From the NCBI GenBank assembly GCA_964525635.1, contig CAZGJX010000003.1, forward strand, positions 39,465 through 103,464: a DNA stretch of 64,000 nt, given 5' to 3'. Position 1 is the stretch's first letter. Every line of letters begins with the position of its first letter. This DNA comes from an uncultured archaeon (lineage in GTDB: Archaea; Asgardarchaeota; Lokiarchaeia; Sigyniarchaeales; SOKP01). Under the pieces are notes generated by a model. The model ran no database searches. It was given only the letters and a program-made list of their open reading frames with translations, and was not told where the DNA came from. Both the position numbers and the translations under genes were made by a program. This document shows positions 1-64,000 of the stretch, piece after piece.

Positions 1-13
1 AATATCTAAAAAA

Positions 14-226
14 ATGAATGAATTAAATGATTTAGATTCAATTATAGATTCAAATGAGTTACATATCTCTCAAGAGAAGATCTATACTCAAGTAATGAAA
101 CTTATCAATAAAAAAAAGACAATCATTTTTGGTCCAGAAAAAAGTAAAACAGCAAAATTTATTGCTGAAAATTGTATGGATGTGTACAATATAATTAGAA
201 AATATTATATGGAGAATTCTGATTAA
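14..226 (+). CDS. hypothetical small protein (70 aa) directly upstream of trpD
   Basis: The ORF stops 1 nt before the trpD ATG. It has no recognisable motif and no Trp codons, so it is not a trp leader. Confidence 0.3.
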   Translation: MNELNDLDSIIDSNELHISQEKIYTQVMKLINKKKTIIFGPEKSKTAKFIAENCMDVYNIIRKYYMENSD

Positions 227-227
227 G

Positions 228-1286
228 ATGTCTGAAGAGATTAAGATATTAACAGGATTAAACAGTGTAATTAAGAATATAGATCTATCAACCAATGATG
301 CAGAAGAAATAATGCGTGAGATTATGAGCGGAAGAGTCACTAACGCTCAATTAGGAGCATTTTTAACTGCATTAAACATGAAAGGTGAATCTATTGATGA
401 AATAGTTGGATTTGCAAAAATTATGAGAGAATTTGCAAATCGTATCGAACCAAATGTTTCAGGTGAATTATTGGATACATGTGGAACAGGAGGAGATAAA
501 ATAAAAACATTTAATATTAGCACGATTTCTGCAATAGTTCTTGCTGGAGCTGGAGCTTATGTTGCAAAACATGGGAATAGAGCAGTTACAAGTAAATGTG
601 GAAGTGCTGATTTATTAGAAGGACTTGGAGTAAATATAGCTTTAGAACCAGGAAAAGTAAAGAATTGTATTGAACAAGCAGGAATTGGCTTTATGTTTGC
701 TCCTCTGTTTCATCCTGCTATGAAATATGCAATGCCTACTAGAAGAGAATTAAAAATCCGAACTGTCTTTAATATTTTAGGTCCTTTAACAAATCCAGCT
801 AATGCAAAATGTCATGTTTTAGGTGTATTTAAAAAAGAGATGGTTCCAATCATGGCGAAGGTTCTAAAAGGATTAGATGCAAAACATGTCTTTACTGTTC
901 ATAATTCATATGGAATTGACGAACTTGCTCCCACAGGAGTAAATTATATTACAGAATATATGGATGGAAACCTTGAAAGTTATGCAATTACCAATAAAGA
1001 ATTTAATATTCCTGATTGTTCTATTAATGAATTGTTAGCCGGAAATCTTGAGGAAAATTTAAAAATAGCAATTGATATTCTCAAAAATCAATCTTCTGGG
1101 GCAAAATTTAATACGGTTTTAATGAATGCTGCTTTAGCATTAAAAAGTATAGATATTGCTCATGATTTTCAAGAAGGTGTGGCAATTGCTAAAGAAACGA
1201 TTGAATCTGGAAAAGCCTTTGATAAATTAAAAAAATTTATTGAAATTTCTGGTGGAGATATCCAAAAATTAATGAATCTTACATAA
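228..1286 (+). CDS. trpD: anthranilate phosphoribosyltransferase
   Basis: Has the DTCGTGGDK and KHGNRAVTSKCGSADLLEGLG motifs. It is the first gene of a trp operon. Confidence 0.92.
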   Translation: MSEEIKILTGLNSVIKNIDLSTNDAEEIMREIMSGRVTNAQLGAFLTALNMKGESIDEIVGFAKIMREFANRIEPNVSGELLDTCGTGGDKIKTFNISTISAIVLAGAGAYVAKHGNRAVTSKCGSADLLEGLGVNIALEPGKVKNCIEQAGIGFMFAPLFHPAMKYAMPTRRELKIRTVFNILGPLTNPANAKCHVLGVFKKEMVPIMAKVLKGLDAKHVFTVHNSYGIDELAPTGVNYITEYMDGNLESYAITNKEFNIPDCSINELLAGNLEENLKIAIDILKNQSSGAKFNTVLMNAALALKSIDIAHDFQEGVAIAKETIESGKAFDKLKKFIEISGGDIQKLMNLT

Positions 1287-1305
1287 ATTAAGAGTAAACT
1301 AAATA

Positions 1306-2109
1306 ATGGTTTCAGATAAAATAAGAGAAATAGTAAACAAGAGATTAAAAACAATATCTAATGATATTGAATATGAAAAACATATGGAAAGTTCAATTCA
1401 AAATAAAAATATTTTAAATCTAAGTGAAACTATTAAAAATAATAAAGGAATTTCAATCATTTCTGAAATAAAACCAGCATCACCAACATTAGGAGAAATA
1501 AGAAGCAATATTAACGTTCCAGATATTGCTAAAATCATGAAAGATTCAGGTGTTATTGGATTAAGTATTTTGACAGAACCAAATTATTTCAATGGTTCAT
1601 ATACTAATTTGAAATTAGCTGTTGAAACTACAGAATTACCTTGCTTGATGAAAGATTTTGTTATTAATCCTATCCAATTTTCTATAGCTAGCAAACTTGG
1701 AGCAACGAATATTTTAATTATTAACTCAATTGAAAATCTAAATTTAGAGGAGTATTATAATTTAGCAATGAATTATCATCTTGAACCACTTATCGAAATT
1801 CATGATATAGATGAAATTAAAGATATTCAACATTTATTCGAAATTGGTTTTAATCCAAAATTAATTGGTGTTAATAATCGCAACCTGAATACCTTATTAA
1901 TAGATCTTAATACATCTAAGAAAATTATACCAGAATTAAAACAAGAATTTGGAAATAAAATTCAAATTGTAAGTGAAAGTGGTATAAATTCTCATAGTGA
2001 TATTAAAGAATTGCAATCTTATGGTGCTAATGCATTTTTAATAGGATCTTCAATTATGAAATCAATTGATATTAGTAAAAAGATCCATGAATTAAGAGGT
2101 GTAGATTAA
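1306..2109 (+). CDS. trpC: indole-3-glycerol-phosphate synthase
   Basis: Has ISEIKPASPTLG, LTEPNYFNGS and a TIM-barrel-like pattern. Operon context supports the call. Confidence 0.88.
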   Translation: MVSDKIREIVNKRLKTISNDIEYEKHMESSIQNKNILNLSETIKNNKGISIISEIKPASPTLGEIRSNINVPDIAKIMKDSGVIGLSILTEPNYFNGSYTNLKLAVETTELPCLMKDFVINPIQFSIASKLGATNILIINSIENLNLEEYYNLAMNYHLEPLIEIHDIDEIKDIQHLFEIGFNPKLIGVNNRNLNTLLIDLNTSKKIIPELKQEFGNKIQIVSESGINSHSDIKELQSYGANAFLIGSSIMKSIDISKKIHELRGVD

Positions 2110-2762
2110 TGGAATATATTAAAATCTGTGGTATCAAAAATTTTGATGATGCCAAACTATGTATTGAAAATGGAGCAGACGCAATAGGATTTGTATATAA
2201 TGTCCCTTCTTCTCCAAGAAATCTAGAAATAAATGAAATTAATTCACTTATTAATCAGATAAATAATAAGATTTCTACAGTCTTAGTAACTAAATCTAAT
2301 AATTTGGAGGAAATTCAAAGATTAATAAAGGAGTATAATATTACATATTTTCAAATACATTCAAATTTAGATATTAATGAGTTTAATCAACTTCCAACTG
2401 AAATAAAACAAAAACTTATTATAACTCTTAAAGTAAATAATGAAAATAAAGATTCAATCACATCAATCATCAATAAATTCAATGACCAATTTCATGCCTT
2501 TTTATTAGATAATAGTGAAGGTCATGGAAATGAATTAGATATAAATCTAGTAAAAAAAATTATAACCAATTTAAAAGATACGAGAATTATTCTTGCGGGA
2601 GGAATAAATATTAAAAATATTGAAAATATTATTAAAATTTTAAATCCCTATGGTATTGATCTTAGTAGCTCTTTAGAATCTGAAAAAGGAGTGAAAGACC
2701 CTAATAAAATTATAAATTTCTTAGAAAAAATAAATGGAATAAAAAATAACATTAAAAATTGA
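2109..2762 (+). CDS. trpF: phosphoribosylanthranilate isomerase
   Basis: Has an IKICGI N-terminus and GADAIGFVY. Its start overlaps the trpC stop (ATG/TAA overlap at 2107-2111), and an AGAGGTG SD lies upstream. Confidence 0.8.
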   Translation: MEYIKICGIKNFDDAKLCIENGADAIGFVYNVPSSPRNLEINEINSLINQINNKISTVLVTKSNNLEEIQRLIKEYNITYFQIHSNLDINEFNQLPTEIKQKLIITLKVNNENKDSITSIINKFNDQFHAFLLDNSEGHGNELDINLVKKIITNLKDTRIILAGGINIKNIENIIKILNPYGIDLSSSLESEKGVKDPNKIINFLEKINGIKNNIKN

Positions 2763-3983
2763 GTGAAAATGGACTATATTGGAAAATATCCTGATAAATT
2801 AGGAAAATTTGGTGATTTTGGGGGTATGTTTGCACCTGAGATCCTTATGCCTGCACTAAATGAATTGACTGAAGCATATAATAAATATATACATGATGAT
2901 GAGTTCCAAAAAGAATTTTATGACATTCTTAAAGATTATAGTGGAAGACCTACACCATTGTATTATGCATCTAAACTAAGTGAACAGATTGGGTGTAAAG
3001 TTTACTTAAAGAGAGAAGATCTCTCCCATGGAGGCGCTCACAAGATCAACAATGTTATAGGACAATCGCTGCTCGCAAAGAAAATTGGTAAGAAACGCTT
3101 AGTAGCTGAAACCGGTGCTGGGCAACATGGATTCGCAACGGCAATAGCGGGGGCTTATTTTGGAATGCCAACAAAAGTATTTATGGGAGAGGTAGATATA
3201 GTAAGACAATCTATGAATGTATATCGAATGCAACTCCTAGGTGCTGAAGTTATTCCTGTTAAATCAGGTTCTAGAACATTGAAAGATGCTATTAATGAAG
3301 GTTTAAGATATTGGATAGCAAATGTTCATGATACACATTATCTCATGGGGAGTGTAGTTGGACCACATCCATATCCTATGTTAGTAAGAGAATTTCAAAG
3401 AGTTATTGGTAAGGAAATAAAACAACAAATATTAGAAAAAGAAGGTAAGCTTCCTAATGCGATTATTGCGTGTATTGGAGGAGGTAGTAATGCTATTGGA
3501 GCTTTCTATGACTTTGTAAATGATGATGTTCAATTAATTGGTGTAGAGGCGGGTGGAGAGGGAATGGAGAGTGGTAAACATTCAATAGCATTAGGTTTAG
3601 GACGTCGAGGTGTTTTACATGGTGCTATGCAACATCTTTTGCAGGATGAGTTTGGAAACATTCTTGAAACTCATTCTATCAGTGCAGGATTAGATTATCC
3701 AGGGGTCGGACCAGAACATTGCTATTTAAAAGAAATTAATCGCTTAAGAGTTGGGGAAGCAACTGATCAGGAGACTTTAGAGGCATTTAAGAATTTATCT
3801 CGTGTTGAAGGTATCATTCCAGCCTTGGAAAGCAGCCATGCTCTTGGATATCTATACAAAATTAGAAATGAATTCGATAAATCAGATATAGTTATTATCA
3901 ATCTTTCTGGATCGGGAAGTAAAGATTTATCAATTGTGGCAGATCATATAAAATTTAAAATACATCCTAAGAACATATTGTAA
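2763..3983 (+). CDS. trpB: tryptophan synthase beta chain
   Basis: Has the [12 protein letters not shown]-lysine motif, [14 protein letters not shown] and a LSGSGSKDL tail. The start is either GTG 2763 or ATG 2769. Confidence 0.95.
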
Positions 3984-4025
3984 TTTTCTTTAGAAAATTA
4001 AATTAATTATTTAAAGTATTAATAA

Positions 4026-4160
4026 ATGATGGAAAATATGGGAATTAACAAGAATAAAATTGAAGAATGTAATGATGATACAGTTATTGTTAAATTATCT
4101 GGTTCAGGATAAAAAGATCTTGATATAATTAAAGAATATATGGTGTTTAAAGTAAAATGA
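4026..4160 (+). pseudogene. relic 3' end of a second trpB copy (about 44 codons with an internal TAA)
   Basis: The frame reads ..DDTVIVKLSGSG*KDLDIIKEYMVFKVK*, parallel to ..[23 protein letters not shown].. of the intact TrpB. Its final TGA overlaps the trpA ATG (ATGA, 4157-4160). Confidence 0.5.
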
Positions 4161-4993
4161 GTAATACAAATAGATTATTTAAGTTATTTAATGGTAGAGA
4201 TGTCAATGACAAATATTTTATGCCCTTTTTTGTAGCAGGAGATCCGAGTATTGATGAGTTTAAGAATATCATCAAGAAAATTGAGCCATATGCAGATATC
4301 ATTGAAATTGGGATACCATTTTCCGATCCTATTGCAGATGGTCCAACAATTCAAGAAGGAAATGTAAGAGCCTTTAAAGCAGGAATTAATACAAAAGTAG
4401 CTCTGGATGCAATTAAAGAACTAAGAAAATCAACTGATAAACCTTTTGTTATTTTAACTTATTATAATATACTTATTCAAGGAGCTGAAACAATAGAAAA
4501 GTCAATTGATAAAACATTTAAACAATTAAAAGAAAGTGGAATAGATGGAATGGTTATCGCAGATCTACCAATTGAGGAAGCAAATTTAGTTTTAGAAGCA
4601 TGTGAAAAGTATGATTTAGCATTAATATTTCTTGTTGCACCTTCTACCACAGAAGAAAGATTAAAAAAGATCTTGCTTAAAGCAAAAGGATTTATTTATC
4701 TAATATCAGTAATGGGTGTAACTGGAGCAAGAGAAACGGTTGCTCAAATTACAAAGGAGAATATAGCAAGAATAAAGCAAAAAACTGATAAAAACCTTCC
4801 CGTTTTTGTAGGATTTGGTATATCAAAACCAGAACATGCAAAAGCTATTATTGAAGCAGGAGCAGATGGAGTTATAATTGGTTCTGCGATTGTAGATCTT
4901 ATTAAAAATAATCTAAATGATTTTCAGGAAATTGAAGGAAAATTAGTAGAATTTCATGAAAACATAAAAAATTCAATAAAGAGGTCGAATTAA
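4157..4993 (+). CDS. trpA: tryptophan synthase alpha chain
   Basis: Has IEIGIPFSDPIADGPTIQ and GFGISKPEH motifs. Confidence 0.92.
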   Translation: MSNTNRLFKLFNGRDVNDKYFMPFFVAGDPSIDEFKNIIKKIEPYADIIEIGIPFSDPIADGPTIQEGNVRAFKAGINTKVALDAIKELRKSTDKPFVILTYYNILIQGAETIEKSIDKTFKQLKESGIDGMVIADLPIEEANLVLEACEKYDLALIFLVAPSTTEERLKKILLKAKGFIYLISVMGVTGARETVAQITKENIARIKQKTDKNLPVFVGFGISKPEHAKAIIEAGADGVIIGSAIVDLIKNNLNDFQEIEGKLVEFHENIKNSIKRSN

Positions 4994-4994
4994 A

Positions 4995-6491
4995 TTGGAT
5001 TTTGACATACATATAGAAAAAATTGGAGAATTAGATAATATCTTTAATTTTTATAAATATCTCATCGAAAAATATGATTTTAAGAAGCATGTCCTATTAG
5101 AATCCTCATCAGGAAACTCAAACGAAACCTTATATAGTTTTATTGCTCTTGAACCTGATTTTATGTTTGAAATTAATGGGAAGAACTATAAAATTTTCGA
5201 TATCACTTCAGAAAGAGGTGAAAATATCAAAAATTATGTTGAATCTAAAGATCCCGCTAAGGAAATACCACGTAATCCCCTACCATTTAATGATAATGTC
5301 GATTATAATATGATTGCTTTAGATACCTTAAGTCATCTTACCCCATATTCTAAATTACCTTTTACTGAACTATTTCCAAGAAATATATTTTTTGGAGGAG
5401 TAGTAGGGGTGATCTCTTATGATATAGTAGCACCATATGTTGGTTATCAATCTAATAGTGAATTTCCAGATATTCTCATGGGACTTTATACAAAAGTACT
5501 TGTATATTCGCACAAATCTAATGCTTTATTTATGATAGATAATAGCCTTGATGATTATTCAAGGGACAAGGACATTAGATATCAATTAGAATTGTTTAAA
5601 AGAAATAATATTAAAAATAAAAAGAAAGATATTCCATTAGATCTCGACGATATAGATGAAAGTATGTTTAGATCGAATACTTCTAAATCAGCTCACGAAC
5701 AAATGGTGAACAAGACTAAAGAGCATATATATGCTGGCGATATAATTCAAGCGGTTATCTCTAGAAGACTATATACTGAAAGTAAAGTAAATCCTATTAA
5801 TTTTTATGAAATACTTAGAGAGCTTAATCCCTCGAATTATATGTATAATATCAATTTCAATTATATTAAAATAATTGGTAGTAGCCCCGAAGCTCTTATA
5901 ACAAAAAATAAAGATGTTCTATCAACTATGCCAATAGCAGGAACGATAAGAAGAAGTAAGGATCCAGAAGAAGACTTGAATTTAGAGAGAGAATTACTAG
6001 GTAATATAAAGGAGAGGGCCGAGCACCTCATGCTAGTAGATTTGGCAAGGAATGACTTAGCTAAGGTCTCATATCCTGGAACTGTCGAAACATTTGATTT
6101 TATGACGATTCAGAAATACCAAAAAGTTCAACATATCGTAAGCAAAGTTAGAAGTAAGACACCTCTTGATGGTTTTCAAGCATTAAAAAGTGTTTTTCCT
6201 GCAGGGACATTATCAGGAGCACCCAAATTAGAAGCTATGAAAATAATCCAAGAACTTGAAACTGAAAATCGCTCATTTTATGGTGGAGCAATTGGCTATT
6301 TCAGTTTTAATGGGGATCTAGCAATGGCAATTGCCATTAGAACATTATTTGGTCGGGGAAATAAATATTTTGCTCAAGCAGGGGGTGGAATTGTCGCAGA
6401 CTCCCAACCAGAACAAGAATTCCAAGAAACTTATAACAAATTATACAGTGTTTTGAAATCAATTAAGATAGCGGAGGCAAGAGAACAATGA
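4995..6491 (+). CDS. trpE: anthranilate synthase component I
   Basis: Has LVDLARNDL, GTLSGAPK, FYGGAIGY and AGGGIVADS. It uses a TTG start 10 nt after an AGAGGT SD. Confidence 0.92.
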   Translation: MDFDIHIEKIGELDNIFNFYKYLIEKYDFKKHVLLESSSGNSNETLYSFIALEPDFMFEINGKNYKIFDITSERGENIKNYVESKDPAKEIPRNPLPFNDNVDYNMIALDTLSHLTPYSKLPFTELFPRNIFFGGVVGVISYDIVAPYVGYQSNSEFPDILMGLYTKVLVYSHKSNALFMIDNSLDDYSRDKDIRYQLELFKRNNIKNKKKDIPLDLDDIDESMFRSNTSKSAHEQMVNKTKEHIYAGDIIQAVISRRLYTESKVNPINFYEILRELNPSNYMYNINFNYIKIIGSSPEALITKNKDVLSTMPIAGTIRRSKDPEEDLNLERELLGNIKERAEHLMLVDLARNDLAKVSYPGTVETFDFMTIQKYQKVQHIVSKVRSKTPLDGFQALKSVFPAGTLSGAPKLEAMKIIQELETENRSFYGGAIGYFSFNGDLAMAIAIRTLFGRGNKYFAQAGGGIVADSQPEQEFQETYNKLYSVLKSIKIAEAREQ

Positions 6492-7081
6492 ATATTTTAT
6501 TTATAAATAATTACGATAGCTTTGTTTATAATTTAGTTAATTATTTCTGTCAGTTGGCTCCAGACGCTAGAATCATGATCGAAGACAATAATATCTCTAT
6601 AGAAAAAGTTGAAGAATATTCTATTGATAAAATTATAATATCACCTGGCCCCGGTCATCCCAAATACGATACAGGAACTGTCATTCCTATTATTAAACAC
6701 TATCATAAAGAAATTCCGATCTTAGGGATTTGTCTTGGACATCAAGCAATTGTTGAAGCTTTTGGTGATAAGCCCGATTTGGAATATATTGGACGAGCTA
6801 AAGTAGGACCTATGCATGGAAAACAATCAAAGATATTTCATGATCAAGAAAAAATCTATAAGGATATACCTAATCCAATCCAAGTTATTCGCTATCATTC
6901 TCTTGCAGCTAAAGGGGACATTCTTCCTCAAGACCTTAAAATCACAGCTACTGCAGATGATGGAACAATTATGGGGGTTCGACATAAACAATTTCCAGTT
7001 GAAGGGGTTCAGTTTCATCCCGAATCAATACAAATGAAGCCCCATGGAATGCAAATTTTAAAAAATTTCTTAGATATATGA
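6488..7081 (+). CDS. trpG: anthranilate synthase component II (glutamine amidotransferase)
   Basis: Has the GICLGHQ nucleophile elbow and FHPES. There is a 4-nt ATGA overlap with trpE. Confidence 0.92.
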   Translation: MNILFINNYDSFVYNLVNYFCQLAPDARIMIEDNNISIEKVEEYSIDKIIISPGPGHPKYDTGTVIPIIKHYHKEIPILGICLGHQAIVEAFGDKPDLEYIGRAKVGPMHGKQSKIFHDQEKIYKDIPNPIQVIRYHSLAAKGDILPQDLKITATADDGTIMGVRHKQFPVEGVQFHPESIQMKPHGMQILKNFLDI

Positions 7082-7083
7082 AA

Positions 7084-9855
7084 TTAACTAAGAGAAAGTT
7101 CAAGTAATTCTCTACCTAACTTAGTAAGAGAATATTTATATTGTCTTTTATTATTACTTAAGGTAGAAGGATTATAAGCAATTATTCTTTTTAAATATCT
7201 TTTCTTATAAAGATCTCGTATCATCCATTCAAGGCTCTTAATATCATCCAAGTAATTTAACTTTAATAGATCTAAAGCAAAATAAGATCCTTTGCTAAAT
7301 TCTAGTAAAATTCTTCGCTGAAAATCTGTTAGATAATTGAAACCTTCACGGTCACCTAACTTTTTTCTATATTGAATCTCATCTTCATAGTCTTCTACAA
7401 AAAATTTTCGATGATCAAATTTCGGAATGGGAGGTAATTTTTTTCCTGTTTTTTCTTCAATCTGTCTTATTATTTTTTCTTGCATTTCTTCAAGCTCAAT
7501 TTTTTTCCATTCTCCATTTCGCATTTCATATCCAAGCACTATTAATAATATATATTGTTTCTCACAAAATTCAATTTTGAACTGATCAATTTCTAATTGT
7601 CTTTCATGATCCTCTTCCTTTTTTTGCCATTCTGGCACTCTAATATAATGTTGCCTTCCTTGTCGCTCAAAACCTACTAATAATTCAAGATTAAAACCAT
7701 CTAAATGCATTCTAGTAATATCAAAATTGATTTTATTTGGATCATATCTCGCTAAGCCTTCTCTACCTTCGATATTTAAAACTATTTGAATTAGTGGTGT
7801 CTCAAGAAATTTAATTTGTTTCTTATACAAGTAAGAAAATATTCTTTCCATATAACATCTGAATACTTTCTCATAATAACCCTTTGAGCAATGAGGACAC
7901 CATGACCTTCTTTTTTTCACTTTATATATCCGCTTTTTAAAAATTTTCTTACACTTTCCACATCGCCAATTATGTAGTTTATCGCTTCCCTTATATATAT
8001 TCGATAAAAATTCACCAGGTGCTCCCGTTTTTTCTAAACCCACTTCATAAGCCAATTTTCTTAATCCCTTAATAGTAGGCGTAACTTTATGAGCACACTT
8101 AGAACACCAACTTCTTCTCGATTTCACTTTGTTAGGTGTCATAGTAAACTCATGTTTGCAAGCACCACATTTCCATCTAAGTTTGGATGTCGCTCCTTTA
8201 TATTCATCAGACAAACAAAATCCAGGGACTTTAGTTTTTTCTAGCCCAACTTCATATGCCAAAATTCTCATATCTTCAATAGTCTGTTCTTTACCAGCAC
8301 ATCTAGGACACCATGACCTTTTCGATTTTATATCATTTGGTGTCATAAAAAATTTATTTTCACATTTTCCACAATACCATTCTAATTCTGTGGAAGAATT
8401 AATATACTTATTGGATAAACACCGTCCAGAAACACCCGTTTTCTCCATTCCAACATCATAAGCTAATTCATGCATATCCTCAATTGTTATTTGTTTATGT
8501 AAAAAATGTGGATTATTACTACATCTAGGACACCACTCCTTTCTAATTTTCACTTTATCAGGGTTTTTTGAGAATACATATCTGCAAGCTCCACATCGCC
8601 ATTTTAATTCAGTTTTCATATTTATATAATTTTTTGATAAACACTCACCTTCAATCCCTGTTTTTTCTATACCTACCACACGGGCTAGTTCTTGCATATC
8701 TAATATAGAATATTTCTTAATTTCTTTAACCCCTCTTACTTTTAATTTAATGTTAACTTCGTTTGCTAATTGTTGCAATAAATTAAAAGAATCCTCAGGG
8801 ATAGATTTACTTTGATAGATAATATCTCCAATTCTGGTATGAATATAATCACTAATAGATTTGTTTGTCATACTTAACTCTAACCTCAATTTATCTATTA
8901 AAGACTTGGTCTTTTCCTTATCAAGTATGAAATATTTTTTTATAGGGAATGTCGATTTAGTATAAATTCCATCATAAATCGTTTCGCTCTTCTTATAATC
9001 TTCTTCATTCATAAAATTATAAAATTCATAACCACACTGACCACATTTCCATAGAAGTTTTGTTTTATTATTAAAATATTCTTTGGATAAACATTTTTTT
9101 GGAACTCCAGTTTTTTCTAATCCCAAATCATGGGCTAATTTAATCATATCTCTTATTTTTTCCTCTTTTTTCTTTTTATAAATTATAAATTTCTTTAATT
9201 CATCTCTAATTACTTCATAGAAATGAGAGAGATTATTTGAATTCCATTTTTCTTTTATGATGATAAAAATATGAGAGATGATCCATTTTAAATATACTTC
9301 AACATCAGATTTATAAAAAGGATCTTTTTTTATTTTTTCTTGAAACTTAGCATGATATGTATTAAATTCTTCTGTTCTCAACTTTTTGTAAAGATTTTCA
9401 AGATAAATTCTTTGAATCTTCTTTTCTGTAATTGGCAAAATAAAATCTTCTAAATTTTTTAATACTTCACTTTTTAATTTACTTTTTTTTATTTTTTGCT
9501 TTAAATGTCTTTCCACATCTCCGATTATATCATATATGAGGCGAGAGATTATAATGACGAGATTTTGTTTAAATAATTTTGGAAAATCAGGGTCATAATA
9601 AACCCTCTCGATTGGATATTTATATGTTTTTCTTATTTCTTGTTCTTTATTGTTAATTCTTTTATCCTCATATTTTTCCTCAGAATGAATATTATCTTGA
9701 ACAAAAATATTTTTTATCTCAAATTTCGTTCCACAATATTGACAAAATGCGAATTCATCGGCTATTGGATTATTTTCTATATCTTTTATCTGTAATCTAA
9801 TACCACAATTTTCACAAAATAAGGAGTTCCCATTCTTGTTTTTTGACTCATTCAT
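7084..9855 (-). CDS. 923-aa multi-zinc-ribbon protein with a candidate restriction-endonuclease-like domain and a C-terminal winged-helix-like tail
   Basis: The N-terminus has CENCG..CQYCG. Five copies follow of a module of about 65 aa (LAxxVGxEKTGxxGxCLSxxY..LxWxCGxC..F...P..VK...SWCPxC). Then comes MHLDGFNLELLVGFERQGRQHY, and the protein ends in ..YKYSLTKLGRELLEL. Confidence 0.6.
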   Translation of the reverse strand: MNESKNKNGNSLFCENCGIRLQIKDIENNPIADEFAFCQYCGTKFEIKNIFVQDNIHSEEKYEDKRINNKEQEIRKTYKYPIERVYYDPDFPKLFKQNLVIIISRLIYDIIGDVERHLKQKIKKSKLKSEVLKNLEDFILPITEKKIQRIYLENLYKKLRTEEFNTYHAKFQEKIKKDPFYKSDVEVYLKWIISHIFIIIKEKWNSNNLSHFYEVIRDELKKFIIYKKKKEEKIRDMIKLAHDLGLEKTGVPKKCLSKEYFNNKTKLLWKCGQCGYEFYNFMNEEDYKKSETIYDGIYTKSTFPIKKYFILDKEKTKSLIDKLRLELSMTNKSISDYIHTRIGDIIYQSKSIPEDSFNLLQQLANEVNIKLKVRGVKEIKKYSILDMQELARVVGIEKTGIEGECLSKNYINMKTELKWRCGACRYVFSKNPDKVKIRKEWCPRCSNNPHFLHKQITIEDMHELAYDVGMEKTGVSGRCLSNKYINSSTELEWYCGKCENKFFMTPNDIKSKRSWCPRCAGKEQTIEDMRILAYEVGLEKTKVPGFCLSDEYKGATSKLRWKCGACKHEFTMTPNKVKSRRSWCSKCAHKVTPTIKGLRKLAYEVGLEKTGAPGEFLSNIYKGSDKLHNWRCGKCKKIFKKRIYKVKKRRSWCPHCSKGYYEKVFRCYMERIFSYLYKKQIKFLETPLIQIVLNIEGREGLARYDPNKINFDITRMHLDGFNLELLVGFERQGRQHYIRVPEWQKKEEDHERQLEIDQFKIEFCEKQYILLIVLGYEMRNGEWKKIELEEMQEKIIRQIEEKTGKKLPPIPKFDHRKFFVEDYEDEIQYRKKLGDREGFNYLTDFQRRILLEFSKGSYFALDLLKLNYLDDIKSLEWMIRDLYKKRYLKRIIAYNPSTLSNNKRQYKYSLTKLGRELLELSLS
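7885..8709 (-). repeat. four tandem, diverged coding repeats (about 195 nt each) of the helix + CxxC..CxxC module
   Basis: Protein residues 383-657 of the 923-aa ORF form four near-collinear modules. A degenerate fifth copy lies at 9022-9156. Confidence 0.8.
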
Positions 9856-10104
9856 TTATAATTCATATATGCACAGGTATATAAACAAAAAAAAATAATA
9901 AAAAAATTCCCTAATTTATATCTCAATCTTCATACATTTTTTATAAAATTTTTATATATTACTTCACTAGACCTATTAAGGATAGAAATTATTTTAAAAT
10001 AAACAACAAATAGATTTCATCTTTATTTCTAACAAGAGTCAGTCACAATTAACTTTCTATATTTTTGGTTTAAATCATCTAAATATCAAGAGAAAACTAC
10101 ATAG

Positions 10105-12309
10105 ATGAATCATATTAAGAACGATCTAATAGAAAATTGTATTTTACATGGTAAATTTCATGAAGCACTTAATAGTCTTAACTCAATTGAAAGAAGAAGA
10201 GTTTTATCTGATAATGAGTTGCTAATGAAAAAATTAACTAAGATTTATATTTGTATTGATAAAGGAGATTTTAAGAAAGGTAGATCAATTGCTGATGAGA
10301 TGATTAAGCTTTCACAAGAAAAAAATAATATATTGAGGGAGATTGATGGCCTTATCGGTAAGGTTGAAAATATGCTTTGTTTAGTTTTATATAATGATGC
10401 GCTTCAATTATTAAAAAAAGCAGAATCGATATTAATTAAAGCTCAAAATATATCAATAAAAGAATTTAAACGGAAAAAAGCATATATAATCTATCTTAAA
10501 GGAAGAATTTGTCAAGATACCCATAAAATCAATGAAGGAATAAATTATTTTAAGGAAAGTCTTAAAATAAGAAAAGATATAAATGATAGGATAGGTATAA
10601 TCTGGACTTTATTAAATCTAGGTATATTAACCGTAGCTATTGGAGAATTTCAAAATGCAGAAAAATATATTACCAAAAGTTTAAATCTTGCTGAAGAATT
10701 CAATATTGAGGCTGCAATTATTTGGAGTTTGATTCATTTAGGGTGGATTAAATATCACAGAAGAGAACTAGATCTTCTAATGGTTTATGCCCAAAAATGT
10801 CTTTTGATTTGTAAATCACAAAATTTTAAGTATTCATTAGCTTATTGTTATGATCTTATTGGACATTATCACCTCATTAAAGGAAATTTAAATGACGCTT
10901 TACATAATTTTGAAATAAGTTTAAATTTAAGATTAGAAGAAGGATATAGATATTCATTACCACAATCGTATTATAGTATTGGAGAAGTATATAGTCAGAA
11001 AGGTGAACTTAGAGAGAGTTTAAAATATTATCACAAAATTATAGATATTCCCTTAATTGATGAGAAAGAATTCTTTACACCAGTTTATTTAAGTACAATG
11101 GGTAAAATCTATGGTGAACTCGGTGATTTTCCTAAAGCTAAAAAATATTTATCATCTGCTTTAGACTTATTTAAAAAAAACAAAATGTTAACCATTCACT
11201 TCCAAAATTTCACTATGTCAATTGCTAAAACTTATCATTTTTTAATTGTTCTTTCAATACGGAATAATGAACTCGAGAATATAAATAATTACTTAGAGGA
11301 TTTACATCAAATAAGTCAGGAGCACCCAAATCTTAAATATATTAGCCAAATATATAAATTAGATAAAGCTATAATATTAAAAATAAGTAATCGTGTTAAA
11401 ATTCGAATGAAAGCAGCCAATATTTTTAAAAAACTTTCTGAAGAAAAAATAATTGATCATGAAATTACAATTGAATCTATGACAAATTTATGCGAACTTT
11501 TGATATATGAATTAGAATTGACAGGAAATGAGGATATACTTATAGAGATAAAGGATATTTCTAATAAATTACTTAAAATAGCAGAAGCGCAGTATCTATA
11601 TAATTTAATGGTCGAAATATATTTATTTAAAGCTAAAATATCATTATTAGAGTTAGATCTTAATAAGGTACATGATTTTCTATCAAAAGGTCAAAGAATA
11701 GCATTGAATTTTGATTTAAAATTATTATTAAAAAGAATTTCCAGTGAATATGATTCATTACTAGTTAATAAAGATAAATGGGAGGAAATGATTAAAAAGC
11801 AAATCCCATTACAAAAGCGAGTGAATTATTCAAGATATGAATTTTTATTTTCTAGTATGGTTCGAACTAAAATCAAAAAGTCAATAGAACTTCCAGAATT
11901 GCCTTATTATTTTATAACTCTCAGTAATATCGATGGATACTGTTTATATGAGAAGAATCTCCAAGAGAAATTAAATATAGAGGGAGATTTTATAGCAGGA
12001 TTTATTTCAACTATAAATCTATTTGGTAAAGAAGCTTTCTCTTCCTTAGATTCAATTAACCGAATTAAACATGGAGATTTTTTTATAATTCTACAGTCTA
12101 AGGAAAATTTTTTATTTGGTTATGTATTTAAAGGTCAATCTTATTCTGCAATAACTAAATTAGATCTTTTCATTAAAAAATTAACAGAATTTAATGATAT
12201 ATTCAAAAAATTGTATTATTCTTTACAGAGCCATCTTGAATTATCAGAAGAAACTAAAATATCAATAGATAATTTAGTTAATGAGATTTTTATACAAGAT
12301 AATAAATAG
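10105..12309 (+). CDS. TPR-repeat protein with a C-terminal longin/roadblock-like alpha/beta domain
   Basis: Shows repeated 34-aa TPR-like periodicity (..AYIIYLKGRI..,..LLNLGIL..,..YDLIGHYHL..). The C-terminal 140 aa follow a beta-beta-alpha-beta-beta-alpha pattern (YFITLSNIDGYCLYEKN..FIAGFISTINLFGKEAF..IKHGDFFIILQ..FLFGYVFKG). Confidence 0.7.
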   Translation: MNHIKNDLIENCILHGKFHEALNSLNSIERRRVLSDNELLMKKLTKIYICIDKGDFKKGRSIADEMIKLSQEKNNILREIDGLIGKVENMLCLVLYNDALQLLKKAESILIKAQNISIKEFKRKKAYIIYLKGRICQDTHKINEGINYFKESLKIRKDINDRIGIIWTLLNLGILTVAIGEFQNAEKYITKSLNLAEEFNIEAAIIWSLIHLGWIKYHRRELDLLMVYAQKCLLICKSQNFKYSLAYCYDLIGHYHLIKGNLNDALHNFEISLNLRLEEGYRYSLPQSYYSIGEVYSQKGELRESLKYYHKIIDIPLIDEKEFFTPVYLSTMGKIYGELGDFPKAKKYLSSALDLFKKNKMLTIHFQNFTMSIAKTYHFLIVLSIRNNELENINNYLEDLHQISQEHPNLKYISQIYKLDKAIILKISNRVKIRMKAANIFKKLSEEKIIDHEITIESMTNLCELLIYELELTGNEDILIEIKDISNKLLKIAEAQYLYNLMVEIYLFKAKISLLELDLNKVHDFLSKGQRIALNFDLKLLLKRISSEYDSLLVNKDKWEEMIKKQIPLQKRVNYSRYEFLFSSMVRTKIKKSIELPELPYYFITLSNIDGYCLYEKNLQEKLNIEGDFIAGFISTINLFGKEAFSSLDSINRIKHGDFFIILQSKENFLFGYVFKGQSYSAITKLDLFIKKLTEFNDIFKKLYYSLQSHLELSEETKISIDNLVNEIFIQDNK

Positions 12310-12481
12310 AACTTCTTTGATTATATATTGAAGCAGTAATTTTGTATATATTTTTTAAGACTATATCTTTGTAGGGAATATAAAACTGAAAAAAAAAGAT
12401 TCAAAATTATTTGTTATAAAAAAATATATTTTACTAATGATAATTTAATTTTTACAAAACTAATAAACATATAGCTATAAG

Positions 12482-14677
12482 ATGGATGATAATCAGATAG
12501 AAAAGTATATTTCAATTGGAAAATATGAAGATGCACTAAATAACCTCAAGTTAATTGAGAAAGAGAGAATTTTATCAACTGATGAAGATTTATTAAAAAA
12601 ATATGTATTATCTTTTATTTCTCTTGATAAAGGAGATTTTGAGAAAGGAATAAGAATTGCTGATAAACTTATAAAGGAAGCCTATGAAGAAAATAATATT
12701 TTAGGGGAGATTAATGGTATAATTGCAAAGACCGAAAATACTAGTACCTTAGGGCTATTTAAAGAATCGCTTAAATTAATAGAGGAGGGCGAATTAATCC
12801 TTAAAAATTGTAAAAATATTTTCCCAGTTGTTAAAAAACAAAAACAAGCTTATCTAATTTATTTAAAAGGAAGAATATATCGAGATACTCATTATATTTT
12901 TGATGCAATAAAATTTTTAAAAAAAAGTTATAAATTAAGAAAAGAAATAAATGATAAAGTTGGAATGATGTGGTCTTTATTAAATTTGGCCTCCATCATT
13001 AATGTTAATGGTAATTTTAAAAGTGCAGAAAGATATTTTAATGAAAGTCTAACAATAGCAGAAGAATTAAATATTGAGGAGGGAATAACATGGAATTTAA
13101 TTTATTTTGGTTGGTTAAAGTATCATCAAAGAGATCTAACTAAAGCAATTTCTTATGCTAAAAGATGTCTCTCTATTTGTGAACCAAAAAATTATAATTA
13201 TCCAAATACAAGATGTTATGATCTTATCGGACATTGTTATCTTTTAAAAGGAAAATTAAACACAGCTTTACTTTATTTTGAGAAAAGCCTGAATATAAGA
13301 GAAATTGAAGGATATAAACAGATGCTACCAGTATCATATTATTCTATTGGATTAGTTTATTGCCAGAAAGGAGAATTTAAACGAAGTTTAAGTTATTATG
13401 AAAAAACTTTAGAATTATTAGATCTTGAAGTAAGAGAACTGGTAATACCTGTGTATTTAAACGCAATTGGTAAGGTTTATGGTGAAATAAATAATTTCCA
13501 AGCTGCAAAAGAACATTTACTAGAAGCTTTAAATATATTAGAAAAGAATGAAATACCATTGTTTCAATTTTTAAACTTTAACGTCTCTATTACATCTACA
13601 TTACATAATTTAATTTTACTCTCCGTGAATAATAATGATCTTAAGAATGTTAAAAATTACTTAGAAAAAATACATAAAATAAGTATGGATAATCCGGATA
13701 TTAAGCAATTTGATCATCTTTATCATTTAGATAAAGCTATAATTTTAAAATCAAAAAATCGTTTAATGGATAAGATGGAAGCAGTAAATATTCTTGAAAA
13801 TATAATAAAAGAAGAAATTATAGATCATGAAATAACAGTAGAGGCTATGAAAAATTTATGCGAAATTTTATTATATGAATTAGAATTATCGGGAGATAAA
13901 GATATTCTACGAGAAATAGAGGCCCTTTCAGAAAGATTACTTGAAATTAGTAGATCAGAATATTTATATGATTTATTAGCTGAAACTTATTTCTTTAAAG
14001 CAAAAATATCCTTATTAAATTTAGAGACTCAAAAAGCACGTTTATTATTAACAAAAGCACAGAATATTGCAAATGAGCATGATTTAATAAGATTAGCATC
14101 CAAGATATCAAATGAGCACGATTCGCTTTTAAAAAATCTTGATGAATGGGAAATAAAAATTAAACAATCTGAATCTTTAAAGGATATATTGCATAATAAA
14201 AAAGATGATTTTCTTTTTATAAAAAAAGACTTATCCGATAATAATAAAGAATCAAAGAATTATGATATTCCTGTCTATTTCATTATTATTAATAATATAA
14301 ATGCTGAATATTTATATAATAAAGCATTTCAAAATATTAATATTGATAATGCGAGCCTTATAGCAGGATATATATCAGCAATTAATATATTTGGGAAAGA
14401 AACCTTTTCATCCTCAGGTACGATCTCTCGAATTAAACATGGAGAATATCTAACAATTCTTCAATTAAAGAAGGAATTTTTATTTGGATATGTCTATAAA
14501 GGATATTCTTATTCCGCTATCTCTAAATTAAATAACTTTATTCAATCTTTGAGTAAAGCAACGAATGATCTTGAAAATATTACTATAGATTTTGAAAAAT
14601 ATCTTAAACTTCCAGAAGGTATAAGTATAACAATTAATAATTTAGTAAATGAAATTTTCTTGGAAAACAAAAATTGA
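12482..14677 (+). CDS. TPR-repeat protein with a C-terminal longin/roadblock-like domain (tandem paralog of 10105-12309)
   Basis: It is collinear with the upstream paralog over its full length. It has the same C-terminal core (LIAGYISAINIFGKETFSS..IKHGEYLTILQ..FLFGYVYKG) and the same terminal I.I.NLVNEIF motif. Confidence 0.7.
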   Translation: MDDNQIEKYISIGKYEDALNNLKLIEKERILSTDEDLLKKYVLSFISLDKGDFEKGIRIADKLIKEAYEENNILGEINGIIAKTENTSTLGLFKESLKLIEEGELILKNCKNIFPVVKKQKQAYLIYLKGRIYRDTHYIFDAIKFLKKSYKLRKEINDKVGMMWSLLNLASIINVNGNFKSAERYFNESLTIAEELNIEEGITWNLIYFGWLKYHQRDLTKAISYAKRCLSICEPKNYNYPNTRCYDLIGHCYLLKGKLNTALLYFEKSLNIREIEGYKQMLPVSYYSIGLVYCQKGEFKRSLSYYEKTLELLDLEVRELVIPVYLNAIGKVYGEINNFQAAKEHLLEALNILEKNEIPLFQFLNFNVSITSTLHNLILLSVNNNDLKNVKNYLEKIHKISMDNPDIKQFDHLYHLDKAIILKSKNRLMDKMEAVNILENIIKEEIIDHEITVEAMKNLCEILLYELELSGDKDILREIEALSERLLEISRSEYLYDLLAETYFFKAKISLLNLETQKARLLLTKAQNIANEHDLIRLASKISNEHDSLLKNLDEWEIKIKQSESLKDILHNKKDDFLFIKKDLSDNNKESKNYDIPVYFIIINNINAEYLYNKAFQNINIDNASLIAGYISAINIFGKETFSSSGTISRIKHGEYLTILQLKKEFLFGYVYKGYSYSAISKLNNFIQSLSKATNDLENITIDFEKYLKLPEGISITINNLVNEIFLENKN

Positions 14678-14689
14678 ACTTATAGTTAA

Positions 14690-14697
14690 TTTTTTTT
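14690..14697 (+). terminator. oligo-T tract (T8) 13 nt after the stop of the TPR paralog
   Basis: Oligo-T tracts act as archaeal intrinsic terminators. Specificity is low in a genome this AT-rich. Confidence 0.25.
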
Positions 14698-14842
14698 GAT
14701 ACTTTTCAGATTTTTTATCAAATAGTTTGACTGAATAAAACTATTTTATAATAAAATGAGGACAATTTCAATTCCAAAAGAGAATATTAAAAGATTTTAA
14801 ACATTTATGAATATAACTTTATTATTATAATATTGAATTAAA

Positions 14843-15231
14843 ATGGTACAAGTAAAAATTTATGGTCTAAAAGTTGAATTAACTAAAATTATTGATAAAT
14901 TATCAAACACAATTCATTCCTGCATTATTGAAATTTTAGGATTACCAAAGGAAAAGAGATTTCATCGTTTTTTTTTATTAAAAAAAGAAGAATTTTACTA
15001 CCCATCTAATCGTTCAAATAACTATAAATAATAGAAATTATTATGTTTGAAGGAAGATCTATAAAAATAAAGAAGGATTTAATCAAATCACTTTATAAAG
15101 CAATTGGGGAGAAGTTATTTATTTCATCAAAAGATATTGAAATTGTAATCTTGGAAAGTCCCAAATATAATTGGGGTATTAAAGGTCTATCTGGAGATGA
15201 ATTATCATTAAATTATAAAACAGATATTTAA
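14843..15231 (+). pseudogene. tautomerase-family (long, Tautomerase_2-like) gene split by a 1-nt frameshift
   Basis: ORF1 reads MVQVKIYGL..IHSCIIE..LPKEKRFHRFF..EEFYYPSNRSNNYK*. The second frame continues IIEIIMFEGRS..KKDLIKSLY..ESPKYNWGIKGLSGDELSLNYK. Together these form one collinear family pattern, with the frame changing at about 15026-15028. Confidence 0.65.
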
Positions 15232-15242
15232 TATATATAATT

Positions 15243-15758
15243 ATGATTAATATTAATGAAGCAGATGTAAATGATGCAGAGGAAATATTGGATTTACAGA
15301 AAGAAGCTTATATAAGTGAAGCTGAAATATATAATGATTATACAATTTCCCCACTCCATCAAACATTAGAAGAAATAAAACATGACTTTTCATATAAAAA
15401 ATTTGTCAAACTAATAATCAATAGAAAGATTATTGGCTCTATTAGAGGATTTAATAAGAATGACACTTGTTATATAGAAAGAATAATCGTTCAACCTAAT
15501 TATCAGAATCAGGGTCTTGGAAAAAAGTTATTAAGAAAGTTAGAGAAAATATTTGATAAATCAAAAAGATATGAGCTTTATTCTGGATATAAGAGCGAAA
15601 AAAATTTGTATTTTTATAAAAAGAATGGATATAGACCATTTAAAGAAGAAATATTGAATGAAAATGTAAAACTTATCTTTTTAGAAAAATATAAACAAAA
15701 GAATAATATTAATATTCAATTTGATTTCTCTAAATCTTGGATTAGCAATAATTTATGA
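15243..15758 (+). CDS. GNAT family N-acetyltransferase
   Basis: Has motif A, IIVQPNYQNQGLGKKLLRKLE, and is 171 aa long. Confidence 0.8.
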   Translation: MININEADVNDAEEILDLQKEAYISEAEIYNDYTISPLHQTLEEIKHDFSYKKFVKLIINRKIIGSIRGFNKNDTCYIERIIVQPNYQNQGLGKKLLRKLEKIFDKSKRYELYSGYKSEKNLYFYKKNGYRPFKEEILNENVKLIFLEKYKQKNNINIQFDFSKSWISNNL

Positions 15759-15999
15759 AAAGAATAAATTAATCTATAAATTTAAAAAAGGGGAATATAT
15801 TGAATCAAATAGGACTGTTTAAAAAAAAAATGATTTTAAAGAAAATTTGTTTACTCCCCTATAAAGAAATATAAATAAAAGACAAATAATCATCATAAAA
15901 TAGATTTATAAAAGAATACTTCTTTATAAATTAATCAAGCAATATATCTACTCTAAAGGTTATTTGTAATAGAGAAAAAAATAAAAAAATCATTGAGAT

Positions 16000-17502
16000 A
16001 TGTCAGATTACTTAAAGAATAAAAGTTTTTTGGATTTTATTTTAAAAGAATCAAATGAAAAGTATAATTTCATACTTCAGAATACAAATGATTTGATTCA
16101 AATTCTCAATGATAAATTTAAAATTGATTATATAAATGACCAAGCTCATTTTAAAACAATAGGATATTCTAGCGAAGATTTAATTGGAAATAACTTAGGA
16201 GAACTCATTCATCCAAATGAGTCCAAGGACGTCAGACTTTTCTTAGAAAACCTTCTAAAAAATGGTGAAACAGAACGTGAAGGAAGATTAAAACATAAAA
16301 ATGGGAATTGGATTTGGTTTAATATAAGAGGAAAAAAAATTTTAGATCTAAATGATGAGATAAAATATTTGATAATTTCGAGAGAAATCTCAAAAGAAAA
16401 AAAAGTAGAAGAAGAGTTAAAAACTTCTGAAGAGAAATATCGTCTTATAACAGAAAATGCAAATGATTTAATTGATATTATTGATAAAGATTTTAAAATT
16501 GAATATATCAATGAAGAAGTCCATAAAAAAATACTAGGTTATTCAAAAAAAGATTTAATTGGAAAATTAGCTATTAATTTTGTCCATCCAGATGATTTTT
16601 TAACTGCTATGAAATCTTTAAAAAGAGGAATTAAGCAAGGTGAGGGAGAAGCAGAAATAAGATTTAAACATAAAAATGGAAATTGGGTATGGTTAGAAAT
16701 TAGAGGGAGAATATTTATAGATATTAATGGTAAGGAGAAAGGATTATTAATTTCTAGAGATGAAACAAAAAGAAAAGAAGCTGAAGAAAAATTAAAAAAG
16801 ACATTAGAAGAATTAAAACGTTCTAATGCGGATTTAGAGCAATTTGCTTATATTGCTTCACATGATCTTCAGGAACCTCTCCGTATGGTGGCTAGCTTTA
16901 CACAATTATTGGGCAAACGTTATAAAGATAAATTAGATTCAGACGCAAATGATTTTATTAATTTCGCAGTAGATGGTGCTAAACGAATGCAAGAATTGAT
17001 AAATGATTTATTAACCTATTCAAAAGTAAGAACACATGGGCAACCCTTTGAGGAAGTTGATTTAAATAAGATCCTGAAAGATGTTCTAAAGAATTTAAAA
17101 TTTTCTATTGATGATTCAGATACTATATTTACCTATGATCCTTTACCTGTAATAATGGGTGATAGCTTACAGATCTCTCAATTATTTCAAAATTTAATTT
17201 CAAATGCAATAAAATTTAATGATAAAGAACAACCTATGGTTAGTATATCTATAAAAACAAAAAAAAAAGATTGGGTTTTTTCTATTCGTGATAATGGAAT
17301 TGGAATAGATCCTAAATATTATGATACCATATTTAAAATCTTTAAAAGATTGCATAGTAGAAAAGATTATCCAGGATCAGGAATAGGACTATCGATATGC
17401 AAGAAAATAATTAAACGTCATGCGGGAGAGATTTGGGTTGAATCAGAAGAAGGAAGAGGTTCAGTATTTTATTTTTCAATTCCAAAAATTAAAATTAGAT
17501 AA
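16000..17502 (+). CDS. sensor histidine kinase with two PAS domains
   Basis: Two PAS-like repeats (..RLKHKNGNWIWF.. and ..RFKHKNGNWVWLE..) are followed by H-box ASHDLQEPLRMV, N-box ISNAIKF, DNGIGI and GSGIGLSICKKI. Confidence 0.9.
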   Translation: MSDYLKNKSFLDFILKESNEKYNFILQNTNDLIQILNDKFKIDYINDQAHFKTIGYSSEDLIGNNLGELIHPNESKDVRLFLENLLKNGETEREGRLKHKNGNWIWFNIRGKKILDLNDEIKYLIISREISKEKKVEEELKTSEEKYRLITENANDLIDIIDKDFKIEYINEEVHKKILGYSKKDLIGKLAINFVHPDDFLTAMKSLKRGIKQGEGEAEIRFKHKNGNWVWLEIRGRIFIDINGKEKGLLISRDETKRKEAEEKLKKTLEELKRSNADLEQFAYIASHDLQEPLRMVASFTQLLGKRYKDKLDSDANDFINFAVDGAKRMQELINDLLTYSKVRTHGQPFEEVDLNKILKDVLKNLKFSIDDSDTIFTYDPLPVIMGDSLQISQLFQNLISNAIKFNDKEQPMVSISIKTKKKDWVFSIRDNGIGIDPKYYDTIFKIFKRLHSRKDYPGSGIGLSICKKIIKRHAGEIWVESEEGRGSVFYFSIPKIKIR

Positions 17503-17594
17503 TTTTATTTTATACTAAATTTAAAAAGTGTGGAAAAAAATAATAGAATGGATAAAATAAATATAATTCTATTATAAAAAAAAAATGAGATAAA

Positions 17595-18032
17595 ATGACT
17601 GTTATTAATATTTTATTAGTTGAAGATAATCCTGGTGATGTTAGGTTATTTAAAGAATCATTTAAAGAAAGTGAAATTGAAAATAAACTTCATGTGGTTG
17701 GAGATGGAGTTGAGGCGATGTCATTTTTAAAGAAAGAGGGGAAGTATATAGATAGCCCACGTCCTAACCTTATCCTCTTAGATATTCGAATGCCAAAAAA
17801 AAATGGATATGAAGTCCTTGATGATATTAGAAAAGAAGAATCATTAAGTAATATTCCAGTTGTAATTCTTACTGCTACAGAAGTAAAAGATGAAAGTATT
17901 AAGAATTACTCGAGTGATGTAATTTGTTTTCTTAAAAAACCAGAGAGTATGGATCAATTTATATTAGGTGTACAATCAATCTTCCGCTTTTTATTTTTAT
18001 CAAATACATTTAATAAAGATAAAGAGAAATAG
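17595..18032 (+). CDS. single-domain response regulator (CheY-like receiver)
   Basis: Has ILLVEDNPGD, LILLDIRMPKKNG, VVILTA and FLKKP. Confidence 0.9.
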   Translation: MTVINILLVEDNPGDVRLFKESFKESEIENKLHVVGDGVEAMSFLKKEGKYIDSPRPNLILLDIRMPKKNGYEVLDDIRKEESLSNIPVVILTATEVKDESIKNYSSDVICFLKKPESMDQFILGVQSIFRFLFLSNTFNKDKEK

Positions 18033-18065
18033 ATATAACTATAATTTAAGAAAAAAATCAATAAA

Positions 18066-18506
18066 ATGAATAAAATTGAGATTTTATTAGTTGAAGATAA
18101 TTCAGGAGATATTCGTTTAATAAAAGAAGCATTTAAAGAAACTAAAATCCCAAATAAACTTCATGTGGTGGGAGATGGTTTAGAAGCTATTTCATTTTTA
18201 AGAAATGAAGGTAAATATATGGATGAACAACAACCAGACCTCATTATATTAGATTTAAATTTACCTAAAAAAGATGGATATGAAGTTTTAACCACAATTA
18301 AACAGGATAAATCTTTAAAAAAAATACCTGTTTTAATTCTCTCCGTGTCAGCAGCAGAAGAAGATATAAAGAAATCTTATGAATGTCATGCAAATTGTTT
18401 TATTAAAAAACCAGTTGATATGGATCAATTTATTGATATTATAAAAAGCATTGGTAATTTTTGGTTTGAAATTGTTAAACTACCACCAAAAGAACATATA
18501 AAATAA
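18066..18506 (+). CDS. single-domain response regulator (CheY-like receiver), paralog of 17595-18032
   Basis: Has ILLVEDNSGD, LIILDLNLPKKDG, VLILSVS and FIKKP. It shares long identical nucleotide runs with the upstream paralog. Confidence 0.9.
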   Translation: MNKIEILLVEDNSGDIRLIKEAFKETKIPNKLHVVGDGLEAISFLRNEGKYMDEQQPDLIILDLNLPKKDGYEVLTTIKQDKSLKKIPVLILSVSAAEEDIKKSYECHANCFIKKPVDMDQFIDIIKSIGNFWFEIVKLPPKEHIK

Positions 18507-18540
18507 AAGAATAAAAAAAAATAAAATTAAGAAATAGAAA

Positions 18541-19413
18541 TTAATTATTTCTAGAGAGATCTAATTCCCCGTTTAACGCCTCAGATATTCCAAACCTTTT
18601 TGCCCAATTTTGAATGAATTTTCTCCTTTTGTTAAACGTCATATCTAAAGCAATTATTCCTAAGACCATCATAAAAGCAATAAATATAGGCATAAATGGC
18701 CAAATTATATAAATTAACAGATTAGCTGCACCTCCATCTGATTCAATTGATAACAAGTGTGTATAGAAAGTATAAAAAGAGATAATAACTGCAACTCCAG
18801 CATAGCCCTTCATAAGATATATATACCACCCACCAACACTTCTAATTTCAATTGGATCAGAACGATCTCTTACTTTTTTCTTATTAGTATAAACAATTCC
18901 AGCATCCAACAAGAACCAAGTGGGAGAAAATATAGCCATAGAAACTCCCGTTATTAAAGGGAGTATTACCGAAAATGCAAGCATTTGTGCCATAGATGTT
19001 TCGGGTTCACGAAGGGTTATTTCTTGAATAGTTGAATTAGCACTAAAAACTAAACATAAATTAACTGTCAATAATGCAGGAAATAATGCTTTAAAAAAAA
19101 CTCCTTTAATTTTATTACTTTGAGCTCTATTTTGAAATCCGTATATCATCTTTCGGCCAATTGTTTTTTTATGAACAAATAAAAAGAATGGTCCAAGAAT
19201 ATAGCCACCAACTATAGCTCCAACTATACTCCCAATAATTGTAAAAATTAAAATCCATAAAGATTGAGTTCCTTGTGTAGGAACAGGAATAACTTTTGCA
19301 TAACCTTTATCTCCCCTACCTACAACATACAATGTTATAAAAATAAAAACCATCATTAAACCAATTATTATCAAATAAGGAGTTAAGATTTTCTTGTATT
19401 TTTCTATTGTCAT
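18541..19413 (-). CDS. polytopic membrane protein, unknown function
   Basis: A 290-aa ORF with several long hydrophobic segments and no catalytic motif that I recognise. Confidence 0.5.
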   Translation of the reverse strand: MTIEKYKKILTPYLIIIGLMMVFIFITLYVVGRGDKGYAKVIPVPTQGTQSLWILIFTIIGSIVGAIVGGYILGPFFLFVHKKTIGRKMIYGFQNRAQSNKIKGVFFKALFPALLTVNLCLVFSANSTIQEITLREPETSMAQMLAFSVILPLITGVSMAIFSPTWFLLDAGIVYTNKKKVRDRSDPIEIRSVGGWYIYLMKGYAGVAVIISFYTFYTHLLSIESDGGAANLLIYIIWPFMPIFIAFMMVLGIIALDMTFNKRRKFIQNWAKRFGISEALNGELDLSRNN

Positions 19414-19729
19414 TTTTTAAGAGAATTAATTATAAATTTTTGTTATAATAATTATCAACTCCATATTTTTAACTTATTTATATTCAAATGCTTAAATTTA
19501 AAAATAAAAAGAAAATATTTTTAAAAAACTGAATTTTCATCTTGAACTAATAATATGTTTATCCTCTGAATATAATAATATTAGAAGTTATATTACTTAT
19601 TTTTGGGATTAGCTAATCTATTTTTTTTCTCATTATAATATAAAATATAGTTTTTTCCCAATATTTTTTCTAATTGGGAATGGAATTGGGAATTTTTTTT
19701 TTAATCCATCTCATTCCATGTTTGATTGT

Positions 19730-20530
19730 CTAAATCAATCTTTTTTCCACTCTGTTTAGTCCTATTTCAGTTGCTAGTTCATCATGAACTCTAATATTTG
19801 CTTCTTTAATCCAAGTTTGCATTAGATCGATTATTTTCTGTGACATATATTTTGATAAGTCCTTAATATTATTTCCCACAGATTTTCTCACAGATATTGA
19901 TGGATCACTATTTAATTTAGTTAAAATATCTAAGATCTTATCATTTTGATTTGAATCTCTTAACCATTTGATTTCTGCTTTTGGTCTTAAGGATTCAGCA
20001 ACAAACCGTCTCAAATTCTGATTTTTATCATTAATCCAATTTGTTAGAACCAATAAAACATCATCAGGTTTTTTTTTTAATCCAGATAAGACACAAAAGC
20101 AGATACTCTCTCTAACAGTCCAATCATTATGATCAGCATATATTTTTATAAAGGGTACAATATCCTCAAAATTATCAGGAAAATTATAGATATATTCTGA
20201 TAAAATAAGTAAAGCAAATTGTTGTATAGATCTATTATTATAGGTTTCTCCCTATTTAAATGCTTTTTCTGATAATTCTATATAGTACTCCTTATCTATA
20301 TTGATTATTTTTTTTAAATAATTCATTATCTCTTTTGAAACATATGTAGAGATATAAGAACTCCCCTTGCCTATTCTCTCATTTTCAGGAATAATATTAT
20401 ATTCATTTTTGAGAAATAGATTCATTTTATTAAGTAATAAATTATTTTTATCGATCTTCCAACTCTTAATTCTTTTACAAAATTCTAATGTGCATTGCCT
20501 GATTAAATTTGAAGAACTTATTGATACCAT
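19730..20530 (-). pseudogene. DNA alkylation repair (AlkD-like HEAT-repeat) family gene interrupted by one in-frame TAG
   Basis: A single reading frame of 267 codons runs from 20530 to 19730 with TAG at 20252-20254. The C-terminal half reads ..WTVRESI..WINDKNQNLRRFVAESLRP..DPSISVRKSVGNNIKDLSK.., typical of the family. Confidence 0.6.
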
Positions 20531-20568
20531 TTTTCTTAATAAATAAATAATTTTTTCAAGTGATTATT

Positions 20569-21927
20569 CTATCTTATGTAATAATGATAATCACATGTTA
20601 ATTCTTTATTTTCCCCTGGTGCTATTCGAATATTCCATTTTACTAGACTATGTCCCGTTAGTGCCTCTGATCCCTTGAAAGATGCCCAATCATTACTTCT
20701 AAAATCAGATATAGTTATTTTCCCATCATGCGATGCAGTTATAGCATTACCTCCTAGATCACATTTGATTAAAAGATTTACAGATTCTTTCTTATAATTT
20801 ATTATTTTTAGAGTCCCCTTTTTAGATACTTTATTGTAGTCATAATCATCAAAATGGATTGCATTTATTTCTCGTTCTATTTCTTCTTCAGAATATGTAC
20901 CTCTGATATCAACTGCAATTGACAGAGGGATAAGGAGATTCTCCCCAATAGAAGTATAAGTTAATAATTCCTGACATAATGGTAATAAATCTTTTATTAT
21001 TATCGCAGGTCCAGTTGTCCAAGGTACATTAGTATTATTTGATATTTCAATTTGATGCCAAATCTCATTCTTGGTTAATTTAACAGGGGATATATATGAC
21101 TTTGAGGATTTAGATTGAACATTAATACTTGAATGACTTAAATGTAAATCCCAAGTATAGATGTGTTTAAATTCTTGTTTTGTAGAAATTAGAGGAATTA
21201 TTGCTCTTTCTCCTACATTAACCGATATTTTTGAAACTTTGTAGAGAAAAAAATCTTCTGATTTTTCACCACCTAATTCTGAGGGAATTGTAGGAGTAGT
21301 TGAGGTAAAATCTTCTGTACTAGGGGTTCTTTCTTCCATACCACCCATTCTTTGATCCATCATTACATTAGAGAACATTTGTTGTCCTACTAATTGAGGG
21401 GCTGTTTCTCTAAGAGAATTCTTAAGAATTGATTCAAAACTAAGAGGAGAAACCGAATCTTTGAATCTAAAATTGGGTACCCCAACAACTAAATCAATAG
21501 CAACATTTTCAAGATCTTCTGCTTCATTGATAAGTTCTGCTTGCATCCTAAGATTACATTCATTATTCTCATTTATTTTAATATGATATGTAGGAATCCA
21601 ACGGATTCCAGGTCCAAAATAGATTATATTTGCCTCAATTGTCGTTCCTGCTGCTTTAGATTCAAATTGAAGTTCAAAATACTTTTCTTTTTCTTGAAGA
21701 GATTTTCTTGTAAAAATTTGTTGCTTTGCAATAATATTAAGGAGTGTACCATTACTTGGAATTATCCAAAAGGACCCAATAACCATAGATTCAGGGATTT
21801 TATCAATAATTCCTTTACTATTTAGGTCTAAAGTGCCTATAGCTTTTTTAACAAATAAACAGTACCCATCTTTAAAGATAATTACTCTTAATGTCTTCAA
21901 TTCAAATATATTTTTATTATTTTGCAT
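20569..21927 (-). CDS. beta-rich hypothetical protein, DUF4139-like
   Basis: The core ..IIYFGPGIRWIPTYHIKI..LRMQAELINEAEDLENVAIDLVVGVPNF resembles the conserved W.P.Y...N..gedw..v.l.lv pattern of DUF4139. This is recalled from memory and not searched. Confidence 0.45.
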   Translation of the reverse strand: MQNNKNIFELKTLRVIIFKDGYCLFVKKAIGTLDLNSKGIIDKIPESMVIGSFWIIPSNGTLLNIIAKQQIFTRKSLQEKEKYFELQFESKAAGTTIEANIIYFGPGIRWIPTYHIKINENNECNLRMQAELINEAEDLENVAIDLVVGVPNFRFKDSVSPLSFESILKNSLRETAPQLVGQQMFSNVMMDQRMGGMEERTPSTEDFTSTTPTIPSELGGEKSEDFFLYKVSKISVNVGERAIIPLISTKQEFKHIYTWDLHLSHSSINVQSKSSKSYISPVKLTKNEIWHQIEISNNTNVPWTTGPAIIIKDLLPLCQELLTYTSIGENLLIPLSIAVDIRGTYSEEEIEREINAIHFDDYDYNKVSKKGTLKIINYKKESVNLLIKCDLGGNAITASHDGKITISDFRSNDWASFKGSEALTGHSLVKWNIRIAPGENKELTCDYHYYIR

Positions 21928-22130
21928 TATCTTTCCGTCTATTACTTTATGTTATTAAAAATATTTAAGAAATAATATAAACATTTAGTTAATCAACTTT
22001 GATATCTTCAATAAAAATTTCTACGTAATAAAGAAATAGTAGAAAAGTTAAATATATAATATGATCTTTTATTCAAATAAAACGATTAAGAATATATCCC
22101 CATAATTCATTAACTATATAAGTATTTATT

Positions 22131-23285
22131 ATGAATATAAGTGGTTTAGTCAGAAAAGAATTTGGTCGATTAAGAAGTGATAAAAGGACTTTAATTCTAT
22201 TATTTGCAATTCCGCTTGTATTAATAATAATATTTGGATTAACTTCAGGAGGGGGTCCTTCAGAATTCTTTCATGCATCAATTATAACAAGAGATGATAT
22301 GGATTCTTCATATCCGTTTCCCCCGATGAGTTCTGAATATGATGAAGTATTTATATCGATTTTTAATGATAATCTTACCTCCTTTGGCCTTGAAAGTTAT
22401 TATAATGTATCAAATGAAGAAGAATATTCTGAAGCCTATATTAATTGTAAAAATTTACTGAAAAAGGAGATTATTGATATTTTTATAGTATTACCAGAAA
22501 ATTTCTCCGAGACCGTCAGGGATAACTTAGACACGCATTTAATTTACTATATAGATGGATCGGATCTACAAGCAGTGAAAGCAATTAATGTTTCAATGTT
22601 AGAGCCTATAGTCCAATTCAAATTAAGAACAGGAAAGATGGTTAATTTTACTATGTTGTTGCCATATTTAGAATTTGAAGTACCTTTTTGGGAATCACAA
22701 GTATTAAATTATGCTTTTGCATTAACAATTCCTTTAATAATTATAGGAACAACAATGAATCTTTCATGTTTATCAATTGTGTCAGAAGGACCTTTACCAA
22801 GAATGCTTATTACTCCTGCTTCAAAAAGATCTATTATACTAAGTAAATTAGTCGCAAATTCATTAATTATGATACTTCAAGCAGGAGAAATTTTTATTGC
22901 AACTGCTATATTTGGTCTTTATAGTTTAGGTTCATTATTTGATTTATTTTTAGTATTTCTTGCAATTGGATTTAGTGGAGTAACTATAGGTATTTTTATA
23001 TCATCAATAAGTAAAACGGATCAACAAGCAAATCAACTCTATATGGTCTTTTTTATTATTATTTTATTATTTTCAGGACAATTTGTAAGTGTTGGGAATC
23101 TTCCTGCCTATATGCAGGCCATTATCTATTCACTTCCTTTAGGACATGGTATACCGCTTACATTTGATATAACATTAAAAGGATTGCCATTAAATCTTAT
23201 AACTTTTTCCAGTATAATATTTATATCTTTGGTATATATACTCTTGGCTTATATCATTTATTTATTTAAAAGAATAGAGGTTTGA
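22131..23285 (+). CDS. ABC-2 type transporter permease
   Basis: Has an N-terminal TM, a large sequon-rich loop, then five C-terminal TM segments with SKTDQQANQ. Confidence 0.7.
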   Translation: MNISGLVRKEFGRLRSDKRTLILLFAIPLVLIIIFGLTSGGGPSEFFHASIITRDDMDSSYPFPPMSSEYDEVFISIFNDNLTSFGLESYYNVSNEEEYSEAYINCKNLLKKEIIDIFIVLPENFSETVRDNLDTHLIYYIDGSDLQAVKAINVSMLEPIVQFKLRTGKMVNFTMLLPYLEFEVPFWESQVLNYAFALTIPLIIIGTTMNLSCLSIVSEGPLPRMLITPASKRSIILSKLVANSLIMILQAGEIFIATAIFGLYSLGSLFDLFLVFLAIGFSGVTIGIFISSISKTDQQANQLYMVFFIIILLFSGQFVSVGNLPAYMQAIIYSLPLGHGIPLTFDITLKGLPLNLITFSSIIFISLVYILLAYIIYLFKRIEV

Positions 23286-24511
23286 AAATGAATAGTGAAA
23301 ATGAATTAAAAGATAAAAAGAATGATCAAGGAGGATTAATTAGAGTTAAGAGTAGCTTATTTAGGATTTTAAAAATGATTAAAAAAGAATTTAGATTATT
23401 AAAAACTGATCCTTGGAATTTAGTAATTGCTATATTAATACCTCCGCTCATTATTATGTTATTTTCTTTTATGACGGGAGAAGCAGGAGAATCACCACCA
23501 TTACCTGTAGTTATTGTTTCAAATGATTCAAATACTTTTATAAATCCAAATAATTACACAGAATCAACATTGGATAGTTATTCCATACCTTACATAAATG
23601 CTGCGAATAAGTCAGAATTGTTAGATCTTAAGGCCGTCTATAACTCAACAAAATTTCCATATTCTATGGAAATTGCAAGAGAAGAGTTACTTAAAAGCAA
23701 AATTGGTTGTATTATTGTTATTCCTGTAGAATTTACGGAATTGTTAGTCTTAGGATATCCCGGAATAATTGAATGTATCCCAGATTCTTCGAGAATTTCT
23801 AAAGTTCAAGATAGTATTAATGCAGTATATGATTCGATCAAGATTTTTGTTGAAGATAATCATTTAACTCCTCAAATTATTTTAAATGGATTTGAAGAAT
23901 TTTCTGTCCCAGAAGAATATAATTTAAAATTTAGCTCTAATATAATACAATTATTACCTCTCATGGTATTTGGGATAGCAAATGTATTGACGATTCTTGT
24001 TATCGTTAAAGAAAATCCTATTTCTAGACTCTTACTAACTCCTGTTAAAAAAACAGAGATACTCATCTCAAAATATTTTACTTATTCGGTCGTATTATTC
24101 TTTCAAAATTTGGCTATAATTCTTGCTACAGTATTTAGTGGATTATATATAAGAGGATCTACTTTCGATCTTTTTGGAGCATTGTATATAATTGGTTATA
24201 CTGGAATAAGTATGGGTCTTTTTATTAGTTCCATTAGTAAAACAAAAACAGAAGCAAATCAATTATTTTTTGCTTCTTTTATAATAATAATCCTTTTAAG
24301 TGGATTATTTGTCCCATTAGGAAGCATGCCCATATATCTAAGTTTATTCGCTCAATTATTGCCTTTATCTCATGCAAATCCCCTAATTAGAAGTGTATTA
24401 TCAAAAGGGAACTCTATTTTCGGATATCATTTCTATATATTATTATTAGTAAGTTTAGCTTTGAATATTATTACATTTTTAATATTTTATAAAAGGAGGT
24501 ATGAAGTATAA
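23282..24511 (+). CDS. ABC-2 type transporter permease (paralog)
   Basis: Same topology as the upstream permease, with SKTKTEANQ. It overlaps the upstream permease stop. Confidence 0.7.
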   Translation: MKMNSENELKDKKNDQGGLIRVKSSLFRILKMIKKEFRLLKTDPWNLVIAILIPPLIIMLFSFMTGEAGESPPLPVVIVSNDSNTFINPNNYTESTLDSYSIPYINAANKSELLDLKAVYNSTKFPYSMEIAREELLKSKIGCIIVIPVEFTELLVLGYPGIIECIPDSSRISKVQDSINAVYDSIKIFVEDNHLTPQIILNGFEEFSVPEEYNLKFSSNIIQLLPLMVFGIANVLTILVIVKENPISRLLLTPVKKTEILISKYFTYSVVLFFQNLAIILATVFSGLYIRGSTFDLFGALYIIGYTGISMGLFISSISKTKTEANQLFFASFIIIILLSGLFVPLGSMPIYLSLFAQLLPLSHANPLIRSVLSKGNSIFGYHFYILLLVSLALNIITFLIFYKRRYEV

Positions 24512-25512
24512 TTCTGGGAAATTTAAATTCTAAAAATATAATCGTCAATGTAAGAAATCTCAAAGTTAACTTTAAAAAAAAAAAAATTATTCATGACGTA
24601 TCCTTTCAAGTCTACAAAGGAGAAATTATTGGATTATTTGGAATATCTGGGGCAGGTAAGACAACTATAATTAGAGTTCTAACTTGCCAAATAAAGGAAA
24701 AAAATTGGAAAGGGATAGTATCAGTAACTAATTTAAATCCTAAAAGAAAAAAGAATCATTCAAAAATACTGAGTAATATAGGATATGTTCCTCAGTTAGA
24801 ATTACTTAATCTATATTATGATTTATCTCCTTTGGTAAATGTTGAAATATTTGCATCTAATTATGGACTAAAAAAAGAAATTGCATTAAAAGCTGCAAAA
24901 GATTTATTTTCAATTTTAGATATCCCAAAAGATACCTGGAAAAATCCATTAGAAAAACTTAGTGGTGGTGAGAAAAAGAGAGTTTCTATGGCTATTGGTT
25001 TAATTCATAAACCTAGTGTATTATTTCTCGATGAGCCAACGACAGGAGTAGATGCAAACAAACGTTATGATATTTTAAATTATCTAAAGATATTAAATAG
25101 AAAATTGGGAACAACTATGTTTTTAATTACACATGATCTAGAAGCAGCTTTAATATGTGATAAAACAGCAATTTTAAGAGAAGGAAAATTATTAGAATTT
25201 GATGAACCACACAATTTAATATCCTCTCTTCCAAGTGAAGGAAAATTAGCAAGATTTATAATAGAGGACTTAAATGAGGATATAATTAATTTAATACAAG
25301 AATTTCCTTATTGTGAGTTTGTAGTTCGCACGGGAAATGATGTATTAGAAGTATTTATGAATGATTTTGAAAAAAATTTTATGGAATTTATCAATTTTTT
25401 ATTTAACAATAAAGTAAAAATAATTTCAATGAGTAGAGATATAGCAAATTTTAGGAGATATTTTCAAATACGAATTCAAGAAGAAGAAAGAAAAATTTAT
25501 GAAAATTTATGA
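24508..25512 (+). CDS. ABC transporter ATP-binding protein (5' end extended beyond the ORF-track start)
   Basis: Walker A GISGAGKTT (about 24640-24666) lies upstream of the track start at 24832 in the same open frame, which contains no ATG/GTG/TTG. LSGGEKKRVSMA and LFLDEPTTGVD lie downstream. An AAGGAGGT SD at 24493-24500 is followed by an in-frame ATA at 24508. Confidence 0.8.
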   Translation: MILGNLNSKNIIVNVRNLKVNFKKKKIIHDVSFQVYKGEIIGLFGISGAGKTTIIRVLTCQIKEKNWKGIVSVTNLNPKRKKNHSKILSNIGYVPQLELLNLYYDLSPLVNVEIFASNYGLKKEIALKAAKDLFSILDIPKDTWKNPLEKLSGGEKKRVSMAIGLIHKPSVLFLDEPTTGVDANKRYDILNYLKILNRKLGTTMFLITHDLEAALICDKTAILREGKLLEFDEPHNLISSLPSEGKLARFIIEDLNEDIINLIQEFPYCEFVVRTGNDVLEVFMNDFEKNFMEFINFLFNNKVKIISMSRDIANFRRYFQIRIQEEERKIYENL

Positions 25513-25538
25513 TTAATTTTACCGAAAGGTGATAAATA

Positions 25539-28500
25539 ATAGAAAGAAAGAAAAAAAGACGATTAATATATATTATATTAATTATTGGTATATTTACAGG
25601 TGAATTTATACTCCAATGGATTATCAATATACCATTTATAGAATATTTAAGTGAAAGTGAGGTAAAAAAGTATAAAGATAATATGGGTTATTTTGCTTAT
25701 ACTCACCAAAATCCTGACAGTGGGCTTTTTGTTGAACCTTCTATCGCTTATAATTATAGAGCAATAGATTCAATTAATTTTTCTGACTCTACTTTTAAAA
25801 ATTCTAATTTAACTAATCCTATTGATAATTCTTATCTTGATGTAGAAAATAGTCAATTTTTCTTGGATTATTTATTTGAGAAGCAAAATTCAGATGGTTC
25901 TTTTTCGGATATTGGAGGAATTGGAAATATGATTTCAACTTATCAAGTTGTTAAAACTATAGATAAATTAAATAGTTCTTATTTAGATACACCAGATAAA
26001 TTGGAAAGAGTTGATAAAATTATTGATTTTATAAATATTTCTATGGGTGAGAATGGTTGGGGCTTTAAAGCTCATCCAATCGCAAATGTTTCAGATATTA
26101 TTTCAACATATTATGCAATAAAACTAGCTAAACGGTTTAATAATTATTCAATATTACAGAATAGTAACATAAGTGTATTTATAAATTCTACTAGGTATTT
26201 AGCTCAAGGAGGTTATGGCCTCACAAGTTATAGTCCCATAGTAACTCCAGAAACTACCTATTTTGGAATAAAAGCTCATCTAGAAATGGATTATAATTTC
26301 ACTTTAGAGGATTTAGTCTTACTTGAAACATTTTTTTTTTTAAGAAGAGATCTTTTAGGGGGATATAAAGACTCTATGACGGGTATAACCAATGTAATAT
26401 CAACATATTATGCACTTGCTTCACAATATCTTCTAAATATACCACTCTCTGATTCATTTGAAGAAGTTACATTAGATTTTATACTTGATTGTCAATTACC
26501 TGATGGAAGTTTTGAATATTATCTTAATGTAATTTTGGATATCCCACGATTTAAATCTGGTTGGGCTGCCATGAAAGCTATTTCTTTATTAGAATATAAT
26601 GCTACAGCACCTCTTAGCGTAGCTAATAGTGTTAAAAGCAAATATTATAATTGGTTATATAAAAATCAAGCAATGAATGGTTTAGTTGGACAAATATCTC
26701 TCCAAACAAATTATTTTGGGGTATTATCTTTACATAACTACGATATTCAGAATTATACTTATTATATTAAGATGAATGAAATCTTAAAATATGCGGATTC
26801 CTGTTACAATCCTAATGATGGTGGTTTTGGCTCTAAACCAAATTCTAATTCAACTATTTTTTCAACTTATTGTGCGATTTTTTTATATAACTTATTTCTC
26901 CCTTATAATATATCTTATCTTCCTAATGCAACAGCAACGAAATTATATTTTAAAACAATTCAAAATGAGGATGGAGGTTATAAAGTAGGTGAAGATATAG
27001 ATGTTGTTATTTCCTTCTTTGGTTCCGTATATGAGCCAATCTTACATTTAATAAATACAAATATCTCTACAGTTATAAGTACATATTGGGCATTAAGTAG
27101 TCTAAATGATCTAGATGCATTAGATATAATCAATACTACTTCTTTACAACATTGGATTTTTTCATGTCAGAATGCAGATGGAGGATATTCATTATTCATT
27201 GGATTTCATTCAGATGTAATTTCAACATATTATGGATTAGAAATTCTTAGATTCTTTAATCTAGAACCCCTTTCTAAAATAGCTGCGCTAGAATTCCTTA
27301 AAAAAGCACAATCAGAAGATGGAAGTTTCATTCTAATACCATATCTTTCGTTATTATTTGATTTACCCACTTCCTTTATTGGTAATTATTTAGGCTCAAT
27401 TTCCTTATATTATTATAGATCACAACCCCAAAACTTACCTAATCTAGCTAAGTGGTTTAGAAATTGTTTCAGTAATATTACAGGGGGAGTTGGAGATTAT
27501 CCTTTTTTTGGAGGGGATCTTAGAAATACTCCTTATGGATTACTTATAATTGATCGTATTAGATTTGATCAAGCTTTTGATCCGTTACCATGGACTCGAC
27601 TGATTTTTTGGATAATGATTTCAGAAATTATAGTACTATTGTTAATTGTGATGCTTAATATGGTTTCATATGTAAACCTATCTGTAGTTAGAATACTAAA
27701 ATTAAAATTAGGTATAGGAGACAAATTAAATGTTGAATATTTAAAAAGATATCCAGCAATATATTGTGAAAATTTAAATATCTTTGTAGGTAAAAAGCTA
27801 ATTGTTGATGGTGTATCTTTAGAATTAAATCATGGAAAAATATTAGGCGTATTAGGAGAAAGTGGAGCAGGAAAATCGACTTTTATAAAAGCTTTGTTAG
27901 GTATGAGAAAATATAAAGGTAAATGTGAAGTTTATGGGATGGATGCACGGAAAAACAGAAAGAAATTTAGACCTGTTTTTGGATATGTCCCGCAAGACTT
28001 AGGTAAAATTTATTCCAATTTTACTACTCTACAAAATTTAATCTATTTTGGAAGTCAATACGGTCTTTCTGAAAAACAAATAATTAGTAGAGCAAAAAGA
28101 TTATTAAGAAGCTTAGAGATTGAAGATAAAATAAATGAACCTGTAAAAACACTATCAGGAGGTCAAAAAAGAAGAGTTAGTATTGCAATGGCTTTAATTC
28201 ATACACCAATCTTTTGTATATTGGATGAACCTACATCTGGCTTAGATCCTGTAGTTAGAGAAAATCTATGGCTTGCACTTACTAAGATAAATGAAAGATT
28301 TAATACTACTCTTCTGGTTATTTCTCATTATCCAGAGGAATCAAGATTTTGTAATAAAGTCGTAGTATTTGGTAGAAAAAGAGGAATGATAGATTTTGGC
28401 AATCCAAAGGATTTATTAGCTCAATTACCTGGAAAAGGAAGAACTATTGAATTATCTTTTAATGATTTATATGAAAATGGAGTTCAACGTTTAGAATCAA

Positions 28501-28697
28501 TAATAGGAATTGAAAAAGCTCTTGAAAATAAAGTAGGGAAGGATTTTATAATATTAACAGATTTGAATTTAAATGAAACTAAAAATAGAATTGAAATGGA
28601 ATTCGGTAAAAACTCAATATCAGAATTGAAGCAATCTGATGCTAAAATGGAAGAATATTTTAGGTATAAAGCACTAGAAATTCAGGATTTAATTTAA
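25539..28697 (+). CDS. fusion protein: N-terminal signal anchor, prenyltransferase/terpene-cyclase-like alpha/alpha-toroid repeats, TM helix, C-terminal ABC ATPase
   Basis: At least 9 repeats of the Q..DG(G/S)F...(I/V)STYYAL type are present. The TM is WTRLIFWIMISEIIVLLLIVMLNMV. The ATPase has Walker A GESGAGKST, LSGGQKRRVS and ILDEPTSGLD. The first ATG is at 25683, but the open frame upstream encodes KKKRRLIYIILIIGIFTG. Confidence 0.75.
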   Translation: MERKKKRRLIYIILIIGIFTGEFILQWIINIPFIEYLSESEVKKYKDNMGYFAYTHQNPDSGLFVEPSIAYNYRAIDSINFSDSTFKNSNLTNPIDNSYLDVENSQFFLDYLFEKQNSDGSFSDIGGIGNMISTYQVVKTIDKLNSSYLDTPDKLERVDKIIDFINISMGENGWGFKAHPIANVSDIISTYYAIKLAKRFNNYSILQNSNISVFINSTRYLAQGGYGLTSYSPIVTPETTYFGIKAHLEMDYNFTLEDLVLLETFFFLRRDLLGGYKDSMTGITNVISTYYALASQYLLNIPLSDSFEEVTLDFILDCQLPDGSFEYYLNVILDIPRFKSGWAAMKAISLLEYNATAPLSVANSVKSKYYNWLYKNQAMNGLVGQISLQTNYFGVLSLHNYDIQNYTYYIKMNEILKYADSCYNPNDGGFGSKPNSNSTIFSTYCAIFLYNLFLPYNISYLPNATATKLYFKTIQNEDGGYKVGEDIDVVISFFGSVYEPILHLINTNISTVISTYWALSSLNDLDALDIINTTSLQHWIFSCQNADGGYSLFIGFHSDVISTYYGLEILRFFNLEPLSKIAALEFLKKAQSEDGSFILIPYLSLLFDLPTSFIGNYLGSISLYYYRSQPQNLPNLAKWFRNCFSNITGGVGDYPFFGGDLRNTPYGLLIIDRIRFDQAFDPLPWTRLIFWIMISEIIVLLLIVMLNMVSYVNLSVVRILKLKLGIGDKLNVEYLKRYPAIYCENLNIFVGKKLIVDGVSLELNHGKILGVLGESGAGKSTFIKALLGMRKYKGKCEVYGMDARKNRKKFRPVFGYVPQDLGKIYSNFTTLQNLIYFGSQYGLSEKQIISRAKRLLRSLEIEDKINEPVKTLSGGQKRRVSIAMALIHTPIFCILDEPTSGLDPVVRENLWLALTKINERFNTTLLVISHYPEESRFCNKVVVFGRKRGMIDFGNPKDLLAQLPGKGRTIELSFNDLYENGVQRLESIIGIEKALENKVGKDFIILTDLNLNETKNRIEMEFGKNSISELKQSDAKMEEYFRYKALEIQDLI

Positions 28698-28720
28698 AAA
28701 TGATTGATGTAAGAAAATAC

Positions 28721-29440
28721 TTATTTAAATCGCTCAATTAATCCTTTATAAATTAGATAAAAACATATTATTGATGAGAGTGCTGTAATATTCATAATTA
28801 TTCTTAACAATTCGATATTTAGATAATTAATAAGGAATTCTGATAAAAATATTGCTAATAATCCAAAAACTCCCAAATAAAAAATTCGAAAATGTTCTTT
28901 TAATTTTTCATTTTCCATAGCATTGTATATTTCTTTTATAGTTCTCAATAAAGGAATAATCGAAATAAGAAGGACACAAATTATTATAAATAGGAAGAAA
29001 TAAATATTAAGGACTATGTATCCTGACTTAAAGGTTATTTTATCAAGAATAGCTGCAAAAGTCATACCTAATATTAAAGATACTGCATAAATCTTTAGAT
29101 AGTTGTTAATTTGAGACTTTTGAAAAGTTATCGATGATTTAATAATTATTTTATTTACTATATATAAAAATCCAAAAGCATAACAATTAAAAAAAGCAGA
29201 AATAATGTAGAAAATGATTAGTATAATTTCAAATACACCAACTATTAATAAAGTAAAATATACAATCATTGCAATACTCCCTAATGCAATTGCTATAAAA
29301 AACCAGGAAAAATATAAATTTAATTGCTCATCTTTAGATTTTAATATTTTATAGCTAAATAATAAAAAGAAACTAACTAAAGCTAACTGCATACAATATG
29401 TTAGTACTATATCATAAAGAGAGAATATTTCATTAATCAT
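28721..29440 (-). CDS. polytopic membrane protein (about 6-7 hydrophobic segments), unknown function
   Basis: A 239-aa ORF that is almost entirely hydrophobic helices separated by short K/N-rich loops. Confidence 0.5.
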   Translation of the reverse strand: MINEIFSLYDIVLTYCMQLALVSFFLLFSYKILKSKDEQLNLYFSWFFIAIALGSIAMIVYFTLLIVGVFEIILIIFYIISAFFNCYAFGFLYIVNKIIIKSSITFQKSQINNYLKIYAVSLILGMTFAAILDKITFKSGYIVLNIYFFLFIIICVLLISIIPLLRTIKEIYNAMENEKLKEHFRIFYLGVFGLLAIFLSEFLINYLNIELLRIIMNITALSSIICFYLIYKGLIERFK

Positions 29441-29644
29441 ATGTTATTTTGAAAAGATTTTGAATTTTTTTTATGAATATTTTAATTATTATATAAACTT
29501 AGATATAAAAGTTATATTTCTATTTTTGGGAAAAAATTATTTTTTATTTTGTAATCCTAAACTATCACAATAACTCATTCTTTTAATTTATTTTAATATA
29601 TTAGGATTAATAATTTTATAATTTTCTTTTTGTACCAAAGAGAT

Positions 29645-30103
29645 TTATTTAGAGAAAAGCAATGATATTTTATCCTCTATATTATTCTTAGATATTCCAA
29701 GAATATTATCAATAATATTTTTGAATTGGATAAATTGTGTGGAATATGAAAAATCATGACCATGATAATTTACTTTAAATTTATGTAAAATGTTTTCTAA
29801 TAGAGGATTAATTTTTCTTTTTACATTTTTATCGAATTTTTCATTCTTATCTAATATAAGATAGGCAAAGATATCTGTTATCTCTGAATTAATAGTATTA
29901 ATTTTTTCCTTTTTAAAAATAAAATTATATTTAGTACTTTCAAAAGACTCTATTGGCGAAATAAGGGTTTCAGCAAAATTTAATAAACAAGAAAGTAATG
30001 CACATTTATGAATTAAATCCTCATCCTTTTCACTAGGATTAATATAATTAGCACTTATTATAGGAATACCCCCGATAATAATACCTGCTTCATAAATTTG
30101 CAT
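29645..30103 (-). CDS. small soluble protein with a longin/roadblock-like N-terminal pattern
   Basis: MQIYEAGIIIGGIPIISANY..DEDLIHKCALLSCLLNFAETL..YNFIFKK..IFAYLILD follows the same beta-beta-alpha-beta-beta order as the C-termini of the TPR proteins. Confidence 0.45.
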   Translation of the reverse strand: MQIYEAGIIIGGIPIISANYINPSEKDEDLIHKCALLSCLLNFAETLISPIESFESTKYNFIFKKEKINTINSEITDIFAYLILDKNEKFDKNVKRKINPLLENILHKFKVNYHGHDFSYSTQFIQFKNIIDNILGISKNNIEDKISLLFSK

Positions 30104-30382
30104 TTTTATTATATATTTCTTTAATTTAAATATATATTTATAAAAATTTTAACCCGATATAATAGTAAATTCCTCTATATTTATATTTTTTTTAGGAAAA
30201 AAAAAATATTAAATTATCTTTTTATGGTACTTGATATTATTAAATTGGGAAATAACCATTTATTCCAGTAATTCATATGAATTAACATTAAAGTTAATAA
30301 ATCTAAAAATATATCAAATTCATAAGCATTTATAAGGATAATTTATTCTTAAGGTATTTATAAAATAACGGTTTTGTGAAGA

Positions 30383-32095
30383 TTGAATAACTATAGAAAA
30401 GAAGAATTAGAATTAATTAGAAAAAAAATAATAGATGCTATTCGATTTTCTGAGCGTTATTGGATGATTTATAAGAAAAATACTTTTGGATTTTCAACAA
30501 TATTAGATTTGAATTATAAAAAGAGTTACATCGAAGTATTACTATTTTCGAATTATGATGTCTTGCATGAAGGAGTACCTTTAATAGAAATAAACACACC
30601 TATAGAAACAGAACTTGATTTTAATACAATTATTGTTGATCCTGATTTTGATGATGATGGACTAATAAGTCCTATAAAAATAATTGAACGAATTAATATA
30701 TTAATTAATAAGGAATATCAATATCATATTGATTTTTTAAATAAAGAAATTGAATTAATGAACGAAGAATTTGAGAATTATCCATTTAAAGATATCCCCT
30801 ATTTTAGGAAAATTCGAATTTATTTCCCTGATTTTTATATTAAATTGAAAATTAATTTTGAGCTTTATCCATCAAAACCAACATTTTACTTTTCAAAATT
30901 TCTTTCAAGAATAATAAAATTAGTAGAATTTTTAAATATTGATCCTATTAAGAATTGGAATGAATTAGAACCTCCTCATTTAGTAGATATATTAAAATAT
31001 TTAATTAAACTTATTATTAAATCCCTTAAAATTAAGAATTATTACAAAAATTCTCAATATTTATTATTAGATAATTTTTTGTTAGAAAAAGATATAGATA
31101 AAATATCTTTTAAAATTCACAGAGGACAATCAATTGGAATATTATATGAGGGAACATCTGAAGAAAATAATGATCAAACTAGCATGAACATATTATTTAA
31201 AAGTATTATGGGGGAAATAAAAAATTTTTCAGGAGTTATAGATATATTTGGTAAATTTATTCAGCTGGTAGATAGAAAAGATCTAACAGGTATTATTAAT
31301 ATATCTAATTCAATAGATTTCAAAAAAGAAAATATGAAAATTAAGAAAGCAATTAAATATGGTATTAAATTAAAACCTAAATTAACACCCTATAGCACAG
31401 TTATATTAGGTAACCTACAAAATAAGGATAATATATTATTAAGAAAATCATGGCTTTTAAAAAATCCTATTTTTAAAAGTTTCTCAATTCTTAAGAAATT
31501 TAATAAAAAAAGAGAAATTATCAATAAAACTTTAGAAATAACAGGATTATCAAGTAAACTAAATTTAAAAGTATTTCAATTAAAGAAATTTGATCTTTTA
31601 TTATTATCTATAGCAAGGGCTCTTGTTCAATTACCAAAGATAATAATTTTTCCGATTCCTCAAGGCATCTTAAATAGATTGGAATATGAAAGATTAAATA
31701 ATTATTTAGAAATTATAAAAAAAAAGTTCCATATTGCACTTATAATTCATGGACCCGAGATAGTTGTTTCTAAATGTGACAAAATTTTAACTATTACAGG
31801 GAAGAAAGCTGATTCTGGAACAATGAAAGAATTAATTAAAAAAATACCACAATCAGGAGAATTAATTTCAATTGAATTAAATTATCCAAAAGAGGAAGAG
31901 TTAAATGAATTATTTCAATTAGAATCGGTTATAGTCCTTGAAGAGAGAAAATATGAAAAATATAAATTATTTCCAAAAGAAGATCCAGATAAATTAATTA
32001 GAAAAGTAATCCGTATATTTGGAGCTGATTTATATAGTTTTAAACGTTATAAAGCGTCTCTACATGAATTTGTTGAATTTTTAAGAATTTCATAA
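30383..32095 (+). CDS. UBC/RWD-like domain fused to a degenerate (catalytically dead) ABC-type ATPase domain
   Basis: The C-terminal 340 aa are collinear with ABC-2-type ATPases, but Walker A reads ILYEGTSEENNDQTS, the signature reads QLKKFD and Walker B reads IIIFPIP. The N-terminal part contains KLKINFELYPSKPTFYFSK...W...PPHLVDILKYLIKLI (YPxxxP-type). Confidence 0.55.
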   Translation: MNNYRKEELELIRKKIIDAIRFSERYWMIYKKNTFGFSTILDLNYKKSYIEVLLFSNYDVLHEGVPLIEINTPIETELDFNTIIVDPDFDDDGLISPIKIIERINILINKEYQYHIDFLNKEIELMNEEFENYPFKDIPYFRKIRIYFPDFYIKLKINFELYPSKPTFYFSKFLSRIIKLVEFLNIDPIKNWNELEPPHLVDILKYLIKLIIKSLKIKNYYKNSQYLLLDNFLLEKDIDKISFKIHRGQSIGILYEGTSEENNDQTSMNILFKSIMGEIKNFSGVIDIFGKFIQLVDRKDLTGIINISNSIDFKKENMKIKKAIKYGIKLKPKLTPYSTVILGNLQNKDNILLRKSWLLKNPIFKSFSILKKFNKKREIINKTLEITGLSSKLNLKVFQLKKFDLLLLSIARALVQLPKIIIFPIPQGILNRLEYERLNNYLEIIKKKFHIALIIHGPEIVVSKCDKILTITGKKADSGTMKELIKKIPQSGELISIELNYPKEEELNELFQLESVIVLEERKYEKYKLFPKEDPDKLIRKVIRIFGADLYSFKRYKASLHEFVEFLRIS

Positions 32096-32118
32096 TTAAA
32101 TTAAAAAGAGGAAGTTAT

Positions 32119-32943
32119 ATGATTAAGAATATCTATATTTTAAGCAGAAATGGGATGTTGCTATATTCAAAAAATTTTATTGAACAAAAATACGATGATA
32201 ATTTATTAATTGGATTCTTTACGTCAGTAGAAAATTTTAGTCGAGAAGCTTTAGAAAGTATTGTAAAATTTATAGATCTTGGTGTAGATAATAAATTAAT
32301 CCTTAAACCAAAACCAGATGAAAAGATCTTTGGTGCAGCTATAGTAAGTTCTAAGGATAACAATATATTAGTGGGTAAGATACTTGATAACATATTGCAA
32401 GATTTTATTGATGATTTTTCACCTGATTATAATCTTGATAGAAAAAGTAAAAGTAAAATGGATAAAAATATAGAGGACAATCTAAAAAAACGGACATCTT
32501 CATCATTAAGAATTAGAATATTAAAAACTTGGTTAATATTAGGACCACTTGGATTATTACTTACAATTATTAACATAATGGCGACAGAATATTTTATTTC
32601 ATCCAGACAATCTGAATATGGATCTTTTTTTTATATGGAAGATATTCTATTAAGCATAATACCACAAGTAGTTTTAATTTCTTTAGCTGAACTTGTTTTA
32701 GTATTTGGTGTTGCTAATTTCATATCTGGATATATAATATTAGACCTCAAGCTAGCTGCTATAAATGTACTTCTATATTTTGGTTATATTCTTATCTTTT
32801 ACTTTATATCTGTAAAACCTGTCTTAGCTCTGATTATTCTCACGTTTTTTCCATTCATTATAGTCGCATCTTTATTGGCAGCATATCTTGGTTATGTTTT
32901 AGCGCTTCAGAGAATAACACTTAGAGTAAAAGAAATAGATTAA
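32119..32943 (+). CDS. longin/SNARE-like (AP-sigma-like) domain protein with a C-terminal multi-TM anchor
   Basis: MIKNIYILSRNGMLLYSKNF..LLIGFFTSVENFSREAL..IFGAAIVSS..ILDNILQDFIDDF parallels the sigma-adaptin/longin pattern. Four hydrophobic segments follow. An AGAGGA SD sits 7 nt upstream. Confidence 0.55.
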   Translation: MIKNIYILSRNGMLLYSKNFIEQKYDDNLLIGFFTSVENFSREALESIVKFIDLGVDNKLILKPKPDEKIFGAAIVSSKDNNILVGKILDNILQDFIDDFSPDYNLDRKSKSKMDKNIEDNLKKRTSSSLRIRILKTWLILGPLGLLLTIINIMATEYFISSRQSEYGSFFYMEDILLSIIPQVVLISLAELVLVFGVANFISGYIILDLKLAAINVLLYFGYILIFYFISVKPVLALIILTFFPFIIVASLLAAYLGYVLALQRITLRVKEID

Positions 32944-32959
32944 AGAGGATTATTTTCAA

Positions 32960-32966
32960 TTTTTTT
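32960..32966 (+). terminator. oligo-T tract (T7) 17 nt after the stop
   Basis: An oligo-T run at the end of the 30383-32943 two-gene unit. Specificity is low. Confidence 0.25.
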
Positions 32967-33119
32967 GTAACTCAAATTATTTAGTCTAATAATTCTAATG
33001 ATAATAATTTAATAATCTATGAATAATCTTAAAAATAAATATAATTTATTTATAGTAAAATAATAAAATAATGAGCTAAAGGCAACAAAGAATAGGATAA
33101 AATAAAGGGAGATATAATA

Positions 33120-34604
33120 ATGAGTTATAAAGCTCCAAATGAAAAAGATTTAGAATCTTTAAAATCAATTGTGGGTAAGGACTATGCTTCAATGGATGAA
33201 GCAATTACAGCATCTTATTTATCTAAATCTGTTATGGGTTTAGAAGGTCAAATTCCTGATATTGTCATACGACCAAAATATGTTGAAGAAATCAGGAAAA
33301 TATTACTTTATTGTTCAGAAGAAAAAATAGCGGTAAGTCCCGTTTCTGGTGGCCTTTCAGGAGGATTTGCTTGTCCTACAATTAAACCTGCTGGAGTATT
33401 ATTAGATTTGGGCAGGATGAATAGAATTATTGAGATAGATGAGGATAATCGATATGCAATAATTGAACCAGGTGTTACAAACGGGCAAATTTGGGCATAT
33501 ATGCTTAAAAATAATTCTGATTTTGCCCCACCTATAGCTGACGGAGCCCCCCCTGCTGCAACAGTCATGGGAGATGCTATTGATCGAGGATTTTCACTTT
33601 ATACTTCAAGTGTTGGACCTCAAGGGGATAATTTTATGTGTGCTGAAGTTGTTTTTCCAAATGGAGATGTCTTACGTACTGGATCGTGGGTACTTCCAAC
33701 AGCTAAACCATTTTACAAGTACGGAATTGGCCCAGATATGTGGAGCCTTTTGATGGGTTCCCAAGGAACATTTGGGGTTATAACAAAAGTAGCTGTAAAA
33801 ATTTATCCTCACCCAAAATATAAGACAATTGTTGCTTGGGGAATGTCTAATCCTTATGATATGCAGAATGTAACTTATGAATTGGGTATAAGAGAGTTTA
33901 GCATTGCCCATAATACAGTTATGGTTCAAGGGGGAAATTACCCCTTAATTATGGCTCGATGGCCTAAAGATAAAATCCCCCACGATTATGAATTCTTTAA
34001 AGAGATGGGAATACCTAAATGGTGGATGAATTGGGAATGTTGGGCTTGGAATGATAGGGAGTTGGAATATATAACAGAAACAATTAATAATCATTGTAAA
34101 GAATTTGCAAAGAATAGAGCTAAAGATGGTAATAATATGCAACCATGGGAACTTCATCCAAAACAAATAACGAGTAGATTGAAAAAACCAAATAAAATTG
34201 CGATACCTTATGCACTTTGGGAGTCTGGATTTTTATTTATCACATGGTATACTCCCTGGAAAGATTGTGCTCAATTCGCTGAAAAATATATATCTATCTT
34301 AGAAAAATATGGTTTTCCTCCAGTAATTTGGATTGCTTCTATTGAACATTGTCGACAAGCAATATGTATGCCAATACTTGTTTTTGATAGTTCAAAATCA
34401 GAAGATATCGAACGTGTTCAAGATTTTAATAGGGAGACTACCGAATATAGTTTAAAACAAGGTTGGCTTAATTATAGACCTGATCCAAAATTTTCTATAA
34501 AAGCATATTATCAATCAGGATTATATTGGAAATATTTAAGAATGTTTAAAAGATTGGTTGATCCTAATATGATAATGCATCCTGGAAGACTAGGATTACC
34601 ATAA
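33120..34604 (+). CDS. FAD-linked oxidase (PCMH-type FAD-binding domain, GlcD/VAO-like)
   Basis: Has ..IRPKYVEEIRKIL..AVSPVSGGLSGGFACP..LDLGRMNRIIEIDEDNRYAIIEPGVTNGQI. Confidence 0.8.
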   Translation: MSYKAPNEKDLESLKSIVGKDYASMDEAITASYLSKSVMGLEGQIPDIVIRPKYVEEIRKILLYCSEEKIAVSPVSGGLSGGFACPTIKPAGVLLDLGRMNRIIEIDEDNRYAIIEPGVTNGQIWAYMLKNNSDFAPPIADGAPPAATVMGDAIDRGFSLYTSSVGPQGDNFMCAEVVFPNGDVLRTGSWVLPTAKPFYKYGIGPDMWSLLMGSQGTFGVITKVAVKIYPHPKYKTIVAWGMSNPYDMQNVTYELGIREFSIAHNTVMVQGGNYPLIMARWPKDKIPHDYEFFKEMGIPKWWMNWECWAWNDRELEYITETINNHCKEFAKNRAKDGNNMQPWELHPKQITSRLKKPNKIAIPYALWESGFLFITWYTPWKDCAQFAEKYISILEKYGFPPVIWIASIEHCRQAICMPILVFDSSKSEDIERVQDFNRETTEYSLKQGWLNYRPDPKFSIKAYYQSGLYWKYLRMFKRLVDPNMIMHPGRLGLP

Positions 34605-34658
34605 AAAATTCTATAATTTCATTTGAATATATTATTAGACAATTTCATTATGTAAAAT

Positions 34659-36038
34659 ATGATTAAAACTAAAAATAAAAAGCCTGAAAAAACAGATTCT
34701 GGATTGCAAATATTATTTGGATTTCCTAAATTCGGAACATCATTAATCCTAGGATTAGAAACATTTTCCATGTTTACCCTTTATCCAAGTATTTTTGGAT
34801 TGAATTACATTCTAACAGGAATTTCTTTAGCATTTGGTTATATATGTATAGCTTTAGGTCAATTAACTTTTGGATGGTTAAGTGATAGACGCTATACAAA
34901 ATTAGGAAGAAGAAAACCTTATCTTTTGATATTATCACCAGTATTAGGTTTATCTTTTATTTTTCTATTTCTGCCTAATATGTTCTTACCAAATATTGAT
35001 GATCAAATTATTTTATTTCTTTGGTTATTCACTTTTGAGGGTTTATTTAAATTTAGTTATGCAGTAACAATCCCTTATCAATCATGGATGGTAGAAGTCT
35101 TCCCTAATGAACAAAGACCAGAAGTATCTCAAATACAAAATATATTCAATTATATTGGGGTAGGTCTCATGGCAGTTATCACTTTTTTTATATTTGATGA
35201 GATATATGATTCTTTTAAAATTAATCCATATCTAATTCCAATCAAATATTTATCTATTGTTATAATCACAGGTATTACAATTTGGATAATATTTTATTTA
35301 ATAGTATTAGTTTTTCCAACGGAACCATATCACGAAATTAAACATACTGGTATCAAAGAAAGTATAAAGATTATGAAGGAGAATAAGGATTTAATGAGGG
35401 TAATTCTCTCAAATGGTATAGCAGCGATAGCATGGGCAATTTTTGCTAGTGGTACGTTACTCTTTAATAAAGAAGTATTAGGGTTAGAAAAAACACAATA
35501 TTTAATCATAGGAGTTTTTCTGGGAATTGGCACTTTACTTTTCCTATCTTTTTGGAGAGAAAGAATTGAATTAAAAGGAAAAAAAAAAATTCTTTTACAA
35601 TTATTGATTATAGCAACTATTTTATCACCAGTCACATTATTGGGCTTATTATGTGATTATATTTATCCATTAATTATAGGAATAATATTTACCACTTCAA
35701 TGGGATTAATAAGAGCAGGTTTGAATTTATTTCCATATATTATATATGCAGATATTTCCCAAGATAATGCAAAAAAATCAGGACAATTATTAGCAGGTAT
35801 CTTTACAGGATTCCCTCTAATGATTTTAAATGCGTTTCAAGCTCTTGGAATGATATTATTGGGTATTTTTGGTACCTTTCCAAAAATAACTATTAATTCA
35901 ATTGAATTTCCGATAGGATTAACTCTATGGGGACCAGTTTGTTCTATTATATTAATTATAGCTTATCTAATTACAAAAAAATATGTTATTTTAGATTTTG
36001 AATGGGAAAAGAAAAAAAATGGTAAAAAAGAAAAATAA
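34659..36038 (+). CDS. MFS transporter, glycoside-pentoside-hexuronide (GPH)-like
   Basis: Has about 12 hydrophobic segments and the GWLSDRRYTKLGRRKPYLL loop motif. Confidence 0.7.
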   Translation: MIKTKNKKPEKTDSGLQILFGFPKFGTSLILGLETFSMFTLYPSIFGLNYILTGISLAFGYICIALGQLTFGWLSDRRYTKLGRRKPYLLILSPVLGLSFIFLFLPNMFLPNIDDQIILFLWLFTFEGLFKFSYAVTIPYQSWMVEVFPNEQRPEVSQIQNIFNYIGVGLMAVITFFIFDEIYDSFKINPYLIPIKYLSIVIITGITIWIIFYLIVLVFPTEPYHEIKHTGIKESIKIMKENKDLMRVILSNGIAAIAWAIFASGTLLFNKEVLGLEKTQYLIIGVFLGIGTLLFLSFWRERIELKGKKKILLQLLIIATILSPVTLLGLLCDYIYPLIIGIIFTTSMGLIRAGLNLFPYIIYADISQDNAKKSGQLLAGIFTGFPLMILNAFQALGMILLGIFGTFPKITINSIEFPIGLTLWGPVCSIILIIAYLITKKYVILDFEWEKKKNGKKEK

Positions 36039-36052
36039 ATTTAGATAAAAGT

Positions 36053-36822
36053 TTAAACGTCTCGTGTTCTAAATCTTAGATAAGCAAGAATAATACTAGG
36101 AATTAAATAACATAGCAACATTACTACTACCCAATCGACTTTTAATATAATAACAATTTCTTCAGAGGTAACTTCACCTCCAAAAATAGATTGTCCGACT
36201 AATTCAGAATAAAAAGGGAAATAATAGGGGCTATTGACAAAAGCAAGGAGTATTCCAAAAGCAGCTCCTAATATAATCAGTGTAATAAAAGCCATAGTCA
36301 TAGCTTGAGAACCAGATCGGAAAATGGTACTATGTAATATATATATAGCCGCATAAGTGATTCCAGATAAGCAAGAAAGCCCAAACCATATAAATAATTC
36401 AGTTGGAATTTGTTGATAATATATAATTGAATAGATCATTAATTCAATCAAGCAAGGTCCAATCCATATTAAAATAATTGTTAAAACAGCAAGAGTTTTA
36501 CCAATAAAAAAGTTTGTTCTCCCTGTTTTAGTAAAATTTGTAAGTACTGTTCGTTTATCAAACTCATCTGTTAAAATTCCTCCTGCAAAAAATAGGGAAA
36601 TAATTAATATTATCATCCCATAATTTTGGGTTATGGAGGATAAAAACTCTTTCGGATTTGGTGGAAGAAAAAAACCAATGAGAATCCCATATAAATTTAT
36701 AATTAATATTCCTAAAAAGAGAAGATGTAAATATCTTTTCTTTTTAGAGATAATTCAAACTTATAAACTTCAGATATTAATCTTGGATTAGTTCCTCTTT
36801 TGATTTCTATATCAACGGACAT
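36053..36822 (-). pseudogene. ABC-2 type permease disrupted by a frameshift
   Basis: ATG at 36822 gives MSVDIEIKRGTNPRLISEVYKFELSLK.. The frame then changes in an A-rich run near 36745-36755 to ..KKKRYLHLLFLGILIINLYGILIGFF..MIILIISLFF.. (track ORF 36053-36616). Confidence 0.7.
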
Positions 36823-36823
36823 T

Positions 36824-37858
36824 TTAATTATAACCTCTTTTCTTTTTTAATTTAGAATCCGTTTCAATCAGATCTAGATATAAATCTTCTAGACGAGAAG
36901 ACCTGACTTTACTAAATCCAATTATAGGTAGCTTTAAATCTAATGATAAAATATCATGTATTTCTTTTCTCGATTTAGGCTTCCCATCATAGTATATATA
37001 GAATCCAGATAAATTTTCATTATATTGAACTATTGCTTTTGTATCTTCAACACAATAAGGAACGATTCTTTCAGATAAATCTTTAGTATAGTATTCAATT
37101 TTATTATTTTTGATAGGATCAAGTAATTCAACGGCTATTTCTTTTATTGTCATTTTTTGTTCAAGATTAACTATTTTATCAACAGCTATGAGTTCTCCAT
37201 GATTTATAATGGCAATTCTATCACAGATTTCAGATATTTCATATAGCATATGTGAAGATAAGAAAATTGTTTTTCCTAATTCTTTATTTTTTTTCATAAT
37301 GTTTCTTACTTGTACACGCCCTTCAGAATCCAATCCGGTTTGAGGTTCATCTAAAACAGCCACAACGGGATCATGAATAAGAGCTTGAGCCAATCCAAGT
37401 CATTGTGTCATTCCATTTGAAAATTCTTTAATCTTTTTATTTTTCCATTGGATCATTTCAACCAAATCTAATACCCAATCAATTTGCTGTTCTATTTTAT
37501 GTCTTGGAACACCTAATAAACTACAATAATAGCTAAGATTCATTTTTGGTGTTGCCTATCCATAAAAAGCGGGTATATCAATTAAAAAACCAAATTTTTT
37601 GTATAATTCTAATGGGTGATCATTTATATTAATAAAATCTCCATTACCTGTGTTAATTTCAATAAATCCAGAGGTTGGTTTAACTAATCCACCGAGCATC
37701 TTCATCGTAGCTGTTTTACCCGCACCATTTGGTCCTACAAATCCTAAAATCTCTCCTTTTTAAACTTCAAGATTCAATTTATTCACCGCTATAAGATCAC
37801 TATATTCCTTAGTTGTGTTATTAAATCTTGCGATAGTGTTATCTATCATATTTCTCAT
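36824..37858 (-). pseudogene. ABC transporter ATP-binding protein with three in-frame stop codons
   Basis: One frame reads [68 protein letters not shown]. The stops are TAA at 37760-37762, TAG at 37556-37558 and TGA at 37400-37402. Confidence 0.85.
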
Positions 37859-38089
37859 TTAATTTGATTTAGAATCATATCAATTATCTTTTGTTTGAAA
37901 AAAGTCATATTTAATTTTAAAAAGATTTGGAGTCCAATTTTTCAATTTATAAGAGTGCCATGACCTTAAATAAGAAAATATAATCAGATGTAACTTTTTA
38001 AAAAATAACTGAAATTGAATTAATCATTATAATTAAAATCAAAATTCTTTTAATTGATTTATTTTTATTAATTAAATAGAATAATCATA

Positions 38090-39502
38090 ATGAATATAAG
38101 GGAAATGTCAAAGTCAGGAATAGAACGATTAGAAGAATTAAAGTCAAAAATCTATCAATGTATTCATTGTAAGGCTTGTAGATTTGCCTATTCAGGTCAA
38201 CCAAGTAAGGAAGGCATTGGTGAATATGAAGGGAAACAGGGAAAAATTCTTTATGAAGGTATGATTGATTCCTGCCCTGCAGGTATTGAATATGGTTGGG
38301 AAGCTTTCTGGAATGCTGGGATAATCTGGATTGCTCGTTCTATTTTAAGTGGAGATCTAAATATTTCTGAATCCGTGAGAGATGTTATTATGCCATGTAT
38401 TACATGTGGAATGTGTTCAACTCAATGTGAAAATAAAATTCCAACTGTAGATATCATTGAAGCCTTAAGAGCTGCTTGTGTTGAGGCAGGTGTACCTTTA
38501 GTAGAAAAACATGAAGTAATTAAAAAATTAGTAGAAGAACTGAATAATCCGTATGGAGGAAAAGCTGAAGAACGTTTTCAATGGGTAAAGGATGCTGGTT
38601 TCGAAAAATATATTAACAATAAAGATGCAAAAATCGCTTATTATGTTGGATGTACAGCAAGTTATCGTCAAAAAGAAATCGCTATTGCAACCTGTAAAAT
38701 TTTTGAAAAGCTTGGAATTAATTTCACCCTGATCCGTGAAGAAGTTTGCTGTGGAAGTCCATTTTTCAGAATTGGAGCCACAGAAACAGCCCAAGAATTA
38801 ATGAAAAAAAATCTTGAGAGTTTTAAAAAAGTAAAAAAAATATTTTTCTCCTGTGCTGGATGTTATAGAACTTTTACAATTGATTATCCAAAATGGAATA
38901 AATCAAAAAAAAATCCATTTCAGACATTACATGCTTTTGAATTAATCACACAATTGATAATTGATGATAAAATTAAATTTAAAGCAAATAAAAATCTGAA
39001 GGATAAGGTAGTTACTTATCATGATCCATGTCATACGGGTAGACACTTTGGTATCGAATTTGAACAAGAACTTATTGAACAGAGTGAAAATTTAATGTTT
39101 GATATGAGGAAACTCAATGAAAAACTTGAGGAATGGTTTGAAAAACCACGTATCATTCTAAAAAAGTTAGAAGAAGATGTAGGAATTCAATTTAAAGAGA
39201 TGTATCGTATTAAAATGGATTCTATGTGTTGTGGGGCTGGAGGCGGAGTAAGAGCAGCTTATCCAGATTTCTCTCTAAAAACTGCAAGTCTAAGGTGTGA
39301 TGAAGCCAATGCTATAGGCGCAGATATATTAACCACAGAATGTCCCTTTTGTTTTCGAAATTTAAGTGATGCTAATGAGAAATTTAAACATGAATTACAA
39401 GTGTATGGATTATTGGAAATTATCGATAAATTCGATTTATTAGAGATAATAGATACTCCATCTGAAGAATATGTATTAGATTTAAGGAGAAATATTCTCT
39501 GA
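38090..39502 (+). CDS. Fe-S oxidoreductase with two 4Fe-4S motifs and two CCG domains (GlcF/HdrD-like)
   Basis: Has CIHCKACRFAY and CITCGMCSTQCEN, then ..VGCTASY..CCGSPF.. and ..HDPCHTGRH..MCCGAGGG...CPFC. Confidence 0.8.
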   Translation: MNIREMSKSGIERLEELKSKIYQCIHCKACRFAYSGQPSKEGIGEYEGKQGKILYEGMIDSCPAGIEYGWEAFWNAGIIWIARSILSGDLNISESVRDVIMPCITCGMCSTQCENKIPTVDIIEALRAACVEAGVPLVEKHEVIKKLVEELNNPYGGKAEERFQWVKDAGFEKYINNKDAKIAYYVGCTASYRQKEIAIATCKIFEKLGINFTLIREEVCCGSPFFRIGATETAQELMKKNLESFKKVKKIFFSCAGCYRTFTIDYPKWNKSKKNPFQTLHAFELITQLIIDDKIKFKANKNLKDKVVTYHDPCHTGRHFGIEFEQELIEQSENLMFDMRKLNEKLEEWFEKPRIILKKLEEDVGIQFKEMYRIKMDSMCCGAGGGVRAAYPDFSLKTASLRCDEANAIGADILTTECPFCFRNLSDANEKFKHELQVYGLLEIIDKFDLLEIIDTPSEEYVLDLRRNIL

Positions 39503-39612
39503 TATGAAATATCATTTATAGAATTTCTCACTTCTTCCTTTATTAATTAACCACAAAAAGGTTTTATCTAAGTGATTTTAGATTAGTTTATCAGTAATTT
39601 TAATAATTTTCT

Positions 39613-41142
39613 TTAAAAACTTATTACAGCAATCATTCCAATTATAATTAAACTTAAATTAATTGATAATATTATAACTTCCAATCTCCTACCCTTCTTT
39701 AAAAACCTAAGAATAAATGTTAAATTAACTATTAATGCTACATTAAAAATAAATAAAAGAAGAGCACGAATATTATCATCAATAGTAAATGAGGGTAAAT
39801 GAAAAAGATCACGAACTATAAATAAAATTCCATATAAAATTAAGCTAAATATTATTATTGCTAATATTGGTTCGAACTTCTTCTGCTTACGGATCCACTT
39901 CCCCAATTTATTATATGGATAAGCTATTAAAGTAATACCTATTAGCATAATAGGGAGGGAGATGAACCAAAAAGTTCCAAGATAAACACCATCAAAATAG
40001 TTATAAAATATAAGACTATTTGTTTTTACTGAAAGGTTATGTAGTATATAAATTGCAAATATCTCTCTACCAGGTAATTCAATTGCTTTCAAAACTTTAT
40101 TTGGTTTTTTTTTTATCATGGTAAAAGCGAATATAAGAACAGAATATCCTATCATAGGAAAAATAAATGTTCTAATAATATTTGTAAAAGGAATGTGAAT
40201 ATCTGGTATATTTAGAATTATAAAAGCACGGCTATCTGTAGTTAAATAGCTTCTATTTCCCCATGGATGCATAAAAGATGCTAAAATCAGGTATAATCCA
40301 ATAAAAAATGTCAAAGATATAAAAGAAATATTCCTGATTGTTACACTTTCCTTTAATTTTTTTAAATTTGCCATATTATCTTGACTTAACCAGTATCCAA
40401 ACATAACTCCAAAAAAGAATGAGAAATATTTTGGCGGTAACATATACATACCTTCAATATATAGATCTTGGTTTAGAAGATCTTTACTTAAATCTATAGA
40501 TAATTCATTTAAATTTGTATAAAAAATAACATAAAGAACATAAAGAATAATGACTGAAATTAATGTAATATAGAAATATCTTCTTACCAAATAATAAAAT
40601 AGTGGAAAAATTAAATATACCGATAAAAGAAAAGTAATAAACCAATAATGGGCGCAAATCCCCCAGAAATTAGTTCGAGTAGCAAAAGGATATGATTGTA
40701 ATCCACTTAGATATAATAAATCATTATCTAAAGAATAAGGTCTTAAATCATCTTGTTGGAAGTAAAAAATAAAGATGATATTTATTATTACACCTAAAAT
40801 AAATAAAGGAAAGATCCTTATTAATCTACTTTTATACCATTTTAACCACGAATGGTTTTCTCTTTTTCGTGTCTCTATACCAATTACCAACAACATTCCA
40901 ATAAAAACTATGATAACTTCAACCGTAGGATATCCAATCTCTATTAAAAACATGAAAATTGGATGTCTAGTATCTTTAGAAAATGGAATAAATGACATAT
41001 TCCAATGTTGGACAACAGTGAATAAAATAAAAATAGCTTTTAATAGATCTATTGCTGAGGAAGTACCTGGATCAATAGGTAACTTGCTTCTTGGAACTTT
41101 TTCTAAATTTATTATTGATTCTATTTCATTATTTTCCGTCAT
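39613..41142 (-). CDS. membrane acyltransferase, acyltransferase-3 family-like
   Basis: Has the N-terminal SAIDLLKAIFILFTVVQH motif followed by about 10 TM segments. Confidence 0.55.
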   Translation of the reverse strand: MTENNEIESIINLEKVPRSKLPIDPGTSSAIDLLKAIFILFTVVQHWNMSFIPFSKDTRHPIFMFLIEIGYPTVEVIIVFIGMLLVIGIETRKRENHSWLKWYKSRLIRIFPLFILGVIINIIFIFYFQQDDLRPYSLDNDLLYLSGLQSYPFATRTNFWGICAHYWFITFLLSVYLIFPLFYYLVRRYFYITLISVIILYVLYVIFYTNLNELSIDLSKDLLNQDLYIEGMYMLPPKYFSFFFGVMFGYWLSQDNMANLKKLKESVTIRNISFISLTFFIGLYLILASFMHPWGNRSYLTTDSRAFIILNIPDIHIPFTNIIRTFIFPMIGYSVLIFAFTMIKKKPNKVLKAIELPGREIFAIYILHNLSVKTNSLIFYNYFDGVYLGTFWFISLPIMLIGITLIAYPYNKLGKWIRKQKKFEPILAIIIFSLILYGILFIVRDLFHLPSFTIDDNIRALLLFIFNVALIVNLTFILRFLKKGRRLEVIILSINLSLIIIGMIAVISF

Positions 41143-41494
41143 ATAAACAAATTTTAAAATAATATATGAATATTAAATTTAATTTAATACTATAAAGGTA
41201 ATTATGATTAAATCATCTATTTTTCGCAAATCCAATAATTCTTGATTATGATTGTTAATATCAGCTATAATTAACTAAAAATTTATAAAAACAAAAAACC
41301 AATCAAATAAATTCCTCGATGATTATAATTATCATAAAAATAAAATTTTCATATAAATCTGTTGAAAAATTTAGCTTATAGTTATCCTAAGAAAAAAATA
41401 ATCATAAGGAGATTGAATAAATTAATTTAGAAAAAAATACTTGCAGATTTTAAATATCATTTAGAATTGATAAGAAGAGAAGATTTTTGGTATA

Positions 41495-44089
41495 ATGAAT
41501 ATATTATTTGAAAAGATCTTAAAATATAAATTTGAGATCATTTGTTTTACTATATTCTTCTATTTTTTATTATATTTAAGGGTCATTACTCCTTATCACG
41601 ATACTTACTTAGAATGGAAATTTGATCCTTATCACGATACTTACTTAGAATGGAAATTTGATTGGGATTTTTATAGACTTATGTACAACGATATAACAAT
41701 TGTCTTTAACCGGGAGAACCCAGAGGTTATAGCTCCTTTTTGCTATAGGATTTTAACACCACTTGTAGTAAGATTATTTCCTTTTGAAGACATGACTTTA
41801 AACTGGGGATTATATAGTTTTATTTTTATTTATTTAACGGGTATAGTGCTTTATTTTATATTTAGAATTTATTTCAATAAATATATCTCAATGGTGGGAC
41901 TTATTTTATTCTGTTATTTGTGCTTTACCTCTCCAACGATTCCTTCATTTGGTGATAGTATATATGATTATTATTTTATGCAATACTATTTTTACATGGT
42001 TTTTCATGTTGATCCTTTAGCGTATTTTCTTTTAATGTTATGTTTCTATAGTATTTTAAAATCAAATAAAAAATTATTTTGTATTTCTCTCTTATTAGGT
42101 ATATTAACAAAAGAATCTATTCTATTCACAATTCCGGTGTATTTAATCCATGAATATTTAAAGAGAAGAAAAATCAAGAATCGAGAAAAATCAATCTATA
42201 ATTTTCTAAACGGTTTTAAACCCATAGTACCAACTATATTAATCTTTATTTTAATGAGAATTATAATTACTCCAAAATCTTCCTTAGAAGAAGTCTATTG
42301 GGATGAATACTATCAAGGAAATGAATATATGTCATTAGGAATGATAGAAGTGTTATTAAAGTATTTAATTTCCGATTATCATGATTTTGGCTGGGGTATA
42401 TTGGATTATTCAATTCTTTTTTGGAGTCCACTATTATTTATTTTATTTTGTTTTAATAAAAAGAAAGATGTCTTCAATTGGTTTAAATTATATAGTGTTT
42501 TTATAGCTGCTATATATTTTCAAATGATGATAGCAGGTGAAAGATCTCGTGCTCTCTTTTTTGGTTTTTTCCCAATACTTTTATTAGCGGTTTCTGGAGT
42601 AAATAATATTTATGAAATTATCCAAAAAAAAATCAATTATCGAAAAGCAAAAAAAGAGAATAATAACTTACCAATTAAAGAGGTTTTAATAAAAAAAGAA
42701 GAATTAATCCCATTGGATCCTATTTCACAATCCCAATTATTTTTTAAGCATCCTATTCTTCCAGAGGTACTTTATGGTGCTGTTATTTTAAGAGGGAAGT
42801 TGAAATTGGATGTATTAAATAATTCATATAAAAAAGTTATGGAAAAAAATCCTCATCTTCACGATATTTTAATTAAAAAGCGTGTGGGTGTGTTTTATAA
42901 AATATTTAGAAAACCTATTCAACCTCTCCCAATAGGAGAAATTAATTTGGTAAATTCAAATCTTCCATATCGGGAAAGATTACTTGAACATTTTAAATCT
43001 TCATTATCTAAGCATATTGATCCATTTAGAGAACCGACTTTTTATGCATATTATGTAAAATTAGATGAAAATATATTTGCTATTGCTTACATTTCTCATC
43101 ATACTACATTGGATGGAATTGGATTTGTAAATTTTTATCAGGAATTATTTTCATATTATTATAAAGAAATCTATAAAAAAGAAAGTGAGTGGTCGAAGTC
43201 AGTAGGATTTATAAGCCTTAGAGATAAAAAAAATGAGGGTAATATAAAAATGGTCCCTTTAATTAAGCCACGATTTTCAATTAAAAAAACTATAAAAACA
43301 ATAACAGTATTTTTATCATTTAGAAAAGCCCGAAAATTCACAATAAACCGTCCTTTATCTGAACTAAGCCATGCAAACCTTTTAAAAATCGAAAAAAATA
43401 CTTTAAAGAAAATAAAACAATATGGAAAATCACTTAATTCTACTGTAAATGATGTTTTATTAGCATTATTATTTAGAACACTCTTTATTATATTTCCTGA
43501 GATAGAGAATAAAAAAAAAACCCATTATACAATAAGCGTACCAATTAATATTAAGAAAAAAATATCACCTAATAAAAGGATTATAAATAACATGACAAGC
43601 CTTTTTATTAGCATAGAAGGTTCTCAATTTAGAAATGTGGAAAAGATACTTAAAATAATAAACACAACCAAGAAAAAACAAATTGAAATGGGATTAGATA
43701 TTTATCAATATCATGTTTTACGCATATTATTAAAAATCACTCAATTATTTCCCTTTAATCTAAGTCGGAAATTATTTCATAAGTTATTTCAATTCCCATT
43801 TACGTCATTATTTAGTAATTTTGGGATATTATGGCCTGAAATTGTTGATGGAGGCGTTACGGGGAAAAGTTTCTTAACAAAAATTGGAGACGAACTTGAA
43901 ATATTAGATGTAGATTTGGGTTATTCTCTACTTCCCCATATTGGACATGAATTTGTTACTTTTACTTATCGAGAGCAACTTCATATTTATCTTTCTACTT
44001 ATGATGCATTTTTTTCTAAAGAACAATCAAAAAGATTTATAGATGTATTCCATCAAGAAATAGAAAAATTATCAAATAAAAAAAGCTAA
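41495..44089 (+). CDS. fusion of a polytopic membrane domain with a condensation/WS-DGAT-like acyltransferase domain
   Basis: The N-terminal ~390 aa are hydrophobic. The C-terminal half carries ISHHTTLDGIGF (HHxxxDG) and TVNDVLLALLFRTL. Confidence 0.6.
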   Translation: MNILFEKILKYKFEIICFTIFFYFLLYLRVITPYHDTYLEWKFDPYHDTYLEWKFDWDFYRLMYNDITIVFNRENPEVIAPFCYRILTPLVVRLFPFEDMTLNWGLYSFIFIYLTGIVLYFIFRIYFNKYISMVGLILFCYLCFTSPTIPSFGDSIYDYYFMQYYFYMVFHVDPLAYFLLMLCFYSILKSNKKLFCISLLLGILTKESILFTIPVYLIHEYLKRRKIKNREKSIYNFLNGFKPIVPTILIFILMRIIITPKSSLEEVYWDEYYQGNEYMSLGMIEVLLKYLISDYHDFGWGILDYSILFWSPLLFILFCFNKKKDVFNWFKLYSVFIAAIYFQMMIAGERSRALFFGFFPILLLAVSGVNNIYEIIQKKINYRKAKKENNNLPIKEVLIKKEELIPLDPISQSQLFFKHPILPEVLYGAVILRGKLKLDVLNNSYKKVMEKNPHLHDILIKKRVGVFYKIFRKPIQPLPIGEINLVNSNLPYRERLLEHFKSSLSKHIDPFREPTFYAYYVKLDENIFAIAYISHHTTLDGIGFVNFYQELFSYYYKEIYKKESEWSKSVGFISLRDKKNEGNIKMVPLIKPRFSIKKTIKTITVFLSFRKARKFTINRPLSELSHANLLKIEKNTLKKIKQYGKSLNSTVNDVLLALLFRTLFIIFPEIENKKKTHYTISVPINIKKKISPNKRIINNMTSLFISIEGSQFRNVEKILKIINTTKKKQIEMGLDIYQYHVLRILLKITQLFPFNLSRKLFHKLFQFPFTSLFSNFGILWPEIVDGGVTGKSFLTKIGDELEILDVDLGYSLLPHIGHEFVTFTYREQLHIYLSTYDAFFSKEQSKRFIDVFHQEIEKLSNKKS
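41591..41662 (+). repeat. perfect 36-bp tandem duplication (2 copies), in frame
   Basis: ccttatcacgatacttacttagaatggaaatttgat occurs at 41591-41626 and again at 41627-41662, encoding PYHDTYLEWKFD twice. Confidence 0.95.
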
Positions 44090-45222
44090 TTTTTTTCTAA
44101 ATAGTCAGGTATATCATAATTCCATTCCTTTAAAGCAAAATCCCAATATTTCTTAACCTTTTCTATTGTAGAAATACTATATACATATTTATTCTTTTTA
44201 TAATTTGCAGTTTCTTTAAGATAGTCTTTAAAAAGAGGTTTAATATCTTCAAATCCATTCAATTTGAACTTTTGATAGATTTTTTTTAATTGCTTAATTG
44301 GATTCTCTTCTAAATCTTTAAAGGTAAGTTCAATGTAATTTTCTTCTGGAATTAAATCTTTCTCTTTTAAGAAAGTAAGCATCATATCTTTATATATCGT
44401 TATTATGTTTTTATCAATTTCTTTTTTGGAAATTGGTTGCAAATTGAGCCATGGTAATACAGAATCATATAATTTATGAGTTGACATATAAATTTCAAAA
44501 GGATTTCTATGAATATTGATAAACTTTGCGTTGGGGAATAATTCCAAGAGAATTTTTATACGAACAGTATTAGCAGGGTTCTTTATAACGAGAGACTTCC
44601 TTCTAATGTAGTATTTCGCTTTCTTTAATAACTCAAGATAAACTCTTTTCCATTCTTCCTTCACTTTGGATGGAACTTTTTTTAAACATGTGTATTTTAT
44701 ATAATTCTCTATCATTTGTTGAGGAAAATACCAACTAACATAAAATCCATAAGGACATAAACTTCCTAAAGCAAATTCATCTTCTTGTGGCTCATCAACT
44801 CCAATTTTTACATTATCTTGGGGACGTGTATCTGGCATAAAAACTTTCATCATATTTCTGAAAATTTTAAGATATATAAATGATTTTGGAAAAAAAGCTT
44901 GAGTCATTGTGACGTACCCAAATTGAGGGTCTTTACATAGTAAATTATGAAGATGAGTTGTACCACTCCTCCAATGACCTAAAATAATAACAGGATCATC
45001 TGGTAATTTAACTTTCTCAACAATTTTCTTTAATTTCTTAGATTCAAGATAACGAACTGGTATTCCAATCATATTTATAAGAACAATCCCTACTAATCTT
45101 GGAAAATATTTTTTAGATATCGTTCGATTCATGACAAGGATTCTTATTAAATTTCTCAATGAACCTCCTATAGCAGGATTTATTGATCTCTTCTTTTTCT
45201 GTTTCTTATCATTTGAAACCAT
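44086..45222 (-). CDS. PAPS-dependent sulfotransferase family protein
   Basis: Has the 5'-PSB motif GHWRSGTTHLHNLL and a 3'-PB-like IHRNPFEIYMS. Its stop overlaps the stop of the 864-aa gene by 4 nt (convergent). Confidence 0.75.
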   Translation of the reverse strand: MVSNDKKQKKKRSINPAIGGSLRNLIRILVMNRTISKKYFPRLVGIVLINMIGIPVRYLESKKLKKIVEKVKLPDDPVIILGHWRSGTTHLHNLLCKDPQFGYVTMTQAFFPKSFIYLKIFRNMMKVFMPDTRPQDNVKIGVDEPQEDEFALGSLCPYGFYVSWYFPQQMIENYIKYTCLKKVPSKVKEEWKRVYLELLKKAKYYIRRKSLVIKNPANTVRIKILLELFPNAKFINIHRNPFEIYMSTHKLYDSVLPWLNLQPISKKEIDKNIITIYKDMMLTFLKEKDLIPEENYIELTFKDLEENPIKQLKKIYQKFKLNGFEDIKPLFKDYLKETANYKKNKYVYSISTIEKVKKYWDFALKEWNYDIPDYLEKN

Positions 45223-45357
45223 TATCCCTAACCTCTTATAAAGTTTTAATATCTAACCAGTTAGTAAGGTAAATCTTTTTTTTGTATTAAATCTATAGCT
45301 TATTCGAATATCTTGGTAAACTTAAACTTTTTAAAAATAAAAAATTTTTAAAATTAT

Positions 45358-46659
45358 ATGAGAAAAATAAAACCAAAAAGGATTATATATTTGGGTTTTA
45401 TACTTTTATTATTGTTTTCAAACCTCATAGCTTTTTATATTTTTAGTTATAATGATTGGTTAGAGGGATATTTTGATGTTCAAAGAAAAGAAAATGGAAA
45501 CACCCTTATTTGTAGACTTCCTTTGGCAGAAATATTTGAACATCCTAAAAGAGTGGCAAACCAAATACCAGTAAAGCCAAATAGTTCTGGTCATAAAATA
45601 TTTGAAGTTGATCAATATAAAAATGTTGTATGGGAATTCAGTGGTTTAGCATATCCTCATGATATGGAAGTGCTTCCAAATGACCATATATTAGTTGCTG
45701 ATACTGCTTATGATCGAGTTATAGAAATTAATTATCCCAACAAAGATATAGTATGGAGTTGGGAACCTGCAAAAATAAATTGGACAGAAGTAAATCCTGA
45801 GTGGATAGATAAACCTCTCTTGCCACATTATTATTTACATAATTTTACTTATGATTGGACTCATCTTAATAATGTTGAATTTAAGAATTATGGAAGCTAT
45901 GATGCATGTTTAATTTCTATAAGAAATTTTGATTTAATCGTTGAAGTAAATTATACTGCTGAAAGAATTGGGCCTTCAAACAATCCAGATAATATAATCT
46001 GGTGGTATGGAGATTATAGGAATGTTACTTTAATAAGTCGTCAGCACAATCCAATATATACAAGTTATGGTACTATTTACATTCCAGATTCAGGAAATAA
46101 CCGCATTATTGAAATAAATATGACAACTAATAAAATTATCTGGAATTATAGCAAAGGACTTGATTGGCCTAGAGGAGTGGATAAATTAGAGAATGGAAAT
46201 CTTTTAATCACAGATTCATTACATAATAGAATTATTGAGATTGAGAAGGATAGTAAGAAAATTGTTTGGAGCTATACCAGAGATTTAATTATTCCCTATG
46301 ATGCTGATAGATTAGAGAATGGAAACACGCTAATAAGTAATGGATATAGTGGAATTGTTTATGAAGTAAACAGAGCAGGGGAGATAGTTTGGCGCTATGG
46401 TCTATCCTTTGATAAGAGTATGATTTACTTAAATGTTATCATTATGCTTGGATTTTCCTCAACGGCAATTATATTTATATCAAAAGATATTATTAAAAGA
46501 AGAGAATTAACTAAATTTAGGAAAGAAATAAAGGGAATAAAGATTGGAATCTTAATTATCCCAATTATATTTAGTTTGTTAGTACTTTTTAGCTATACTA
46601 CTATTATTGGAAACTTAGTGATCGAGACTATGAAAAACATATTATTAAGTTATAGATAA
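45358..46659 (+). CDS. membrane-anchored beta-propeller protein, arylsulfotransferase (ASST)-like
   Basis: An N-terminal TM is followed by repeated blades ..D(R/N)(V/I)IEIN...IVW(S/N)(W/Y).., then DWTHLNNVEF..LISIRNFDLIVEVNY (D.tH.N...S.R motif), then C-terminal TMs. Confidence 0.55.
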   Translation: MRKIKPKRIIYLGFILLLLFSNLIAFYIFSYNDWLEGYFDVQRKENGNTLICRLPLAEIFEHPKRVANQIPVKPNSSGHKIFEVDQYKNVVWEFSGLAYPHDMEVLPNDHILVADTAYDRVIEINYPNKDIVWSWEPAKINWTEVNPEWIDKPLLPHYYLHNFTYDWTHLNNVEFKNYGSYDACLISIRNFDLIVEVNYTAERIGPSNNPDNIIWWYGDYRNVTLISRQHNPIYTSYGTIYIPDSGNNRIIEINMTTNKIIWNYSKGLDWPRGVDKLENGNLLITDSLHNRIIEIEKDSKKIVWSYTRDLIIPYDADRLENGNTLISNGYSGIVYEVNRAGEIVWRYGLSFDKSMIYLNVIIMLGFSSTAIIFISKDIIKRRELTKFRKEIKGIKIGILIIPIIFSLLVLFSYTTIIGNLVIETMKNILLSYR

Positions 46660-46701
46660 ACACTTATTGATATTAAAATCGATAAAATTTTATTCAAAAA
46701 T

Positions 46702-47052
46702 TTATTTTTTTTTTAAAAAATCAGGTATTATTCCTTTAAGTCCCAAACTTTTCAAGATTGTTTCTTTTATATCCATTTGTAGCTTAAATTCAGACATTTG
46801 TTTTACAGTATTCTCCAAAGAAGTTGAAAAGTTAAGACTCATATCTTTGATTGTTTTCGACATAAGATCAAATGATTCCTTCATAGTGATATTGGTATCT
46901 TGAAGTACAGAACTCATCTTATTAACAGAATTAGAAATTTCTGAACTAAAAGTAATTAAATTTACTGAGAGGTTTTTTATTTGTTCTGCTATAGCTTTCA
47001 TCTCAGTATTCATTTTAACAAGTTGTTCGTTAAGATCTTTTATTCCCAACAT
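46702..47052 (-). CDS. small coiled-coil protein, unknown function
   Basis: A 116-aa ORF with a heptad-like pattern. I prefer it over the overlapping plus-strand ORF 46667-46903, which looks like a shadow ORF. Confidence 0.35.
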   Translation of the reverse strand: MLGIKDLNEQLVKMNTEMKAIAEQIKNLSVNLITFSSEISNSVNKMSSVLQDTNITMKESFDLMSKTIKDMSLNFSTSLENTVKQMSEFKLQMDIKETILKSLGLKGIIPDFLKKK

Positions 47053-47159
47053 TATATTTCTGATAATGTAATTTGTTTAAAATATTTAAATAATTTCTAA
47101 TGCTTTTTAATTATAACTTATTAATTATCATAATTTCAATAAGAATTTAAGAATAAAAA

Positions 47160-47924
47160 ATGAGCGAAAATAATAATAAAAATAGATTCTTTAAAATGGC
47201 AGATATTTATGATAAGCTAGCTCAGTATCTTGTGCCAAAATATGACTATCTACAAGAGGAAGTAATAGATCTTTTACCTTTTAATATAAATAGACAATAT
47301 AATGTTATAGATTTAGGTGCGGGAAGTGGGATTTTTTTAGAAAGATTTTTAAAAAAATATCCAAATGTTAAATGTTTTTGGATTGATTATTCTGATGATT
47401 TTCTAAATGTAGCAAAAAATAGATTGAATAAATACAATAAAAGGATTAATTTTATAATATCTCCAATAGAGGAGGATTGGACAAAATTAATTCATGAAAA
47501 AGTTCATTTAATAACTTCTATGTCAGCAATTCATCATTTAGAAACCCAAGAAAAAAAAGAATTATATAAAAGATGTTATGATTTGTTAGAAGAAACGGGT
47601 TGGTTTTTTAATATAGATGAGATGAAAACATTAAATTTTGATGCTTATAAAAGTAGTTTAGAAAGATGGTATAAACATGGTGAAGAAATTAAAAAAAAAA
47701 TTCCTAACCATTTACTCAGTTCTTATAAACTATTAAAAAATCAATTTGATAATTGGAAAATAAGAAATCTTGATAATATTGAAAAGCCAAAAACTAAGGG
47801 GGATGATATACATGAAACATTTATAGATCAAATTAATTGGTTGAATGAAATTGGATATAAAAACGTTGATCTTTTTATTAAACATCATCTTTGGTGTGTA
47901 ATTGGAGGACAAAAATTGAATTAA
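47160..47924 (+). CDS. class I SAM-dependent methyltransferase
   Basis: Has motif I, VIDLGAGSGIF, and a post-I acidic residue (WIDYSD). Confidence 0.8.
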   Translation: MSENNNKNRFFKMADIYDKLAQYLVPKYDYLQEEVIDLLPFNINRQYNVIDLGAGSGIFLERFLKKYPNVKCFWIDYSDDFLNVAKNRLNKYNKRINFIISPIEEDWTKLIHEKVHLITSMSAIHHLETQEKKELYKRCYDLLEETGWFFNIDEMKTLNFDAYKSSLERWYKHGEEIKKKIPNHLLSSYKLLKNQFDNWKIRNLDNIEKPKTKGDDIHETFIDQINWLNEIGYKNVDLFIKHHLWCVIGGQKLN

Positions 47925-48569
47925 TTACATTATATTTCTTCCTGCTAATTCATCTTCAAGGTATTGATCTCCATAATTTTGTCTTATTTTTTCTAACCAT
48001 TCATTTGTTTTAATTTTAACCATCCCTACACGATTTCCCTTTATTTTTTCTATTGTTTTACAAACAACTCCTTCTTTTAAATTATATTTATTTTTTCTTA
48101 CAGATTCTATAAACTTTAGAGTTAAAGGTCCTTCATAAATCATTCTTGGGGTTCCAAGATGTCCAAAATCTTCAATAAATTCTTTTGGAGGTATAATTCC
48201 CTTTCCAATTGGATTTACATCAAATAATATTAAATCAAGTTCATCATCAGGATTATGTCTACCTGCAAAAGAATGTGGTCCGACCCATTCACAAAAAACA
48301 ATGGCTTTTTTTGTTTTATTATATTTAGGATTACTTTTAAAAATATATACCAATTCTTTTGCATATTTTAGCATAAACAATGAAATAGCAGCACTAAATT
48401 CTTTATGTGAAGGATTAATTATCATTCTTCGTGTACCAAATTGATACCAACCCATTTTTTTGGACCATTCAAAACGCATATTATTCCCGTCCAGTTTATC
48501 GAATGCTATTATTTCTTTACCTAGTAGTAATTTACCAACAAAATATGGAATAGATACATATTGCTTCAT
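47925..48569 (-). CDS. ATP-dependent RNA ligase-like nucleotidyltransferase (Rnl2/REL-type, adenylyltransferase domain only)
   Basis: Has motif I FDKLDGNN, III VFCEWVG, IIIa LILFDV, IV EGVVCK and V MVKIKT. Confidence 0.7.
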   Translation of the reverse strand: MKQYVSIPYFVGKLLLGKEIIAFDKLDGNNMRFEWSKKMGWYQFGTRRMIINPSHKEFSAAISLFMLKYAKELVYIFKSNPKYNKTKKAIVFCEWVGPHSFAGRHNPDDELDLILFDVNPIGKGIIPPKEFIEDFGHLGTPRMIYEGPLTLKFIESVRKNKYNLKEGVVCKTIEKIKGNRVGMVKIKTNEWLEKIRQNYGDQYLEDELAGRNIM

Positions 48570-48780
48570 TTTTCGACCATTTTAATATATATTATTAACT
48601 ACTCTTTTGGAATATCATAAAATTAACCATTAACTTATTATCATTCTATTTTGATAAGGAATTATTATTTATATTAATATTTAGTTAAAAATTTTAAGGT
48701 AATAATAAATATATTTTATACATTCAAATTTCTTAATTTTTAAATGTGTAATATGACTATTCTATTTTAAGTGATATTTT

Positions 48781-49968
48781 ATGATTAAACAATTTAATTT
48801 TACTAATATTCCCAAAATAATATTTGGCTCAGGAAAACTTCAAGAGCTTTATAAAATAATTCCAGATTTTGGGACGAATATTTTATTTGTTATTGGAAAG
48901 AGTTCTCTAAAAAATTCAGGTAAATGGAAAGAAATTACACATAACATAGAAGGAAAAGATTTTAGTTTTTCTCATGTTTCAATTTTAGGAGAACCATCTC
49001 CTTCAATTATTGATAAAATAACATCAGAACTGAGAAATAAATCAATTGATTTAATTATTGGAATAGGAGGAGGAAGTGTAATAGATGCTGGAAAAGCTAT
49101 ATCCGCTATGTTAACCAAAGAAGAGTCTATAACAAATTATTTAGAAGGTGTTGGTTATAAACAACATAATGGATCAAAATTACCATATATCGCTATCCCT
49201 ACTACATCAGGTACTGGAAGTGAGGCAACTAAAAATGCTGTAATAAGTCAAGTTGGCCCACATGGATTTAAAAAATCTCTTAGGCATGATAATTTTGTTC
49301 CGAATATCACAATTATCGATCCTGAATTAATGATCACCTGTCCATCCTCAAAAACAGCAGCTTGTGGAATGGATGCTTTCACCCAATTACTTGAAACATA
49401 TGTTTCTTCAATTGCAAATCCAATAACGGATGCTTTAGCTTTTAGTGGAATAAAAGTGATGAAAGATAATCTTATACCTGCTTGTACTTCTGGATCGAAT
49501 GATATAAATGTAAGAAGTGGGATGGCATATGGAGCTTTAATGTCAGGAATAACATTAGCAAATGCAGGTTTGGGAATAGTGCATGGATTGGCATCACCAA
49601 TAGGAGGTTTTTTCGATATTCCTCATGGTATAGTATGTGGAACTCTTTTATCTAATGCAACAAGAATTAACATAGAAAGATTAAAAGAAATAGGTCAAAA
49701 AGGAAGGAAATCCTTAAAGAAATATGCTGAAATTGGAGCATTAATTTTAAATCAATATAATGTGGAAGAAAAGAAGATAAATCATTATTTAGATACTTTA
49801 TTGAAGACATTAGATAAATGGACAAAAGATCTAAATATAGAAAGATTAGGATCTTATGGAATTACTGAAAATGATATAGATAAAATAATAAAAAATACAA
49901 GTCTGAAAAACAATCCAGTAGATTTAACAGCTAGAGATATAGAAACAATAGTAATTAATAGATTATAG
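48781..49968 (+). CDS. iron-containing alcohol dehydrogenase
   Basis: Has GIGGGSVIDAGKAI, PTTSGTGSE and the metal-binding HG..H region. Confidence 0.9.
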   Translation: MIKQFNFTNIPKIIFGSGKLQELYKIIPDFGTNILFVIGKSSLKNSGKWKEITHNIEGKDFSFSHVSILGEPSPSIIDKITSELRNKSIDLIIGIGGGSVIDAGKAISAMLTKEESITNYLEGVGYKQHNGSKLPYIAIPTTSGTGSEATKNAVISQVGPHGFKKSLRHDNFVPNITIIDPELMITCPSSKTAACGMDAFTQLLETYVSSIANPITDALAFSGIKVMKDNLIPACTSGSNDINVRSGMAYGALMSGITLANAGLGIVHGLASPIGGFFDIPHGIVCGTLLSNATRINIERLKEIGQKGRKSLKKYAEIGALILNQYNVEEKKINHYLDTLLKTLDKWTKDLNIERLGSYGITENDIDKIIKNTSLKNNPVDLTARDIETIVINRL

Positions 49969-50053
49969 ACCAATTTATAAAAAATTTTAGTAATATTTTA
50001 ATTATACCAATATATACTTAATATAGCTAATAAATATCTAAGGAATAAAAATA

Positions 50054-50155
50054 ATGAAGATGCTTCAAAATATAAAAGATAATTATAATATGAGCAATTT
50101 GGGGCAAGTTTTATCCTTAGGTTTACTTTTAAATTTACTTTTATTATTATTATAA
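50054..50155 (+). CDS. candidate leucine-rich leader peptide (33 aa) upstream of leuA/cimA
   Basis: Encodes MKMLQNIKDNYNMSNLGQVLSLGLLLNLLLLLL*. 11 of the last 14 codons are Leu (9 TTA, 2 CTT). An AGGA lies 10 nt upstream of the ATG. The ORF is too short to appear in the ORF track. Confidence 0.4.
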   Translation: MKMLQNIKDNYNMSNLGQVLSLGLLLNLLLLLL

Positions 50156-50159
50156 AGCG

Positions 50160-50214
50160 CCTTCTAATGTTTTATAAGATTTGATAATTCTACTTCTTAT
50201 AAACATCTAGAAGG
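50160..50214 (+). promoter_or_regulatory. imperfect 18-bp stem / 17-nt loop hairpin between the leader ORF and leuA/cimA
   Basis: CCTTCTAATGTTTTATAAG (50160-50178) pairs with CTTATAAACATCTAGAAGG (50196-50214) with two 1-nt bulges. The stem starts 4 nt after the leader stop codon. Confidence 0.45.
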
Positions 50215-50253
50215 TTATTGAATTAATACACAGTTTAAAGTAGGTAAAAGAAA

Positions 50254-51867
50254 ATGGTGGAAATGGATGAAATAAGTGTTTCAGGAATGATGGAAAAGAT
50301 TAGGAATACTCTTACTCTTCCGGAGAAGGCATATTTTTTTGACACAACTCTTCGTGATGGAGAACAAACACCAGGTATAAGTTTTACTCATGAAGAGAAG
50401 CTATCAATTGCCGAAGCACTTAGTAATTTAGGAATAGATATTATTGAAGCAGGATTTCCCATAACTTCTGAAGGAGATTTTACCGCTTGTAGAGATATCG
50501 CCAAGCTTGGATTGAATTCTGAGGTAATTGGATTAGCTAGAATGAAAAGAATTGATATAGACAGAGTAATAGAGGCAGACATGGACAGTATTCATGTTTT
50601 TATTTCAACTTCAGACTTACATCTAAGAGAACAAATAAAAATGACGAGAGATCAGGTAATAGACTGTATTATTGAAGAAACTACATATGCAAAAGAGCAT
50701 TATAATACAGTATTATTTTCTGCTATGGATGCGACTAGAACAGATTTAGATTATCTAATAAAAGCAAACTTAACTGCAGTTGAATGTGGTGCAACACGGG
50801 TTAATATCCCAGATACCGTTGGAACGATTACACCCACTGCTTTTGGACATATTATTAAAAAAAATTATGAAGTTTTACCTAAAAATATAAGGATTGCTGT
50901 TCATTGTCATAATGATTTTGGTCTAGCAGTTGCAAATACTATTGCTGGTTTTGAGAATGGTGCTTCTGAAGCTCAAACGGCTATCATGGGTCTTGGAGAA
51001 AGGGCTGGAAATGCCTCTTTTGAAGAGACTGCAATGTCCTTTTACGCTCTATATGGATTGCCTATGAACATTAATACAAGACTAATATTTCCAACAGCTA
51101 AATTGGTAGAGAGTTATTGTGGTGGAAAAATAAAGATTGGACGCTTGCAACCTCTAATAGGACAAAATGCTTTCGCACATGAGGCTGGAATTCATGTAGC
51201 TGGGCAGATTAAACATGCAAGAACTTTTGAACCAATAACTCCTGAATTGATAGGAATTAAAAGAACCGATAATCTAGAAGAAATAGTCAAACAATCTATA
51301 AAACTTGGAAAACATACAGGAAGTCATGGATTAAGAGCAAAATTATCTGATCTAGGATTAAATCCAACAGAAGAACAGTTTAAGAAAATCTTTGACCATG
51401 TTAAAAGTTTTGGGGATAAAGGACACGAAGTCTCAGAGGAGGATCTCTTTGCTATAGTTAAAGACGTGATGGGAGAGCTTCCAGAAGTAGAACAATATGT
51501 GATACTTGAAGAACTTACAGTCTTGACTGGTTCAGTAACTCCTACCTCAACAGTTAGATTAAGAATTAGGGACAATGGTTCCTCGATTCGTAAAACTGCT
51601 TCTTCGGTAGGAGTTGGTTCTGTTGATGCTTCTATTAAAGCAATTGTAAAATGTTTTGGACCAATGAGTAAAGTAAAACTACTTGAATATAATATTGATG
51701 CAGTTACAGGAGGGACTGAAGCATTGGGTCATGTAACAATTGAATTAATGGATCTGGATACAAATCAAATTGTAAAAACAAGTGCCACTCATGAAGATAT
51801 TGTAATGAGTTCTGTGCTTGCACTTCTTAAAGGTCTAAATCAAATAATGAAGTATAAGAGTGAATAA
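50254..51867 (+). CDS. leuA: 2-isopropylmalate synthase / (R)-citramalate synthase family
   Basis: Has FFDTTLRDGEQTPG, HCHNDFGLAVANT and a C-terminal LeuA-dimer-type regulatory domain. LeuA and CimA cannot be separated by eye. Confidence 0.9.
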   Translation: MVEMDEISVSGMMEKIRNTLTLPEKAYFFDTTLRDGEQTPGISFTHEEKLSIAEALSNLGIDIIEAGFPITSEGDFTACRDIAKLGLNSEVIGLARMKRIDIDRVIEADMDSIHVFISTSDLHLREQIKMTRDQVIDCIIEETTYAKEHYNTVLFSAMDATRTDLDYLIKANLTAVECGATRVNIPDTVGTITPTAFGHIIKKNYEVLPKNIRIAVHCHNDFGLAVANTIAGFENGASEAQTAIMGLGERAGNASFEETAMSFYALYGLPMNINTRLIFPTAKLVESYCGGKIKIGRLQPLIGQNAFAHEAGIHVAGQIKHARTFEPITPELIGIKRTDNLEEIVKQSIKLGKHTGSHGLRAKLSDLGLNPTEEQFKKIFDHVKSFGDKGHEVSEEDLFAIVKDVMGELPEVEQYVILEELTVLTGSVTPTSTVRLRIRDNGSSIRKTASSVGVGSVDASIKAIVKCFGPMSKVKLLEYNIDAVTGGTEALGHVTIELMDLDTNQIVKTSATHEDIVMSSVLALLKGLNQIMKYKSE

Positions 51868-52015
51868 TTAAATTTTATTTTTAGCTTCTCTATCTTTTTA
51901 TATTATATTTCTTGCTTTTTCAAAAAAAGAAGATATCAGAAAAATATATTCTCTATATTTAAAAATAACCATATCTTATTTCTTTACAAATAATTATAAA
52001 TTTAAATGAGAATAT

Positions 52016-53506
52016 ATGGATCCAAAAAAAAAAAAATTTTTAATTCCATTATTAGCAATTATCATAATTATTGCTATATTAATTCCTATGTTAATTATAT
52101 TATTGCAACCTCCCCCAATTAAAAATAGATTAGATGGAGATGAAGGAGTTAGAAAAGCAATTATTCTATGTAGTGCTAATGATTTCTATGGAACTGATGT
52201 AGAACTCCATTTTACAGCTGAAGGAGATTTTGGACCTGTTTGGGAACTGGAAAATGAAGGTGCTTGGAATTATGGATCGAATCCAGGTTTTGGAAATTAT
52301 ACTCCAAATGCATTATATTTCGAACCAGTAAATTCACCACCTGCATACAGTATCGCTAATTACACATATAATTATGTTGATAGAGGTAATAAGTTAATGG
52401 ATGAAAGTTTTTATATTTTGTCAGCAAGTGTTTATCTAAATACTTCAGAACCAATAATAGGACCAGGTGCACGAGTGGGAATACAATGGTTAAATGGCAG
52501 TGGTGTCGTGAGAATTGACTGGTCAAGAAATATAAATTCCACATTATATCAATGGAGATTATTAAGCGTTATGAGTCAATTTAATAATAATAGTATAGAC
52601 AATATTACAGAAATGAAACTAGTATTATCAGTTAAGGGTATTTTTATGGGAGTACCCACGGATCGTGTTTATTTTGATGATGTATTTTTAGAACGATGGG
52701 ATGCTGTTAATAAAACTGATCCTACCAATCCAAATACAAATAACTTATTGAATACTGATGGATTTCCTGCCCAAGCACTTCAAGTCTATAAGACTTTAAA
52801 GAATCATCAGTATACAGATGATAATATATTCCTTATGTTATATCATACAGGAGACGATACAATAGATATTGAAACGGGAGATGGAATTTCAAATGATTTA
52901 ACTGGAGTTATAATAGATGTAGAAAATGATGATGTTAATGCTACTAGATTCAAACAAGAGCTTAATGTTTCTGAAACCGGCTCATTTGCTTCTCAAATTA
53001 ATCCAAAAGATCAATTAATTATCTTTATGTCAGATCATGGTTCAAATGGAATACTACCTGACCGAAATGCAACATTTCATTTTGAAGCCGATCATAGTTA
53101 TATCATGGAATTAGAATTTTATAATTTAGTTAAGGATATTAATTGCACAAGAAAATTAATTAATGTTGATAGTTGTTATAGTGGAAATTTTCTAAATGAA
53201 CAGACACCAATAGGTGCTAGTTGGTATAATTTAACTAATTGTACTTATATAAGTTCTTCAGCGGACCTAGTGTCTTGGTATTGGAGCACAAATCAAAATG
53301 GTGATGGTTGGGCGGGTTCATGGTTTTTCCATCCTTTCTGGAGTCAATTAGATCAAGGTCAATCAATTTCAAATGCGTTTAATTTTGCGTTTAATTTTAT
53401 TCCTGCAGGGCATACACTACCAGTAGGTATGCGTCAATCACCATTAATATATGATAATATGGGAATAATTAATACATGGAGTTTTAACGGTCCAATCCTG
53501 CTTTAG
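52016..53506 (+). CDS. membrane-anchored clan CD cysteine peptidase, C13 (legumain/GPI8)-like, with an inserted beta-rich domain
   Basis: An N-terminal TM is followed by KAIILCSANDFYG ... LQVYKTLKNHQYTDDNIFLMLYH ... IIFMSDHGSNG (His), and 46 residues later NVDSCYSGNF (Cys). About 170 aa ending in YFDDVFLE are inserted after the first strand. Confidence 0.65.
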   Translation: MDPKKKKFLIPLLAIIIIIAILIPMLIILLQPPPIKNRLDGDEGVRKAIILCSANDFYGTDVELHFTAEGDFGPVWELENEGAWNYGSNPGFGNYTPNALYFEPVNSPPAYSIANYTYNYVDRGNKLMDESFYILSASVYLNTSEPIIGPGARVGIQWLNGSGVVRIDWSRNINSTLYQWRLLSVMSQFNNNSIDNITEMKLVLSVKGIFMGVPTDRVYFDDVFLERWDAVNKTDPTNPNTNNLLNTDGFPAQALQVYKTLKNHQYTDDNIFLMLYHTGDDTIDIETGDGISNDLTGVIIDVENDDVNATRFKQELNVSETGSFASQINPKDQLIIFMSDHGSNGILPDRNATFHFEADHSYIMELEFYNLVKDINCTRKLINVDSCYSGNFLNEQTPIGASWYNLTNCTYISSSADLVSWYWSTNQNGDGWAGSWFFHPFWSQLDQGQSISNAFNFAFNFIPAGHTLPVGMRQSPLIYDNMGIINTWSFNGPILL

Positions 53507-53618
53507 TTTAATATCTTTTTTCTTTTATTTTCTATATATTTTTAACAATAATGTTTTTTTAAAATTATTTTATATTTATCCACTATAGAGTATCTAATTA
53601 TTCTGAGACTTCTATAAA

Positions 53619-55679
53619 TTATTCGATATAAACTACCAGTAGTTCTTTTAAATTAATAAAATTTTTAAAAGAATTAACTAAATTTCCTTTTTCTAAGTCA
53701 TCTAATCCATGGTTATTCAATTTAGTAATCTTTTCTTTTAATTTTCCGTATTTGTGGAGTTCTAATAACCCATAATGATTTTTTACCTTTTCTATTGCCA
53801 TTGGACCAATATTCCATTTTATTAGATTACTTGAATTCGATTTTGTAATTTTTTTAGGCTTTATATTTTTTGGTTCAATTATAATATTTATAAAATAATT
53901 AGGGATAATATCTTCTATAACAATACTCTCTAATTGTTTTCCATATCTATTATTAAAGTGCATTTTTACATCATAATGACCTTCAATTTCTCGATTTTCT
54001 ATATTTGAATGAGTTTTTATTAAGTTAATTTGATTTTCTATAATAAAAATAATCGTTCTTGAGATTCTTTTTTGTAACTTATATGTTATTTCAAATTTTT
54101 CCTTTTTCTTTACTTCTTGAACATTCCATATTAATTCTAGTCCTGAACCCGTTAAAGTTTTTTTAGGTGATTTACCTTGATCAACAGGATTACCATTTAA
54201 TTCAATATTTGTAAGCTCAAAATTATAAGGAATAAGATCTGTTAAGATCCCTTCTTTAATAATATCATTAAAGGAGTTTTCAAAACCAGATATTACCTGA
54301 AAACTTGATATTTTATCAGATTCATTGTCATTTTCCTTTATATTTCGGATATTGATTTTTTTTTTTAACTCAATAATTTCGCCAGAAGCACTTGTAAGGA
54401 CGTATTTATTCAAAATTTCATTTTTAATCTCAACTCGATGGTGGTCTAATAATGAATTTATTTGTTTAAACATCTCTTTTTTATCATCAGATAAATCACC
54501 TACAAGTTTTTTTACGGAATATTTATCAATTATGGGTAAAATATCTTCATCTGTTTCTATTATGTTATTAAGTTCTTTAGCTTTTTCAATAAATTTTGAT
54601 ATTTGATTTTTTCTTAGCTCTTCTGATTCTTTTAAATTTGTTTTTAAATTATCAGATAATTGATTATACTTACTTTCCTTATCCTTATCTTCAATTTCCT
54701 TAACTAATTTTATTATATTTTTACAAATAGAGATTGATCTGAGGATATGATTATTATTTTGTGATTCTTCAAGTTTCTTTTCTAATTCTTGAAGATTTTT
54801 AATTTTTGTGTTATATATTTCCTCAAGAGTAGATATATCATTCTTGATATTTTCTAATTTTTTAAGTTGTTCGGGTAAATCTTTATTTTTTAATTTTTGG
54901 ATGATTGAGGTTAATTCAATTCTTGCTTCAGTATAACGCTTATTTTCTTTTAGAATCTTACATTCAGATATTACATTAGCTATATCCCTTTTTAATTGAT
55001 TTAAATCTTTAATATGGATATATCTTTCTTCGAAATTGCTCCATTTTTTGAGAATATCATCATCATATATTTCTTTCAGAAAATTTTTAGATTCATTTAA
55101 GATCTGTTCTACTGATTTAAGATCGTAAGAATCTAAAGAATTAATAATTCTTTTTTCAAGTTTAGCTAGATCCTTTTTAATAGTGTCTTGTTTCTTTTTA
55201 AATTCCTCCCAATTTTCTTTCTCTTCAATGAAAAGTGCCCTAATATCAGAAATAGATTCAAGTTTTACTTTAGTTCCATATTTTTTTTTGAAATCTATGA
55301 TCAAATTATGTGCTTGAAATATTTTCTCTTGTTCTGTTAAATTAATAAATTGAGTTTTTAATCTTTCATAAATAGTATTAATCTCTTTAGTTAATTTTCT
55401 TTTTTCTATTAATAATTCACATTTCCTAATATATTCTTCTTGTTCTTTAACAATTGATGGTAAATTGCCTTCTTTAGCAAGTTCTATTATATCCTTAGTT
55501 ACTTTTATTGCTTCTAAGAAATCTCCAAGCATAAAACAATTATTTTGAGGTATTGTTAAATCTTCAATTCTTTCGAGATATACCATTTTTTTCTTAATTA
55601 TCTTTTTCTTCTTTTTTTTTTCTATATCATACTCTTCTTCTTTATTTTCTTCTACATTATTCTCTTTCATAATCATCAC
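53619..55679 (-). CDS. long coiled-coil protein with a conserved C-terminal beta-rich module (paralog of 55680-57611)
   Basis: K/E-rich heptad-like sequence spans about aa 40-380. The C-terminal ~300 aa are collinear with the paralog (ILPII.(K/E)YSV, H(H)RV(E/K)I, L(T/I)DL(I/V)PYNFE(L/I)TNI, RRISRTII(F/Y)I). Confidence 0.5.
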   Translation of the reverse strand: MMIMKENNVEENKEEEYDIEKKKKKKIIKKKMVYLERIEDLTIPQNNCFMLGDFLEAIKVTKDIIELAKEGNLPSIVKEQEEYIRKCELLIEKRKLTKEINTIYERLKTQFINLTEQEKIFQAHNLIIDFKKKYGTKVKLESISDIRALFIEEKENWEEFKKKQDTIKKDLAKLEKRIINSLDSYDLKSVEQILNESKNFLKEIYDDDILKKWSNFEERYIHIKDLNQLKRDIANVISECKILKENKRYTEARIELTSIIQKLKNKDLPEQLKKLENIKNDISTLEEIYNTKIKNLQELEKKLEESQNNNHILRSISICKNIIKLVKEIEDKDKESKYNQLSDNLKTNLKESEELRKNQISKFIEKAKELNNIIETDEDILPIIDKYSVKKLVGDLSDDKKEMFKQINSLLDHHRVEIKNEILNKYVLTSASGEIIELKKKINIRNIKENDNESDKISSFQVISGFENSFNDIIKEGILTDLIPYNFELTNIELNGNPVDQGKSPKKTLTGSGLELIWNVQEVKKKEKFEITYKLQKRISRTIIFIIENQINLIKTHSNIENREIEGHYDVKMHFNNRYGKQLESIVIEDIIPNYFINIIIEPKNIKPKKITKSNSSNLIKWNIGPMAIEKVKNHYGLLELHKYGKLKEKITKLNNHGLDDLEKGNLVNSFKNFINLKELLVVYIE

Positions 55680-57611
55680 TTATTTTATTTTATATTCCTT
55701 AAATTGATTAATGATTTTTTCATAGAATTGTAATGTTTCTAATAAATTGCCATTATTTAAGGAATTAATACCATCTCTAGCAAGATCTTTAATGCTATTT
55801 TTTAGTTCCTCATATTTATATAATTCCATTAATCTATAGTTAAAATTAAGAACATTTTTTTCTATATTCTCGATAGACCATTTAATAATATTACCTATTT
55901 CAGTTTCATTTTGTTCTGAAGGTAATATATTTTTAGGTTCTTTAATTGAACTGATATAATACGAGGGGATAATATCTTCTATAACTAATCCATTTAATTG
56001 GTTTCCATATGAATTATTAAAAGGCATTTTTGCTTCAAATATACCCTCTAATTGAAGGGAATTTAAATTATTATGTGTATTGATTATTTTTATTTGATCG
56101 TTAAAAATATATATAATAGTTCTTGAAATTCGCCTGCGAAGTTGATAATTAATTTCGATATTTTCTTTCAGTTGGATATTTTCAAGTTTCCATTTATATT
56201 CTATTCCATCTTTAGTAAGTTGTTTATCGGGAGTTTTTTCTACTTCTTTATTATTTATTTTTATATTAGTGATCTCAAAATTATATGGGACTAAATCTAT
56301 AAGAATTGCTTCTTCAATTATCTCATCAAAGGGATTAGAAAATCCAGAATGCCCATATAATAGCAATTTTTCATTATTTTTATTTATTTTTTTTATTTCC
56401 GTGTCTTTTTCGAATTCATGAATTTCTCCTGATAAGCCAAAAAGGAATACTTTAGTTTTTATATTTTTATTTATTTTTACACGATGTTTTTCAAGTAAAA
56501 CTCCAAGTTTTTCAAGTTTCTTATTAGGTTCTTTACTTAAGTTTTCAAGAATTTCACTTACAGAGTATTCATATATTATTGGTAATGTATTCTCATTAAC
56601 CTCTATAACTTTTTTTATTTCTTTCATTTCATTGATTAATTGCTCAGATTCAATCAGTTTTTCCTTATTCTTTTCTTCTAATTCAGATTTAATTTCTTTT
56701 AGAACTAACTTATATTTTTCTTTGATCTCAGACTTTTTATGCTCTTCTGAAATGTTAATTAATTTCTCACATATTTTTAAAGCGGCATATAATTGGGATT
56801 TTTCACGATTTGTATTTAAATTTGTTTCTAGATTTTCAATCTTATTAAAAAAAACTTCATTTTTTTCTTTGAATTTTATTAAATCATTTTTTAGATTAAC
56901 AAGATTCTCTTCATAGCCTTGAATTTCGTTTTCTTGAATTAGTTTTAAAGAGTTTTCAATTTTTGACAAAATAGCATCATATTGATCTTGATTCCATGAT
57001 TTAATTAATTCTTTCTTAGAGGTTTCTATTTCATTTAGAGCTTGTTCCACTTGCTTATTTATATTCCTCCTCTTTACTTCACTGATAAAATCCTCTTGAT
57101 CAATTATGATCGATCTATCATCAAAATTTTGTGCTAACTGAATTATTTTATCTGAAATTTCAATTGCTTGGTTATATTCTTCAGAAAGGAGATATTTATC
57201 TGCTTGAGTCTTTAAATCATCTATTTCCGACATTATAGGAAATAATTTATTTTCTTGATCTTCTATTTTTTTAGTGAGCTGTTCCTTTGTTATTGTAATT
57301 CCACCAGTTTTCATACTATCAAAAAAATCTTGAGTTTCTGATTTTGCATCAATTGTTATATTTCGGAGTATTCTTAATTCAGGGTAGCTTTTCAAAAAAA
57401 TTGCTCTAACACTCGCAATATAATTTTTCAATGATTCAGATACATATTCCCCAACCCAGATATAAAGACGTTTCTGTTTGAATATATATATAGCTAAGAG
57501 GGATACAACTGAAAAATAATCGAGAATATTTTCGGGATTCTCATTTTCTTCACAACTTTCAAAACTCCCACGATATCGTAGACGAAAAATCTTTATTCCA
57601 GAGGATTGCAT
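55680..57611 (-). CDS. gelsolin-like N-terminal domain + coiled coil + C-terminal beta-rich module
   Basis: The N-terminal 100 aa read IKIFRLR..DYFSVVSLLAIYIF..KRLYIWVGEYVSESLKNYIASVRAIFLKS..ITIDAKSETQDFFDSMKTG. This parallels the gelsolin-homology pattern (IWR..F..DaYiL..lh.WlG...s.dE...AA......r..V.qg.Es..F..yFk.G). Confidence 0.5.
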   Translation of the reverse strand: MQSSGIKIFRLRYRGSFESCEENENPENILDYFSVVSLLAIYIFKQKRLYIWVGEYVSESLKNYIASVRAIFLKSYPELRILRNITIDAKSETQDFFDSMKTGGITITKEQLTKKIEDQENKLFPIMSEIDDLKTQADKYLLSEEYNQAIEISDKIIQLAQNFDDRSIIIDQEDFISEVKRRNINKQVEQALNEIETSKKELIKSWNQDQYDAILSKIENSLKLIQENEIQGYEENLVNLKNDLIKFKEKNEVFFNKIENLETNLNTNREKSQLYAALKICEKLINISEEHKKSEIKEKYKLVLKEIKSELEEKNKEKLIESEQLINEMKEIKKVIEVNENTLPIIYEYSVSEILENLSKEPNKKLEKLGVLLEKHRVKINKNIKTKVFLFGLSGEIHEFEKDTEIKKINKNNEKLLLYGHSGFSNPFDEIIEEAILIDLVPYNFEITNIKINNKEVEKTPDKQLTKDGIEYKWKLENIQLKENIEINYQLRRRISRTIIYIFNDQIKIINTHNNLNSLQLEGIFEAKMPFNNSYGNQLNGLVIEDIIPSYYISSIKEPKNILPSEQNETEIGNIIKWSIENIEKNVLNFNYRLMELYKYEELKNSIKDLARDGINSLNNGNLLETLQFYEKIINQFKEYKIK

Positions 57612-57815
57612 TATAATCTTAATATTTTATGTTTTAATTTATAATTTTCAGAATTTTAATTATTTAATAAAAAGTAATACTCATAATATTTAATTATTTT
57701 ATATGGATTTTTTTGATGTATTTTCATATATTCAATTTAATTATGAATTAAATTAATAAAATAATAAAGATAAGCCAATATTAAGGCCTATGATTTTAGG
57801 AATGTACTTGATCTT

Positions 57816-59000
57816 TTATTTTAAAAAATCTTCAATAAGATTATATACCGTTTCAAGTGTCTCTAAATCAGGTAGAAATGTTAATCTTAAATGATTCTTT
57901 CCGAAGTTTCCAAAACCTGAACCAAACACAGTACAAATACCAGTTTCTTTTAATAATTCAATAACGAATTCCTTATCATTTTTCCATTTTTTAAACTCAT
58001 TAAAATCAATCTTAGGAAAGAGATAAAAAGCACCATCAGCATTGTTAACTGAGATTCCTTCAATTTGTCTCAATCTTTTATATGAATAATCTCTTCTTTC
58101 TTTTAATTTTTCAACCATTTTATTGGTGTGAGGGCCGGGATTTTTTAGTGCCTCAATAGCAGCAAATTGAGCAATTGAATTTGCACATAGTCTTGCTCTA
58201 GCCATTTTCTCTATTGATTCTTTCAGTTCAATTAATTGCTCCTTTGGATCATAATAATAAATGTAGCCCATCCTCCAACCTGTAGCAAGATGAGCTTTTG
58301 AAAATCCATTTAGTCCAATAATTGGTATATCCTCTGTAAGAGTTGCTGGACAAAAATATTCTTTTTCAAAAACAATTTGATCATATATCTCATCTGAGAT
58401 AATTGGTATTTTGTATTCTCCTGCTAGATTTATTATATCTTTCATATTTTTAGAATTATATAAGACACCTGTAGGATTATTTGGAGAATTAATTATAATT
58501 GCTTTAGTTTTTTGTGTTATCTTTTTTCTCATATCATCAACATTTGGCTCCCAATCATTTGATTCATCAAGTTCATACTCTATAGGAACGCCATCAAAGA
58601 ATTTAGAATAAGTAATATAAATTGGGTAGGAAGGACCTGGGACTAAAATCTCATTTTGTTTTTCTAATAATCCTGCTAGTAAGAAAAATAATCCTTCTGT
58701 TACTCCTGAAGTTATTAAAATATCATTTGGTGTTATATCAATTGAATTTTTTGATTTTTCATACTTACATACTTCTTTTCTCAATTCAGGAACACCAAGG
58801 GAATCCACATAATAATTTTGCCCTGCAAAAGTCGCATCTGCTAACGCTTGTGAGATATATCTGGGTGTCATAAAGTCATATTTTACTGGATCGCCGATGT
58901 TTAAATGATATATTTCCTTCCCAGATCTCTCGACTTCATTAGCTATAACCGCAATATCTCTAATTGCATAAGAAATATCTTTTAATCTTTCCGTAACCAT
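57816..59000 (-). CDS. class I/II pyridoxal-phosphate aminotransferase (aspartate/alanine aminotransferase-like)
   Basis: Has NSPNNPTG, GFSKAHLATGWRMGY (PLP lysine) and an R near the C-terminus. Confidence 0.9.
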   Translation of the reverse strand: MVTERLKDISYAIRDIAVIANEVERSGKEIYHLNIGDPVKYDFMTPRYISQALADATFAGQNYYVDSLGVPELRKEVCKYEKSKNSIDITPNDILITSGVTEGLFFLLAGLLEKQNEILVPGPSYPIYITYSKFFDGVPIEYELDESNDWEPNVDDMRKKITQKTKAIIINSPNNPTGVLYNSKNMKDIINLAGEYKIPIISDEIYDQIVFEKEYFCPATLTEDIPIIGLNGFSKAHLATGWRMGYIYYYDPKEQLIELKESIEKMARARLCANSIAQFAAIEALKNPGPHTNKMVEKLKERRDYSYKRLRQIEGISVNNADGAFYLFPKIDFNEFKKWKNDKEFVIELLKETGICTVFGSGFGNFGKNHLRLTFLPDLETLETVYNLIEDFLK

Positions 59001-59173
59001 TAAAATTCACAGTATCAACAAAAAATAGAAATAATTAATATGCATAAAAATTATGAAAAATTAAAGAACATTATTATAAAATTAATTATATATTTTTCAA
59101 AATGTGATATATACACAAAAATATAAACTAAAATTTTTATTATTTACAAAAGTAAATTCGGTGTTAAATACTT

Positions 59174-62100
59174 TTGACGGTCATAGAAGGAAAATACGCA
59201 TATCCATATATAACAGTATTCAAGAAAGAACCTTTTCAATCCTTTCTTACTGTAAAAAAACAAGATATAGGATTATTTTATTTTAGTCAATATGAGAAGG
59301 TTTTAGAATTTTTGAATTATTTTACAGAGAATCTCTTTTTTATTCAATCATTAAATCTTGAAGATATTTATTGGTATTTATTATTGAAGAAATATTTAAA
59401 CGTGACTATAGAACCAGGTATTAAAGCAAAGATTTATGATTTTATTAAGGGTTGTGAAATAGATAAAGATGGAAAATTAGGATTTAAATTCTCTCTTCAT
59501 AAGGAACAAAAACAACCAGATATTTGGTCAACTTATTTAGCGATTTCAAATCTTTATTTATTGGGTGATCTTAGTTTATATCTTAAAACTAAAGGAGAAG
59601 GTATTGTTTTAACTCAAATAAAAGATTTTATTTCTTTACTTGATAAAGGAGATAAGTTCATACACTGTCTTGAAAAAGATTGTGAAATTTGTAAAAAAAA
59701 CCTATCTTATAAAACGTTATATTATGTCTTAGAAATTTTATTTTTATTAAATCTGGAAGTTAGAGAACATAAATCTAAATTTTCATCATATTTAAAGGAT
59801 TTGAAAAAAGATCCTTCTATAATTTTTAAATTATTAAGTCTTAAATTTTTGGATCTCGATCTTAATATTGATGAGAAATTTCTTCATTATTTGCTTGATT
59901 TTCAAAAAGATAATGGAGGTTTTAGTTTTAAAACTGTCAATGGGAAGGTTAATACGACCTTTTGGATAACCTATGTTTTAAACAATTATATATGGCTAAT
60001 GGATTATAATCCTTCAGGAATATATTCATTCATTAATTTACATTTAAATCAAATACTAAAAGATAAATCTTCTTGCTCCTCGAAAAGACTAATAGAAGTC
60101 TCAAAACTAATCATTATCCTTTCTATAATTTGGGATAAATTAATTGAAGAAATTGAGTCTGTATTATTCAAACAAATTGAAGAAAATAGATATATTGATA
60201 TTAAACAATTAAAAAACTCGTTTGGATTATCTGAAGGAATAGAAGAAATTGTGTCATATATTAATTTAAATTATTCGTTTAATCTTAAGATACTAGATAA
60301 TAATATAGAATTCAAGAATTATTTGAGAAGTCTTACCCCAGGAGATAAGTTTCTAGCTTCTGAAGTTTTTAACCAAAGTCAAAAAAAGAGTATAATCTCT
60401 TTGACGAATATTATGAATAAATACAATATGAAATACAATAAAGCGCAAATTAAAATAAAAGATTTTATCCCAATCATAAAAAAAATGATTGAAAATCATT
60501 TGTTAAAGGGTGAAATAAAGACTAAGAAAAAATATCTCTTTGTAACCAAATACTATTTTTATTTAGATTTTGTTTTAGAAAAAATAATAATCTCAGATAT
60601 GGCTATAAAATGCGAGCAATTATTCGAAGAAAAGAAGATCATTGAGGACATTAAAAATGATATTTATAATATGACTCTTAAACTTAAAACTACGGTTTCA
60701 CAAATTAAGGAGGAAATCGAAAGTTATTTATTAATTAATGAGATAAAAATAGCTAAAGATAGGTTAAAATTTATTACTAGAAATGCTCTTATGGAATCCG
60801 ATTTTTTGAATGAAAATATAGAAAACTCATTTAATGAAGAGTTATATTATATCAATATTCAAGCAACTTTAAGATCTGAAATAACTAATTGGCACAAAAC
60901 TTACTCTGTTTTAAGTAAAAGAATAAATAATATTGAATTGCAATTAAAAGAGAAAATATCTGAGAGAGAAGAAATTAGTAAGTTTGACAATATATTAGAT
61001 GAATTGGATAATAAGCTTAGTAATTTAGAAAATTATTTTAATAAGGAGATTGATAGTTTTCGTATATTTTTAACCACAACACTAGAAGATGGCTATAATT
61101 CTGAGAAATTTAATTTGATAGTGGAAGAATTCAATAAGATCATAAAAAGTATGGCAAAATTTGATAGTGTAATTTATAATGTTTCTCAACAAATTACAAA
61201 AAAGGAAGAAAGTCTGCTTAAAAAACATAAACAATTAATATCCTATTGGATTGGTATTAAAGAGGATCTAGATAAAGTAATTAATTTTTATTCCGAAGGT
61301 TTGCTCTTTTTTAAAGAGAAAATTAAATTAACTGAGAAAATACTTGATGAAGTAAAATATGAACTCTTAGCGATAAATGAAAAAGCACAAGAAAAAGTTA
61401 GAACGAATGACTTTCAAAATGCATTTGAAATTATCAAAAAGGAATCAGGGATACTTTTAGAAAAAAATCTTGAAGAAATAAAAACACTTCATAAAGAAGT
61501 AAAAAAAGAAATAAAATCAAAACATAAGCTCTATATACTTTTTCGATTTCTACAAGAAAAGATAGAAGAGTTAGAAGAAAAAATAATTGAAATTATCTCT
61601 AAGGGAACTTATTCTTTAAAAGAAAAATTAGTTGAAGAGAGAAATAGAGTAAAAATTGAAGAATTTGATAATTTTGTTTCTGAAAAAATTAGTTTAATTA
61701 GAAAAGGTCTAACAGATTATAAAATTCAATTAGAACATACAATTAAAACATCAAAATTAGATATTCAAGATGTTATAAAGGGTTTTGATGATATCTTAAA
61801 TGAATTCGAGGAATTTAACTCAATATATCTAAAGAAATTAAATAAGAATCAGGATATCATAGAAAAGATAGATGAAAAATCAAATCTTACAGTTATGCAA
61901 TGGGAAAGGTTCCGCGAATACGTTAGAAATGAAATAACAAACTTGAAAGAAGAATACATAAATGAAATTCTTAGCGTGAAAATTCTTTTTATAGCTGAAA
62001 ATAAAGGTTCAAATTATGTGAATATAAAAGAACTTGCGAGAAAGTTGAATATAAAATGTAAGGAAGCTAGTGACAGAATTAGGGAAATGATTGAAATCTC

Positions 62101-63601
62101 TAGACTCAACGGGGAGATTAATGAGGATGATAAATTTGTATTGATTTTTACTAATTATTATTATAAAAATAAAGAGCTAAGAAATTTCATTTATAATCAA
62201 ATAATTAAATACAATAATGAGACAATAGGTAAGACGTTATCTCTTTATGATTCATGTATTAAAAATAGAACCTTGGGAATAAATATGCTGGAGCTCTCAA
62301 ATAGGATAAATGAATTGGAAGATTTTGACGAAAAAATGCAAGAGAGATTCGAAAATAAAGTAAAAGAACTTATTATTGATATTGAGAGTAGAAAAGAATT
62401 TAAAGAAACAAAAGATTATTTCAGAAATATTATTGATGATTCAAAAAGCGGAATTGAAAATATTAAAAATAATCTAAATCAATTTAAATCACTTCAAAAT
62501 CTTGTTAATATAGAATATAATAATTTAACAATTGATTTTAGTCAAAAATTCCAAAAAATAGAAGAAGATCTTGATAAATTAGATACTTTCGAGAAAATGA
62601 ATGCTTATTTCGAAAGTATTAAAGTTAAGCTGGAAGAAAAAATAAAAGAAAGACAAGAAAAACTTGAGATTAAACTTAAAGATTCAATTGAAAAAAATAG
62701 TGAAACCATAAAATTAAATCCTGAAATAAGAGAATTCTTTGTTAAAAAGAAAAATATTTTTTTGCATGATTATGATGAGAAAATAAGGAATATAAATTAT
62801 AAAATTAGTCGAAAGAAAAATGAAATTCTTCAGGGAGAATTGCTAGATTTTATCAATAATAGTAAAATCCAACTAAACCAATTATTGGGTGTATTGCAAA
62901 CAAGAATAGAAGATGATGTTGAAGTAAAGGAATTTAAAAGAGCGACTAATAACATTGATAAGAGAATAACCAATATTAAAGTTCTATTGAAAATAAATAA
63001 AAGAAATTTGAAGGATCTTATTAGAGATATTAGTAGACAAGCAAAAGATTTTGAAACCAAGAATAAATATATCTTAGATGATTTTAACCAATATTTAATA
63101 GAATATAAATCAATTTTACTTGAGAAAGCTAAAACTCTTGAAAGATATATTTTAAGATCATTCATAGAAATGGCTATTAAGGCCGTTTCAAATGAATATC
63201 TAACCCTAGGTTTTATGAATAAAGAAATAGCAATAAAAAAGCAAAACATTCAAGATCATCTCTTAACTTTAATTAGTCAGGATAAATTAAAAGGTAAATA
63301 TGATCCTCGGTTGGGATTATATTATGAAAATCCTGATGTTATCGAAAATTTAGATGAAACTGAACTAGAAGTTATGAAGAAAATGAATTATAAAGTCTAT
63401 ATGTTCATGAACCGTCTAAAAAATTTTACCAGCCATTATTATTCAATTATTGGATTCTTTGCTAGTATGTTCACACTTAGTTACTATTTATTGTTATTTA
63501 GTGGATGGAATCTCGCTGTATTAATCATTCCTATATTAATTATTATTGTATTATTTTATTATCTATTCACAAGAAGAAAAGAAAAGAAAATGGATATTTG
63601 A
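59174..63601 (+). CDS. 1475-aa protein: prenyltransferase-like alpha/alpha-toroid repeats, winged-helix-like inserts, ~1000-aa coiled coil, C-terminal double TM anchor
   Basis: Has ..DKDGKLGFKFS..PDIWSTYLAISNLYLLG.. and ..FQKDNGGFSFK..NTTFWITYVLNNY... A long K/E/I/N heptad-like region follows. The C-terminus reads YYSIIGFFASMFTLSYYLLLFSGWNLAVLIIPILIIIVLFYYLF. The start is TTG. Confidence 0.55.
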   Translation: MTVIEGKYAYPYITVFKKEPFQSFLTVKKQDIGLFYFSQYEKVLEFLNYFTENLFFIQSLNLEDIYWYLLLKKYLNVTIEPGIKAKIYDFIKGCEIDKDGKLGFKFSLHKEQKQPDIWSTYLAISNLYLLGDLSLYLKTKGEGIVLTQIKDFISLLDKGDKFIHCLEKDCEICKKNLSYKTLYYVLEILFLLNLEVREHKSKFSSYLKDLKKDPSIIFKLLSLKFLDLDLNIDEKFLHYLLDFQKDNGGFSFKTVNGKVNTTFWITYVLNNYIWLMDYNPSGIYSFINLHLNQILKDKSSCSSKRLIEVSKLIIILSIIWDKLIEEIESVLFKQIEENRYIDIKQLKNSFGLSEGIEEIVSYINLNYSFNLKILDNNIEFKNYLRSLTPGDKFLASEVFNQSQKKSIISLTNIMNKYNMKYNKAQIKIKDFIPIIKKMIENHLLKGEIKTKKKYLFVTKYYFYLDFVLEKIIISDMAIKCEQLFEEKKIIEDIKNDIYNMTLKLKTTVSQIKEEIESYLLINEIKIAKDRLKFITRNALMESDFLNENIENSFNEELYYINIQATLRSEITNWHKTYSVLSKRINNIELQLKEKISEREEISKFDNILDELDNKLSNLENYFNKEIDSFRIFLTTTLEDGYNSEKFNLIVEEFNKIIKSMAKFDSVIYNVSQQITKKEESLLKKHKQLISYWIGIKEDLDKVINFYSEGLLFFKEKIKLTEKILDEVKYELLAINEKAQEKVRTNDFQNAFEIIKKESGILLEKNLEEIKTLHKEVKKEIKSKHKLYILFRFLQEKIEELEEKIIEIISKGTYSLKEKLVEERNRVKIEEFDNFVSEKISLIRKGLTDYKIQLEHTIKTSKLDIQDVIKGFDDILNEFEEFNSIYLKKLNKNQDIIEKIDEKSNLTVMQWERFREYVRNEITNLKEEYINEILSVKILFIAENKGSNYVNIKELARKLNIKCKEASDRIREMIEISRLNGEINEDDKFVLIFTNYYYKNKELRNFIYNQIIKYNNETIGKTLSLYDSCIKNRTLGINMLELSNRINELEDFDEKMQERFENKVKELIIDIESRKEFKETKDYFRNIIDDSKSGIENIKNNLNQFKSLQNLVNIEYNNLTIDFSQKFQKIEEDLDKLDTFEKMNAYFESIKVKLEEKIKERQEKLEIKLKDSIEKNSETIKLNPEIREFFVKKKNIFLHDYDEKIRNINYKISRKKNEILQGELLDFINNSKIQLNQLLGVLQTRIEDDVEVKEFKRATNNIDKRITNIKVLLKINKRNLKDLIRDISRQAKDFETKNKYILDDFNQYLIEYKSILLEKAKTLERYILRSFIEMAIKAVSNEYLTLGFMNKEIAIKKQNIQDHLLTLISQDKLKGKYDPRLGLYYENPDVIENLDETELEVMKKMNYKVYMFMNRLKNFTSHYYSIIGFFASMFTLSYYLLLFSGWNLAVLIIPILIIIVLFYYLFTRRKEKKMDI

Positions 63602-63632
63602 TAATTTTTAATCATAATTACTATTTTTCCTT

Positions 63633-64000
63633 TTAACAAAAATCTATTGCACATTTAAAATATTTAAATACATCTATTCTTTCAAAATCACTAAATCTAA
63701 TTGGGAATCTAATTTCTCCTATTATTTTTAGGATCTCAGAAGATAGACTATTTAATTTCAATGGATCAGATGGTTTTGACCAAATTTCATACATGTTAAT
63801 TCTATTATTTATACGATGGACATCATACCAATCAAAAGTATATATGCCTTGGCTAGCTCGTTTAATAGCATAATCCTGACATGGATCATTAATATAAAGG
63901 GTATAATTACTATATAGGGGTAAATCCGAGATTAATTTTTTCACATTATCATATTCAGGTCTTTTTTTAATTATATTTAATGGAATTGGTCCTTATCCTC
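63633..64000 (-). CDS. hypothetical protein, 5' end outside the window
   Basis: The frame stays open from the track start (GTG 63944) to the window edge (..GPIPLNIIKKRPEYDNVKKLISD..). No motif recognised. Confidence 0.35.

What the first reader, a model, noticed from the sequence alone, without database searches (positions are those of the whole stretch)
7084..9855. 923-aa array of Zn-ribbon modules fused to a nuclease-like core and a winged helix, convergent on the trp operon
The architecture read from the sequence has four parts. First, an N-terminal CxxC..CxxC ribbon. Second, an alpha-helical region. Third, five copies (one degenerate) of a ~65-aa module, LAxxVGxEKTGxxGxCLSxxY(x5-6)LxWxCGxC(x3)F(x3)PxxVKxxxSWCPxC. 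Fourth, MHLDGFNLELLVGFERQGRQHY...IDQFKIEFCEKQYILLIVLGY, followed by a basic wHTH-like tail. The module and the D...E.Q(G).QHY segment resemble, from memory, the Zn-ribbon plus restriction-endonuclease-like proteins scattered in phages, giant viruses and bacteria. Five tandem ribbons in one chain is an unusual expansion. This is not a housekeeping architecture. It could be a selfish or defence nuclease, or a multivalent nucleic-acid binder.
Basis: partly seen in the sequence, partly recalled or inferred. Interest (0 to 1): 0.55.

Follow-up and report, generated by a model that had tools for sequence, protein, structure and literature searches.

The report
Zinc-module homing-type nuclease beside trpG
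This 923-residue protein of a Loki-type Asgard archaeon is a modular DNA-cutting enzyme of a large, mostly viral and bacterial "selfish nuclease" family, and it sits at a spot just after the tryptophan gene trpG where related genomes repeatedly gain and lose foreign DNA.

Summary
ORF 7084-9855 (-) encodes 923 aa: an N-terminal CxxC..CxxC ribbon, a helical region, one degenerate and four complete ~65-aa Zn modules (Pfam DUF4379, 2e-16), a nuclease-like core and a winged-helix tail. Its stop codon lies 2 bp from the trpG stop.

The core folds confidently (pLDDT 95). It carries the Vsr/EDxHD-type residues E662, D719, E730, Q732, H736 and D757, invariant or conservatively replaced in homologs. Its fold matches giant-virus "restriction endonuclease" and phage DUF559 models. 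Matches to solved Vsr are weak.

The core family is very large: 32,003 cluster representatives. Bacterial members carry up to 14 Zn-module matches, so five is not unusual. Zn-module arrays joined to a Vsr-like nuclease were described in 2025 as a homing-endonuclease group.

What is new is the context:
- In 9 of 38 related Lokiarchaeial loci, a core-family gene is the first gene after trpG and convergent on it.
- That gene carries either a Zn-module array or an unrelated helical-repeat array.
- 17 loci carry displaced copies of the trpG 3' end.
- One near-identical pair of loci shows a 5.2-kb insertion flanked by a 45-bp trpG repeat.

Best reading: a free-standing homing-type endonuclease, a new archaeal variant of a known kind. 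Activity and target site are untested.

The parts
7084..9855 (-). Whole ORF, 923 aa plus stop codon
   Evidence: Listed. An identical protein, P0001, is on public contigs of 108 kb and 22.6 kb.
9154..9855 (-). N-terminal module, residues 1-234: a CxxC..CxxC zinc ribbon (residues 14-41, window 9733-9816) followed by a helical region of unknown family
   Evidence: Cysteine positions. There are only sub-threshold Zn-ribbon Pfam hits (Zn_Ribbon_1 at 1.6e-4, below cut-off). The module is 69% identical to the N-terminus of P0008, whose remainder is unrelated. Dedicated searches found no other homolog.
9001..9153 (-). Module R1, residues 235-285: a degenerate Zn module that keeps the first CxxC (271-274) and lacks the second
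   Evidence: It matches R2-R5 at 42-58% identity over about 40-55 residues.
8704..9000 (-). Insert between R1 and R2, residues 286-384. By eye it resembles a helix-turn-helix, but this is unconfirmed
   Evidence: No Pfam or PDB sequence match. The segment is also present in P0004.
7888..8703 (-). Four complete Zn modules: R2 (residues 385-445), R3 (458-519), R4 (525-587) and R5 (594-656). Each has CxxC..CxxC
   Evidence: DUF4379 at 2e-16 in 4 stretches. Alignment. All 16 cysteines are kept in three orthologs, and each module type is recognisable by position. The array is 73-74% identical in register between orthologs, against 46-54% out of register.
7456..7887 (-). Nuclease-like core, residues 657-800, with E662, D719, E730, Q732, H736, D757 and K760
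   Evidence: Invariant columns. AF2 model with pLDDT 95.3 and pTM 0.87. Foldseek against BFVD gives 30 hits at E<=1e-3, TMq up to 0.71, to giant-virus 'restriction endonuclease' and phage 'DUF559' models. The top PDB hit is Vsr but is weak (E 0.67). Residue spacing matches Vsr and I-Bth0305I as given in PMC3239194.
7327..7455 (-). Linker, residues 801-843, containing the conserved KLPxIPKFD motif
   Evidence: Conserved across both array lineages. Part of it has low confidence in the model: residues 822-839 have pLDDT below 50.
7087..7326 (-). C-terminal winged helix, residues 844-923
   Evidence: AF2 topology is H-b-H-H-b-b-H with block pLDDT mostly 77-91, one block at 62. All 50 top Foldseek PDB hits are winged-helix proteins, nearly all MarR/PadR/HxlR-type regulators, with prob mostly about 1 and E 0.01-0.15. 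No Pfam match.
6488..7081 (+). trpG (anthranilate synthase glutaminase subunit), the conserved neighbour and candidate target or anchor
   Evidence: A core-family gene directly follows trpG in 9 of 38 evaluable related loci.

Best explanation
The gene encodes a free-standing, homing-type site-specific DNA endonuclease. It belongs to the family that joins arrays of DUF4379/CapR-like zinc modules to a Vsr/EDxHD-like (restriction-endonuclease-fold) catalytic domain.

Inferred mechanism:
- The four complete zinc modules, each with its own conserved identity, lie along a long asymmetric DNA site. The winged-helix tail probably helps.
- The core cuts using D719, E730 and D757 as metal ligands and H736 as general base.
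- The break is repaired from a copy that carries the gene. This keeps the gene, and sometimes hitch-hiking cargo, at the 3' end of trpG in Lokiarchaeial genomes.

Shown here: the domain anatomy, the conserved active-site residues, family membership at the level of modules and core, the conserved position after trpG, the patchy presence, and the duplicated trpG ends around insertions in relatives.

Inferred, not shown: DNA cleavage, the identity of the target, and that this particular copy is still mobile.
For: Anatomy and family:
- DUF4379 above threshold.
- phrog_559 at 4.7e-41 covers modules plus core, and phrog_681 scores 3.2e-20.
- The core of bacterial homolog P0005 also hits PHROGs labelled 'homing endonuclease' and 'intron encoded nuclease'.
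- Among the best 97 core-family representatives, 79 carry DUF4379 and 48 carry CapR. A few carry NUMOD3 or the homing-endonuclease-associated repeat.
- PMC12350094 describes 3-5 CapR/DUF4379-like domains plus a Vsr/EDxHD-like nuclease as a large unrecognised homing-endonuclease group.
- CapR-type modules bind DNA in a cysteine-dependent way (PMC8096241).

Active site:
- E662, D719, E730, H736 and D757 are invariant. K760 and R666 are nearly invariant.
- The spacings D+11, D+13 and D+17 match Vsr D51/F62/H64/H69 and I-Bth0305I D196/N208/H213.

Fold: the model is confident and matches viral restriction-endonuclease-like and DUF559 models.

Locus behaviour:
- Orthologs or remnants sit directly after trpG, convergent on it, in L002, L043, L053 and L004.
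- A second lineage has the same core, and in L021 the same tail, but a different repeat array. It occupies the same spot in L021, L024, L027, L036 and L042.
- Only 9 of 38 evaluable loci have such a gene, and they are scattered across TrpG clusters.
- L004 holds a truncated 230-aa remnant.
- In L027 the gene is bracketed by trpG and a copy of its last ~23 codons.
- L042 differs from L041 (93% identical flanks) by a 5.2-kb insertion. The insertion begins at the end of trpG, starts with the nuclease gene, and is flanked by a ~45-bp trpG direct repeat. No recombinase-like ORF was recognised in it from the ORF list, whose products were not scanned against Pfam.
- The layout 'gene | homing-endonuclease ORF | C-terminal duplicate of the gene' is known from fungal mitochondria (PMC6279837).
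Against: - No cleavage data exist, and no target site has been defined.
- The window itself has no displaced trpG fragment. Mobility is therefore shown only for the sister lineage (L027, L042) and by patchiness and decay for this lineage.
- dN/dS is about 0.14-0.18. Synonymous divergence between orthologs (pS 0.66-0.68) is about as deep as for trpG and trpE. This looks like long vertical co-inheritance under purifying selection, which a purely selfish gene is not expected to sustain without continuing transfer.
- Links to solved Vsr-type structures are weak: Foldseek E 0.67, profile against PDB sequences without hits, hhalign against E. coli Vsr not significant.
- The extra N-terminal module and the winged-helix tail are not features of described homing endonucleases of this group.
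- Many loci have trpG fragments and cargo but no nuclease gene, so another agent could create the hot spot.
Confidence: 0.5

Rival explanations
1. A domesticated descendant of such a nuclease now serves the host. It would act as a DNA-binding regulator or a maintenance/repair nuclease tied to the trp locus, using the winged helix and the Zn array for operator-like binding. The precedent is CapR, a homing-endonuclease DNA-binding domain turned repressor.
For: - Purifying selection (dN/dS 0.14-0.18) and synonymous divergence as deep as the neighbouring trp genes.
- The position beside trpG is conserved over 37-67% protein identity.
- The tail is a MarR/PadR-like winged helix typical of regulators.
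- The CapR precedent.
- No trpG duplicate flanks this copy.
Against: - The gene is present in only about a quarter of related loci and is absent from close relatives. That is odd for a trp regulator.
- All catalytic residues are invariant, which a pure binder would not need.
- L004 shows a decaying copy.
- The array type and the N-terminus are swapped between genomes.
Confidence: 0.22
2. A defence or inter-element competition nuclease carried as cargo of a variable genomic island that happens to integrate at the trpG 3' end. It would cut invading DNA rather than promote its own spread.
For: - The region after trpG is a variable island with toxin-antitoxin pairs (PIN-, ParE- and antitoxin-like ORFs, judged by eye) and a possible restriction-modification cluster in L021.
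- The core has a restriction-endonuclease fold.
- One bacterial homolog, P0029, is fused to a ResIII/SWI2-SNF2 helicase domain.
Against: - No PADLOC model matches.
- The gene is always the first gene, 2-72 bp from the trpG stop and in the same orientation, in both array lineages. That points to a cis relationship with the trpG end rather than random cargo.
- A long multi-module array suggests one long specific site rather than broad targeting.
Confidence: 0.13
3. A catalytically inert multivalent nucleic-acid binder, serving as a scaffold or repressor, with a fossil nuclease domain.
For: - CapR itself is a non-cutting binder derived from such proteins.
- Q732 replaces the His or Asn found at this position in Vsr and I-Bth0305I.
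Against: - E662, D719, E730, H736, D757 and K760 are all retained in every Lokiarchaeial copy with a full core, and across 97 distant representatives.
- Q, H or N at position 732 is the family norm.
- The core is the best-predicted part of the protein.
Confidence: 0.07

Closest known systems
CapR/DUF4379-array homing endonucleases with a Vsr/EDxHD-like C-terminal nuclease (phage group I/II intron ORFs; PMC12350094)
   Same: Several ~60-65-aa Cys-rich DUF4379/CapR-like modules in tandem are followed by a ~100-140-aa restriction-fold nuclease with the E..D..H..D residue set. PHROG families of this type match across modules plus core.
   Different: - It is free-standing in an archaeal chromosome, not intron-encoded. 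No Rfam family, intron families included, reaches its gathering score in the window.
- The modules use four Cys (CxxC..CxxC) and carry a 7-residue 'xEKTGxx' insertion. Bacterial modules use C..H..CxxC.
- The window protein does not hit the CapR Pfam model itself.
- It has an extra N-terminal Zn-ribbon/helical module, a ~100-aa insert and a C-terminal winged helix.
- The core has a ~25-residue helical insert.
I-Bth0305I / EDxHD family and Vsr mismatch endonuclease (PDB 3R3P, 1VSR; PMC3239194)
   Same: The composite active-site pattern and spacing correspond: E662/D719/E730/Q732/H736/D757 against Vsr E25/D51/(F62 position)/H64/H69/D97 and I-Bth0305I E170/D196/acidic/N208/H213/D222. Vsr is the top PDB fold hit. 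As in I-Bth0305I, the DNA-binding modules are N-terminal to the nuclease.
   Different: - No significant sequence or profile similarity to Vsr, and only a weak fold score (E 0.67).
- The DNA-binding part is a Zn-module array, not NUMOD/HTH.
- Q stands in place of His/Asn at the H64 position.
- A nearly invariant Lys (K760) follows the last Asp.
Giant-virus and phage 'restriction endonuclease' / 'Uvr/REP helicase' / DUF559 / zinc-ribbon proteins (for example Marseillevirus, Pithovirus, Klosneuvirus, ascovirus 25.6 kDa protein; Lausannevirus 4xDUF4379 + REase, PMC5513546)
   Same: The core fold is the same (Foldseek E 4e-6 to 8e-4, TMq 0.44-0.71). DUF4379 modules are often attached. The core also occurs on 38 jumbo-phage and giant-virus contigs.
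   Different: The viral proteins lack the N-terminal module and the winged-helix tail. Identity is only 19-30%. None has been characterised biochemically as far as these tools show.
Free-standing homing endonuclease ORFs at 3' ends of fungal mitochondrial genes, with C-terminal gene duplicates (atp6, cob; PMC6279837)
   Same: The layout is the same: conserved gene, then endonuclease ORF(s), then a displaced partial copy of the gene's C-terminal end.
   Different: The nuclease families differ (GIY-YIG and LAGLIDADG there). Those are organelle genomes. Here the displaced copy is seen in sister loci (L027, L042, L004), not in the window.
CapR of Vibrio cholerae PLE (PMC8096241)
   Same: A Cys4 zinc module related to homing-endonuclease DNA-binding domains. 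DNA binding requires the cysteines.
   Different: CapR is a single module without a nuclease and acts as a repressor. Here four to five modules are fused to an intact nuclease core.

Membership tests
DUF4379 / CapR-type treble-clef zinc module | Match to Pfam PF14311 (DUF4379) above its gathering score | tested here: met
   60.4 bits against a cut-off of 24.5, E 2e-16, 4 stretches.
DUF4379 / CapR-type treble-clef zinc module | Match to Pfam PF21817 (CapR homology domain) | tested here: not met
   No CapR hit for the window protein at E<=1. Bacterial homologs hit it strongly (P0005 at 4.6e-41), and 48 of 97 core-family representatives hit it.
DUF4379 / CapR-type treble-clef zinc module | Four conserved metal ligands per module, kept in orthologs | tested here: met
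   CxxC..CxxC in R2-R5. All 16 Cys are kept in P0002, P0003 and P0004, and the two modules of P0182 also keep them. The ligand set is C4 rather than the bacterial C,H,C,C.
DUF4379 / CapR-type treble-clef zinc module | Zinc-dependent sequence-specific DNA binding | not testable with these tools
   Shown only for CapR itself, in PMC8096241.
EDxHD / Vsr-like homing endonucleases | Composite active-site residues E, D, (acidic), H/N, H, D with Vsr-like spacing | tested here: met
   E662, D719, E730, Q732, H736 and D757. All are invariant except 732, which is Q/H/N. Spacing was compared with the residue numbers in PMC3239194.
EDxHD / Vsr-like homing endonucleases | Vsr-like restriction-endonuclease fold | tested here: inconclusive
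   The confident model has an a-b-b-b-a-b type topology. The top PDB hit is Vsr 1vsr but at E 0.67, prob 0.54, TM 0.36-0.39. The next hits are mostly PD-(D/E)xK cap-snatching nucleases. Hits to predicted viral 'restriction endonuclease' and 'DUF559' models are significant.
EDxHD / Vsr-like homing endonucleases | Detectable sequence or profile homology to Vsr, DUF559 or I-Bth0305I | tested here: not met
   Profile against PDB sequences gave no relevant hit. hhalign against E. coli Vsr gave prob 0.16. Pfam gave only sub-threshold DUF2726 hits. UniRef labels one short relative 'DUF559 domain-containing'.
EDxHD / Vsr-like homing endonucleases | Cleaves the gene-less allele next to its own insertion site | not testable with these tools
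   Requires biochemistry.
Homing endonuclease genes in general | Presence/absence polymorphism at a fixed site in a conserved gene, with decayed copies | tested here: met
   9 of 38 loci are occupied, scattered over TrpG clusters. There is a truncated remnant in L004. The L042/L041 insertion has a 45-bp trpG repeat. L027 has the gene between trpG and a trpG fragment. For the window's own lineage, only patchiness and the remnant are seen.
Homing endonuclease genes in general | Residence in a self-splicing intron or intein | tested here: not met
   It is a free-standing ORF between trpG and a TPR gene. No Rfam family reaches its gathering score in the window.
MarR/PadR-like winged-helix regulators | Winged helix-turn-helix fold | tested here: met
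   Residues 844-923 are predicted as H-b-H-H-b-b-H. The top 50 Foldseek PDB hits are all winged-helix proteins, nearly all MarR/PadR/HxlR-type regulators, with prob mostly about 1.
MarR/PadR-like winged-helix regulators | Sequence membership in a Pfam wHTH family | tested here: not met
   Only Replic_Relax at E 0.11-0.13, below cut-off.
Anti-phage defence systems (PADLOC) | Match to a model of a known or candidate defence protein | tested here: not met
   No family matched for the window protein, P0005 or P0008.
Integrase-mobilised integrative elements (considered for the trpG hot spot) | Tyrosine or serine recombinase gene inside the insertion | tested here: inconclusive
   The ORFs in the L042 insertion are the nuclease-like gene, two dehydrogenase/epimerase-like ORFs and a 102-aa ORF. 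None looked like a recombinase, but they were not all scanned against Pfam, and most loci are short contigs.

The most novel reading that the evidence does not exclude
The Zn-module array may be a natural, register-conserved modular DNA reader, in effect a native 'zinc-finger nuclease'. Together with the Vsr-like core it could drive integrase-free, nuclease-mediated insertion of itself and of cargo genes into the 3' end of trpG in Asgard archaea. That would create the hot spot marked by stacked trpG-end duplicates. Interchangeable DNA-binding arrays (Zn modules or helical repeats) on one core-plus-winged-helix chassis would retarget or diversify it.
Probability: 0.15. Interest if true: 0.7.

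Novelty: new variant of a known kind. Interest (0 to 1): 0.42.

Why it matters
The protein class itself is common, and was recently recognised as a homing-endonuclease group, so the architecture is not a surprise. Three things would matter if confirmed.

1. It would be a member of this group tied to a defined chromosomal site in Asgard archaea; I found no such case in the papers searched, and little is known about what moves DNA in these organisms.

2. The same nuclease-plus-winged-helix chassis carries two unrelated DNA-binding arrays at one locus, and module numbers of 2, 4 and 4+1 occur among orthologs. This gives a natural series for learning how such arrays read DNA, which is of interest for designing nucleases.

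3. The trpG 3' end in Lokiarchaeia behaves as a recurrent insertion site with stacked displaced gene ends and no obvious recombinase. That makes a nuclease-driven insertion mechanism directly testable.

Tried and rejected
Searches that found nothing useful:
- tblastn of residues 590-800 against 50,697 phage records: no match.
- Profile of the core against PDB sequences: only non-significant circovirus Rep and RadA hits.
- hhalign of the core profile against E. coli Vsr: not significant.
- Pfam on the isolated core of 28 and of 10 relatives: only sub-threshold DUF2726 and Tox-REase-5.
- Pfam, PDB-sequence and homolog searches for the N-terminal module (1-234) and the 286-384 insert: nothing. 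A TFIIB-like reading of the N-terminus (Zn_Ribbon_TF at 1.1e-3, below cut-off) was dropped for lack of support.
- Rfam at gathering thresholds on the whole window: no hit.
- PADLOC: no hit.
- A displaced trpG fragment in the window: none at protein or DNA level. The only find was an 18-bp inverted match at 46841-46858, which I regard as chance.

Ideas rejected or tempered:
- 'Five modules is an unusual expansion' is rejected.
- The PHROG label 'HNH endonuclease' for phrog_559 is rejected as a description, because no HNH-type Pfam hit or motif is present.
- My first thought that the trp adjacency was a coincidence of close relatedness is rejected. The far side of the gene differs between genomes while the trpG side is constant.
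- A test for co-conversion of the trpG 3' end was considered but not run. About 80 nt is too short to be informative.

One alignment (A2) contained a typing error in row 2. It was replaced by A5 and A8 for all later steps. A2 was used only to seed the genome scan.
Full report

Yes. The minus-strand ORF 7084..9855 starts with ATG and encodes 923 aa. The window is AT-rich, 22-32% G+C.

- CxxC at residues 14-17 and 38-41.
- One lone CxxC at 271-274, which marks module R1. The second pair is missing.
- Four modules with CxxC..CxxC: R2 (385-445), R3 (458-519), R4 (525-587) and R5 (594-656).

Pfam DUF4379, 'probable treble clef zinc finger', matches at 2e-16 in four stretches, well above its cut-off. 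The five modules align with one another and with bacterial modules. The archaeal modules have four Cys and a 7-residue 'xEKTGxx' insertion, whereas the bacterial ones use C..H..CxxC.

All 16 Cys of R2-R5 are kept in orthologs P0002, P0003 and P0004, and each module type is recognisable by position. The array is 73-74% identical in register between orthologs, against 46-54% out of register.

They have no detectable family.

**2. The nuclease-like core (residues 657-800)**

I aligned the core with 27 homologs. E662, D719, G720, E730, H736 and D757 are invariant. R666, G733 and K760 are nearly so. Position 732 is Q, H or N. The same columns are invariant among 97 distant representatives and in all Lokiarchaeial copies with a full core.

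AlphaFold2 gives a very confident model, with pLDDT 95.3 and pTM 0.87. The topology is helix, strand, a lineage-specific helical insert, two strands, a long helix, three strands, helix.

Fold comparisons:
- Against solved structures nothing is significant. The best hit is Vsr (1vsr, E 0.67, prob 0.54, TM 0.36-0.39). The next hits are mostly PD-(D/E)xK cap-snatching nucleases, and the Vsr-DNA complex also appears.
- Against predicted viral structures there are 30 hits at E<=1e-3, with TMq up to 0.71. They include Marseillevirus and Pithovirus 'restriction endonuclease', Klosneuvirus 'zinc-ribbon domain-containing protein', ascovirus and iridovirus 'Uvr/REP helicase', a phage 'DUF559 domain-containing protein' (8e-5) and, just above that cut-off, an Enterococcus phage 'homing endonuclease' (3e-3).

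Sequence-profile links to Vsr are absent, and Pfam does not cover the core.

The active-site pattern nevertheless corresponds residue for residue to the one defined for Vsr and I-Bth0305I (PMC3239194). Vsr E25/D51/position 62/H64/H69/D97 and I-Bth0305I E170/D196/acidic/N208/H213/D222 correspond here to E662/D719/E730/Q732/H736/D757. The offsets from the first Asp are the same: +11, +13 and +17/18.

I conclude that this is a restriction-endonuclease-fold domain of the Vsr/EDxHD type. Fold-level membership rests on predicted rather than solved structures.

**3. The tail and the N-terminus**

A second model, of core plus tail (pLDDT 84), shows residues 844-923 as helix-strand-helix-helix-hairpin-helix. 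All 50 top PDB hits are winged-helix proteins, nearly all MarR/PadR/HxlR-type regulators, with prob mostly near 1 and E 0.01-0.15. The 'winged-helix tail' is therefore supported, although no Pfam family claims it.

The N-terminal 234 residues, a Zn ribbon plus helices, have only sub-threshold ribbon hits. Their single relative is the N-terminus of P0008 at 69% identity.

**4. How common is this kind of protein?**

- The core profile finds 32,003 cluster representatives at E<=1e-3 among 1.84 billion proteins. 8,983 score at or below 1e-10.
- Of the best 97, 79 carry DUF4379 and 48 carry CapR. A few carry NUMOD3, the homing-endonuclease-associated repeat or HTH domains.
- Bacterial homologs have 12-14 DUF4379 stretches in one chain, so five modules is modest.
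- PHROGs places modules plus core in phrog_559 (4.7e-41) and phrog_681. The core of a bacterial homolog also hits 'homing endonuclease' and 'intron encoded nuclease' PHROGs. The 'HNH' label of phrog_559 is a misnomer for this protein.

The literature agrees:
- CapR is a domesticated homing-endonuclease DNA-binding zinc module whose cysteines are needed for DNA binding (PMC8096241).
- Phage intron ORFs with 3-5 CapR/DUF4379-like domains plus a Vsr/EDxHD-like nuclease were described in 2025 as a large unrecognised homing-endonuclease group (PMC12350094).
- Marseilleviruses have 4xDUF4379 plus a restriction endonuclease domain (PMC5513546).

**5. Organism**

The gene's closest relatives and the neighbouring trp genes come from Lokiarchaeial (Promethearchaeota) metagenome bins and Loki's Castle sediment contigs. 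One syntenic contig carries actin and Arf-like GTPase genes.

**6. The locus is the informative part**

The gene ends 2 bp from the trpG stop.

Orthologs of the window's lineage sit in the same place and orientation:
- P0002 in L002.
- L043.
- P0182 in L053. It has only the R4- and R5-type modules and overlaps trpG by 4 bp.
- A 230-aa core-plus-tail remnant in a Promethearchaeota bin (L004). Its N-terminal array is gone, and a vestige of the first helix lies outside the ORF.

The far flank differs between genomes: TPR genes here, other ORFs elsewhere.

A scan with TrpG returned 45 related loci. Together with loci fetched earlier, 38 have a complete trpG 3' end and at least 700 bp downstream:
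- Nine have a core-family gene as the first downstream gene.
- Four of these are of the Zn-array type. Five have the same core behind an unrelated array of ~60-aa helical repeats. In one of the five, L021, the same winged-helix tail follows.
- Occupied and empty loci are interleaved on a TrpG clustering.

Seventeen loci carry one to three extra, same-strand, diverged copies of the trpG 3' end. Most start at codons ~169-180 (EGVQFHPES..) and run to the stop codon. Some contain internal stops.

Two cases define insertions:
- In L027 the order is trpG, nuclease gene, trpG fragment.
- L042 and L041 share 93% identical flanks. L042 has a 5.2-kb insertion that begins at the end of trpG, opens with the nuclease gene and is bracketed by a ~45-bp direct repeat of trpG codons ~181-195. 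I saw no recombinase-like ORF inside it.

The same layout of gene, endonuclease ORFs and C-terminal duplicate of the gene is known around free-standing homing endonucleases in fungal mitochondria (PMC6279837).

Other Promethearchaeota proteins with Zn modules plus core but no tail sit at unrelated sites. One lies next to a LAGLIDADG-like ORF. The core also occurs on 38 jumbo-phage and giant-virus contigs.

**7. Mechanism**

The best-supported reading is a free-standing homing-type endonuclease. The Zn array, and probably the winged helix, would read a long site. The Vsr-like core would cut. Repair from an occupied allele would keep the gene at the trpG end.

This is inferred. Several points count against a purely selfish gene:
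- The window has no displaced trpG fragment.
- dN/dS is 0.14-0.18.
- Synonymous divergence is as deep as in trpG and trpE. That indicates long co-inheritance under selection.
- Many loci have fragments and cargo but no nuclease gene.

The rivals are a domesticated regulator or host nuclease, a defence nuclease carried as island cargo (no PADLOC hit), and an inert binder. The invariant catalytic residues make the last unlikely.

**8. Verdict**

This is a new archaeal variant of a known kind. It has C4 modules with an insertion, an extra N-terminal module, a winged-helix tail, and a fixed position at the trpG 3' end with swappable arrays.

Interest is moderate. The protein class is common, but the trpG hot spot and the array swapping give a concrete, testable system.

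Noticed in passing
L015 8591-10132; L045 379-2846; L030 1679-4592; L009 2211-8553 (related Lokiarchaeial loci): The region after trpG is a variable island. Small cassettes hold antitoxin-like plus PIN-like ORFs or ParE-like ORFs (judged by eye), and large cargo genes also occur. Each unit ends in a diverged, same-strand copy of the trpG 3' end, with up to three copies in a row. No recombinase-like ORF was noticed.
   Followed up: partly
window 10105-14677; L001 11131-13686: Two tandem ~730-aa TPR-containing paralogs (48% identical) follow the gene. Two further paralogs (45% identical) lie beyond the left edge of the window, on the other side of the trp operon. The block of trp operon plus nuclease gene is therefore embedded in a TPR paralog array.
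   Followed up: no
L003 632-3310 (protein P0008): An 892-aa protein shares only the N-terminal 230 residues (69% identity) with the window protein. It continues with ~60-aa helical repeats and an uncharacterised C-terminus. It is convergent on trpB rather than trpG.
   Followed up: partly
L002 5695-10525: In a syntenic Lokiarchaeial contig the trp operon is interrupted. An actin-family gene lies between trpB and trpA. An Arf/Ras-like GTPase and four unannotated ORFs lie between trpA and trpE.
   Followed up: no
L050 6350-11302: In a Promethearchaeota genome (GCA_019058315.1), a tail-less Zn-module nuclease (P0189) is followed by a LAGLIDADG_3-like ORF. After that comes a 2766-aa ORF with DEAD/ResIII/Helicase_C hits and a Cas1 hit.
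   Followed up: no
window 7079-7086: The stop codons of trpG (+) and of the nuclease gene (-) are separated by 2 bp. In L053 the two genes overlap by 4 bp. Convergent transcripts would overlap, and there is no room for separate terminators.
   Followed up: no
window 46841-46858: An 18-bp exact inverted match to an internal trpG segment (6819-6836), blastn-short E 2.9e-4, lies in an intergenic stretch. It is probably chance in AT-rich DNA.
   Followed up: no
L004 2282-2865: The Promethearchaeota bin AMARA_1S has a second, frameshifted, near full-length trpG copy about 6 kb from the intact one. The two bracket the nuclease remnant, an adjacent 164-aa / 116-aa ORF pair that looks by eye like a PIN toxin and its antitoxin, and an 880-aa TPR-like ORF.
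   Followed up: partly

Follow-up and report, generated by a model that had tools for sequence, protein, structure and literature searches.

A tandem pair of Asgard archaeal genes encoding TPR proteins with a predicted C-terminal longin domain

The tandem gene pair

Two adjacent genes, separated by 172 nt and both on the plus strand of the 64-kb window (the whole stretch of DNA analysed here), encode the proteins listed with their parts in Table 1. The two proteins align over 725 residues with only two gaps, at 48% identity and 70% positives (BLASTP, E = 0); this similarity, judged from the alignment, far exceeds chance, and it bears out the original prediction that the genes are collinear tandem paralogs. 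The motifs quoted in that prediction are likewise present in both translations, namely ISIDNLVNEIF or ITINNLVNEIF, RIKHG, and FLFGYV(F/Y)KG. At a related locus, gene 1 has an ortholog (L008:950-3163) that is 59% identical and gene 2 one (L008:3315-5498) that is 62% identical, so that each window gene is nearer to its own ortholog than to its neighbour (48%), and the downstream synteny is also common to the two loci. These comparisons indicate tandem paralogs retained across species, a pattern compatible with a heterodimer of two different subunits.

Table 1. Positions of the genes and protein regions discussed, in window coordinates
Feature	Position	Strand	Basis
Gene 1, TPR-longin protein P0161, 734 aa	10105..12309	+	ORF; BLASTP paralog of gene 2
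Gene 1 aa 1-400, variable N-terminal TPR array (TPR_12/LGN-type)	10105..11304	+	Pfam, AF2, Foldseek
Gene 1 aa 401-565, conserved family-specific TPR-like helical module	11305..11799	+	Helices aa 411-565 in model
Gene 1 aa 566-596, short helix and low-confidence linker	11800..11892	+	AF2
Gene 1 aa 597-734, predicted C-terminal longin domain	11893..12306	+	AF2, Foldseek, family consensus vs PF19036
Gene 2, paralogous TPR-longin protein P0162, 731 aa	12482..14677	+	ORF; BLASTP; Pfam
Gene 2 aa 593-731, predicted C-terminal longin domain	14258..14674	+	Family HMM E = 2e-46 over whole domain; collinear with gene 1
PAS histidine kinase	16000-17502	same as pair	
Response regulators	17595 and 18066	same as pair	
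Distant relative, 274 aa: N-terminal longin-like domain (~aa 1-110, 32119-32448), then hydrophobic region	32119..32943	+	hhalign, HMM, jackhmmer

The helical N-terminal region

In the full-length AF2 model of gene 1 (pLDDT 86.1, pTM 0.84) the predicted chain runs from a TPR superhelix (aa ~1-400) through a conserved helical module (~400-565) and a linker to one C-terminal longin domain (~597-734). There are about 29 helices per protein, made up of canonical TPR_12 repeats and the family-specific module. The Pfam models TPR_12, TPR_1, TPR_2, TPR_10 and TPR_MalT all score above threshold in both proteins, with TPR_12 reaching 77 and 98 bits against a gathering score of 30.1, and TPR_8 also passes its threshold; in gene 1 the matches to TPR_12 (1e-21), TPR_2, TPR_1 and TPR_8 lie at aa 131-359. 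Membership of the TPR superfamily follows from these above-threshold models together with the helical hairpins that extend from aa 2 to 565 in the model, the helices being paired throughout aa 1-400.

The best Foldseek matches to this part are the TPRs of LGN/Pins, TSK, OGT, APC and Rap, and the N-terminal 400-560 residues match LGN/Pins- and Rap/MalT-type superhelices at E-values of 1e-7 to 1e-5. Pfam families (TPR_12, TPR_MalT) and fold are thus held in common with these systems, but none of them bears a longin domain, and the likeness is that of generic TPRs, to which no function can be assigned.

The N-terminal array (aa ~1-400) is the least conserved region of the family. Conservation in the family alignment peaks at aa 420-560 and aa 620-680; the first of these stretches and the longin core are the most conserved of all, with a top-residue fraction of 0.45-0.58. 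The helical module (aa 401-565) matches no Pfam family or PDB sequence specifically and is covered only by an extended TPR_MalT model. In the full-length model pLDDT drops below 50 for residues 578-594, between this module and the C-terminal domain, and this linker is probably flexible.

The C-terminal domain is predicted to adopt a longin fold

The last ~140 residues of both proteins have no Pfam match. Modelled alone, the C-terminal domain (~138 aa) gives a confident α/β sandwich with pLDDT 87 and pTM 0.77, which speaks directly against its being an extension of the TPR array, one of the two outcomes that the original prediction had named as its refutation. The element order, β-β-α-β-β-β-α-α, is the same in the domain-only model (E31-39, E45-50, H59-77, E85-88, E91-98, E101-108, H111-141, H147-165) and in the full-length model of gene 1 (β599-607, β613-618, α627-646, β653-656, β659-666, β669-676, followed after β5 by α679-695, α697-709 and α715-733). 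Compared with the order proposed earlier, strand-strand-helix-strand-strand-helix, the model has an extra strand and one or two extra helices; the borders given with that order (11887-12306 and 14258-14674, or aa 595-734 and 593-731) fit the model, whose first strand begins with aa 599.

The best 50 Foldseek matches to the domain model in the PDB are all of the longin/roadblock superfamily, with E-values from 1.2e-4 and TM-scores of 0.45-0.54, in agreement with the longin/roadblock-like character first claimed for the domain. The top scores are those of AP1 σ (4p6z_S, 1.2e-4), Ccz1/Mon1 (2e-4) and Fuzzy (3.7e-4), and TRAPP (TRAPPC1/2/4), ζ-COP, the VAMP7 longin, LAMTOR and MglB are also matched. 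Solved longin domains are found at E-values of 1e-4 to 2e-3; the matches are uniform, but the scores are modest and do not tell the longin subfamilies apart. Longin domains have the order β-β-α-β-β-β-α-α and roadblock domains the order α-β-β-α-β-β-β. The predicted topology therefore makes the domain a longin rather than a roadblock, and on the models its fold is that of a longin, both in element order (β1-β2-α1-β3-β4-β5-α2-α3) and in likeness to solved structures.

Sequence relationship to the FUZ/MON1/HPS1 longin

In the family to which the pair belongs, 10 of 46 members match the Pfam family Fuz_longin_1 (PF19036) below E = 1, with a best value of 5e-5, and no other Pfam family is matched by more than two of the 46, among the best 25 of 33 Pfam families. 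PF19036 represents the FUZ/MON1/HPS1 first longin. Against it the consensus of the family reaches 23.6 bits (E = 6.3e-5), below the gathering score of 26.1 bits, so by this profile the C-terminal domain is related to PF19036 without being a member by Pfam's criterion. On this sub-threshold signal, the first longin of the FUZ/MON1/HPS1 subunits of tri-longin RabGEFs is its nearest sequence relative.

The window's own two proteins match none of the longin Pfam families, and profile searches of PDB sequences found no longin protein. Among the best 25 of 33 Pfam families neither PF03259 (Roadblock/LC7) nor PF01217 is matched by any of the 46 members, and PF01217 is absent also from the matches of the family consensus at E ≤ 10. 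The longin GAP subunits FLCN, NPRL2 and SMCR8 have a GP motif in the β1-β2 region and a catalytic arginine finger (PMC12290439). In the present family a glycine is nearly invariant at the turn between β1 and β2, and so is, without exception, an arginine (R653 in RIKH, on β3), its position compared by sequence only; the turn itself reads IDGYC and INAEY in the window proteins, without GP.

Family size and distribution

An exhaustive search with the family HMM recovered 871 cluster representatives at E ≤ 1e-3, of which 538 also pass E ≤ 1e-10; most are 600-790 aa long and carry the domain at their very C-terminal end. Sixty-six members align over at least 500 aa, and identity to the Heimdall, Hod and Hermod copies is about 30%. 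Among 185,579 species genomes, 76 loci were found, of which 70 are labelled Asgard (one being the cultured Promethearchaeum syntrophicum MK-D1), five 'uncultured archaeon' and one a 'Bathyarchaeia' MAG. On this sampling the family appears large, highly paralogous and essentially confined to Asgard archaea. Here at least seven family copies lie within ~26 kb, five of them directly upstream of the window. Tandem arrays of two to four family genes occur at 17 of 75 loci; most (58/75) have a single family gene, so that a fixed tandem heterodimer is no rule of the family.

The homologs go by 'tetratricopeptide repeat protein' or 'hypothetical' in public records, where their Pfam matches are to TPRs only, and from these records the longin domain goes unannotated in public databases. 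A Foldseek search of PDB structures found none that unites the TPR and longin parts, and no description of a ~700-aa TPR plus C-terminal longin family was found in the literature, the asCOG tables lying outside the comparison. These results agree with the earlier judgement that the combination could not be assigned to a described family.

Comparison with known longin systems

The first longin of FUZ/MON1/HPS1 (PF19036; 5LDD, 7Q3E, 9RS8) shares with the Asgard domain its fold, its element order and a sequence pattern over β1-turn-β2-α1-β3, and its structures rank with the best fold matches. The PF19036 match itself is sub-threshold. Three consecutive longins, as in the tri-longin RabGEFs Mon1-Ccz1, Fuzzy-Inturned and HPS1-HPS4, are not found: the FUZ/MON1/HPS1 subunits have three, whereas the Asgard proteins have one, after ~565 aa of TPR-type helices that are missing in the eukaryotic proteins. 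With the σ/ζ and μ N-terminal subunits of COPI/AP complexes, held in an α-solenoid trunk, they share a longin-type fold and the theme of a solenoid. AP-1 σ is the best single Foldseek match (4p6z_S, as above), but the likeness is at fold level only, PF01217 being unmatched; moreover the AP/COPI solenoid is of the HEAT/adaptin type, whereas the Asgard one is TPR_12-type and in one chain with the longin by way of a flexible linker, and the window proteins have neither the appendage domains nor the other subunits of those complexes.

Closer at hand is the expansion of longin and roadblock domains in Asgard archaea themselves, for which 130 Roadblock/LC7-superfamily asCOGs have been described (Liu et al., 10.1101/2020.10.19.343400). 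Published architectures include longin-GTPase, longin-TRAPPC3 and an NPRL2-like longin with two-component domains (10.1101/2020.10.19.343400, PMC10933270), as well as Vps28-C with an adaptin appendage and a longin, in which TPRs are optional. Like the window family, that expansion is found in the same taxa, is rich in paralogs, has non-eukaryotic domain combinations and shows no systematic linkage to GTPase genes; a ~700-aa TPR protein with a C-terminal longin was, however, not found among these published architectures. The window proteins are best read as a variant within this known expansion.

Proposed role and alternatives

In eukaryotes the longin fold serves in the control of small GTPases in membrane traffic, and Asgard archaea have many Rab/Arf/Rag-like small GTPases. 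Longin and roadblock domains dimerise, forming platforms for GTPases (PMC10933270, PMC12290439). By analogy, the pair might act in GTPase regulation or coat assembly. We infer that the proteins most likely act as TPR adaptors whose longin domains dimerise into a platform, perhaps one for small GTPases. Two longins would pair, the second belonging to another copy of the same protein or to a paralog, for instance the product of the neighbouring gene, and their contact would involve helix α1 and edge strand β3, where the domain is most conserved. Onto this two-longin platform a partner would dock, most plausibly a Rab/Arf/Rag-like small GTPase; the groove of the variable TPRs would hold a peptide or protein that changes from one paralog to the next. 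In such a family of adaptors or regulators the core would stay constant and the specificity would diversify. Taken as a whole, an Asgard TPR-longin family of adaptors or regulators, with a longin-pair platform plausibly serving small GTPases, is the best explanation, at somewhat better than even chances.

A more daring extension of this proposal, and an unlikely one, is that the single-longin TPR proteins are still extant kin of the ancestor from which the catalytic first longin of the eukaryotic tri-longin RabGEFs (Mon1-Ccz1, Fuzzy-Inturned, BLOC-3) arose. Paralog pairs such as the two genes here would act as heterodimeric exchange factors on Asgard Rab-like GTPases, and their variable TPR arm would select site or cargo. 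If so, a GEF-plus-adaptor logic for compartment identity would predate eukaryogenesis.

A serious competitor, though clearly the less probable one, is that the longin is purely a dimerisation or docking module and that the TPRs organise a multiprotein complex with no GTPase involved. The σ/μ subunits buried in adaptor complexes and the regulatory longin of SNAREs are cases for comparison. The neighbourhood search, for which co-occurrence with small GTPases had been suggested as a check, favours such a scaffold in that it revealed no general linkage: the 64-kb window has no small GTPase gene, and in 75 related loci small GTPases make up 10 of 622 neighbouring ORFs (1.6%, a raw share without a genome-background rate), directly adjoining a family gene in one lineage only (L062, L068 and L070, 95-97% identical). 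Missing linkage is nevertheless weak evidence, since the small GTPase genes of MK-D1 generally lie outside operons with roadblock, longin or TRAPPC3 genes (PMC10933270). Some roadblock/longin proteins do act outside GTPase regulation (PMC10933270), the best single Foldseek match (AP-1 σ) is a structural subunit, and the adjoining conserved helical module could be the longin's intramolecular partner; against this, the sole recurrent sequence signal is that of the FUZ/MON1/HPS1 first longin, the GEF-forming domain.

GAF/PAS-like sensors have folds structurally akin to those of longin and roadblock domains. It is accordingly conceivable, if improbable, that the domain binds a small molecule and feeds the downstream two-component system, given the order gene1-gene2-GNAT-kinase-RR-RR on one strand and the GNAT and kinase genes that also adjoin the pair in L008. 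NPRL2-like longins fused to two-component domains have been reported in Asgard archaea (Liu et al., 10.1101/2020.10.19.343400). Yet the synteny is kept only with this close relative (59-71% identity); the other loci lack it, and none of their non-family neighbours is found at more than 9 of 76 loci; no GAF/PAS structure is among the best 50 fold matches, and no ligand-binding motif was identified.

There is scant likelihood that the domain is of the roadblock/MglB type, GAP-like, instead of a longin. Roadblock, LAMTOR and MglB structures are among the Foldseek matches (E ~1e-3) and the domain-only model has a helix ahead of the first strand, but that helix reaches only pLDDT ~60 there and is detached in the full-length model by the linker of pLDDT below 50, so that the packed N-terminal helix of a roadblock is lacking along with a Pfam match; two to three helices follow β5, as in longins, and a longin family is matched by 10 of the 46 members, PF03259 by none (among the best 25 of 33 Pfam families). 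That the C-terminus is a divergent TPR continuation or a prediction artefact, which only the absent Pfam match in the window proteins would favour, is hardly credible and was rejected: the five β-strands have pLDDT 85-97 in two independent AF2 runs, the fold matches are consistently longin/roadblock, the longin core is, with aa 420-560, among the most conserved stretches of the family, and the domain also stands on a membrane protein without TPRs (at 32119, below).

Claimed relatives downstream of the pair

The domain core had also been said to recur in two proteins further downstream, which holds for one of them. The protein at 29645-30103 gives BLASTP E = 0.4, family HMM E = 0.11, an hhalign probability of 5% and 7.8 bits against a 198-sequence HMM; its weak alignment is in the expected register, an observation that counts for nothing as evidence. 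The protein at 32119-32943 aligns with the family alignment A2 at an hhalign probability of 93.6% (E = 2e-7) over aa 5-74, spanning β1-β5, and scores E = 7e-8 with the family HMM, while a jackhmmer search seeded with it recruits the whole family. Here the longin-like domain exists without TPRs, and the C-terminal half, to judge from the hydrophobicity of the translation, is probably a multi-pass membrane region.

Architecture of the tandem proteins

The two adjacent genes, here called ORF1 and ORF2, lie in a window of about 26% G+C and encode proteins that are collinear end to end: 725 residues align with two gaps, 48% of the positions being identical and 70% positive (E = 0). All of the motifs quoted in the original prediction were found in the two translations. 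In both proteins Pfam places TPR_12, TPR_1, TPR_2, TPR_8 and TPR_10, together with the extended TPR_MalT, at residues ~130–535, and the final ~140 residues are without any Pfam match. A full-length model built from an alignment of 42 full-length sequences (A4; pLDDT 86.1, pTM 0.84) has 29 helices across residues 2–577 (ORF1 numbering), then a stretch with pLDDT below 50 (residues 578–594), and finally the longin domain at residues 599–733. A fold search with this model returned only generic TPR superhelices (LGN/Pins, TSK, Ctr9, OGT, APC subunits and Rap), and no solved structure that matched both the TPR and the longin parts. From N- to C-terminus, the family protein is built of the TPR superhelix, the conserved helical module and the longin domain.

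Features of the window and of related loci
Feature	Position	Strand	Length	Basis or remark
DUF4379-type repeat protein	7084–9855	-	923 aa
ORF1	10105–12309	+	734 aa	ORF listing
ORF2	12482–14677	+	731 aa	ORF listing; 172 nt from ORF1
Partial transporter match	24832–25512	+
Toroid and ABC ATPase protein	25683–28697	+	1004 aa
Proposed relative of the longin domain, not significant	29645–30103		152 aa
ORF without Pfam match	30383–32095	+	570 aa	24 nt upstream of 32119–32943
Protein with N-terminal longin homology	32119–32943	+	274 aa
Partial transporter match	36053–36616	-
Peptidase C13 (legumain-type) protein	52016–53506	+	496 aa
Weak toroid match	59174–63601	+	1475 aa
Elements of the C-terminal domain model	β31–39, β45–50, α59–77, β85–88, β91–98, β101–108, α111–141, α147–165			AlphaFold2
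Five tandem TPR-longin genes	L081:2–11448			Logan contig; window position 1 = L081 11810
Family gene with adjoining GTPase gene	L062:1–3917
Family gene with adjoining GTPase gene	L068:2–1169
Family gene with adjoining GTPase gene	L070:1–1755

Conservation is highest at residues 420–560 and 620–680, which correspond to the helical module and to longin α1–β5, and the N-terminal TPRs provide the least conserved columns. Among the invariant or nearly invariant residues are R653 and I654 (within RIKH, on β3) and Y673, G677, S679 and A682 (within YVFKGQSYSA, at β5/α2). For the helical module (residues ~400–565) no specific Pfam family was found, and the PDB gave designed helical proteins only.

The C-terminal domain is a longin domain

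The C-terminal domain was modelled with AlphaFold2 (pLDDT 87, pTM 0.77), and 46 diverse copies of it were aligned (A2). Apart from a low-confidence helix before the first strand, the order of elements in the predicted structure is that of a longin domain. The best 50 Foldseek matches in the PDB all belong to the longin/roadblock superfamily (E from 1.2e-4, TM 0.45–0.54), among them AP-1/AP-2 σ, Ccz1, Mon1, Fuzzy, TRAPPC subunits, ζ-COP, the VAMP7 longin domain, LAMTORs, dynein roadblock and MglB, although these scores are modest and do not tell longin subfamilies apart. Sequence searches of the PDB with profile A1 (four close sequences) and with A2 did not find longin proteins: the kinship is visible by fold comparison, but not by PDB sequence search.

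The Pfam family PF19036, which describes the first longin domain (LD1) of FUZ, MON1 and HPS1, was matched by 10 of the 46 members (best 5e-5), and every other Pfam family among the best 25 of 33 by at most two. The family consensus scored E = 6.3e-5 and 23.6 bits against PF19036, for which the gathering score is 26.1 bits. Given this preference together with a score below the gathering level, the domain is described as related to the LD1 group rather than as a member of it. A roadblock-type domain is an unlikely alternative, and dynein roadblock is among the structural matches; PF03259 (roadblock) and PF01217 (AP σ) were absent both from the member scan (best 25 of 33 families) and from the consensus scan, which argues for the LD1-related longin assignment. 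The notion that the C-terminal region extends the TPR array is refuted. The C-terminal domain is a longin domain, kin to the LD1 group of FUZ, MON1 and HPS1 but not a Pfam member, and both the identity of the family and its longin fold are real and well supported.

The same core order had also been proposed for two proteins further downstream, and for one of them this was borne out. The N-terminal domain of the protein at 32119 is a homolog of the family longin domain (E = 7e-8 by HMM; over β1–β5, hhalign gives a probability of 93.6% and E = 2e-7), and a jackhmmer search started from this protein recruits the family. The protein at 29645 had no significant relationship by BLASTP, HMM or hhalign, and a metagenome scan yielded no relatives from which to build a profile. 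The remainder of the 32119 protein is hydrophobic, with several putative membrane helices, and judged by its sequence it would be a candidate membrane-anchored longin protein. The 570-aa ORF without Pfam match lies immediately upstream, on the same strand.

Distribution and paralogy of the family

An exhaustive HMM search over 1.84 billion representatives found, counted at 50% identity, 871 family proteins at E ≤ 1e-3, of which 538 still qualify at E ≤ 1e-10; most have 600–790 aa and carry the domain match at their extreme C-terminus. The exhaustive search was required: word-index homolog searches with the domain gave no more than 2 and 13 proteins, all short. A scan for two peptide patterns from a 10-sequence subset, run on 185,579 species with a single genome each, gave 76 loci. 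Seventy of these are labelled Asgard (Promethearchaeota/Lokiarchaeota, Heimdall-, Hod-, Thor- and Hermodarchaeota, and Atabeyarchaeia), five only 'uncultured archaeon' and one 'Bathyarchaeia'; among the Asgard loci is one of Promethearchaeum syntrophicum MK-D1, a strain in culture, with its homolog at L075:4456–6390. The family therefore appears to be restricted to Asgard archaea, its absence elsewhere being suggestive and not proven because the two peptide patterns bias the scan. The sole locus with a non-Asgard phylum label, L026, lies on a 447-kb contig (DATKZI010000014.1) of a Candidatus Bathyarchaeia MAG and encodes a 725-aa protein similar to equally long copies from Heimdallarchaeota (L014, L017 and L022); the MAG could be mislabelled or the gene transferred.

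Sixty-six members align over at least 500 aa with the window proteins, the Heimdall, Hod and Hermod copies at ~30% identity, so the entire architecture is old within the Asgard group. Two or more members occur in 17 of 75 loci, in tandems of up to four, and the 108-kb contig containing the window has at least six. An overlapping Logan contig (L081) carries five further tandem copies (a first one of 554 aa, truncated where the contig stops, and four of 735, 732, 731 and 729 aa) directly upstream of the trp operon; family arrays thus lie on both sides of that operon, with at least seven copies in ~26 kb when the window pair is included. At locus L008 the orthologs of ORF1 and ORF2 are 59% and 62% identical to them, whereas the neighbours ORF1 and ORF2 share only 48%, so the duplication is older than the split between the window and L008, and both copies were retained. 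L008 also has the downstream GNAT (65%) and PAS kinase (71%) genes. The family has a constant core, variable TPRs and high paralogy.

A recurrent pair is seen at L016, L043, L044, L046 and L054 (Hod-, Hermod-, Heimdall- and Promethearchaeota-labelled), in which a first member of 654–753 aa with a tail of ~31–36 aa after the longin domain is followed by a tailless member of 721–755 aa; it may be an older conserved pair of two subtypes.

In public records the family members go under the names "tetratricopeptide repeat protein" and "hypothetical", and their Pfam hits are to TPRs only; a look-up of exact-sequence clusters yielded no further names. A search of published papers found no description of a ~700-aa family of TPRs with a C-terminal longin domain, although the family may already be catalogued among the asCOGs. 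The family fits the known pattern of Asgard genomes, where longin/roadblock expansions with non-eukaryotic fusions are established (130 asCOGs; Liu et al., 10.1101/2020.10.19.343400) and where Vps28-C/longin proteins can carry TPRs as additional domains (Makarova et al.). Among the longin architectures of these genomes, it counts as one of the larger and more broadly conserved.

Possible function and genomic neighbourhood

Prominent among the eukaryote-like components of Asgard archaea, the cells of which are mostly without internal membranes, are longin and roadblock domains and small GTPases. Elsewhere, longin/roadblock domains dimerise via their central helix and one edge strand, and small GTPases bind to the platform so formed, which acts as GEF, GAP or scaffold (PMC10933270, PMC12290439). 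The most conserved elements of the family longin domain, α1 and β3–β5, match the known dimer elements, which favours a dimerising platform. By analogy, the longin domains would pair into such a platform, carried by a TPR adaptor part whose ligand would vary among paralogs, and we consider this proposal as a whole somewhat favoured. That the dimer also binds a small GTPase is possible, but less likely than not.

Small-GTPase genes were sought with HRAS and ARF1 sequences, used as probes only. With these probes and Pfam, no small GTPase gene was found in the 64-kb window; in the related loci the probes gave a raw count of 10 among 622 ORFs, in seven loci. A family gene directly adjoins a GTPase gene only in L062, L068 and L070, which are 95–97% identical and therefore represent one independent adjacency. 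These hits are not taken as evidence of a general linkage to small GTPases. In MK-D1, small GTPase genes generally lie outside operons of roadblock, longin or TRAPPC3 genes (PMC10933270), so the missing linkage weighs little either way. In L062, L068 and L070 (lineage labelled Promethearchaeota/Hodarchaeota), a Rab/Ras-like GTPase of ~180 aa is encoded directly downstream of the family gene on the same strand, and in L062 it is flanked by two family genes.

The dimerising platform has two functional rivals. The longin domain may be an assembly-only module, a reading that calls for no GTPase; even then, annotation would be usefully corrected. Much less probably, the domain would be a sensor linked to neighbouring two-component genes, among them the PAS kinase kept at L008. 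When the 622 ORFs from 76 loci were clustered, non-family clusters reached at most nine loci, and the recurring neighbours are unrelated housekeeping genes (peptidase S9, POR, FtsX, HEAT, methyltransferase and UvrA).

The family may also be tied to Rab activators of the Mon1/Fuzzy/HPS1 class. Recognition of the longin domain provides concrete candidates for partner-finding experiments, and the constant core with variable TPRs, together with paralog pairs kept across species, makes these proteins suitable test cases.

Other features of the window

Divergently transcribed from ORF1 is the gene for a protein in which a ~65-aa module occurs about five times; the module matches the treble-clef zinc finger DUF4379 (pattern …EKTG.PG.CLS..Y…L.W.CG.C…F……WCP.C…), and the C-terminal ~300 aa of the protein are unannotated. 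The protein at 25683 joins a prenyltransferase-type α-α toroid to an ABC ATPase domain, an unusual combination, and the one at 59174, also unusual in its combination, weakly matches the same toroid. A legumain-type peptidase domain occurs here in the genome of an archaeon. The ORFs at 24832 and 36053 match only the C-terminal parts of ABC_tran (positions 84–137) and ABC-2 membrane profiles; they may be transporter genes that were truncated or have decayed.

Follow-up and report, generated by a model that had tools for sequence, protein, structure and literature searches.

The window analyzed here is a 64,000-nucleotide stretch of DNA from an uncultured archaeon, and it carries a run of ABC transporter genes on the plus strand. 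The run opens with two ABC-2 permease genes, both of which are present in 10 of 10 informative loci. Permease 1 (22131..23285, +; 384 aa) consists of a transmembrane (TM) helix, an extracellular domain of ~150 aa, and 5 further TM helices; it matches PF12698 (ABC2_membrane_3) at 76.6 bits, has an orthologue in every related locus, and is nearest among solved sequences to an ABCG23-like transporter. Permease 2 (23282..24511, +; 409 aa; PF12698, 74.2 bits) is a paralogue of permease 1 with 32% identity to it and is conserved in all loci; its TTG start overlaps the permease 1 stop. A free ABC ATPase, NBD-A (24508..25512, +; 334 aa), follows, with a PF00005 match of 87 bits and a C-terminal domain of ~90 aa. 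Its start is probably an ATA that overlaps the TAA stop of permease 2 (ATAA); the frame is open from 24505, a Shine-Dalgarno (SD) sequence, GGAGGT, sits at 24494-24499, and the Walker A motif (24640-24666) is already encoded ahead of 24832, where the first canonical start lies. From residue 2 onward, NBD-A is 75% identical to its orthologue in locus L001.

The next gene (25539..28697, +) encodes a fusion protein of 1052 aa, arranged as a basic N-terminus, a first TM helix (TM1), two successive toroids, a second TM helix (TM2), a nucleotide-binding domain (NBD), and a C-terminal domain. An open frame runs from 25536 up to the stop at 28695-28697. Its first ATG, GTG, or TTG is at 25683, and an ATA lies further 5′ at 25539, preceded by an SD-like AGGTGA (25526..25541, +, initiation codon included). 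The same arrangement of SD, ~6 nt, and ATA occurs in L012, L013, L003, L005, and L006, where the ATA occupies the position of ATG or TTG in other homologues. ATA 25539 is the true start, the coordinate given in the initial annotation. A start at GTG 25529 combined with a frameshift in an A7 run was abandoned, since five other loci likewise have an in-frame ATA at this distance from the SD sequence. Literature searches on archaeal AUA starts gave nothing relevant. Gene callers overlook the N-terminal TM helix because the gene begins at ATA; since family members often begin at AUA, many database entries are truncated at the N-terminus, which hides TM1 and makes the topology wrong.

Start-codon oddities in neighboring genes, and an ABC ATPase pseudogene nearby, could be taken as signs that a misassembly or sequencing error had merged two genes into this reading frame. 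The homologues refute this reading, to which we assign a negligible probability. There are more than 120 clusters (90% identity) of proteins of 1000-1066 aa with both Prenyltrans and ABC_tran domains. NCBI, JGI, ENA, and Logan assemblies supply more than 120 independent clusters in which the junction from toroid 2 through TM2 to the NBD runs without a break, and Helarchaeota keep it at 35% identity. Among 1.84 billion proteins searched, 23 representatives were found at E<1e-30 and all 23 are fusions; the full-length representatives all contain, in order, TM, ectodomain, TM, Walker A, signature, and Walker B. Full-length homologues with this junction number more than 120 and come from independent Asgard assemblies; an assembly join, one of the two outcomes that the initial annotation said would refute its reading, is therefore ruled out. 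The fusion gene is a real, conserved, Asgard-archaeal gene. Its rarity in the large search agrees with the annotation's view of an unusual ABC construction, and the phylogenetic survey it called for places the family in Asgard archaea only, where it is widespread.

The NBD is complete, as had been claimed. With a PF00005 (ABC_tran) score of 97.7 bits (cut-off 25), it occupies 27807..28694 (+) together with a C-terminal domain of ~90 aa. All five ABC motifs are present: Walker A (GESGAGKST, aa 773, 27855-27881, +), Q-loop (YVPQD, aa 816, 27984-27998, +), signature (LSGGQ, aa 872, 28152-28166, +), Walker B with the catalytic Glu (ILDEPT, aa 894, 28218-28235, +), and H-loop (VISHY, aa 927, 28317-28331, +); these are near-invariant in 81 homologues. 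The closest solved sequences are those of the lipid exporters ABCA3, ABCA7, ABCA1, and ABCA4 (E 4e-51 to 4e-40), a nearest-neighbor likeness that carries little information on cargo. The best NCBIfam models are DrrA, NodI, and GldA, each below its equivalog or subfamily cut-off; the GldA model, again below cut-off, spans the NBD and C-terminal domain of both ATPases of the window end to end.

Several lines of evidence bear on membrane topology. TM1 (aa 9-34; 25563..25640, +) is a signal anchor supported by hydropathy and by a helix at residues 3-30 in the AlphaFold2 (AF2) model; the sequence RKKKRR precedes it on the cytoplasmic side, and homologues begin M(D)RKKKRR before a hydrophobic helix. 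TM2 (27582..27695, +) corresponds to an AF2 helix at aa 682-719, with a hydropathy peak at aa 688-706 and an invariant W685 at its outer end. The initial annotation had placed a single TM helix at 27590-27664 (aa 685-709); the helix stands, and the count becomes two with TM1. The region between the helices holds 17 N-glycosylation sequons where 7.8 ± 2.5 are expected, and its K+R content is 5.6% vs 14.6% in the NBD. Sequence composition and helix positions thus assign the ectodomain to the outside of the cell, held in a two-TM hairpin. The basic N-terminus would be cytoplasmic and TM1 would cross outward; the toroid pair, with modeled linkers of at most 10 residues at both ends, would lie flat against the outer membrane face; and TM2 would lead back to the cytoplasm, where the canonical NBD and the regulatory-type C-terminal domain would follow after ~25 residues.

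The ectodomain is modeled as two tandem (alpha/alpha)6 toroids. In the AF2 model of aa 1-720 (pLDDT 92.1, pTM 0.88), ~24 helices lie between the two TM helices (aa 39-673). Toroid 1 (aa 39-354; 25653..26600, +) comprises six helical hairpins, defined by the AF2 helix list and motif positions, with loops of the form Q/N..DG(G/S)(F/Y) and inner helices reading (S/T)TYY. Toroid 2 (aa 363-673; 26625..27557, +), also of six hairpins, is the part most like prenyltransferase beta subunits by Pfam, PDB sequence matches, and Foldseek. PF00432 (Prenyltrans) matches the fusion at 97.2 bits (cut-off 26.5), best over aa 504-653, and PDB sequence matches of toroid 2 to the RabGGTase beta subunit fall at aa 512-597. 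The top Foldseek matches are the beta subunits of RabGGTase, GGTase3, and FTase (E 2e-9, TM-score on target 0.67), followed by squalene-hopene cyclase (SHC) and oxidosqualene cyclase (OSC; E 1.6e-7, ~730 columns). Superposition of both toroids on SHC/OSC is loose (TM-score 0.38-0.44, rmsd ~12 Å), and the interdomain arrangement may differ. The two toroids can be aligned in register (E 6e-10), which marks the two halves as an internal duplication. The prenyltransferase/terpene-cyclase toroid fold proposed at the outset is therefore upheld by model confidence and structural matches, and so is the type of repeat; what had been taken for one toroid is two, of 12 hairpins.

Conservation differs sharply between the two parts of the protein. 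Columns conserved at 92% or more number 54 of 725 in the ectodomain vs 101 of ~327 in the NBD, and on this measure the ectodomain evolves much faster. The conserved ectodomain residues are nearly all structural residues of the repeat and thereby define no binding site. The most conserved loop outside the repeat is GGVGDYPFFGGDLRN (aa 649-663; 27483..27527, +), which is adjacent to the membrane; within it G650, G652, D653, F657, G658, D660, and N663 are at least 92% conserved in sequences down to 33% identity. We consider this loop a candidate functional site.

The initial annotation suggested that the ectodomain captures or processes a ligand and asked whether the catalytic Asp and Zn ligands of prenyltransferases or cyclases are present; they are absent. 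D-x-C is missing from all 12 inner-helix starts, and there is no D-x-C...H Zn triad in the ectodomain: the D/C/H ligand positions of RabGGTase align to T511, I513, and S562. The class II cyclase acid motif DxDD(T/E) is missing, with no D.D[DE] or D.DT anywhere in the fusion protein, and so is the CGEQ thioester motif; PF07678 (alpha2-macroglobulin/complement thioester) matches one homologue only. We therefore regard the ectodomain as a binding or scaffold module and not an enzyme: capture of a ligand is plausible, and processing is unlikely. It could be argued that the ectodomain is an active extracellular enzyme coupled to substrate export, be it a protein or aromatic prenyltransferase, a class II terpene cyclase, or an (alpha/alpha)6 glycoside hydrolase or lyase. 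Fold and repeat motifs are those of the prenyltransferase/terpenoid-cyclase superfamily, and class II terpene cyclases require no cofactor, such that one could in principle operate outside the cell. This reading is highly improbable: beyond the missing DxDD and CGEQ, the sole D-x-C of the ectodomain (DSC, 420-422) has an Asp that is 30% conserved, H56 is the only conserved His, the conserved Cys belongs to the structural CQxxDGGF repeat, the conserved Asp and Glu are repeat-loop residues, and the conserved gene cluster contains no alpha-subunit-like prenyltransferase gene.

Downstream of the fusion, two genes on the minus strand (28721..30103, -) encode proteins of 239 aa with 6 TM helices and of 152 aa. 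This pair is present in L012 and L013 and absent from L001, L003-L006, and L010; it is specific to this subclade and probably outside the system. The 152-aa gene (29645-30103) was considered as a paralogue of the N-terminal domain of the 274-aa protein described below and rejected (hhalign probability 0.4%). Beyond the pair, back on the plus strand, lies a gene for a 570-aa protein (30383..32095, +) with an N-terminal domain of ~225 aa, a fully degenerate NBD, and the C-terminal domain shared by the two real NBDs. It is a third ATPase paralogue and has PDB profile matches to NBDs (E 9e-11). By motif alignment it has lost Walker A, Walker B, LSGGQ, and the H-loop, while the fusion NBD and NBD-A keep all catalytic motifs. 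Its AF2 model (pLDDT 85.5) matches ABCA4, ABCA3, ABCA7, and TM_1403 best, and Foldseek on the whole model returns NBD matches only. A YPxKP motif together with two alpha-beta(4)-alpha units prompted an RWD/UBC-like assignment for its N-terminal domain, which was dropped: neither Pfam searches of 65 family members nor a PDB profile search with the isolated domain supported it. The last gene (32119..32943, +) encodes a 274-aa protein with a soluble N-terminal domain of ~125 aa and, by its TM profile, ~4 TM helices. A PDB profile search with this protein gave no significant match; sub-threshold Pfam matches to Sybindin (12 of 42 members) and Intu_longin_1 (7 of 42) weakly suggest that its N-terminal domain is longin-like.

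These partners travel together. Permease 1, permease 2, the free ATPase, the fusion, and the 570-aa protein are kept together in Lokiarchaeia and Helarchaeota, even in one locus where the genes are ordered differently; the fusion is always accompanied by the same four partners. The 274-aa protein is a fifth, present in all loci but one: orthologues occur in L001, L003-L007, L010, and L013, and none was detected in the rearranged L009. In most relatives, the pseudo-NBD gene, with orthologues in all loci, overlaps the fusion stop (as in L001, L003, and L010) and is followed by a gene for a membrane protein of 267-294 aa. The operon proposed in the initial annotation keeps its two ABC-2 permeases and separate ATPase directly upstream, and the fusion ends the run in this subclade only. 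A motif scan of genome contigs gave 8 loci, with matches dominated by the generic Walker A pattern, and the names of cluster members contributed little on taxonomy. A 1510-codon reading frame in L007 joining the fusion to the 570-aa protein, a Rosetta-stone candidate, spans a 100-N scaffold gap and is an artefact. No isoprenoid or glycan pathway genes are obvious and consistently adjacent across the loci examined.

The co-conservation of two apparently regulatory companions, and the far lower conservation of the ectodomain, as would be expected of a recognition surface, lend some credit to a role in sensing or target protection of the BceAB kind. Here the toroids would recognize an external molecule, for instance an isoprenoid-carrier-binding toxin, a lipid on the surface of a partner cell, or a glycan, and would gate the transporter or signal through the pseudo-NBD and the longin-like protein. 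We hold this to be rather improbable: no kinase or other signaling gene is conserved in the cluster (a PAS histidine kinase at 16000-17502 has no synteny in other loci), and nothing in the data identifies a ligand.

We propose, with about even confidence, that the fusion is one of two ATPase subunits of an Asgard-specific ABC-2 exporter (type V; ABCA/ABCG/DrrAB/GldAF-like), in which the toroid pair receives or shields a probably isoprenoid-based cargo; we infer the stoichiometry, direction, and cargo. In this assembly the two permeases would form a heterodimer, below which the fusion NBD would pair with NBD-A (24508-25512), and therefore a single toroid pair would be fixed beside or above the extracellular domains of the permeases. 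ATP-driven movement of the permeases would expel a hydrophobic lipid or lipid-linked cargo from the membrane, and the toroid pair would take it up or shield it. The extracellular domain of ABCA1 forms a tunnel proposed to shelter lipid, and we compare the toroid pair to it. SHC sits on the membrane surface, from where a membrane isoprenoid enters its cavity; loading of the toroids may likewise resemble the entry of squalene into the SHC interdomain cavity. The cytoplasmic 570-aa pseudo-ATPase and the 274-aa membrane protein would be companions, probably regulators.

The proposed exporter resembles ABCA1/3/4/7 and the prokaryotic ABC-2 relatives of these, DrrAB and NodIJ, in its type-V permeases, where a large extracellular domain follows the first TM helix. 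As in ABCA proteins, the NBD is followed by a regulatory-type domain; the fusion NBD is closest to theirs among solved structures, and the pseudo-NBD model matches an ABCA NBD plus R domain over ~410 columns. Unlike them, the system is split over separate genes, has a third, dead NBD paralogue, and carries its toroid pair on the NBD chain via a two-TM hairpin of its own and not as a permease insertion. GldA-GldF-GldG offers another parallel: in this gliding-motility system of Bacteroidota, an ABC-2 transporter is accompanied by GldG, whose large extracytoplasmic domain is flanked by two terminal TM helices. GldG is, however, a separate polypeptide of another fold (PF09822, ABC_transp_aux, with no match in the fusion protein at E<=0.01), whereas the toroid pair is joined to the ATPase. 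NosDFY likewise combines an ABC-2 permease and NBD with a large extracytoplasmic protein docking on the permease, but NosD is a soluble, unfused beta-helix protein and its chemistry is unrelated.

The enzymes that share the fold differ in other ways. SHC and OSC have two (alpha/alpha)6 toroids per chain, and SHC has the membrane-surface position that the short linkers suggest for the fusion; the fusion lacks their DxDD, would sit on the outer and not the inner membrane face, is anchored by two TM helices and is not monotopic, and is a simple tandem duplication with only a loose superposition. The beta subunits of RabGGTase, GGTase-I/III, and FTase give the best single-toroid matches in sequence and fold, with a Gly-rich loop and aromatic inner-helix repeats; they are cytosolic and heterodimeric with an alpha subunit, unlike the duplicated, extracellular, sequon-rich toroids, which have neither Zn ligands nor an alpha subunit.

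A further comparison is with MacB, FtsEX, and LolCDE, in which a large TM-flanked extracytoplasmic domain is part of, or tightly coupled to, the NBD polypeptide. By such force-transmitting logic, nothing would be translocated: the ATP cycle would move TM2 and TM1 and open and close the toroids against each other for extracellular work such as extracting, releasing, or activating a surface molecule. One continuous TM helix and a linker of ~25 aa join NBD to ectodomain, the most direct route for force; tandem rigid toroids could serve as a clamp, and a big ectodomain between two TM helices resembles the TM1-TM2 extracytoplasmic domain of type VII systems. We consider this unlikely. Those systems have the 4-TM FtsX fold and, where fused, an N-terminal NBD; the fusion has 2 TM helices and its NBD at the C-terminus, and its separate permeases are ABC-2 (type V) and not of FtsX or MacB type (no FtsX or MacB_PCD Pfam match). 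In addition, the second NBD has no tether, an (alpha/alpha)6 barrel is a rigid structure, and the cluster has no conserved outer partner gene for an adaptor or hydrolase.

ABC transporters rank with the most thoroughly mapped protein machines, yet literature searches found no description of an NBD tethered via a two-helix hairpin to a large extracellular pair of alpha/alpha toroids. The family occurs only in Asgard archaea, which among prokaryotes are the nearest relatives of eukaryotes. For archaea as a whole, little is understood of how lipids and lipid-linked glycans are moved; should the toroids bind isoprenoid lipids, the exporter would provide a first handle on how Asgard archaea move such molecules across or out of the membrane. 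A bolder version has a small chance of being right: a six-gene, ABCA-like lipid machine whose SHC-like double toroid would extract isoprenoid lipids or dolichol-linked glycans from the outer leaflet, under cytoplasmic control by the pseudo-ABC protein and the longin-type domain. Were it true, regulated lipid export and membrane remodeling of the eukaryotic style would have an archaeal forerunner in this machine, which might also bear on the protrusions of Lokiarchaeia or their contacts with partners.

A related toroid head had also been suggested on the giant protein at 59174. Its Prenyltrans match (23.8 bits) is below the cut-off of 26.5 and its pairwise comparison gives E 0.039, such that this claim was not borne out and the link is weak. 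An orthologue of the giant protein lies 7.5 kb from the fusion in L003; we read this proximity as synteny and not as functional evidence.

The gene at 25539-28697 (+) belongs to a predicted ABC-2 exporter with an ectodomain tethered to its nucleotide-binding domain (NBD). Its product comprises an N-terminal membrane helix (TM1), two toroids, a second membrane helix (TM2), an NBD, and a C-terminal domain. We hold this architecture with high confidence, and we found no description of it in the literature searched. On the single ORF, Pfam recognizes both Prenyltrans (97.2 bits; cut-off 26.5) and ABC_tran (97.7 bits; cut-off 25). A homologue search with residues 1-720 gave 166 significant matches; the best 120 of these clusters all combine PF00005 with PF00432 and, save a few partial entries, span 986-1068 residues. 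The same architecture recurs in clusters from NCBI, JGI, ENA, and Logan assemblies; the fusion proposed in the initial annotation therefore stands, sequence comparison excludes an assembly join as its source, and the chance of an artefact is negligible. HMMER, run exhaustively against 1.84 billion representatives, recovered only 23 fusion representatives at E<1e-30, and every full-length one has TM1, ectodomain, TM2, Walker A, signature, and Walker B. The next-best matches have only single repeats in common; these toroid-repeat proteins carry an anchor at the C-terminus and lack an NBD. Named members come from Lokiarchaeota/Promethearchaeota, Hermodarchaeota, Hodarchaeota, and Helarchaeota, and, as judged from these searches, the family is restricted to Asgard archaea. 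The window itself has a G+C content of ~27%, and Lokiarchaeota/Promethearchaeota supply all of its best protein matches.

The reading frame of the fusion gene runs uninterrupted from 25536 to its stop codon (28695-28697), and an ORF finder places the start at ATG 25683, giving 1004 residues. The 48 in-frame codons upstream of this ATG encode IERKKKRR and then a 26-residue hydrophobic helix. Homologues with canonical starts open with M(D)RKKKRR and the same helix; thus, the start at 25539 is right, as first annotated, and the protein has 1052 residues. The codon there is ATA, ~6-7 nt past a Shine-Dalgarno-like AGGTGA (25526-25541). AGGTGA(T), ~6 nt, and then ATA mark the fusion start in 6 of 11 loci: the window and five related loci from other genomes (L012, 5501-5509; L013, 4586-4594; L003, 7989-7997; L005, 9989-9997; L006, 9857-9865). 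In other fusion homologues, the same codon is ATG or TTG. The first canonical start in the ATA loci lies 4-49 codons downstream, within or past TM1, and translation of the fusion gene seems to be initiated at ATA. Because of this start, many database entries of the family are shortened and lack TM1, as in P0001 (1004 aa). The free ATPase (24508-25512, +) also appears to start at ATA (24508): the codon lies 9 nt past GGAGGT and overlaps the TAA stop of the second permease gene as ATAA (24494-24510), and Walker A is encoded upstream of the first canonical start. A comparable upstream gap is present in only 2-4 of the ~42 long ORFs of the window. Genes at 19730-20251 (-) and 36053-36754 (-) have 66 and 46 open codons, respectively, upstream of their first ATG, GTG, or TTG; these are possibly further non-canonical starts, or gene remnants.

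An AlphaFold2 model of residues 1-720, built with 80 homologues (pLDDT 92.1, pTM 0.88), places TM1 at 3-30 and TM2 at 682-719; the protein is predicted to have two membrane helices rather than the one originally proposed. Between them, residues 39-673 form ~24 helices that pair into 12 hairpins. Every hairpin has a loop of the Q/N..DG(G/S)(F/Y) type and an inner helix of the (S/T)TYY type, and together the hairpins fold into two (alpha/alpha)6 toroids (39-354 and 363-673). One toroid aligns in register with the other (28% identity over 205 residues, E 6e-10), and the pair therefore arose by duplication. In Foldseek comparisons with the PDB, one toroid matches the beta subunits of GGTase3, RabGGTase, and FTase (E 2e-9, ~295 columns, TM-score on target 0.67), and squalene-hopene cyclase and oxidosqualene cyclase match over ~730 columns (E 1.6e-7, TM-score ~0.4). 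RabGGTase beta is also the top match in a PDB sequence search (E 2e-11). The alpha/alpha-toroid fold read from the repeats is thereby supported. Linkers between the toroid pair and the membrane helices are at most 10 residues, so the model would place the pair directly on the membrane surface. A topology with the N-terminus inside, the ectodomain outside, and the NBD inside is supported by the basic N-terminus, an excess of N-x-S/T sequons in the ectodomain (17 observed vs 7.8 +/- 2.5 expected from composition), and its lower K+R content (5.6% vs 14.6% in the NBD; 79 homologues). Across homologues as distant as 33% identity, the conserved positions of the ectodomain belong almost entirely to the repeat motifs; outside these motifs are a loop adjoining TM2 (G650/G652/D653/F657/G658/D660/N663), W685, and a W372/N380/L382/G384 loop. 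Conservation is much lower in the ectodomain than in the NBD: 54 of 725 vs 101 of ~327 positions are conserved at >=92%.

The catalytic Asp and Zn ligands of true prenyltransferases and cyclases, which the initial annotation had marked for checking, are absent. Neither a D.D[DE] or D.DT motif nor a CGEQ (thioester) motif occurs in the fusion protein, and D-x-C, read directly from the sequence, is found at none of the 12 inner-helix starts. The sole D-x-C of the protein is DSC 420-422; its Asp is only 30% conserved, and its Cys, as with C318 and C643, is the one that has a structural role in the CQxxDGGF repeat. C445 falls in an inner-helix STYC motif, H56 is the sole conserved His, and the D, C, and H Zn ligands of RabGGTase align to T511, I513, and S562. 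A true enzyme, as the fold matches might suggest, is very improbable, and the ectodomain is predicted not to be an enzyme of known kinds. The fusion falls outside the prenyltransferase, terpene cyclase, thioester-domain, MacB, or GldG families, since one defining feature of each was tested and found absent.

The NBD of the fusion retains all five catalytic motifs, nearly invariant, and is followed by a ~90-aa C-terminal domain that is also present in the free ATPase. Its closest sequences among solved structures are ABCA3, ABCA7, ABCA1, and ABCA4; in NCBIfam, the DrrA, NodI, and GldA models score highest, each below its cut-off; and the closest solved relative of permease 1 (22131-23285, +) is an ABCG23-like protein. 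Together, these matches assign the system to the ABC-2/type V group. The gene set is of heterodimer type: two different permeases (the second at 23282-24511, +) and two different competent NBDs, one of which is joined to a non-catalytic pair of toroids fixed to the membrane on the outside. The fusion would supply one NBD of a complex with the two permeases and the free ATPase, and exactly one toroid pair would therefore sit beside the extracellular domains of the permeases. Such a tethered ectodomain could be a MacB-like mechanotransducer, which we consider unlikely; the fusion lies outside the MacB family. A BceAB-like ectodomain for sensing or target protection is a further alternative, which we rate as decidedly improbable.

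The prenyltransferase/SHC fold family binds isoprenoid chains in a central or inter-domain cavity. Given this property, the isoprenoid nature of archaeal membranes and glycan carriers, and a transporter of the type that exports lipids and lipid-linked glycans, the most economical reading is that the toroid pair receives or shields an isoprenoid-type cargo that the permeases extrude. We give this reading about an even chance; the identity of the cargo as isoprenoid-type is a tentative suggestion. In its mode of action, the system would be closest to those ABCA-type exporters that carry lipid-handling domains outside the cell. GldAFG resembles it in the topology of the accessory part, although GldG is a separate TM-ectodomain-TM protein.

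The fusion gene is not the end of the system, as had been thought. Loci L001 and L003 encode, in turn, permease 1, permease 2, the ATPase, the fusion, a protein of 570-581 aa with a gene start that overlaps the fusion stop, and a protein of 267-269 aa. Orthologues of the last two lie further downstream in the window at 30383-32095 (+; 570 aa, 49% identity) and 32119-32943 (+; 274 aa); between them and the fusion lie two opposite-strand genes that are present in the closest relatives, L012 and L013, and in none of the other loci compared. The same gene set occurs in L004-L006 and, at 22-42% identity, in the Helarchaeota locus L010. In a second Helarchaeota locus, L009, the gene order differs: the 570-like gene is divergent, the permeases come after the fusion, and no 274-aa orthologue was detected; conservation of the other five genes through this rearrangement argues for functional linkage. 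In L013, which among the loci with flanking sequence is the nearest relative, the free ATPase gene is split into two ORFs of 183 and 131 aa (3512-4570), by either frameshift or decay of that subunit.

The C-terminal 340 residues of the 570-aa protein are an NBD paralogue (PDB profile E 9e-11) that lacks Walker A, signature, Walker B, and H-loop and keeps the C-terminal domain. Its AF2 model (pLDDT 85.5) has the NBD plus R domain of ABCA4/3/7, and TM_1403, as top Foldseek matches. The N-terminal 225 residues have no relative by sequence in Pfam or the PDB; they are well folded, comprise two alpha-beta(4)-alpha units, and carry YPxKP as a conserved motif; an RWD/UBC-like fold would be no more than a guess. 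In the 274-aa protein, ~4 TM helices accompany a soluble N-terminal domain. Family matches to the longin clan are all sub-threshold (Sybindin in 12 of 42 members, Intu_longin_1 in 7 of 42), and Longin and Clat_adaptor_s are further names among the weak N-terminal matches; a membrane-anchored longin-type domain beside an ABC system would be unusual.

Other features of the window were recorded. A related toroid head had been suggested for the 1475-aa protein at 59174-63601: a Prenyltrans match is present (aa 45-167), at a sub-threshold 23.8 bits. This protein has no N-terminal signal and has hydrophobic helices at aa 1424-1465, so it is perhaps tail-anchored; an orthologue (47% identity) lies at 18679-19204 in L003, from Promethearchaeota, 7.5 kb downstream of the fusion gene. 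An FAD-linked oxidase (33120-34604), encoded shortly after the cluster, is 74-76% identical across the loci that have it. Its CCG/Fe-S partner, immediately after it in relatives, is at 38090-39502 in the window, beyond an MFS transporter gene, a 187-aa ORF, and a second ABC ATPase gene (36824-37858, -). The latter is most likely a pseudogene, with in-frame TAA (37760-37762), TAG (37556-37558), and TGA (37400-37402) and otherwise intact Walker A and B. Two tandem paralogous TPR proteins of ~730 aa are encoded at 10105-14677, and surface-modification-type genes at 41495-46659 encode Acyl_transf_3, a Condensation-domain protein, a sulfotransferase, and an arylsulfotransferase-like protein.

Follow-up and report, generated by a model that had tools for sequence, protein, structure and literature searches.

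Genes and features of the locus

The window analysed here is a stretch of 64,000 nucleotides from an uncultured Asgard archaeon (Table 1). A first-pass annotation of its sequence had drawn attention to four consecutive open reading frames, P1 to P4, and all four were found exactly where it had placed them, as were the divergent spacer in front of P3 and the 23-nt P3–P4 spacer with its AGAGGA hexamer. Its description of P1 as a membrane protein of about seven segments likewise agrees with hydropathy. The transporter genes further upstream stood outside that finding.

Table 1. Features of the locus, numbered from the first letter of the window
Feature	Position	Strand	Description
perm1	22131..23285	+	ABC-2 family permease, 384 aa, first gene of the operon; Pfam ABC2_membrane_3 2.5e-21
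perm2	23282..24511	+	paralogous ABC-2 family permease, 409 aa; Pfam ABC2_membrane_3 1.3e-20
ABCs	24505..25512	+	canonical ABC ATPase; stop-to-stop frame, 335 codons
PTABC	25536..28697	+	signal-anchor TM, ~600-aa prenyltransferase-like toroid, TM, active ABC ATPase, C-terminal domain
P1	28721-29440	-	polytopic membrane protein, 239 aa; ~7-8 hydrophobic segments (hydropathy)
P2	29645-30103	-	soluble protein, 152 aa; fold unassigned
P2/P3 divergent spacer	30104-30382	.	279 bp, AT-rich
P3	30383-32095	+	570 aa, TTG start
P3 domain A, residues 1-96	30383..30670	+	alpha/beta: helix, three strands, short helix, one strand (AF2)
P3 domain B, residues 97-222	30671..31048	+	long helix and putative non-catalytic UBC/RWD-superfamily domain
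P3 pseudo-NBD, residues 223-490	31049..31852	+	ABC ATPase fold, ABCA-like
P3 C-terminal domain, residues 491-570 and stop	31853..32095	+	alpha/beta, of the kind that follows ABC-2/ABCA NBDs
AGAGGA	32106-32111	+	Shine-Dalgarno-like hexamer, 7 nt ahead of the P4 ATG
P4	32119-32943	+	274 aa
P4 longin domain, residues 1-100	32119..32418	+	cytosolic, bb-a-bbb-a (AF2)
P4 TM bundle, residues 130-272	32506..32934	+	four long TM helices (model, hydropathy)

The two permeases match each other with an hhalign E value of 2e-93. In the ABCs frame the first ATG, GTG or TTG occurs only at 24832, downstream of Walker A, and the frame carries Walker A (GISGAGKTT), signature (LSGGEKKR), Walker B (LFLDEPT) and H-loop (ITHD) motifs. 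PTABC matches Prenyltrans (1.4e-27) and ABC_tran (1e-27) in Pfam and the Rab GGTase beta subunit among PDB sequences (1.3e-11). Its first ATG lies at 25683, with a conserved N-terminal TM segment in frame upstream of it; orthologues open with a K/R-rich segment and a hydrophobic helix, and the same peptide is found in the window, in frame from 25536. One hydrophobic segment spans residues 635–672, and the alpha-alpha toroid would lie outside the cell. Both ABCs and PTABC retain every ATPase motif, in the window sequence and in the family consensus.

P3 and P4 close a conserved six-gene operon

Comparison with related genomes shows that the real arrangement is perm1-perm2-ABCs-PTABC-P3-P4, with all six genes on the same strand and PTABC touching or overlapping P3. 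This operon is conserved across Lokiarchaeota-type Asgard archaea, and P3 and P4 are its last two genes. P4 is the next gene after P3 in 71 of 77 related loci, the remaining six contigs ending at or within P3. On the other side, PTABC lies ahead of P3 in 74 of the 77; the three exceptions are contigs whose sequence begins at or within P3. The PTABC–P3 gap, estimated by extrapolating tblastn hit coordinates to residue 1, ranges from an overlap to +33 nt in most loci, and P3 and P4 are separated by 2–45 nt. Where enough upstream sequence was available, perm1 and perm2 lay directly upstream (46 of 49 loci). The other three loci retain ABCs-PTABC-P3-P4 with no adjacent permeases; given these, the tail genes may not depend on perm1 and perm2. 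Even a very distant P3-like protein, P0211, sits in the same operon, beside a P4-like protein (23% identity, hhalign probability 99.96%).

In the window itself P3 and P4 lie 1.7 kb from PTABC, so that here they must have their own promoter. What separates them is P1 and P2, a pair seen only in the window, in two related loci (L064 and L084/L085) and, judged from locus-tag adjacency alone, in one further MAG (KGD57). P1 has homologues only in L064 (37% identity) and L084 (43%), and no match in Pfam, NCBIfam, PADLOC or PHROG; for P2, a search of 5.8 billion proteins yields only 8 close clusters. We conclude that P1 and P2 are a recent lineage-specific insertion outside the conserved operon and are not needed for the module. 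The 279-bp spacer exists because of this insertion; elsewhere PTABC and P3 abut.

These data bear directly on the earlier proposal that P1 to P4 form a self-contained regulatory or assembly module, expressed from the shared divergent spacer, in which P2 and P4 provide cooperating longin platforms. Besides the adjacency of the four genes in the few loci just named, an hhalign alignment of P2 with the P4 longin domain, collinear over ~93 columns, speaks for it. The similarity is not significant, however (E 0.1–0.2), and P2, which had been described as longin/roadblock-like, has no longin or roadblock match in Pfam and matches nothing in PDB sequence searches. Moreover, some 70 other loci have P3 and P4 and lack P1 and P2, a P2 homologue with 60% identity has unrelated gene neighbours, and one locus (L078) carries unrelated genes at the same PTABC–P3 junction. 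The four-gene divergent layout is thus confined to a narrow clade, the proposal is largely refuted by the synteny data, and we now consider it very improbable. Nor do P3 and P4 stand alone as a module that lacks any described counterpart in prokaryotes, as had been suggested, since they form the non-catalytic end of an operon for an ABC-2 transporter.

P3 combines a degenerate ABC ATPase with a UBC/RWD-like domain

The best conserved part of P3 is domain A (mean pairwise column identity 0.61), which has no detectable relatives outside the family, no PDB sequence match and no similarity to domain B. In domain B, the model and the conserved residues reveal a beta-meander, a Y162-P163-x-x-P166 motif and a W192...P-P-H199 helix, and no conserved Cys. 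There is no direct Pfam RWD or UQ_con match to the P3 family. An exhaustive profile search did return ~50 distant matches to profile positions ~117–215, on which Pfam recognized UQ_con (16), RWD (12), UBC_like (3), BRE (2) and UFC1 (1); the matches bearing UQ_con, RWD, UBC_like or BRE are Asgard proteins. Taken with the topology of the model, these matches place domain B, as a predicted fold, in the UBC/RWD superfamily.

The ABC-like region of P3 lacks Walker A, the Q-loop Gln, the LSGGQ signature and the Walker B D-E; His450 of the H-loop is mostly kept, and residues 348–370 are disordered. None of 99 family members (84 close and 15 distant) has any of the canonical motifs. The kinship with ABC ATPases is nevertheless evident from matches to NCBIfam ABC ATPases (down to 2.5e-6), with the GldA model aligned as far as position 293 of 301, to PDB sequences, of which MacB is the best (1.1e-10), and to folds, where Foldseek finds ABCA4 at 7e-14. 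The Foldseek alignments cover ~410 columns of ABCA4, 3, 7 and 1 and 355 columns of TM_1403 (4yer). Within the operon, the P3 NBD is closest to that of PTABC (30% identity, 6e-9; 1e-4 with ABCs). The motif loss is common to the whole family and is therefore ancient, and P3 is an ancient paralogue of a PTABC-type NBD that has lost all ATP-binding and hydrolysis motifs. The pseudo-ABC, RWD-like character first proposed for P3 is borne out by the profiles and the model.

The absence of every catalytic motif might suggest that P3 is a functionless, decaying relic of a duplicated ATPase gene. This is scarcely credible, and the conservation data already contradict it: besides the family-wide and hence ancient motif loss, 84 close clusters, and distant relatives too, keep a full-length reading frame, an alignment of 63 sequences (41–70% identical to the window protein) has 19 invariant and ~70 nearly invariant columns, and the AF2 model is confident (pLDDT 85.6).

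P4 is a longin-like domain on a four-helix membrane bundle

The sigma-adaptin/longin pattern followed by four TM helices that had been noted in P4 is recovered in its AF2 model (pLDDT 80.5). Foldseek against the PDB returns zeta-COP (4.5e-5), the sigma subunits of AP1/2/3/4, mu N-termini and TRAPP Bet5/Trs23. Pfam gives matches to Sybindin (13 of 46 members), Intu_longin_1 (8 of 46), Longin and Clat_adaptor_s, none of which reaches threshold. The longin domain is the best conserved part of P4 (identity 0.64). An amphipathic helix at residues 108–125 precedes the TM helices, in which N200, G204, P245 and G258 are invariant. The suggested kinship with the C-termini of the TPR proteins of the window finds moderate support (hhalign against the P4 family, probability 67%, E 5e-5). 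Of the earlier statement that none of the four proteins has an enzyme active site, the part concerning P3 and P4 holds, as neither contains a catalytic site.

Possible roles of P3 and P4

On balance, we think it probable that P3 and P4 are non-catalytic terminal subunits of the six-gene ABC-2-type (ABCA-like) transporter of Lokiarchaeota-type Asgard archaea, to which they would give cytosolic interaction platforms of eukaryotic-signature type. An active NBD would serve as the docking site of the P3 pseudo-NBD, and PTABC is the most likely to supply it, because the PTABC and P3 genes abut or overlap and the PTABC NBD is the closest relative of that of P3. P4 would be located in the membrane part of the complex, and the best conserved pieces, P3 domains A and B and the P4 longin domain, would build a cytosolic platform through which the ATPase cycle is regulated or linked to a partner in the cytosol. 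The transporter itself would probably be an exporter, or an extracytoplasmic mechanotransducer working through the toroid domain. As P3 lacks both signature and Walker A, a PTABC:P3 dimer has no fully canonical ATP site, and pairing with an active NBD is therefore not the sole possible role for P3. A point against the subunit reading is that the P4 TM bundle has no homology to ABC-2 permeases detectable by hhalign and no obvious coupling helix.

A less likely explanation is that the operon encodes two machines, a perm1-perm2-ABCs exporter and a separate ABC-like mechanotransducer in which PTABC and P3 supply an active NBD and a pseudo-NBD, and ATP-driven movement is passed through the two TM helices of PTABC and the four of P4 to the extracellular toroid, as in MacB, FtsEX or LolCDE. 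PTABC, P3 and P4 are indeed the tightest-linked trio and persist with ABCs in the three loci that have no adjacent permeases; the layout of PTABC is TM-ECD-TM, P4 resembles FtsX and MacB in having four TM helices, and MacB heads the PDB sequence matches of P3. The extracytoplasmic domain, however, belongs to PTABC instead of separating TM1 from TM2 in the four-TM protein, the NBD class by fold is ABCA/ABC-2, P4 has no FtsX-family match in Pfam, and the incomplete ATP site of a PTABC:P3 pair counts against this explanation too.

Small GTPases and other longin/roadblock domains are the typical binding partners of longin domains, and UBC/RWD domains bind ubiquitin-like proteins or act as scaffolds. 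Such partners raise the alternative that P3 and P4 form a module of their own for signalling or trafficking, such as a membrane receptor that recognizes a small GTPase or a ubiquitin-like modifier, and are merely co-transcribed with the transporter. An Arf-like GTPase gene 4 kb downstream in one locus (L083) and the apparent transcriptional detachment of P3-P4 from PTABC in the window would fit. We nevertheless regard this as improbable: there is no conserved GTPase gene near P3-P4, such genes being within reach in only 3 of ~80 loci scanned; the full P3 NBD and C-terminal domain are under purifying selection, difficult to account for if P3 had no ABC partner; and the PTABC/P3 overlap in most genomes argues for stoichiometric co-assembly.

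Relation to known systems

Among the systems closest to the operon are the ABC-2, or type V, exporters (TM_1403, PDB 4yer; DrrA/NatA/GldA; ABCA1/3/4/7), with which it shares ABC2_membrane_3 permeases and DrrA/GldA-like ATPases with intact motifs. In these exporters a C-terminal regulatory domain lies behind the NBD, and the ABCA NBD plus R domain and TM_1403 superpose on the C-terminal two thirds of P3. The large extracellular domain of PTABC between its TM1 and TM2 recalls the ABCA layout. Unlike these exporters, the operon adds a third NBD paralogue that has no ATP-site motif and is fused to UBC/RWD-like domains, an additional subunit that joins a longin domain to four TM helices, and an ATPase that bears a toroid ectodomain but just two TM helices; these extra features are absent from the matched solved structures and the literature searched. 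In the heterodimers TM287/288 and BmrCD, which likewise combine an active NBD with a diverged paralogue, the degenerate partner has retained ATP binding and its Walker A, whereas P3 lacks Walker A, Q-loop, signature and Walker B altogether. Like the operon, the type VII mechanotransmission systems (MacB, FtsEX, LolCDE, BceAB) combine a cytoplasmic ATPase and a membrane partner of four TM helices with a large domain outside the cytoplasm. Here, in contrast, it is the ATPase-bearing chain that carries the ectodomain, the permease genes belong to the ABC-2 type and are not FtsX-like, and the best PDB fold matches of the P3 NBD and C-terminal domain are ABCA transporters.

P4 residues 1–100 share the bb-a-bbb-a sandwich of AP sigma, zeta-COP, mu/delta N-termini and TRAPP Bet5/Trs23/sybindin, its best Foldseek matches (E 4.5e-5 to 1e-3, probability 1.00) at 14–22% sequence identity. 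Unlike these coat and tethering longins, that of P4 is fused to four TM helices in a transporter operon, and no large adaptin or COPI subunit gene was found among the neighbours scanned. The defining features of the UBC superfamily are summarised in PMC6601020. With non-catalytic members (RWD, UEV), P3 domain B shares the beta-meander with flanking helices, the YPxxP motif and the lack of a catalytic Cys, and its W...PPH helix sits where the E2 'W-S-P' helix does. Tandem non-catalytic forms of the fold occur in FANCL, CENP-O/P and Knl1; P3 likewise has a second alpha/beta unit of similar topology in front, although this domain A has no sequence similarity to domain B. A fusion of a UBC/RWD domain to an ABC pseudo-NBD was not found in the sequences, structures or literature searched. 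Ragulator-Rag-SLC38A9 and GATOR2 offer an analogy only, in that non-catalytic longin/roadblock and RWD domains meet at a membrane transporter, but homology stops at the domain superfamilies. If our reading is correct, what would be new relative to all these systems is the use of a pseudo-NBD with a UBC/RWD front end and a eukaryote-style longin membrane protein as subunits of an Asgard ABC transporter.

The conserved unit is a six-gene ABC-2 operon

The window has a G+C content of about 26%, and homologues of its proteins come almost exclusively from Lokiarchaeota/Promethearchaeota MAGs, which places it in an Asgard archaeon of the Lokiarchaeia type. The four ORFs singled out by the first-pass annotation (P1–P4) lie exactly where it had placed them. 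P1 is a multi-TM protein as described, with about seven to eight hydrophobic segments, and P3 starts at a TTG codon. The divergent spacer between P2 and P3 is also present, measuring 279 bp when read from the sequence, as is the AGAGGA sequence in the 23 nt that separate P3 from P4. Coordinates of these and other features are collected in the table.

Coordinates of features in the window and in loci of relatives
Feature	Sequence	Coordinates	Strand	Length
Zinc-finger/thioredoxin-like protein	window	7084-9855	-	923 aa
TPR protein, first	window	10105-12309		
TPR protein, second	window	12482-14677		
Kinase and receiver proteins	window	16000-18506		
Conserved stretch upstream of ABCs start	window	24505-24832		
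Conserved stretch upstream of PTABC start	window	25536-25683		
PTABC ORF	window	25683-28697		1004 aa
P1	window	28721-29440	-	239 aa
P2	window	29645-30103	-	152 aa
P3	window	30383-32095	+	570 aa
P4	window	32119-32943	+	274 aa
ABC-2-like short ORF	window	36053-36616	-	187 aa
Condensation/sulfotransferase genes	window	41495-46659		
Split small ATPase gene	L018	4363-5404		
Split small ATPase gene	L052	5757-6792		
Split small ATPase gene	L084	14518-15549		
Three genes at PTABC/P3 junction	L078	5869-8412		
Arf/Ras-like small GTPase gene	L083	16088-16576		

Window proteins were compared by tblastn with 77 genome loci retrieved with the P3 alignment. P3 is followed by P4 in 71 loci, the other six contigs stopping at or inside P3, and is preceded in 74 by an orthologue of PTABC, an ABC ATPase with a prenyltransferase-like toroid; the remaining three contigs begin at or inside P3. 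As estimated from tblastn match coordinates, PTABC overlaps P3 or is separated from it by no more than 33 nt in most loci, and the P3–P4 gap ranges from 2 to 45 nt. These tight or overlapping junctions suggest co-assembly of the products. A second, small ATPase (ABCs) is encoded upstream of PTABC, and two paralogous permeases (perm1 and perm2), both matching Pfam ABC2_membrane_3, lie further upstream in 46 of the 49 loci with enough sequence. The ATP-site motifs are all intact in ABCs and PTABC, so that, as in ABC-2 (type V) operons, ABC-2 permeases and DrrA-like ATPases with intact motifs are encoded together. The identical six-gene order, perm1–perm2–ABCs–PTABC–P3–P4, surrounds P0211, a very distant P3-like protein (N-terminal profile E 5e-18), and the gene downstream of it encodes a P4 homologue (23% identity, hhalign probability 99.96%). 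In the source annotations, the proteins appear as hypothetical, as ‘membrane protein of unknown function’ or as generic ‘ABC-type ... ATPase’.

Because PTABC orthologues start with a K/R-rich signal-anchor helix, and the same peptide is found in frame 5' of the first ATG in the window, the predicted layout of PTABC is a TM helix, a prenyltransferase-like toroid of about 600 aa, a second TM helix, an NBD and a C-terminal domain. The toroid is presumably extracellular. Conserved in-frame sequence upstream of the first ATG/GTG/TTG was seen for both ATPases of the window: in ABCs it covers the Walker A region, in PTABC the signal-anchor TM. Either these N-termini use a non-canonical start (perhaps ATA or ATT) or the genes are truncated by standard gene calling. 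The small ATPase gene is present as two ORFs in L018, L052 and L084, those of L018 being in different frames and about 50 nt apart. A frameshift that recurs, a gene that is truly split or a faulty assembly could each account for this.

With regard to the pairing of the ATPases, one option is that ABCs and PTABC form a catalytic heterodimer on perm1/perm2. Another is that PTABC, P3 and P4 form a second, MacB-like transducer, an arrangement compatible with three loci without adjacent permeases. The ABCs–PTABC–P3–P4 genes are kept in L018, L019 and L052, with no ABC-2 permease genes in the 5–7 kb upstream; the upstream stretch of L052 contains almost no long ORFs.

P1 and P2 are an insertion at the PTABC/P3 junction

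The first-pass annotation had grouped P1–P4 as a four-gene divergent unit. This grouping does not hold across relatives, where the conserved unit is the six-gene operon. Locus mapping placed P1 and P2 in the window, in L064 and in L084/L085 and in no other locus, always on the strand opposite to PTABC and P3 and between these two genes, and the adjacency of locus tags KGD57_08430/35/40 indicates that at least P2 lies beside P3–P4 in one further close relative. P2 has only eight close clusters among 5.8 billion proteins, and one homologue, P0190 (60% identity), is found in an unrelated neighbourhood. P1 and P2 are thus an insertion, and since they were inserted at the PTABC/P3 junction, the divergent promoter region is a by-product. 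Genes have entered this junction on at least two occasions. In L078 the site is occupied by three unrelated genes, encoding a cupin-like protein, a PadR-like regulator and an alpha/beta hydrolase.

P2 had been described as longin/roadblock-like. The tests of this description were weak, and none of them backed it: no Pfam longin or Robl match was obtained when eight members were scanned singly, P2 did not match PDB sequences, and an hhalign comparison with the P4 family gave a collinear alignment with E 0.1–0.2 and a probability below 1%, too poor to be used. No similarity was found between P1 and the permeases or P4. A defence-system or phage origin of the insertion was considered; PADLOC and PHROGs returned nothing meaningful for P2 and lend this origin no support.

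P3 combines a degenerate NBD with a UBC/RWD-like N-terminus

P3 is covered by no library family at curated threshold. Weak NCBIfam ABC ATPase matches occur at residues ~360–560 (best GldA, 2.5e-6), and hmmsearch of a profile of 63 homologues against PDB sequences matched NBDs (MacB, 1.1e-10). Named ABC transporters accounted for 21 of the top 25 matches in a viral library. In the AF2 model (pLDDT 85.6, pTM 0.79), the last two thirds of the protein superpose on the NBD and R domain of ABCA4/3/7/1 and on TM_1403; Foldseek gave E-values of 7e-14 for ABCA4 and 7e-13 for TM_1403, with 1150 PDB chains at E<=1e-3. Residues 223–570 therefore have an NBD fold, and the NBD of P3 is nearer to that of PTABC (30% identity, 6e-9) than to ABCs.

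The ATP site, in turn, is dead, having lost its catalytic motifs. Walker A (GxxGxGK[ST]) is missing from the window protein and from 84 close and 15 distant members, its position being taken by a variable acidic stretch. A regular-expression scan of the 84 full-length close and 15 distant relatives likewise found neither LSGGQ nor a Walker B hhhhDE; the family consensus at these two sites reads ‘s.Lt.LefllFSIaRAL’ and ‘IIMFsIP’. The sole ATP-site motif retained is the H-loop His450, kept in at least 90% of 63 sequences. Across these sequences, which are 41–70% identical to the window protein, 19 columns are invariant. Because the family is well conserved despite the loss of motifs, P3 is an old, maintained pseudo-enzyme and not a gene in decay.

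In the AF2 model, the N-terminal 222 residues of P3 fold into two alpha/beta units linked by a long helix: domain A (residues 1–96) and domain B (residues 97–222). The elements of domain B (H97-129, E131-135, E138-147, E152-158, E167-170, H172-184, H200-215; pLDDT ~90) have the UBC/RWD arrangement, at the level of topology only, of a three- to five-stranded beta-meander between N- and C-terminal helices. It also carries, ahead of the last strand, a YPxxxP-type motif in the form ‘YP[LS]xP’, nearly invariant as Y162-P163-x-x-P166 (Y162 in at least 90% of sequences; P163 and P166 invariant), and a W192...PPH199 helix. Active E2s are defined by a catalytic cysteine, which RWD and UEV domains do not have. 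Since no Cys is conserved in columns 130–222 of the 63-sequence alignment, domain B is predicted to be non-catalytic. Together, the sequence and the model appear to show in domain B the features listed for UBC-fold domains without catalytic activity, of the RWD/UEV-like kind (PMC6601020).

An exhaustive profile search with residues 1–232 against 1.84 billion representatives recovered, besides orthologues, about 50 distant proteins at profile positions ~117–215 (whole-library E 1e-12 to 1e-3). Pfam assigned UQ_con to 16, RWD to 12, UBC_like to 3, BRE to 2 and UFC1 to 1 of the 51 distant relatives scanned, with RING and JAB also found. Some of the matched stretches coincide with the Pfam UBC/RWD domains, but the strongest ones are neighbouring repeats. 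Several of the proteins come from Asgard archaea and carry UBC/RWD-like repeats, three or four in tandem. The nearest outside relatives of domain B are such proteins from Promethearchaeota (P0217, P0218, P0221 and P0223; ~600–690 aa), of which P0218 has a weak RING-finger match. None of the 63 P3 family members gave a direct Pfam RWD or UQ_con match, and the N-terminal profile matched no PDB sequence. The RWD-like/pseudo-ABC description of P3 is thus supported by the NBD fold without ATP-site motifs other than the H-loop His and, indirectly, by the affinity of domain B to the UBC superfamily. Neither a search of PDB sequences nor the comparison with domain B detected relatives of domain A. We considered whether it is a duplicate of domain B, giving a true double RWD; no similarity is left after removal of the shared helix, and the topology alone is alike. 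‘Double RWD’ may therefore be used for the pair as a label of modelled topology only.

P4 is a longin-like domain with four TM helices

P4 matches no library family at threshold. The AF2 model, built on an alignment of 46 homologues (pLDDT 80.5), shows the b-b-a-b-b-b-a longin topology in residues 1–100 (E2-9, E14-19, H27-47, E51-55, E58-65, E70-77, H82-100), followed by an amphipathic helix (108–125) and four long TM helices. When this model was compared with the PDB, the top 21 Foldseek matches at E<=1e-3 were all longin domains. The best was zeta-COP (3tjz_C, E 4.5e-5); others were AP-1/2/3/4 sigma subunits, the N-termini of mu and delta, and TRAPP Bet5/Trs23, with Ragulator and an Asgard roadblock protein ranking lower. 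Pfam matches of family members scanned singly were below threshold: Sybindin in 13 of 46 (best 0.0077), Intu_longin_1 in 8, and Longin and Clat_adaptor_s (E 0.068) in one each. The window protein itself has no longin-type match at E<=0.1. The earlier sigma-adaptin/longin assignment of the first 100 residues thus stands at the level of the modelled fold but not as membership of a curated longin family.

Three more specific identities were considered and rejected. AP sigma/zeta-COP small subunits are stand-alone proteins of ~140–180 aa that work in heterotetrameric adaptors with large adaptin/COPI subunits, whereas P4 has 274 aa, four TM helices and ABC components as neighbours; the single Clat_adaptor_s match in 46 sequences also speaks against this identity. 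In FtsX/MacB-type (type VII) permeases, TM1 and TM2 are separated by a large extracytoplasmic domain, whereas the modelled TM1–TM2 loop of P4 has about five residues, and Pfam gives no FtsX match. The idea that the TM bundle is a degenerate or split ABC-2 permease was dropped, as the P4 family gave no hhalign match to perm1 or perm2. In Pfam scans no member of the P4 family matched ABC2 families; one distant P4-like protein has a weak ABC2_membrane_3 match (2e-4).

Other features of the window

The first-pass annotation had suggested that the two TPR proteins possibly work with P1–P4. We found nothing that ties them functionally to the operon. Pfam detects no domain in their C-terminal region. 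This region is plausibly longin-like, because its ~130 residues align with the P4 longin family at an hhalign probability of 67% (E 5e-5) and have the motif of that family's first helix, (I/L)xGF(I/F)(S/T)x(I/V)xxFxxExxxS. Upstream of the transporter operon, a PAS/histidine kinase gene precedes genes for two response-regulator receiver proteins that stand alone. In a 187-aa ORF, the match to ABC-2 membrane models (ABC2_membrane_2, 6.5e-6) is confined to their C-terminal part, and the ORF could represent either a short paralogue or a fragment. Elsewhere, a protein of 864 aa that contains an NRPS-type condensation domain adjoins a sulfotransferase and an arylsulfotransferase/NHL-repeat protein, forming a small-molecule modification cluster that is unusual in an Asgard genome, and a 923-aa protein combines three DUF4379 treble-clef zinc-finger stretches with a thioredoxin-like segment.

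Proposed function and comparison with known systems

We rate the unit as an ABC-2 transporter whose non-catalytic subunits are without precedent and not as a categorically new system. Conservation of P3 and P4 is highest in their cytosolic interaction domains, namely domain A of P3 (pairwise identity 0.61) and the longin domain of P4 (identity 0.64). In the mechanism that we propose, the pseudo-NBD of P3 would bind an active NBD, most plausibly that of PTABC, and P4 would supply the complex with membrane helices. A platform on the cytosolic side would then be made up by the longin and UBC-like domains, through which the ATPase cycle would be regulated or reported to a partner.

Among the ‘eukaryotic signature’ domains of Asgard genomes are numerous longin/roadblock and UBC-like ones, the cellular roles of which are largely obscure. 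One survey defined 130 asCOGs of the Roadblock/LC7 superfamily, and ESP domain shuffling in Asgard archaea is well known (10.1101/2020.10.19.343400). Full-text literature searches gave no account of such an operon or such fusions. A fully degenerate NBD that carries UBC/RWD-like domains, four TM helices joined to a longin domain, and a single chain of TM, prenyltransferase-like toroid, TM and NBD were each absent from the annotations, domain libraries, solved structures and literature searched. A longin and an RWD-like domain fixed in a widely conserved, otherwise prokaryotic ABC-2 operon offer a concrete biochemical setting for study. They also call for caution in ESP-based inference, as longin/RWD-type domains can belong to transporters and are not necessarily evidence of vesicle trafficking.

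A more far-reaching reading, which we consider very improbable, is that P3–P4 is an Asgard ‘transceptor’ adaptor, in which the membrane longin and the tandem RWD-like/pseudo-NBD scaffold read the ABC conformation and signal to cytosolic partners. These might be, for example, small GTPases, TPR-longin proteins or ubiquitin-like modifiers. No conserved small GTPase partner was found near the operon, with one present in only three loci and none in the window. In L083 the P4-like gene has an Arf/Ras-like gene about 4 kb downstream; the other two loci are L068 and L077. If true, the transceptor would be a prokaryotic forerunner of eukaryotic longin/roadblock and RWD scaffolds on membrane transporters or cargo, comparable to Ragulator–SLC38A9, GATOR2 and the sigma/mu subunits of adaptors.
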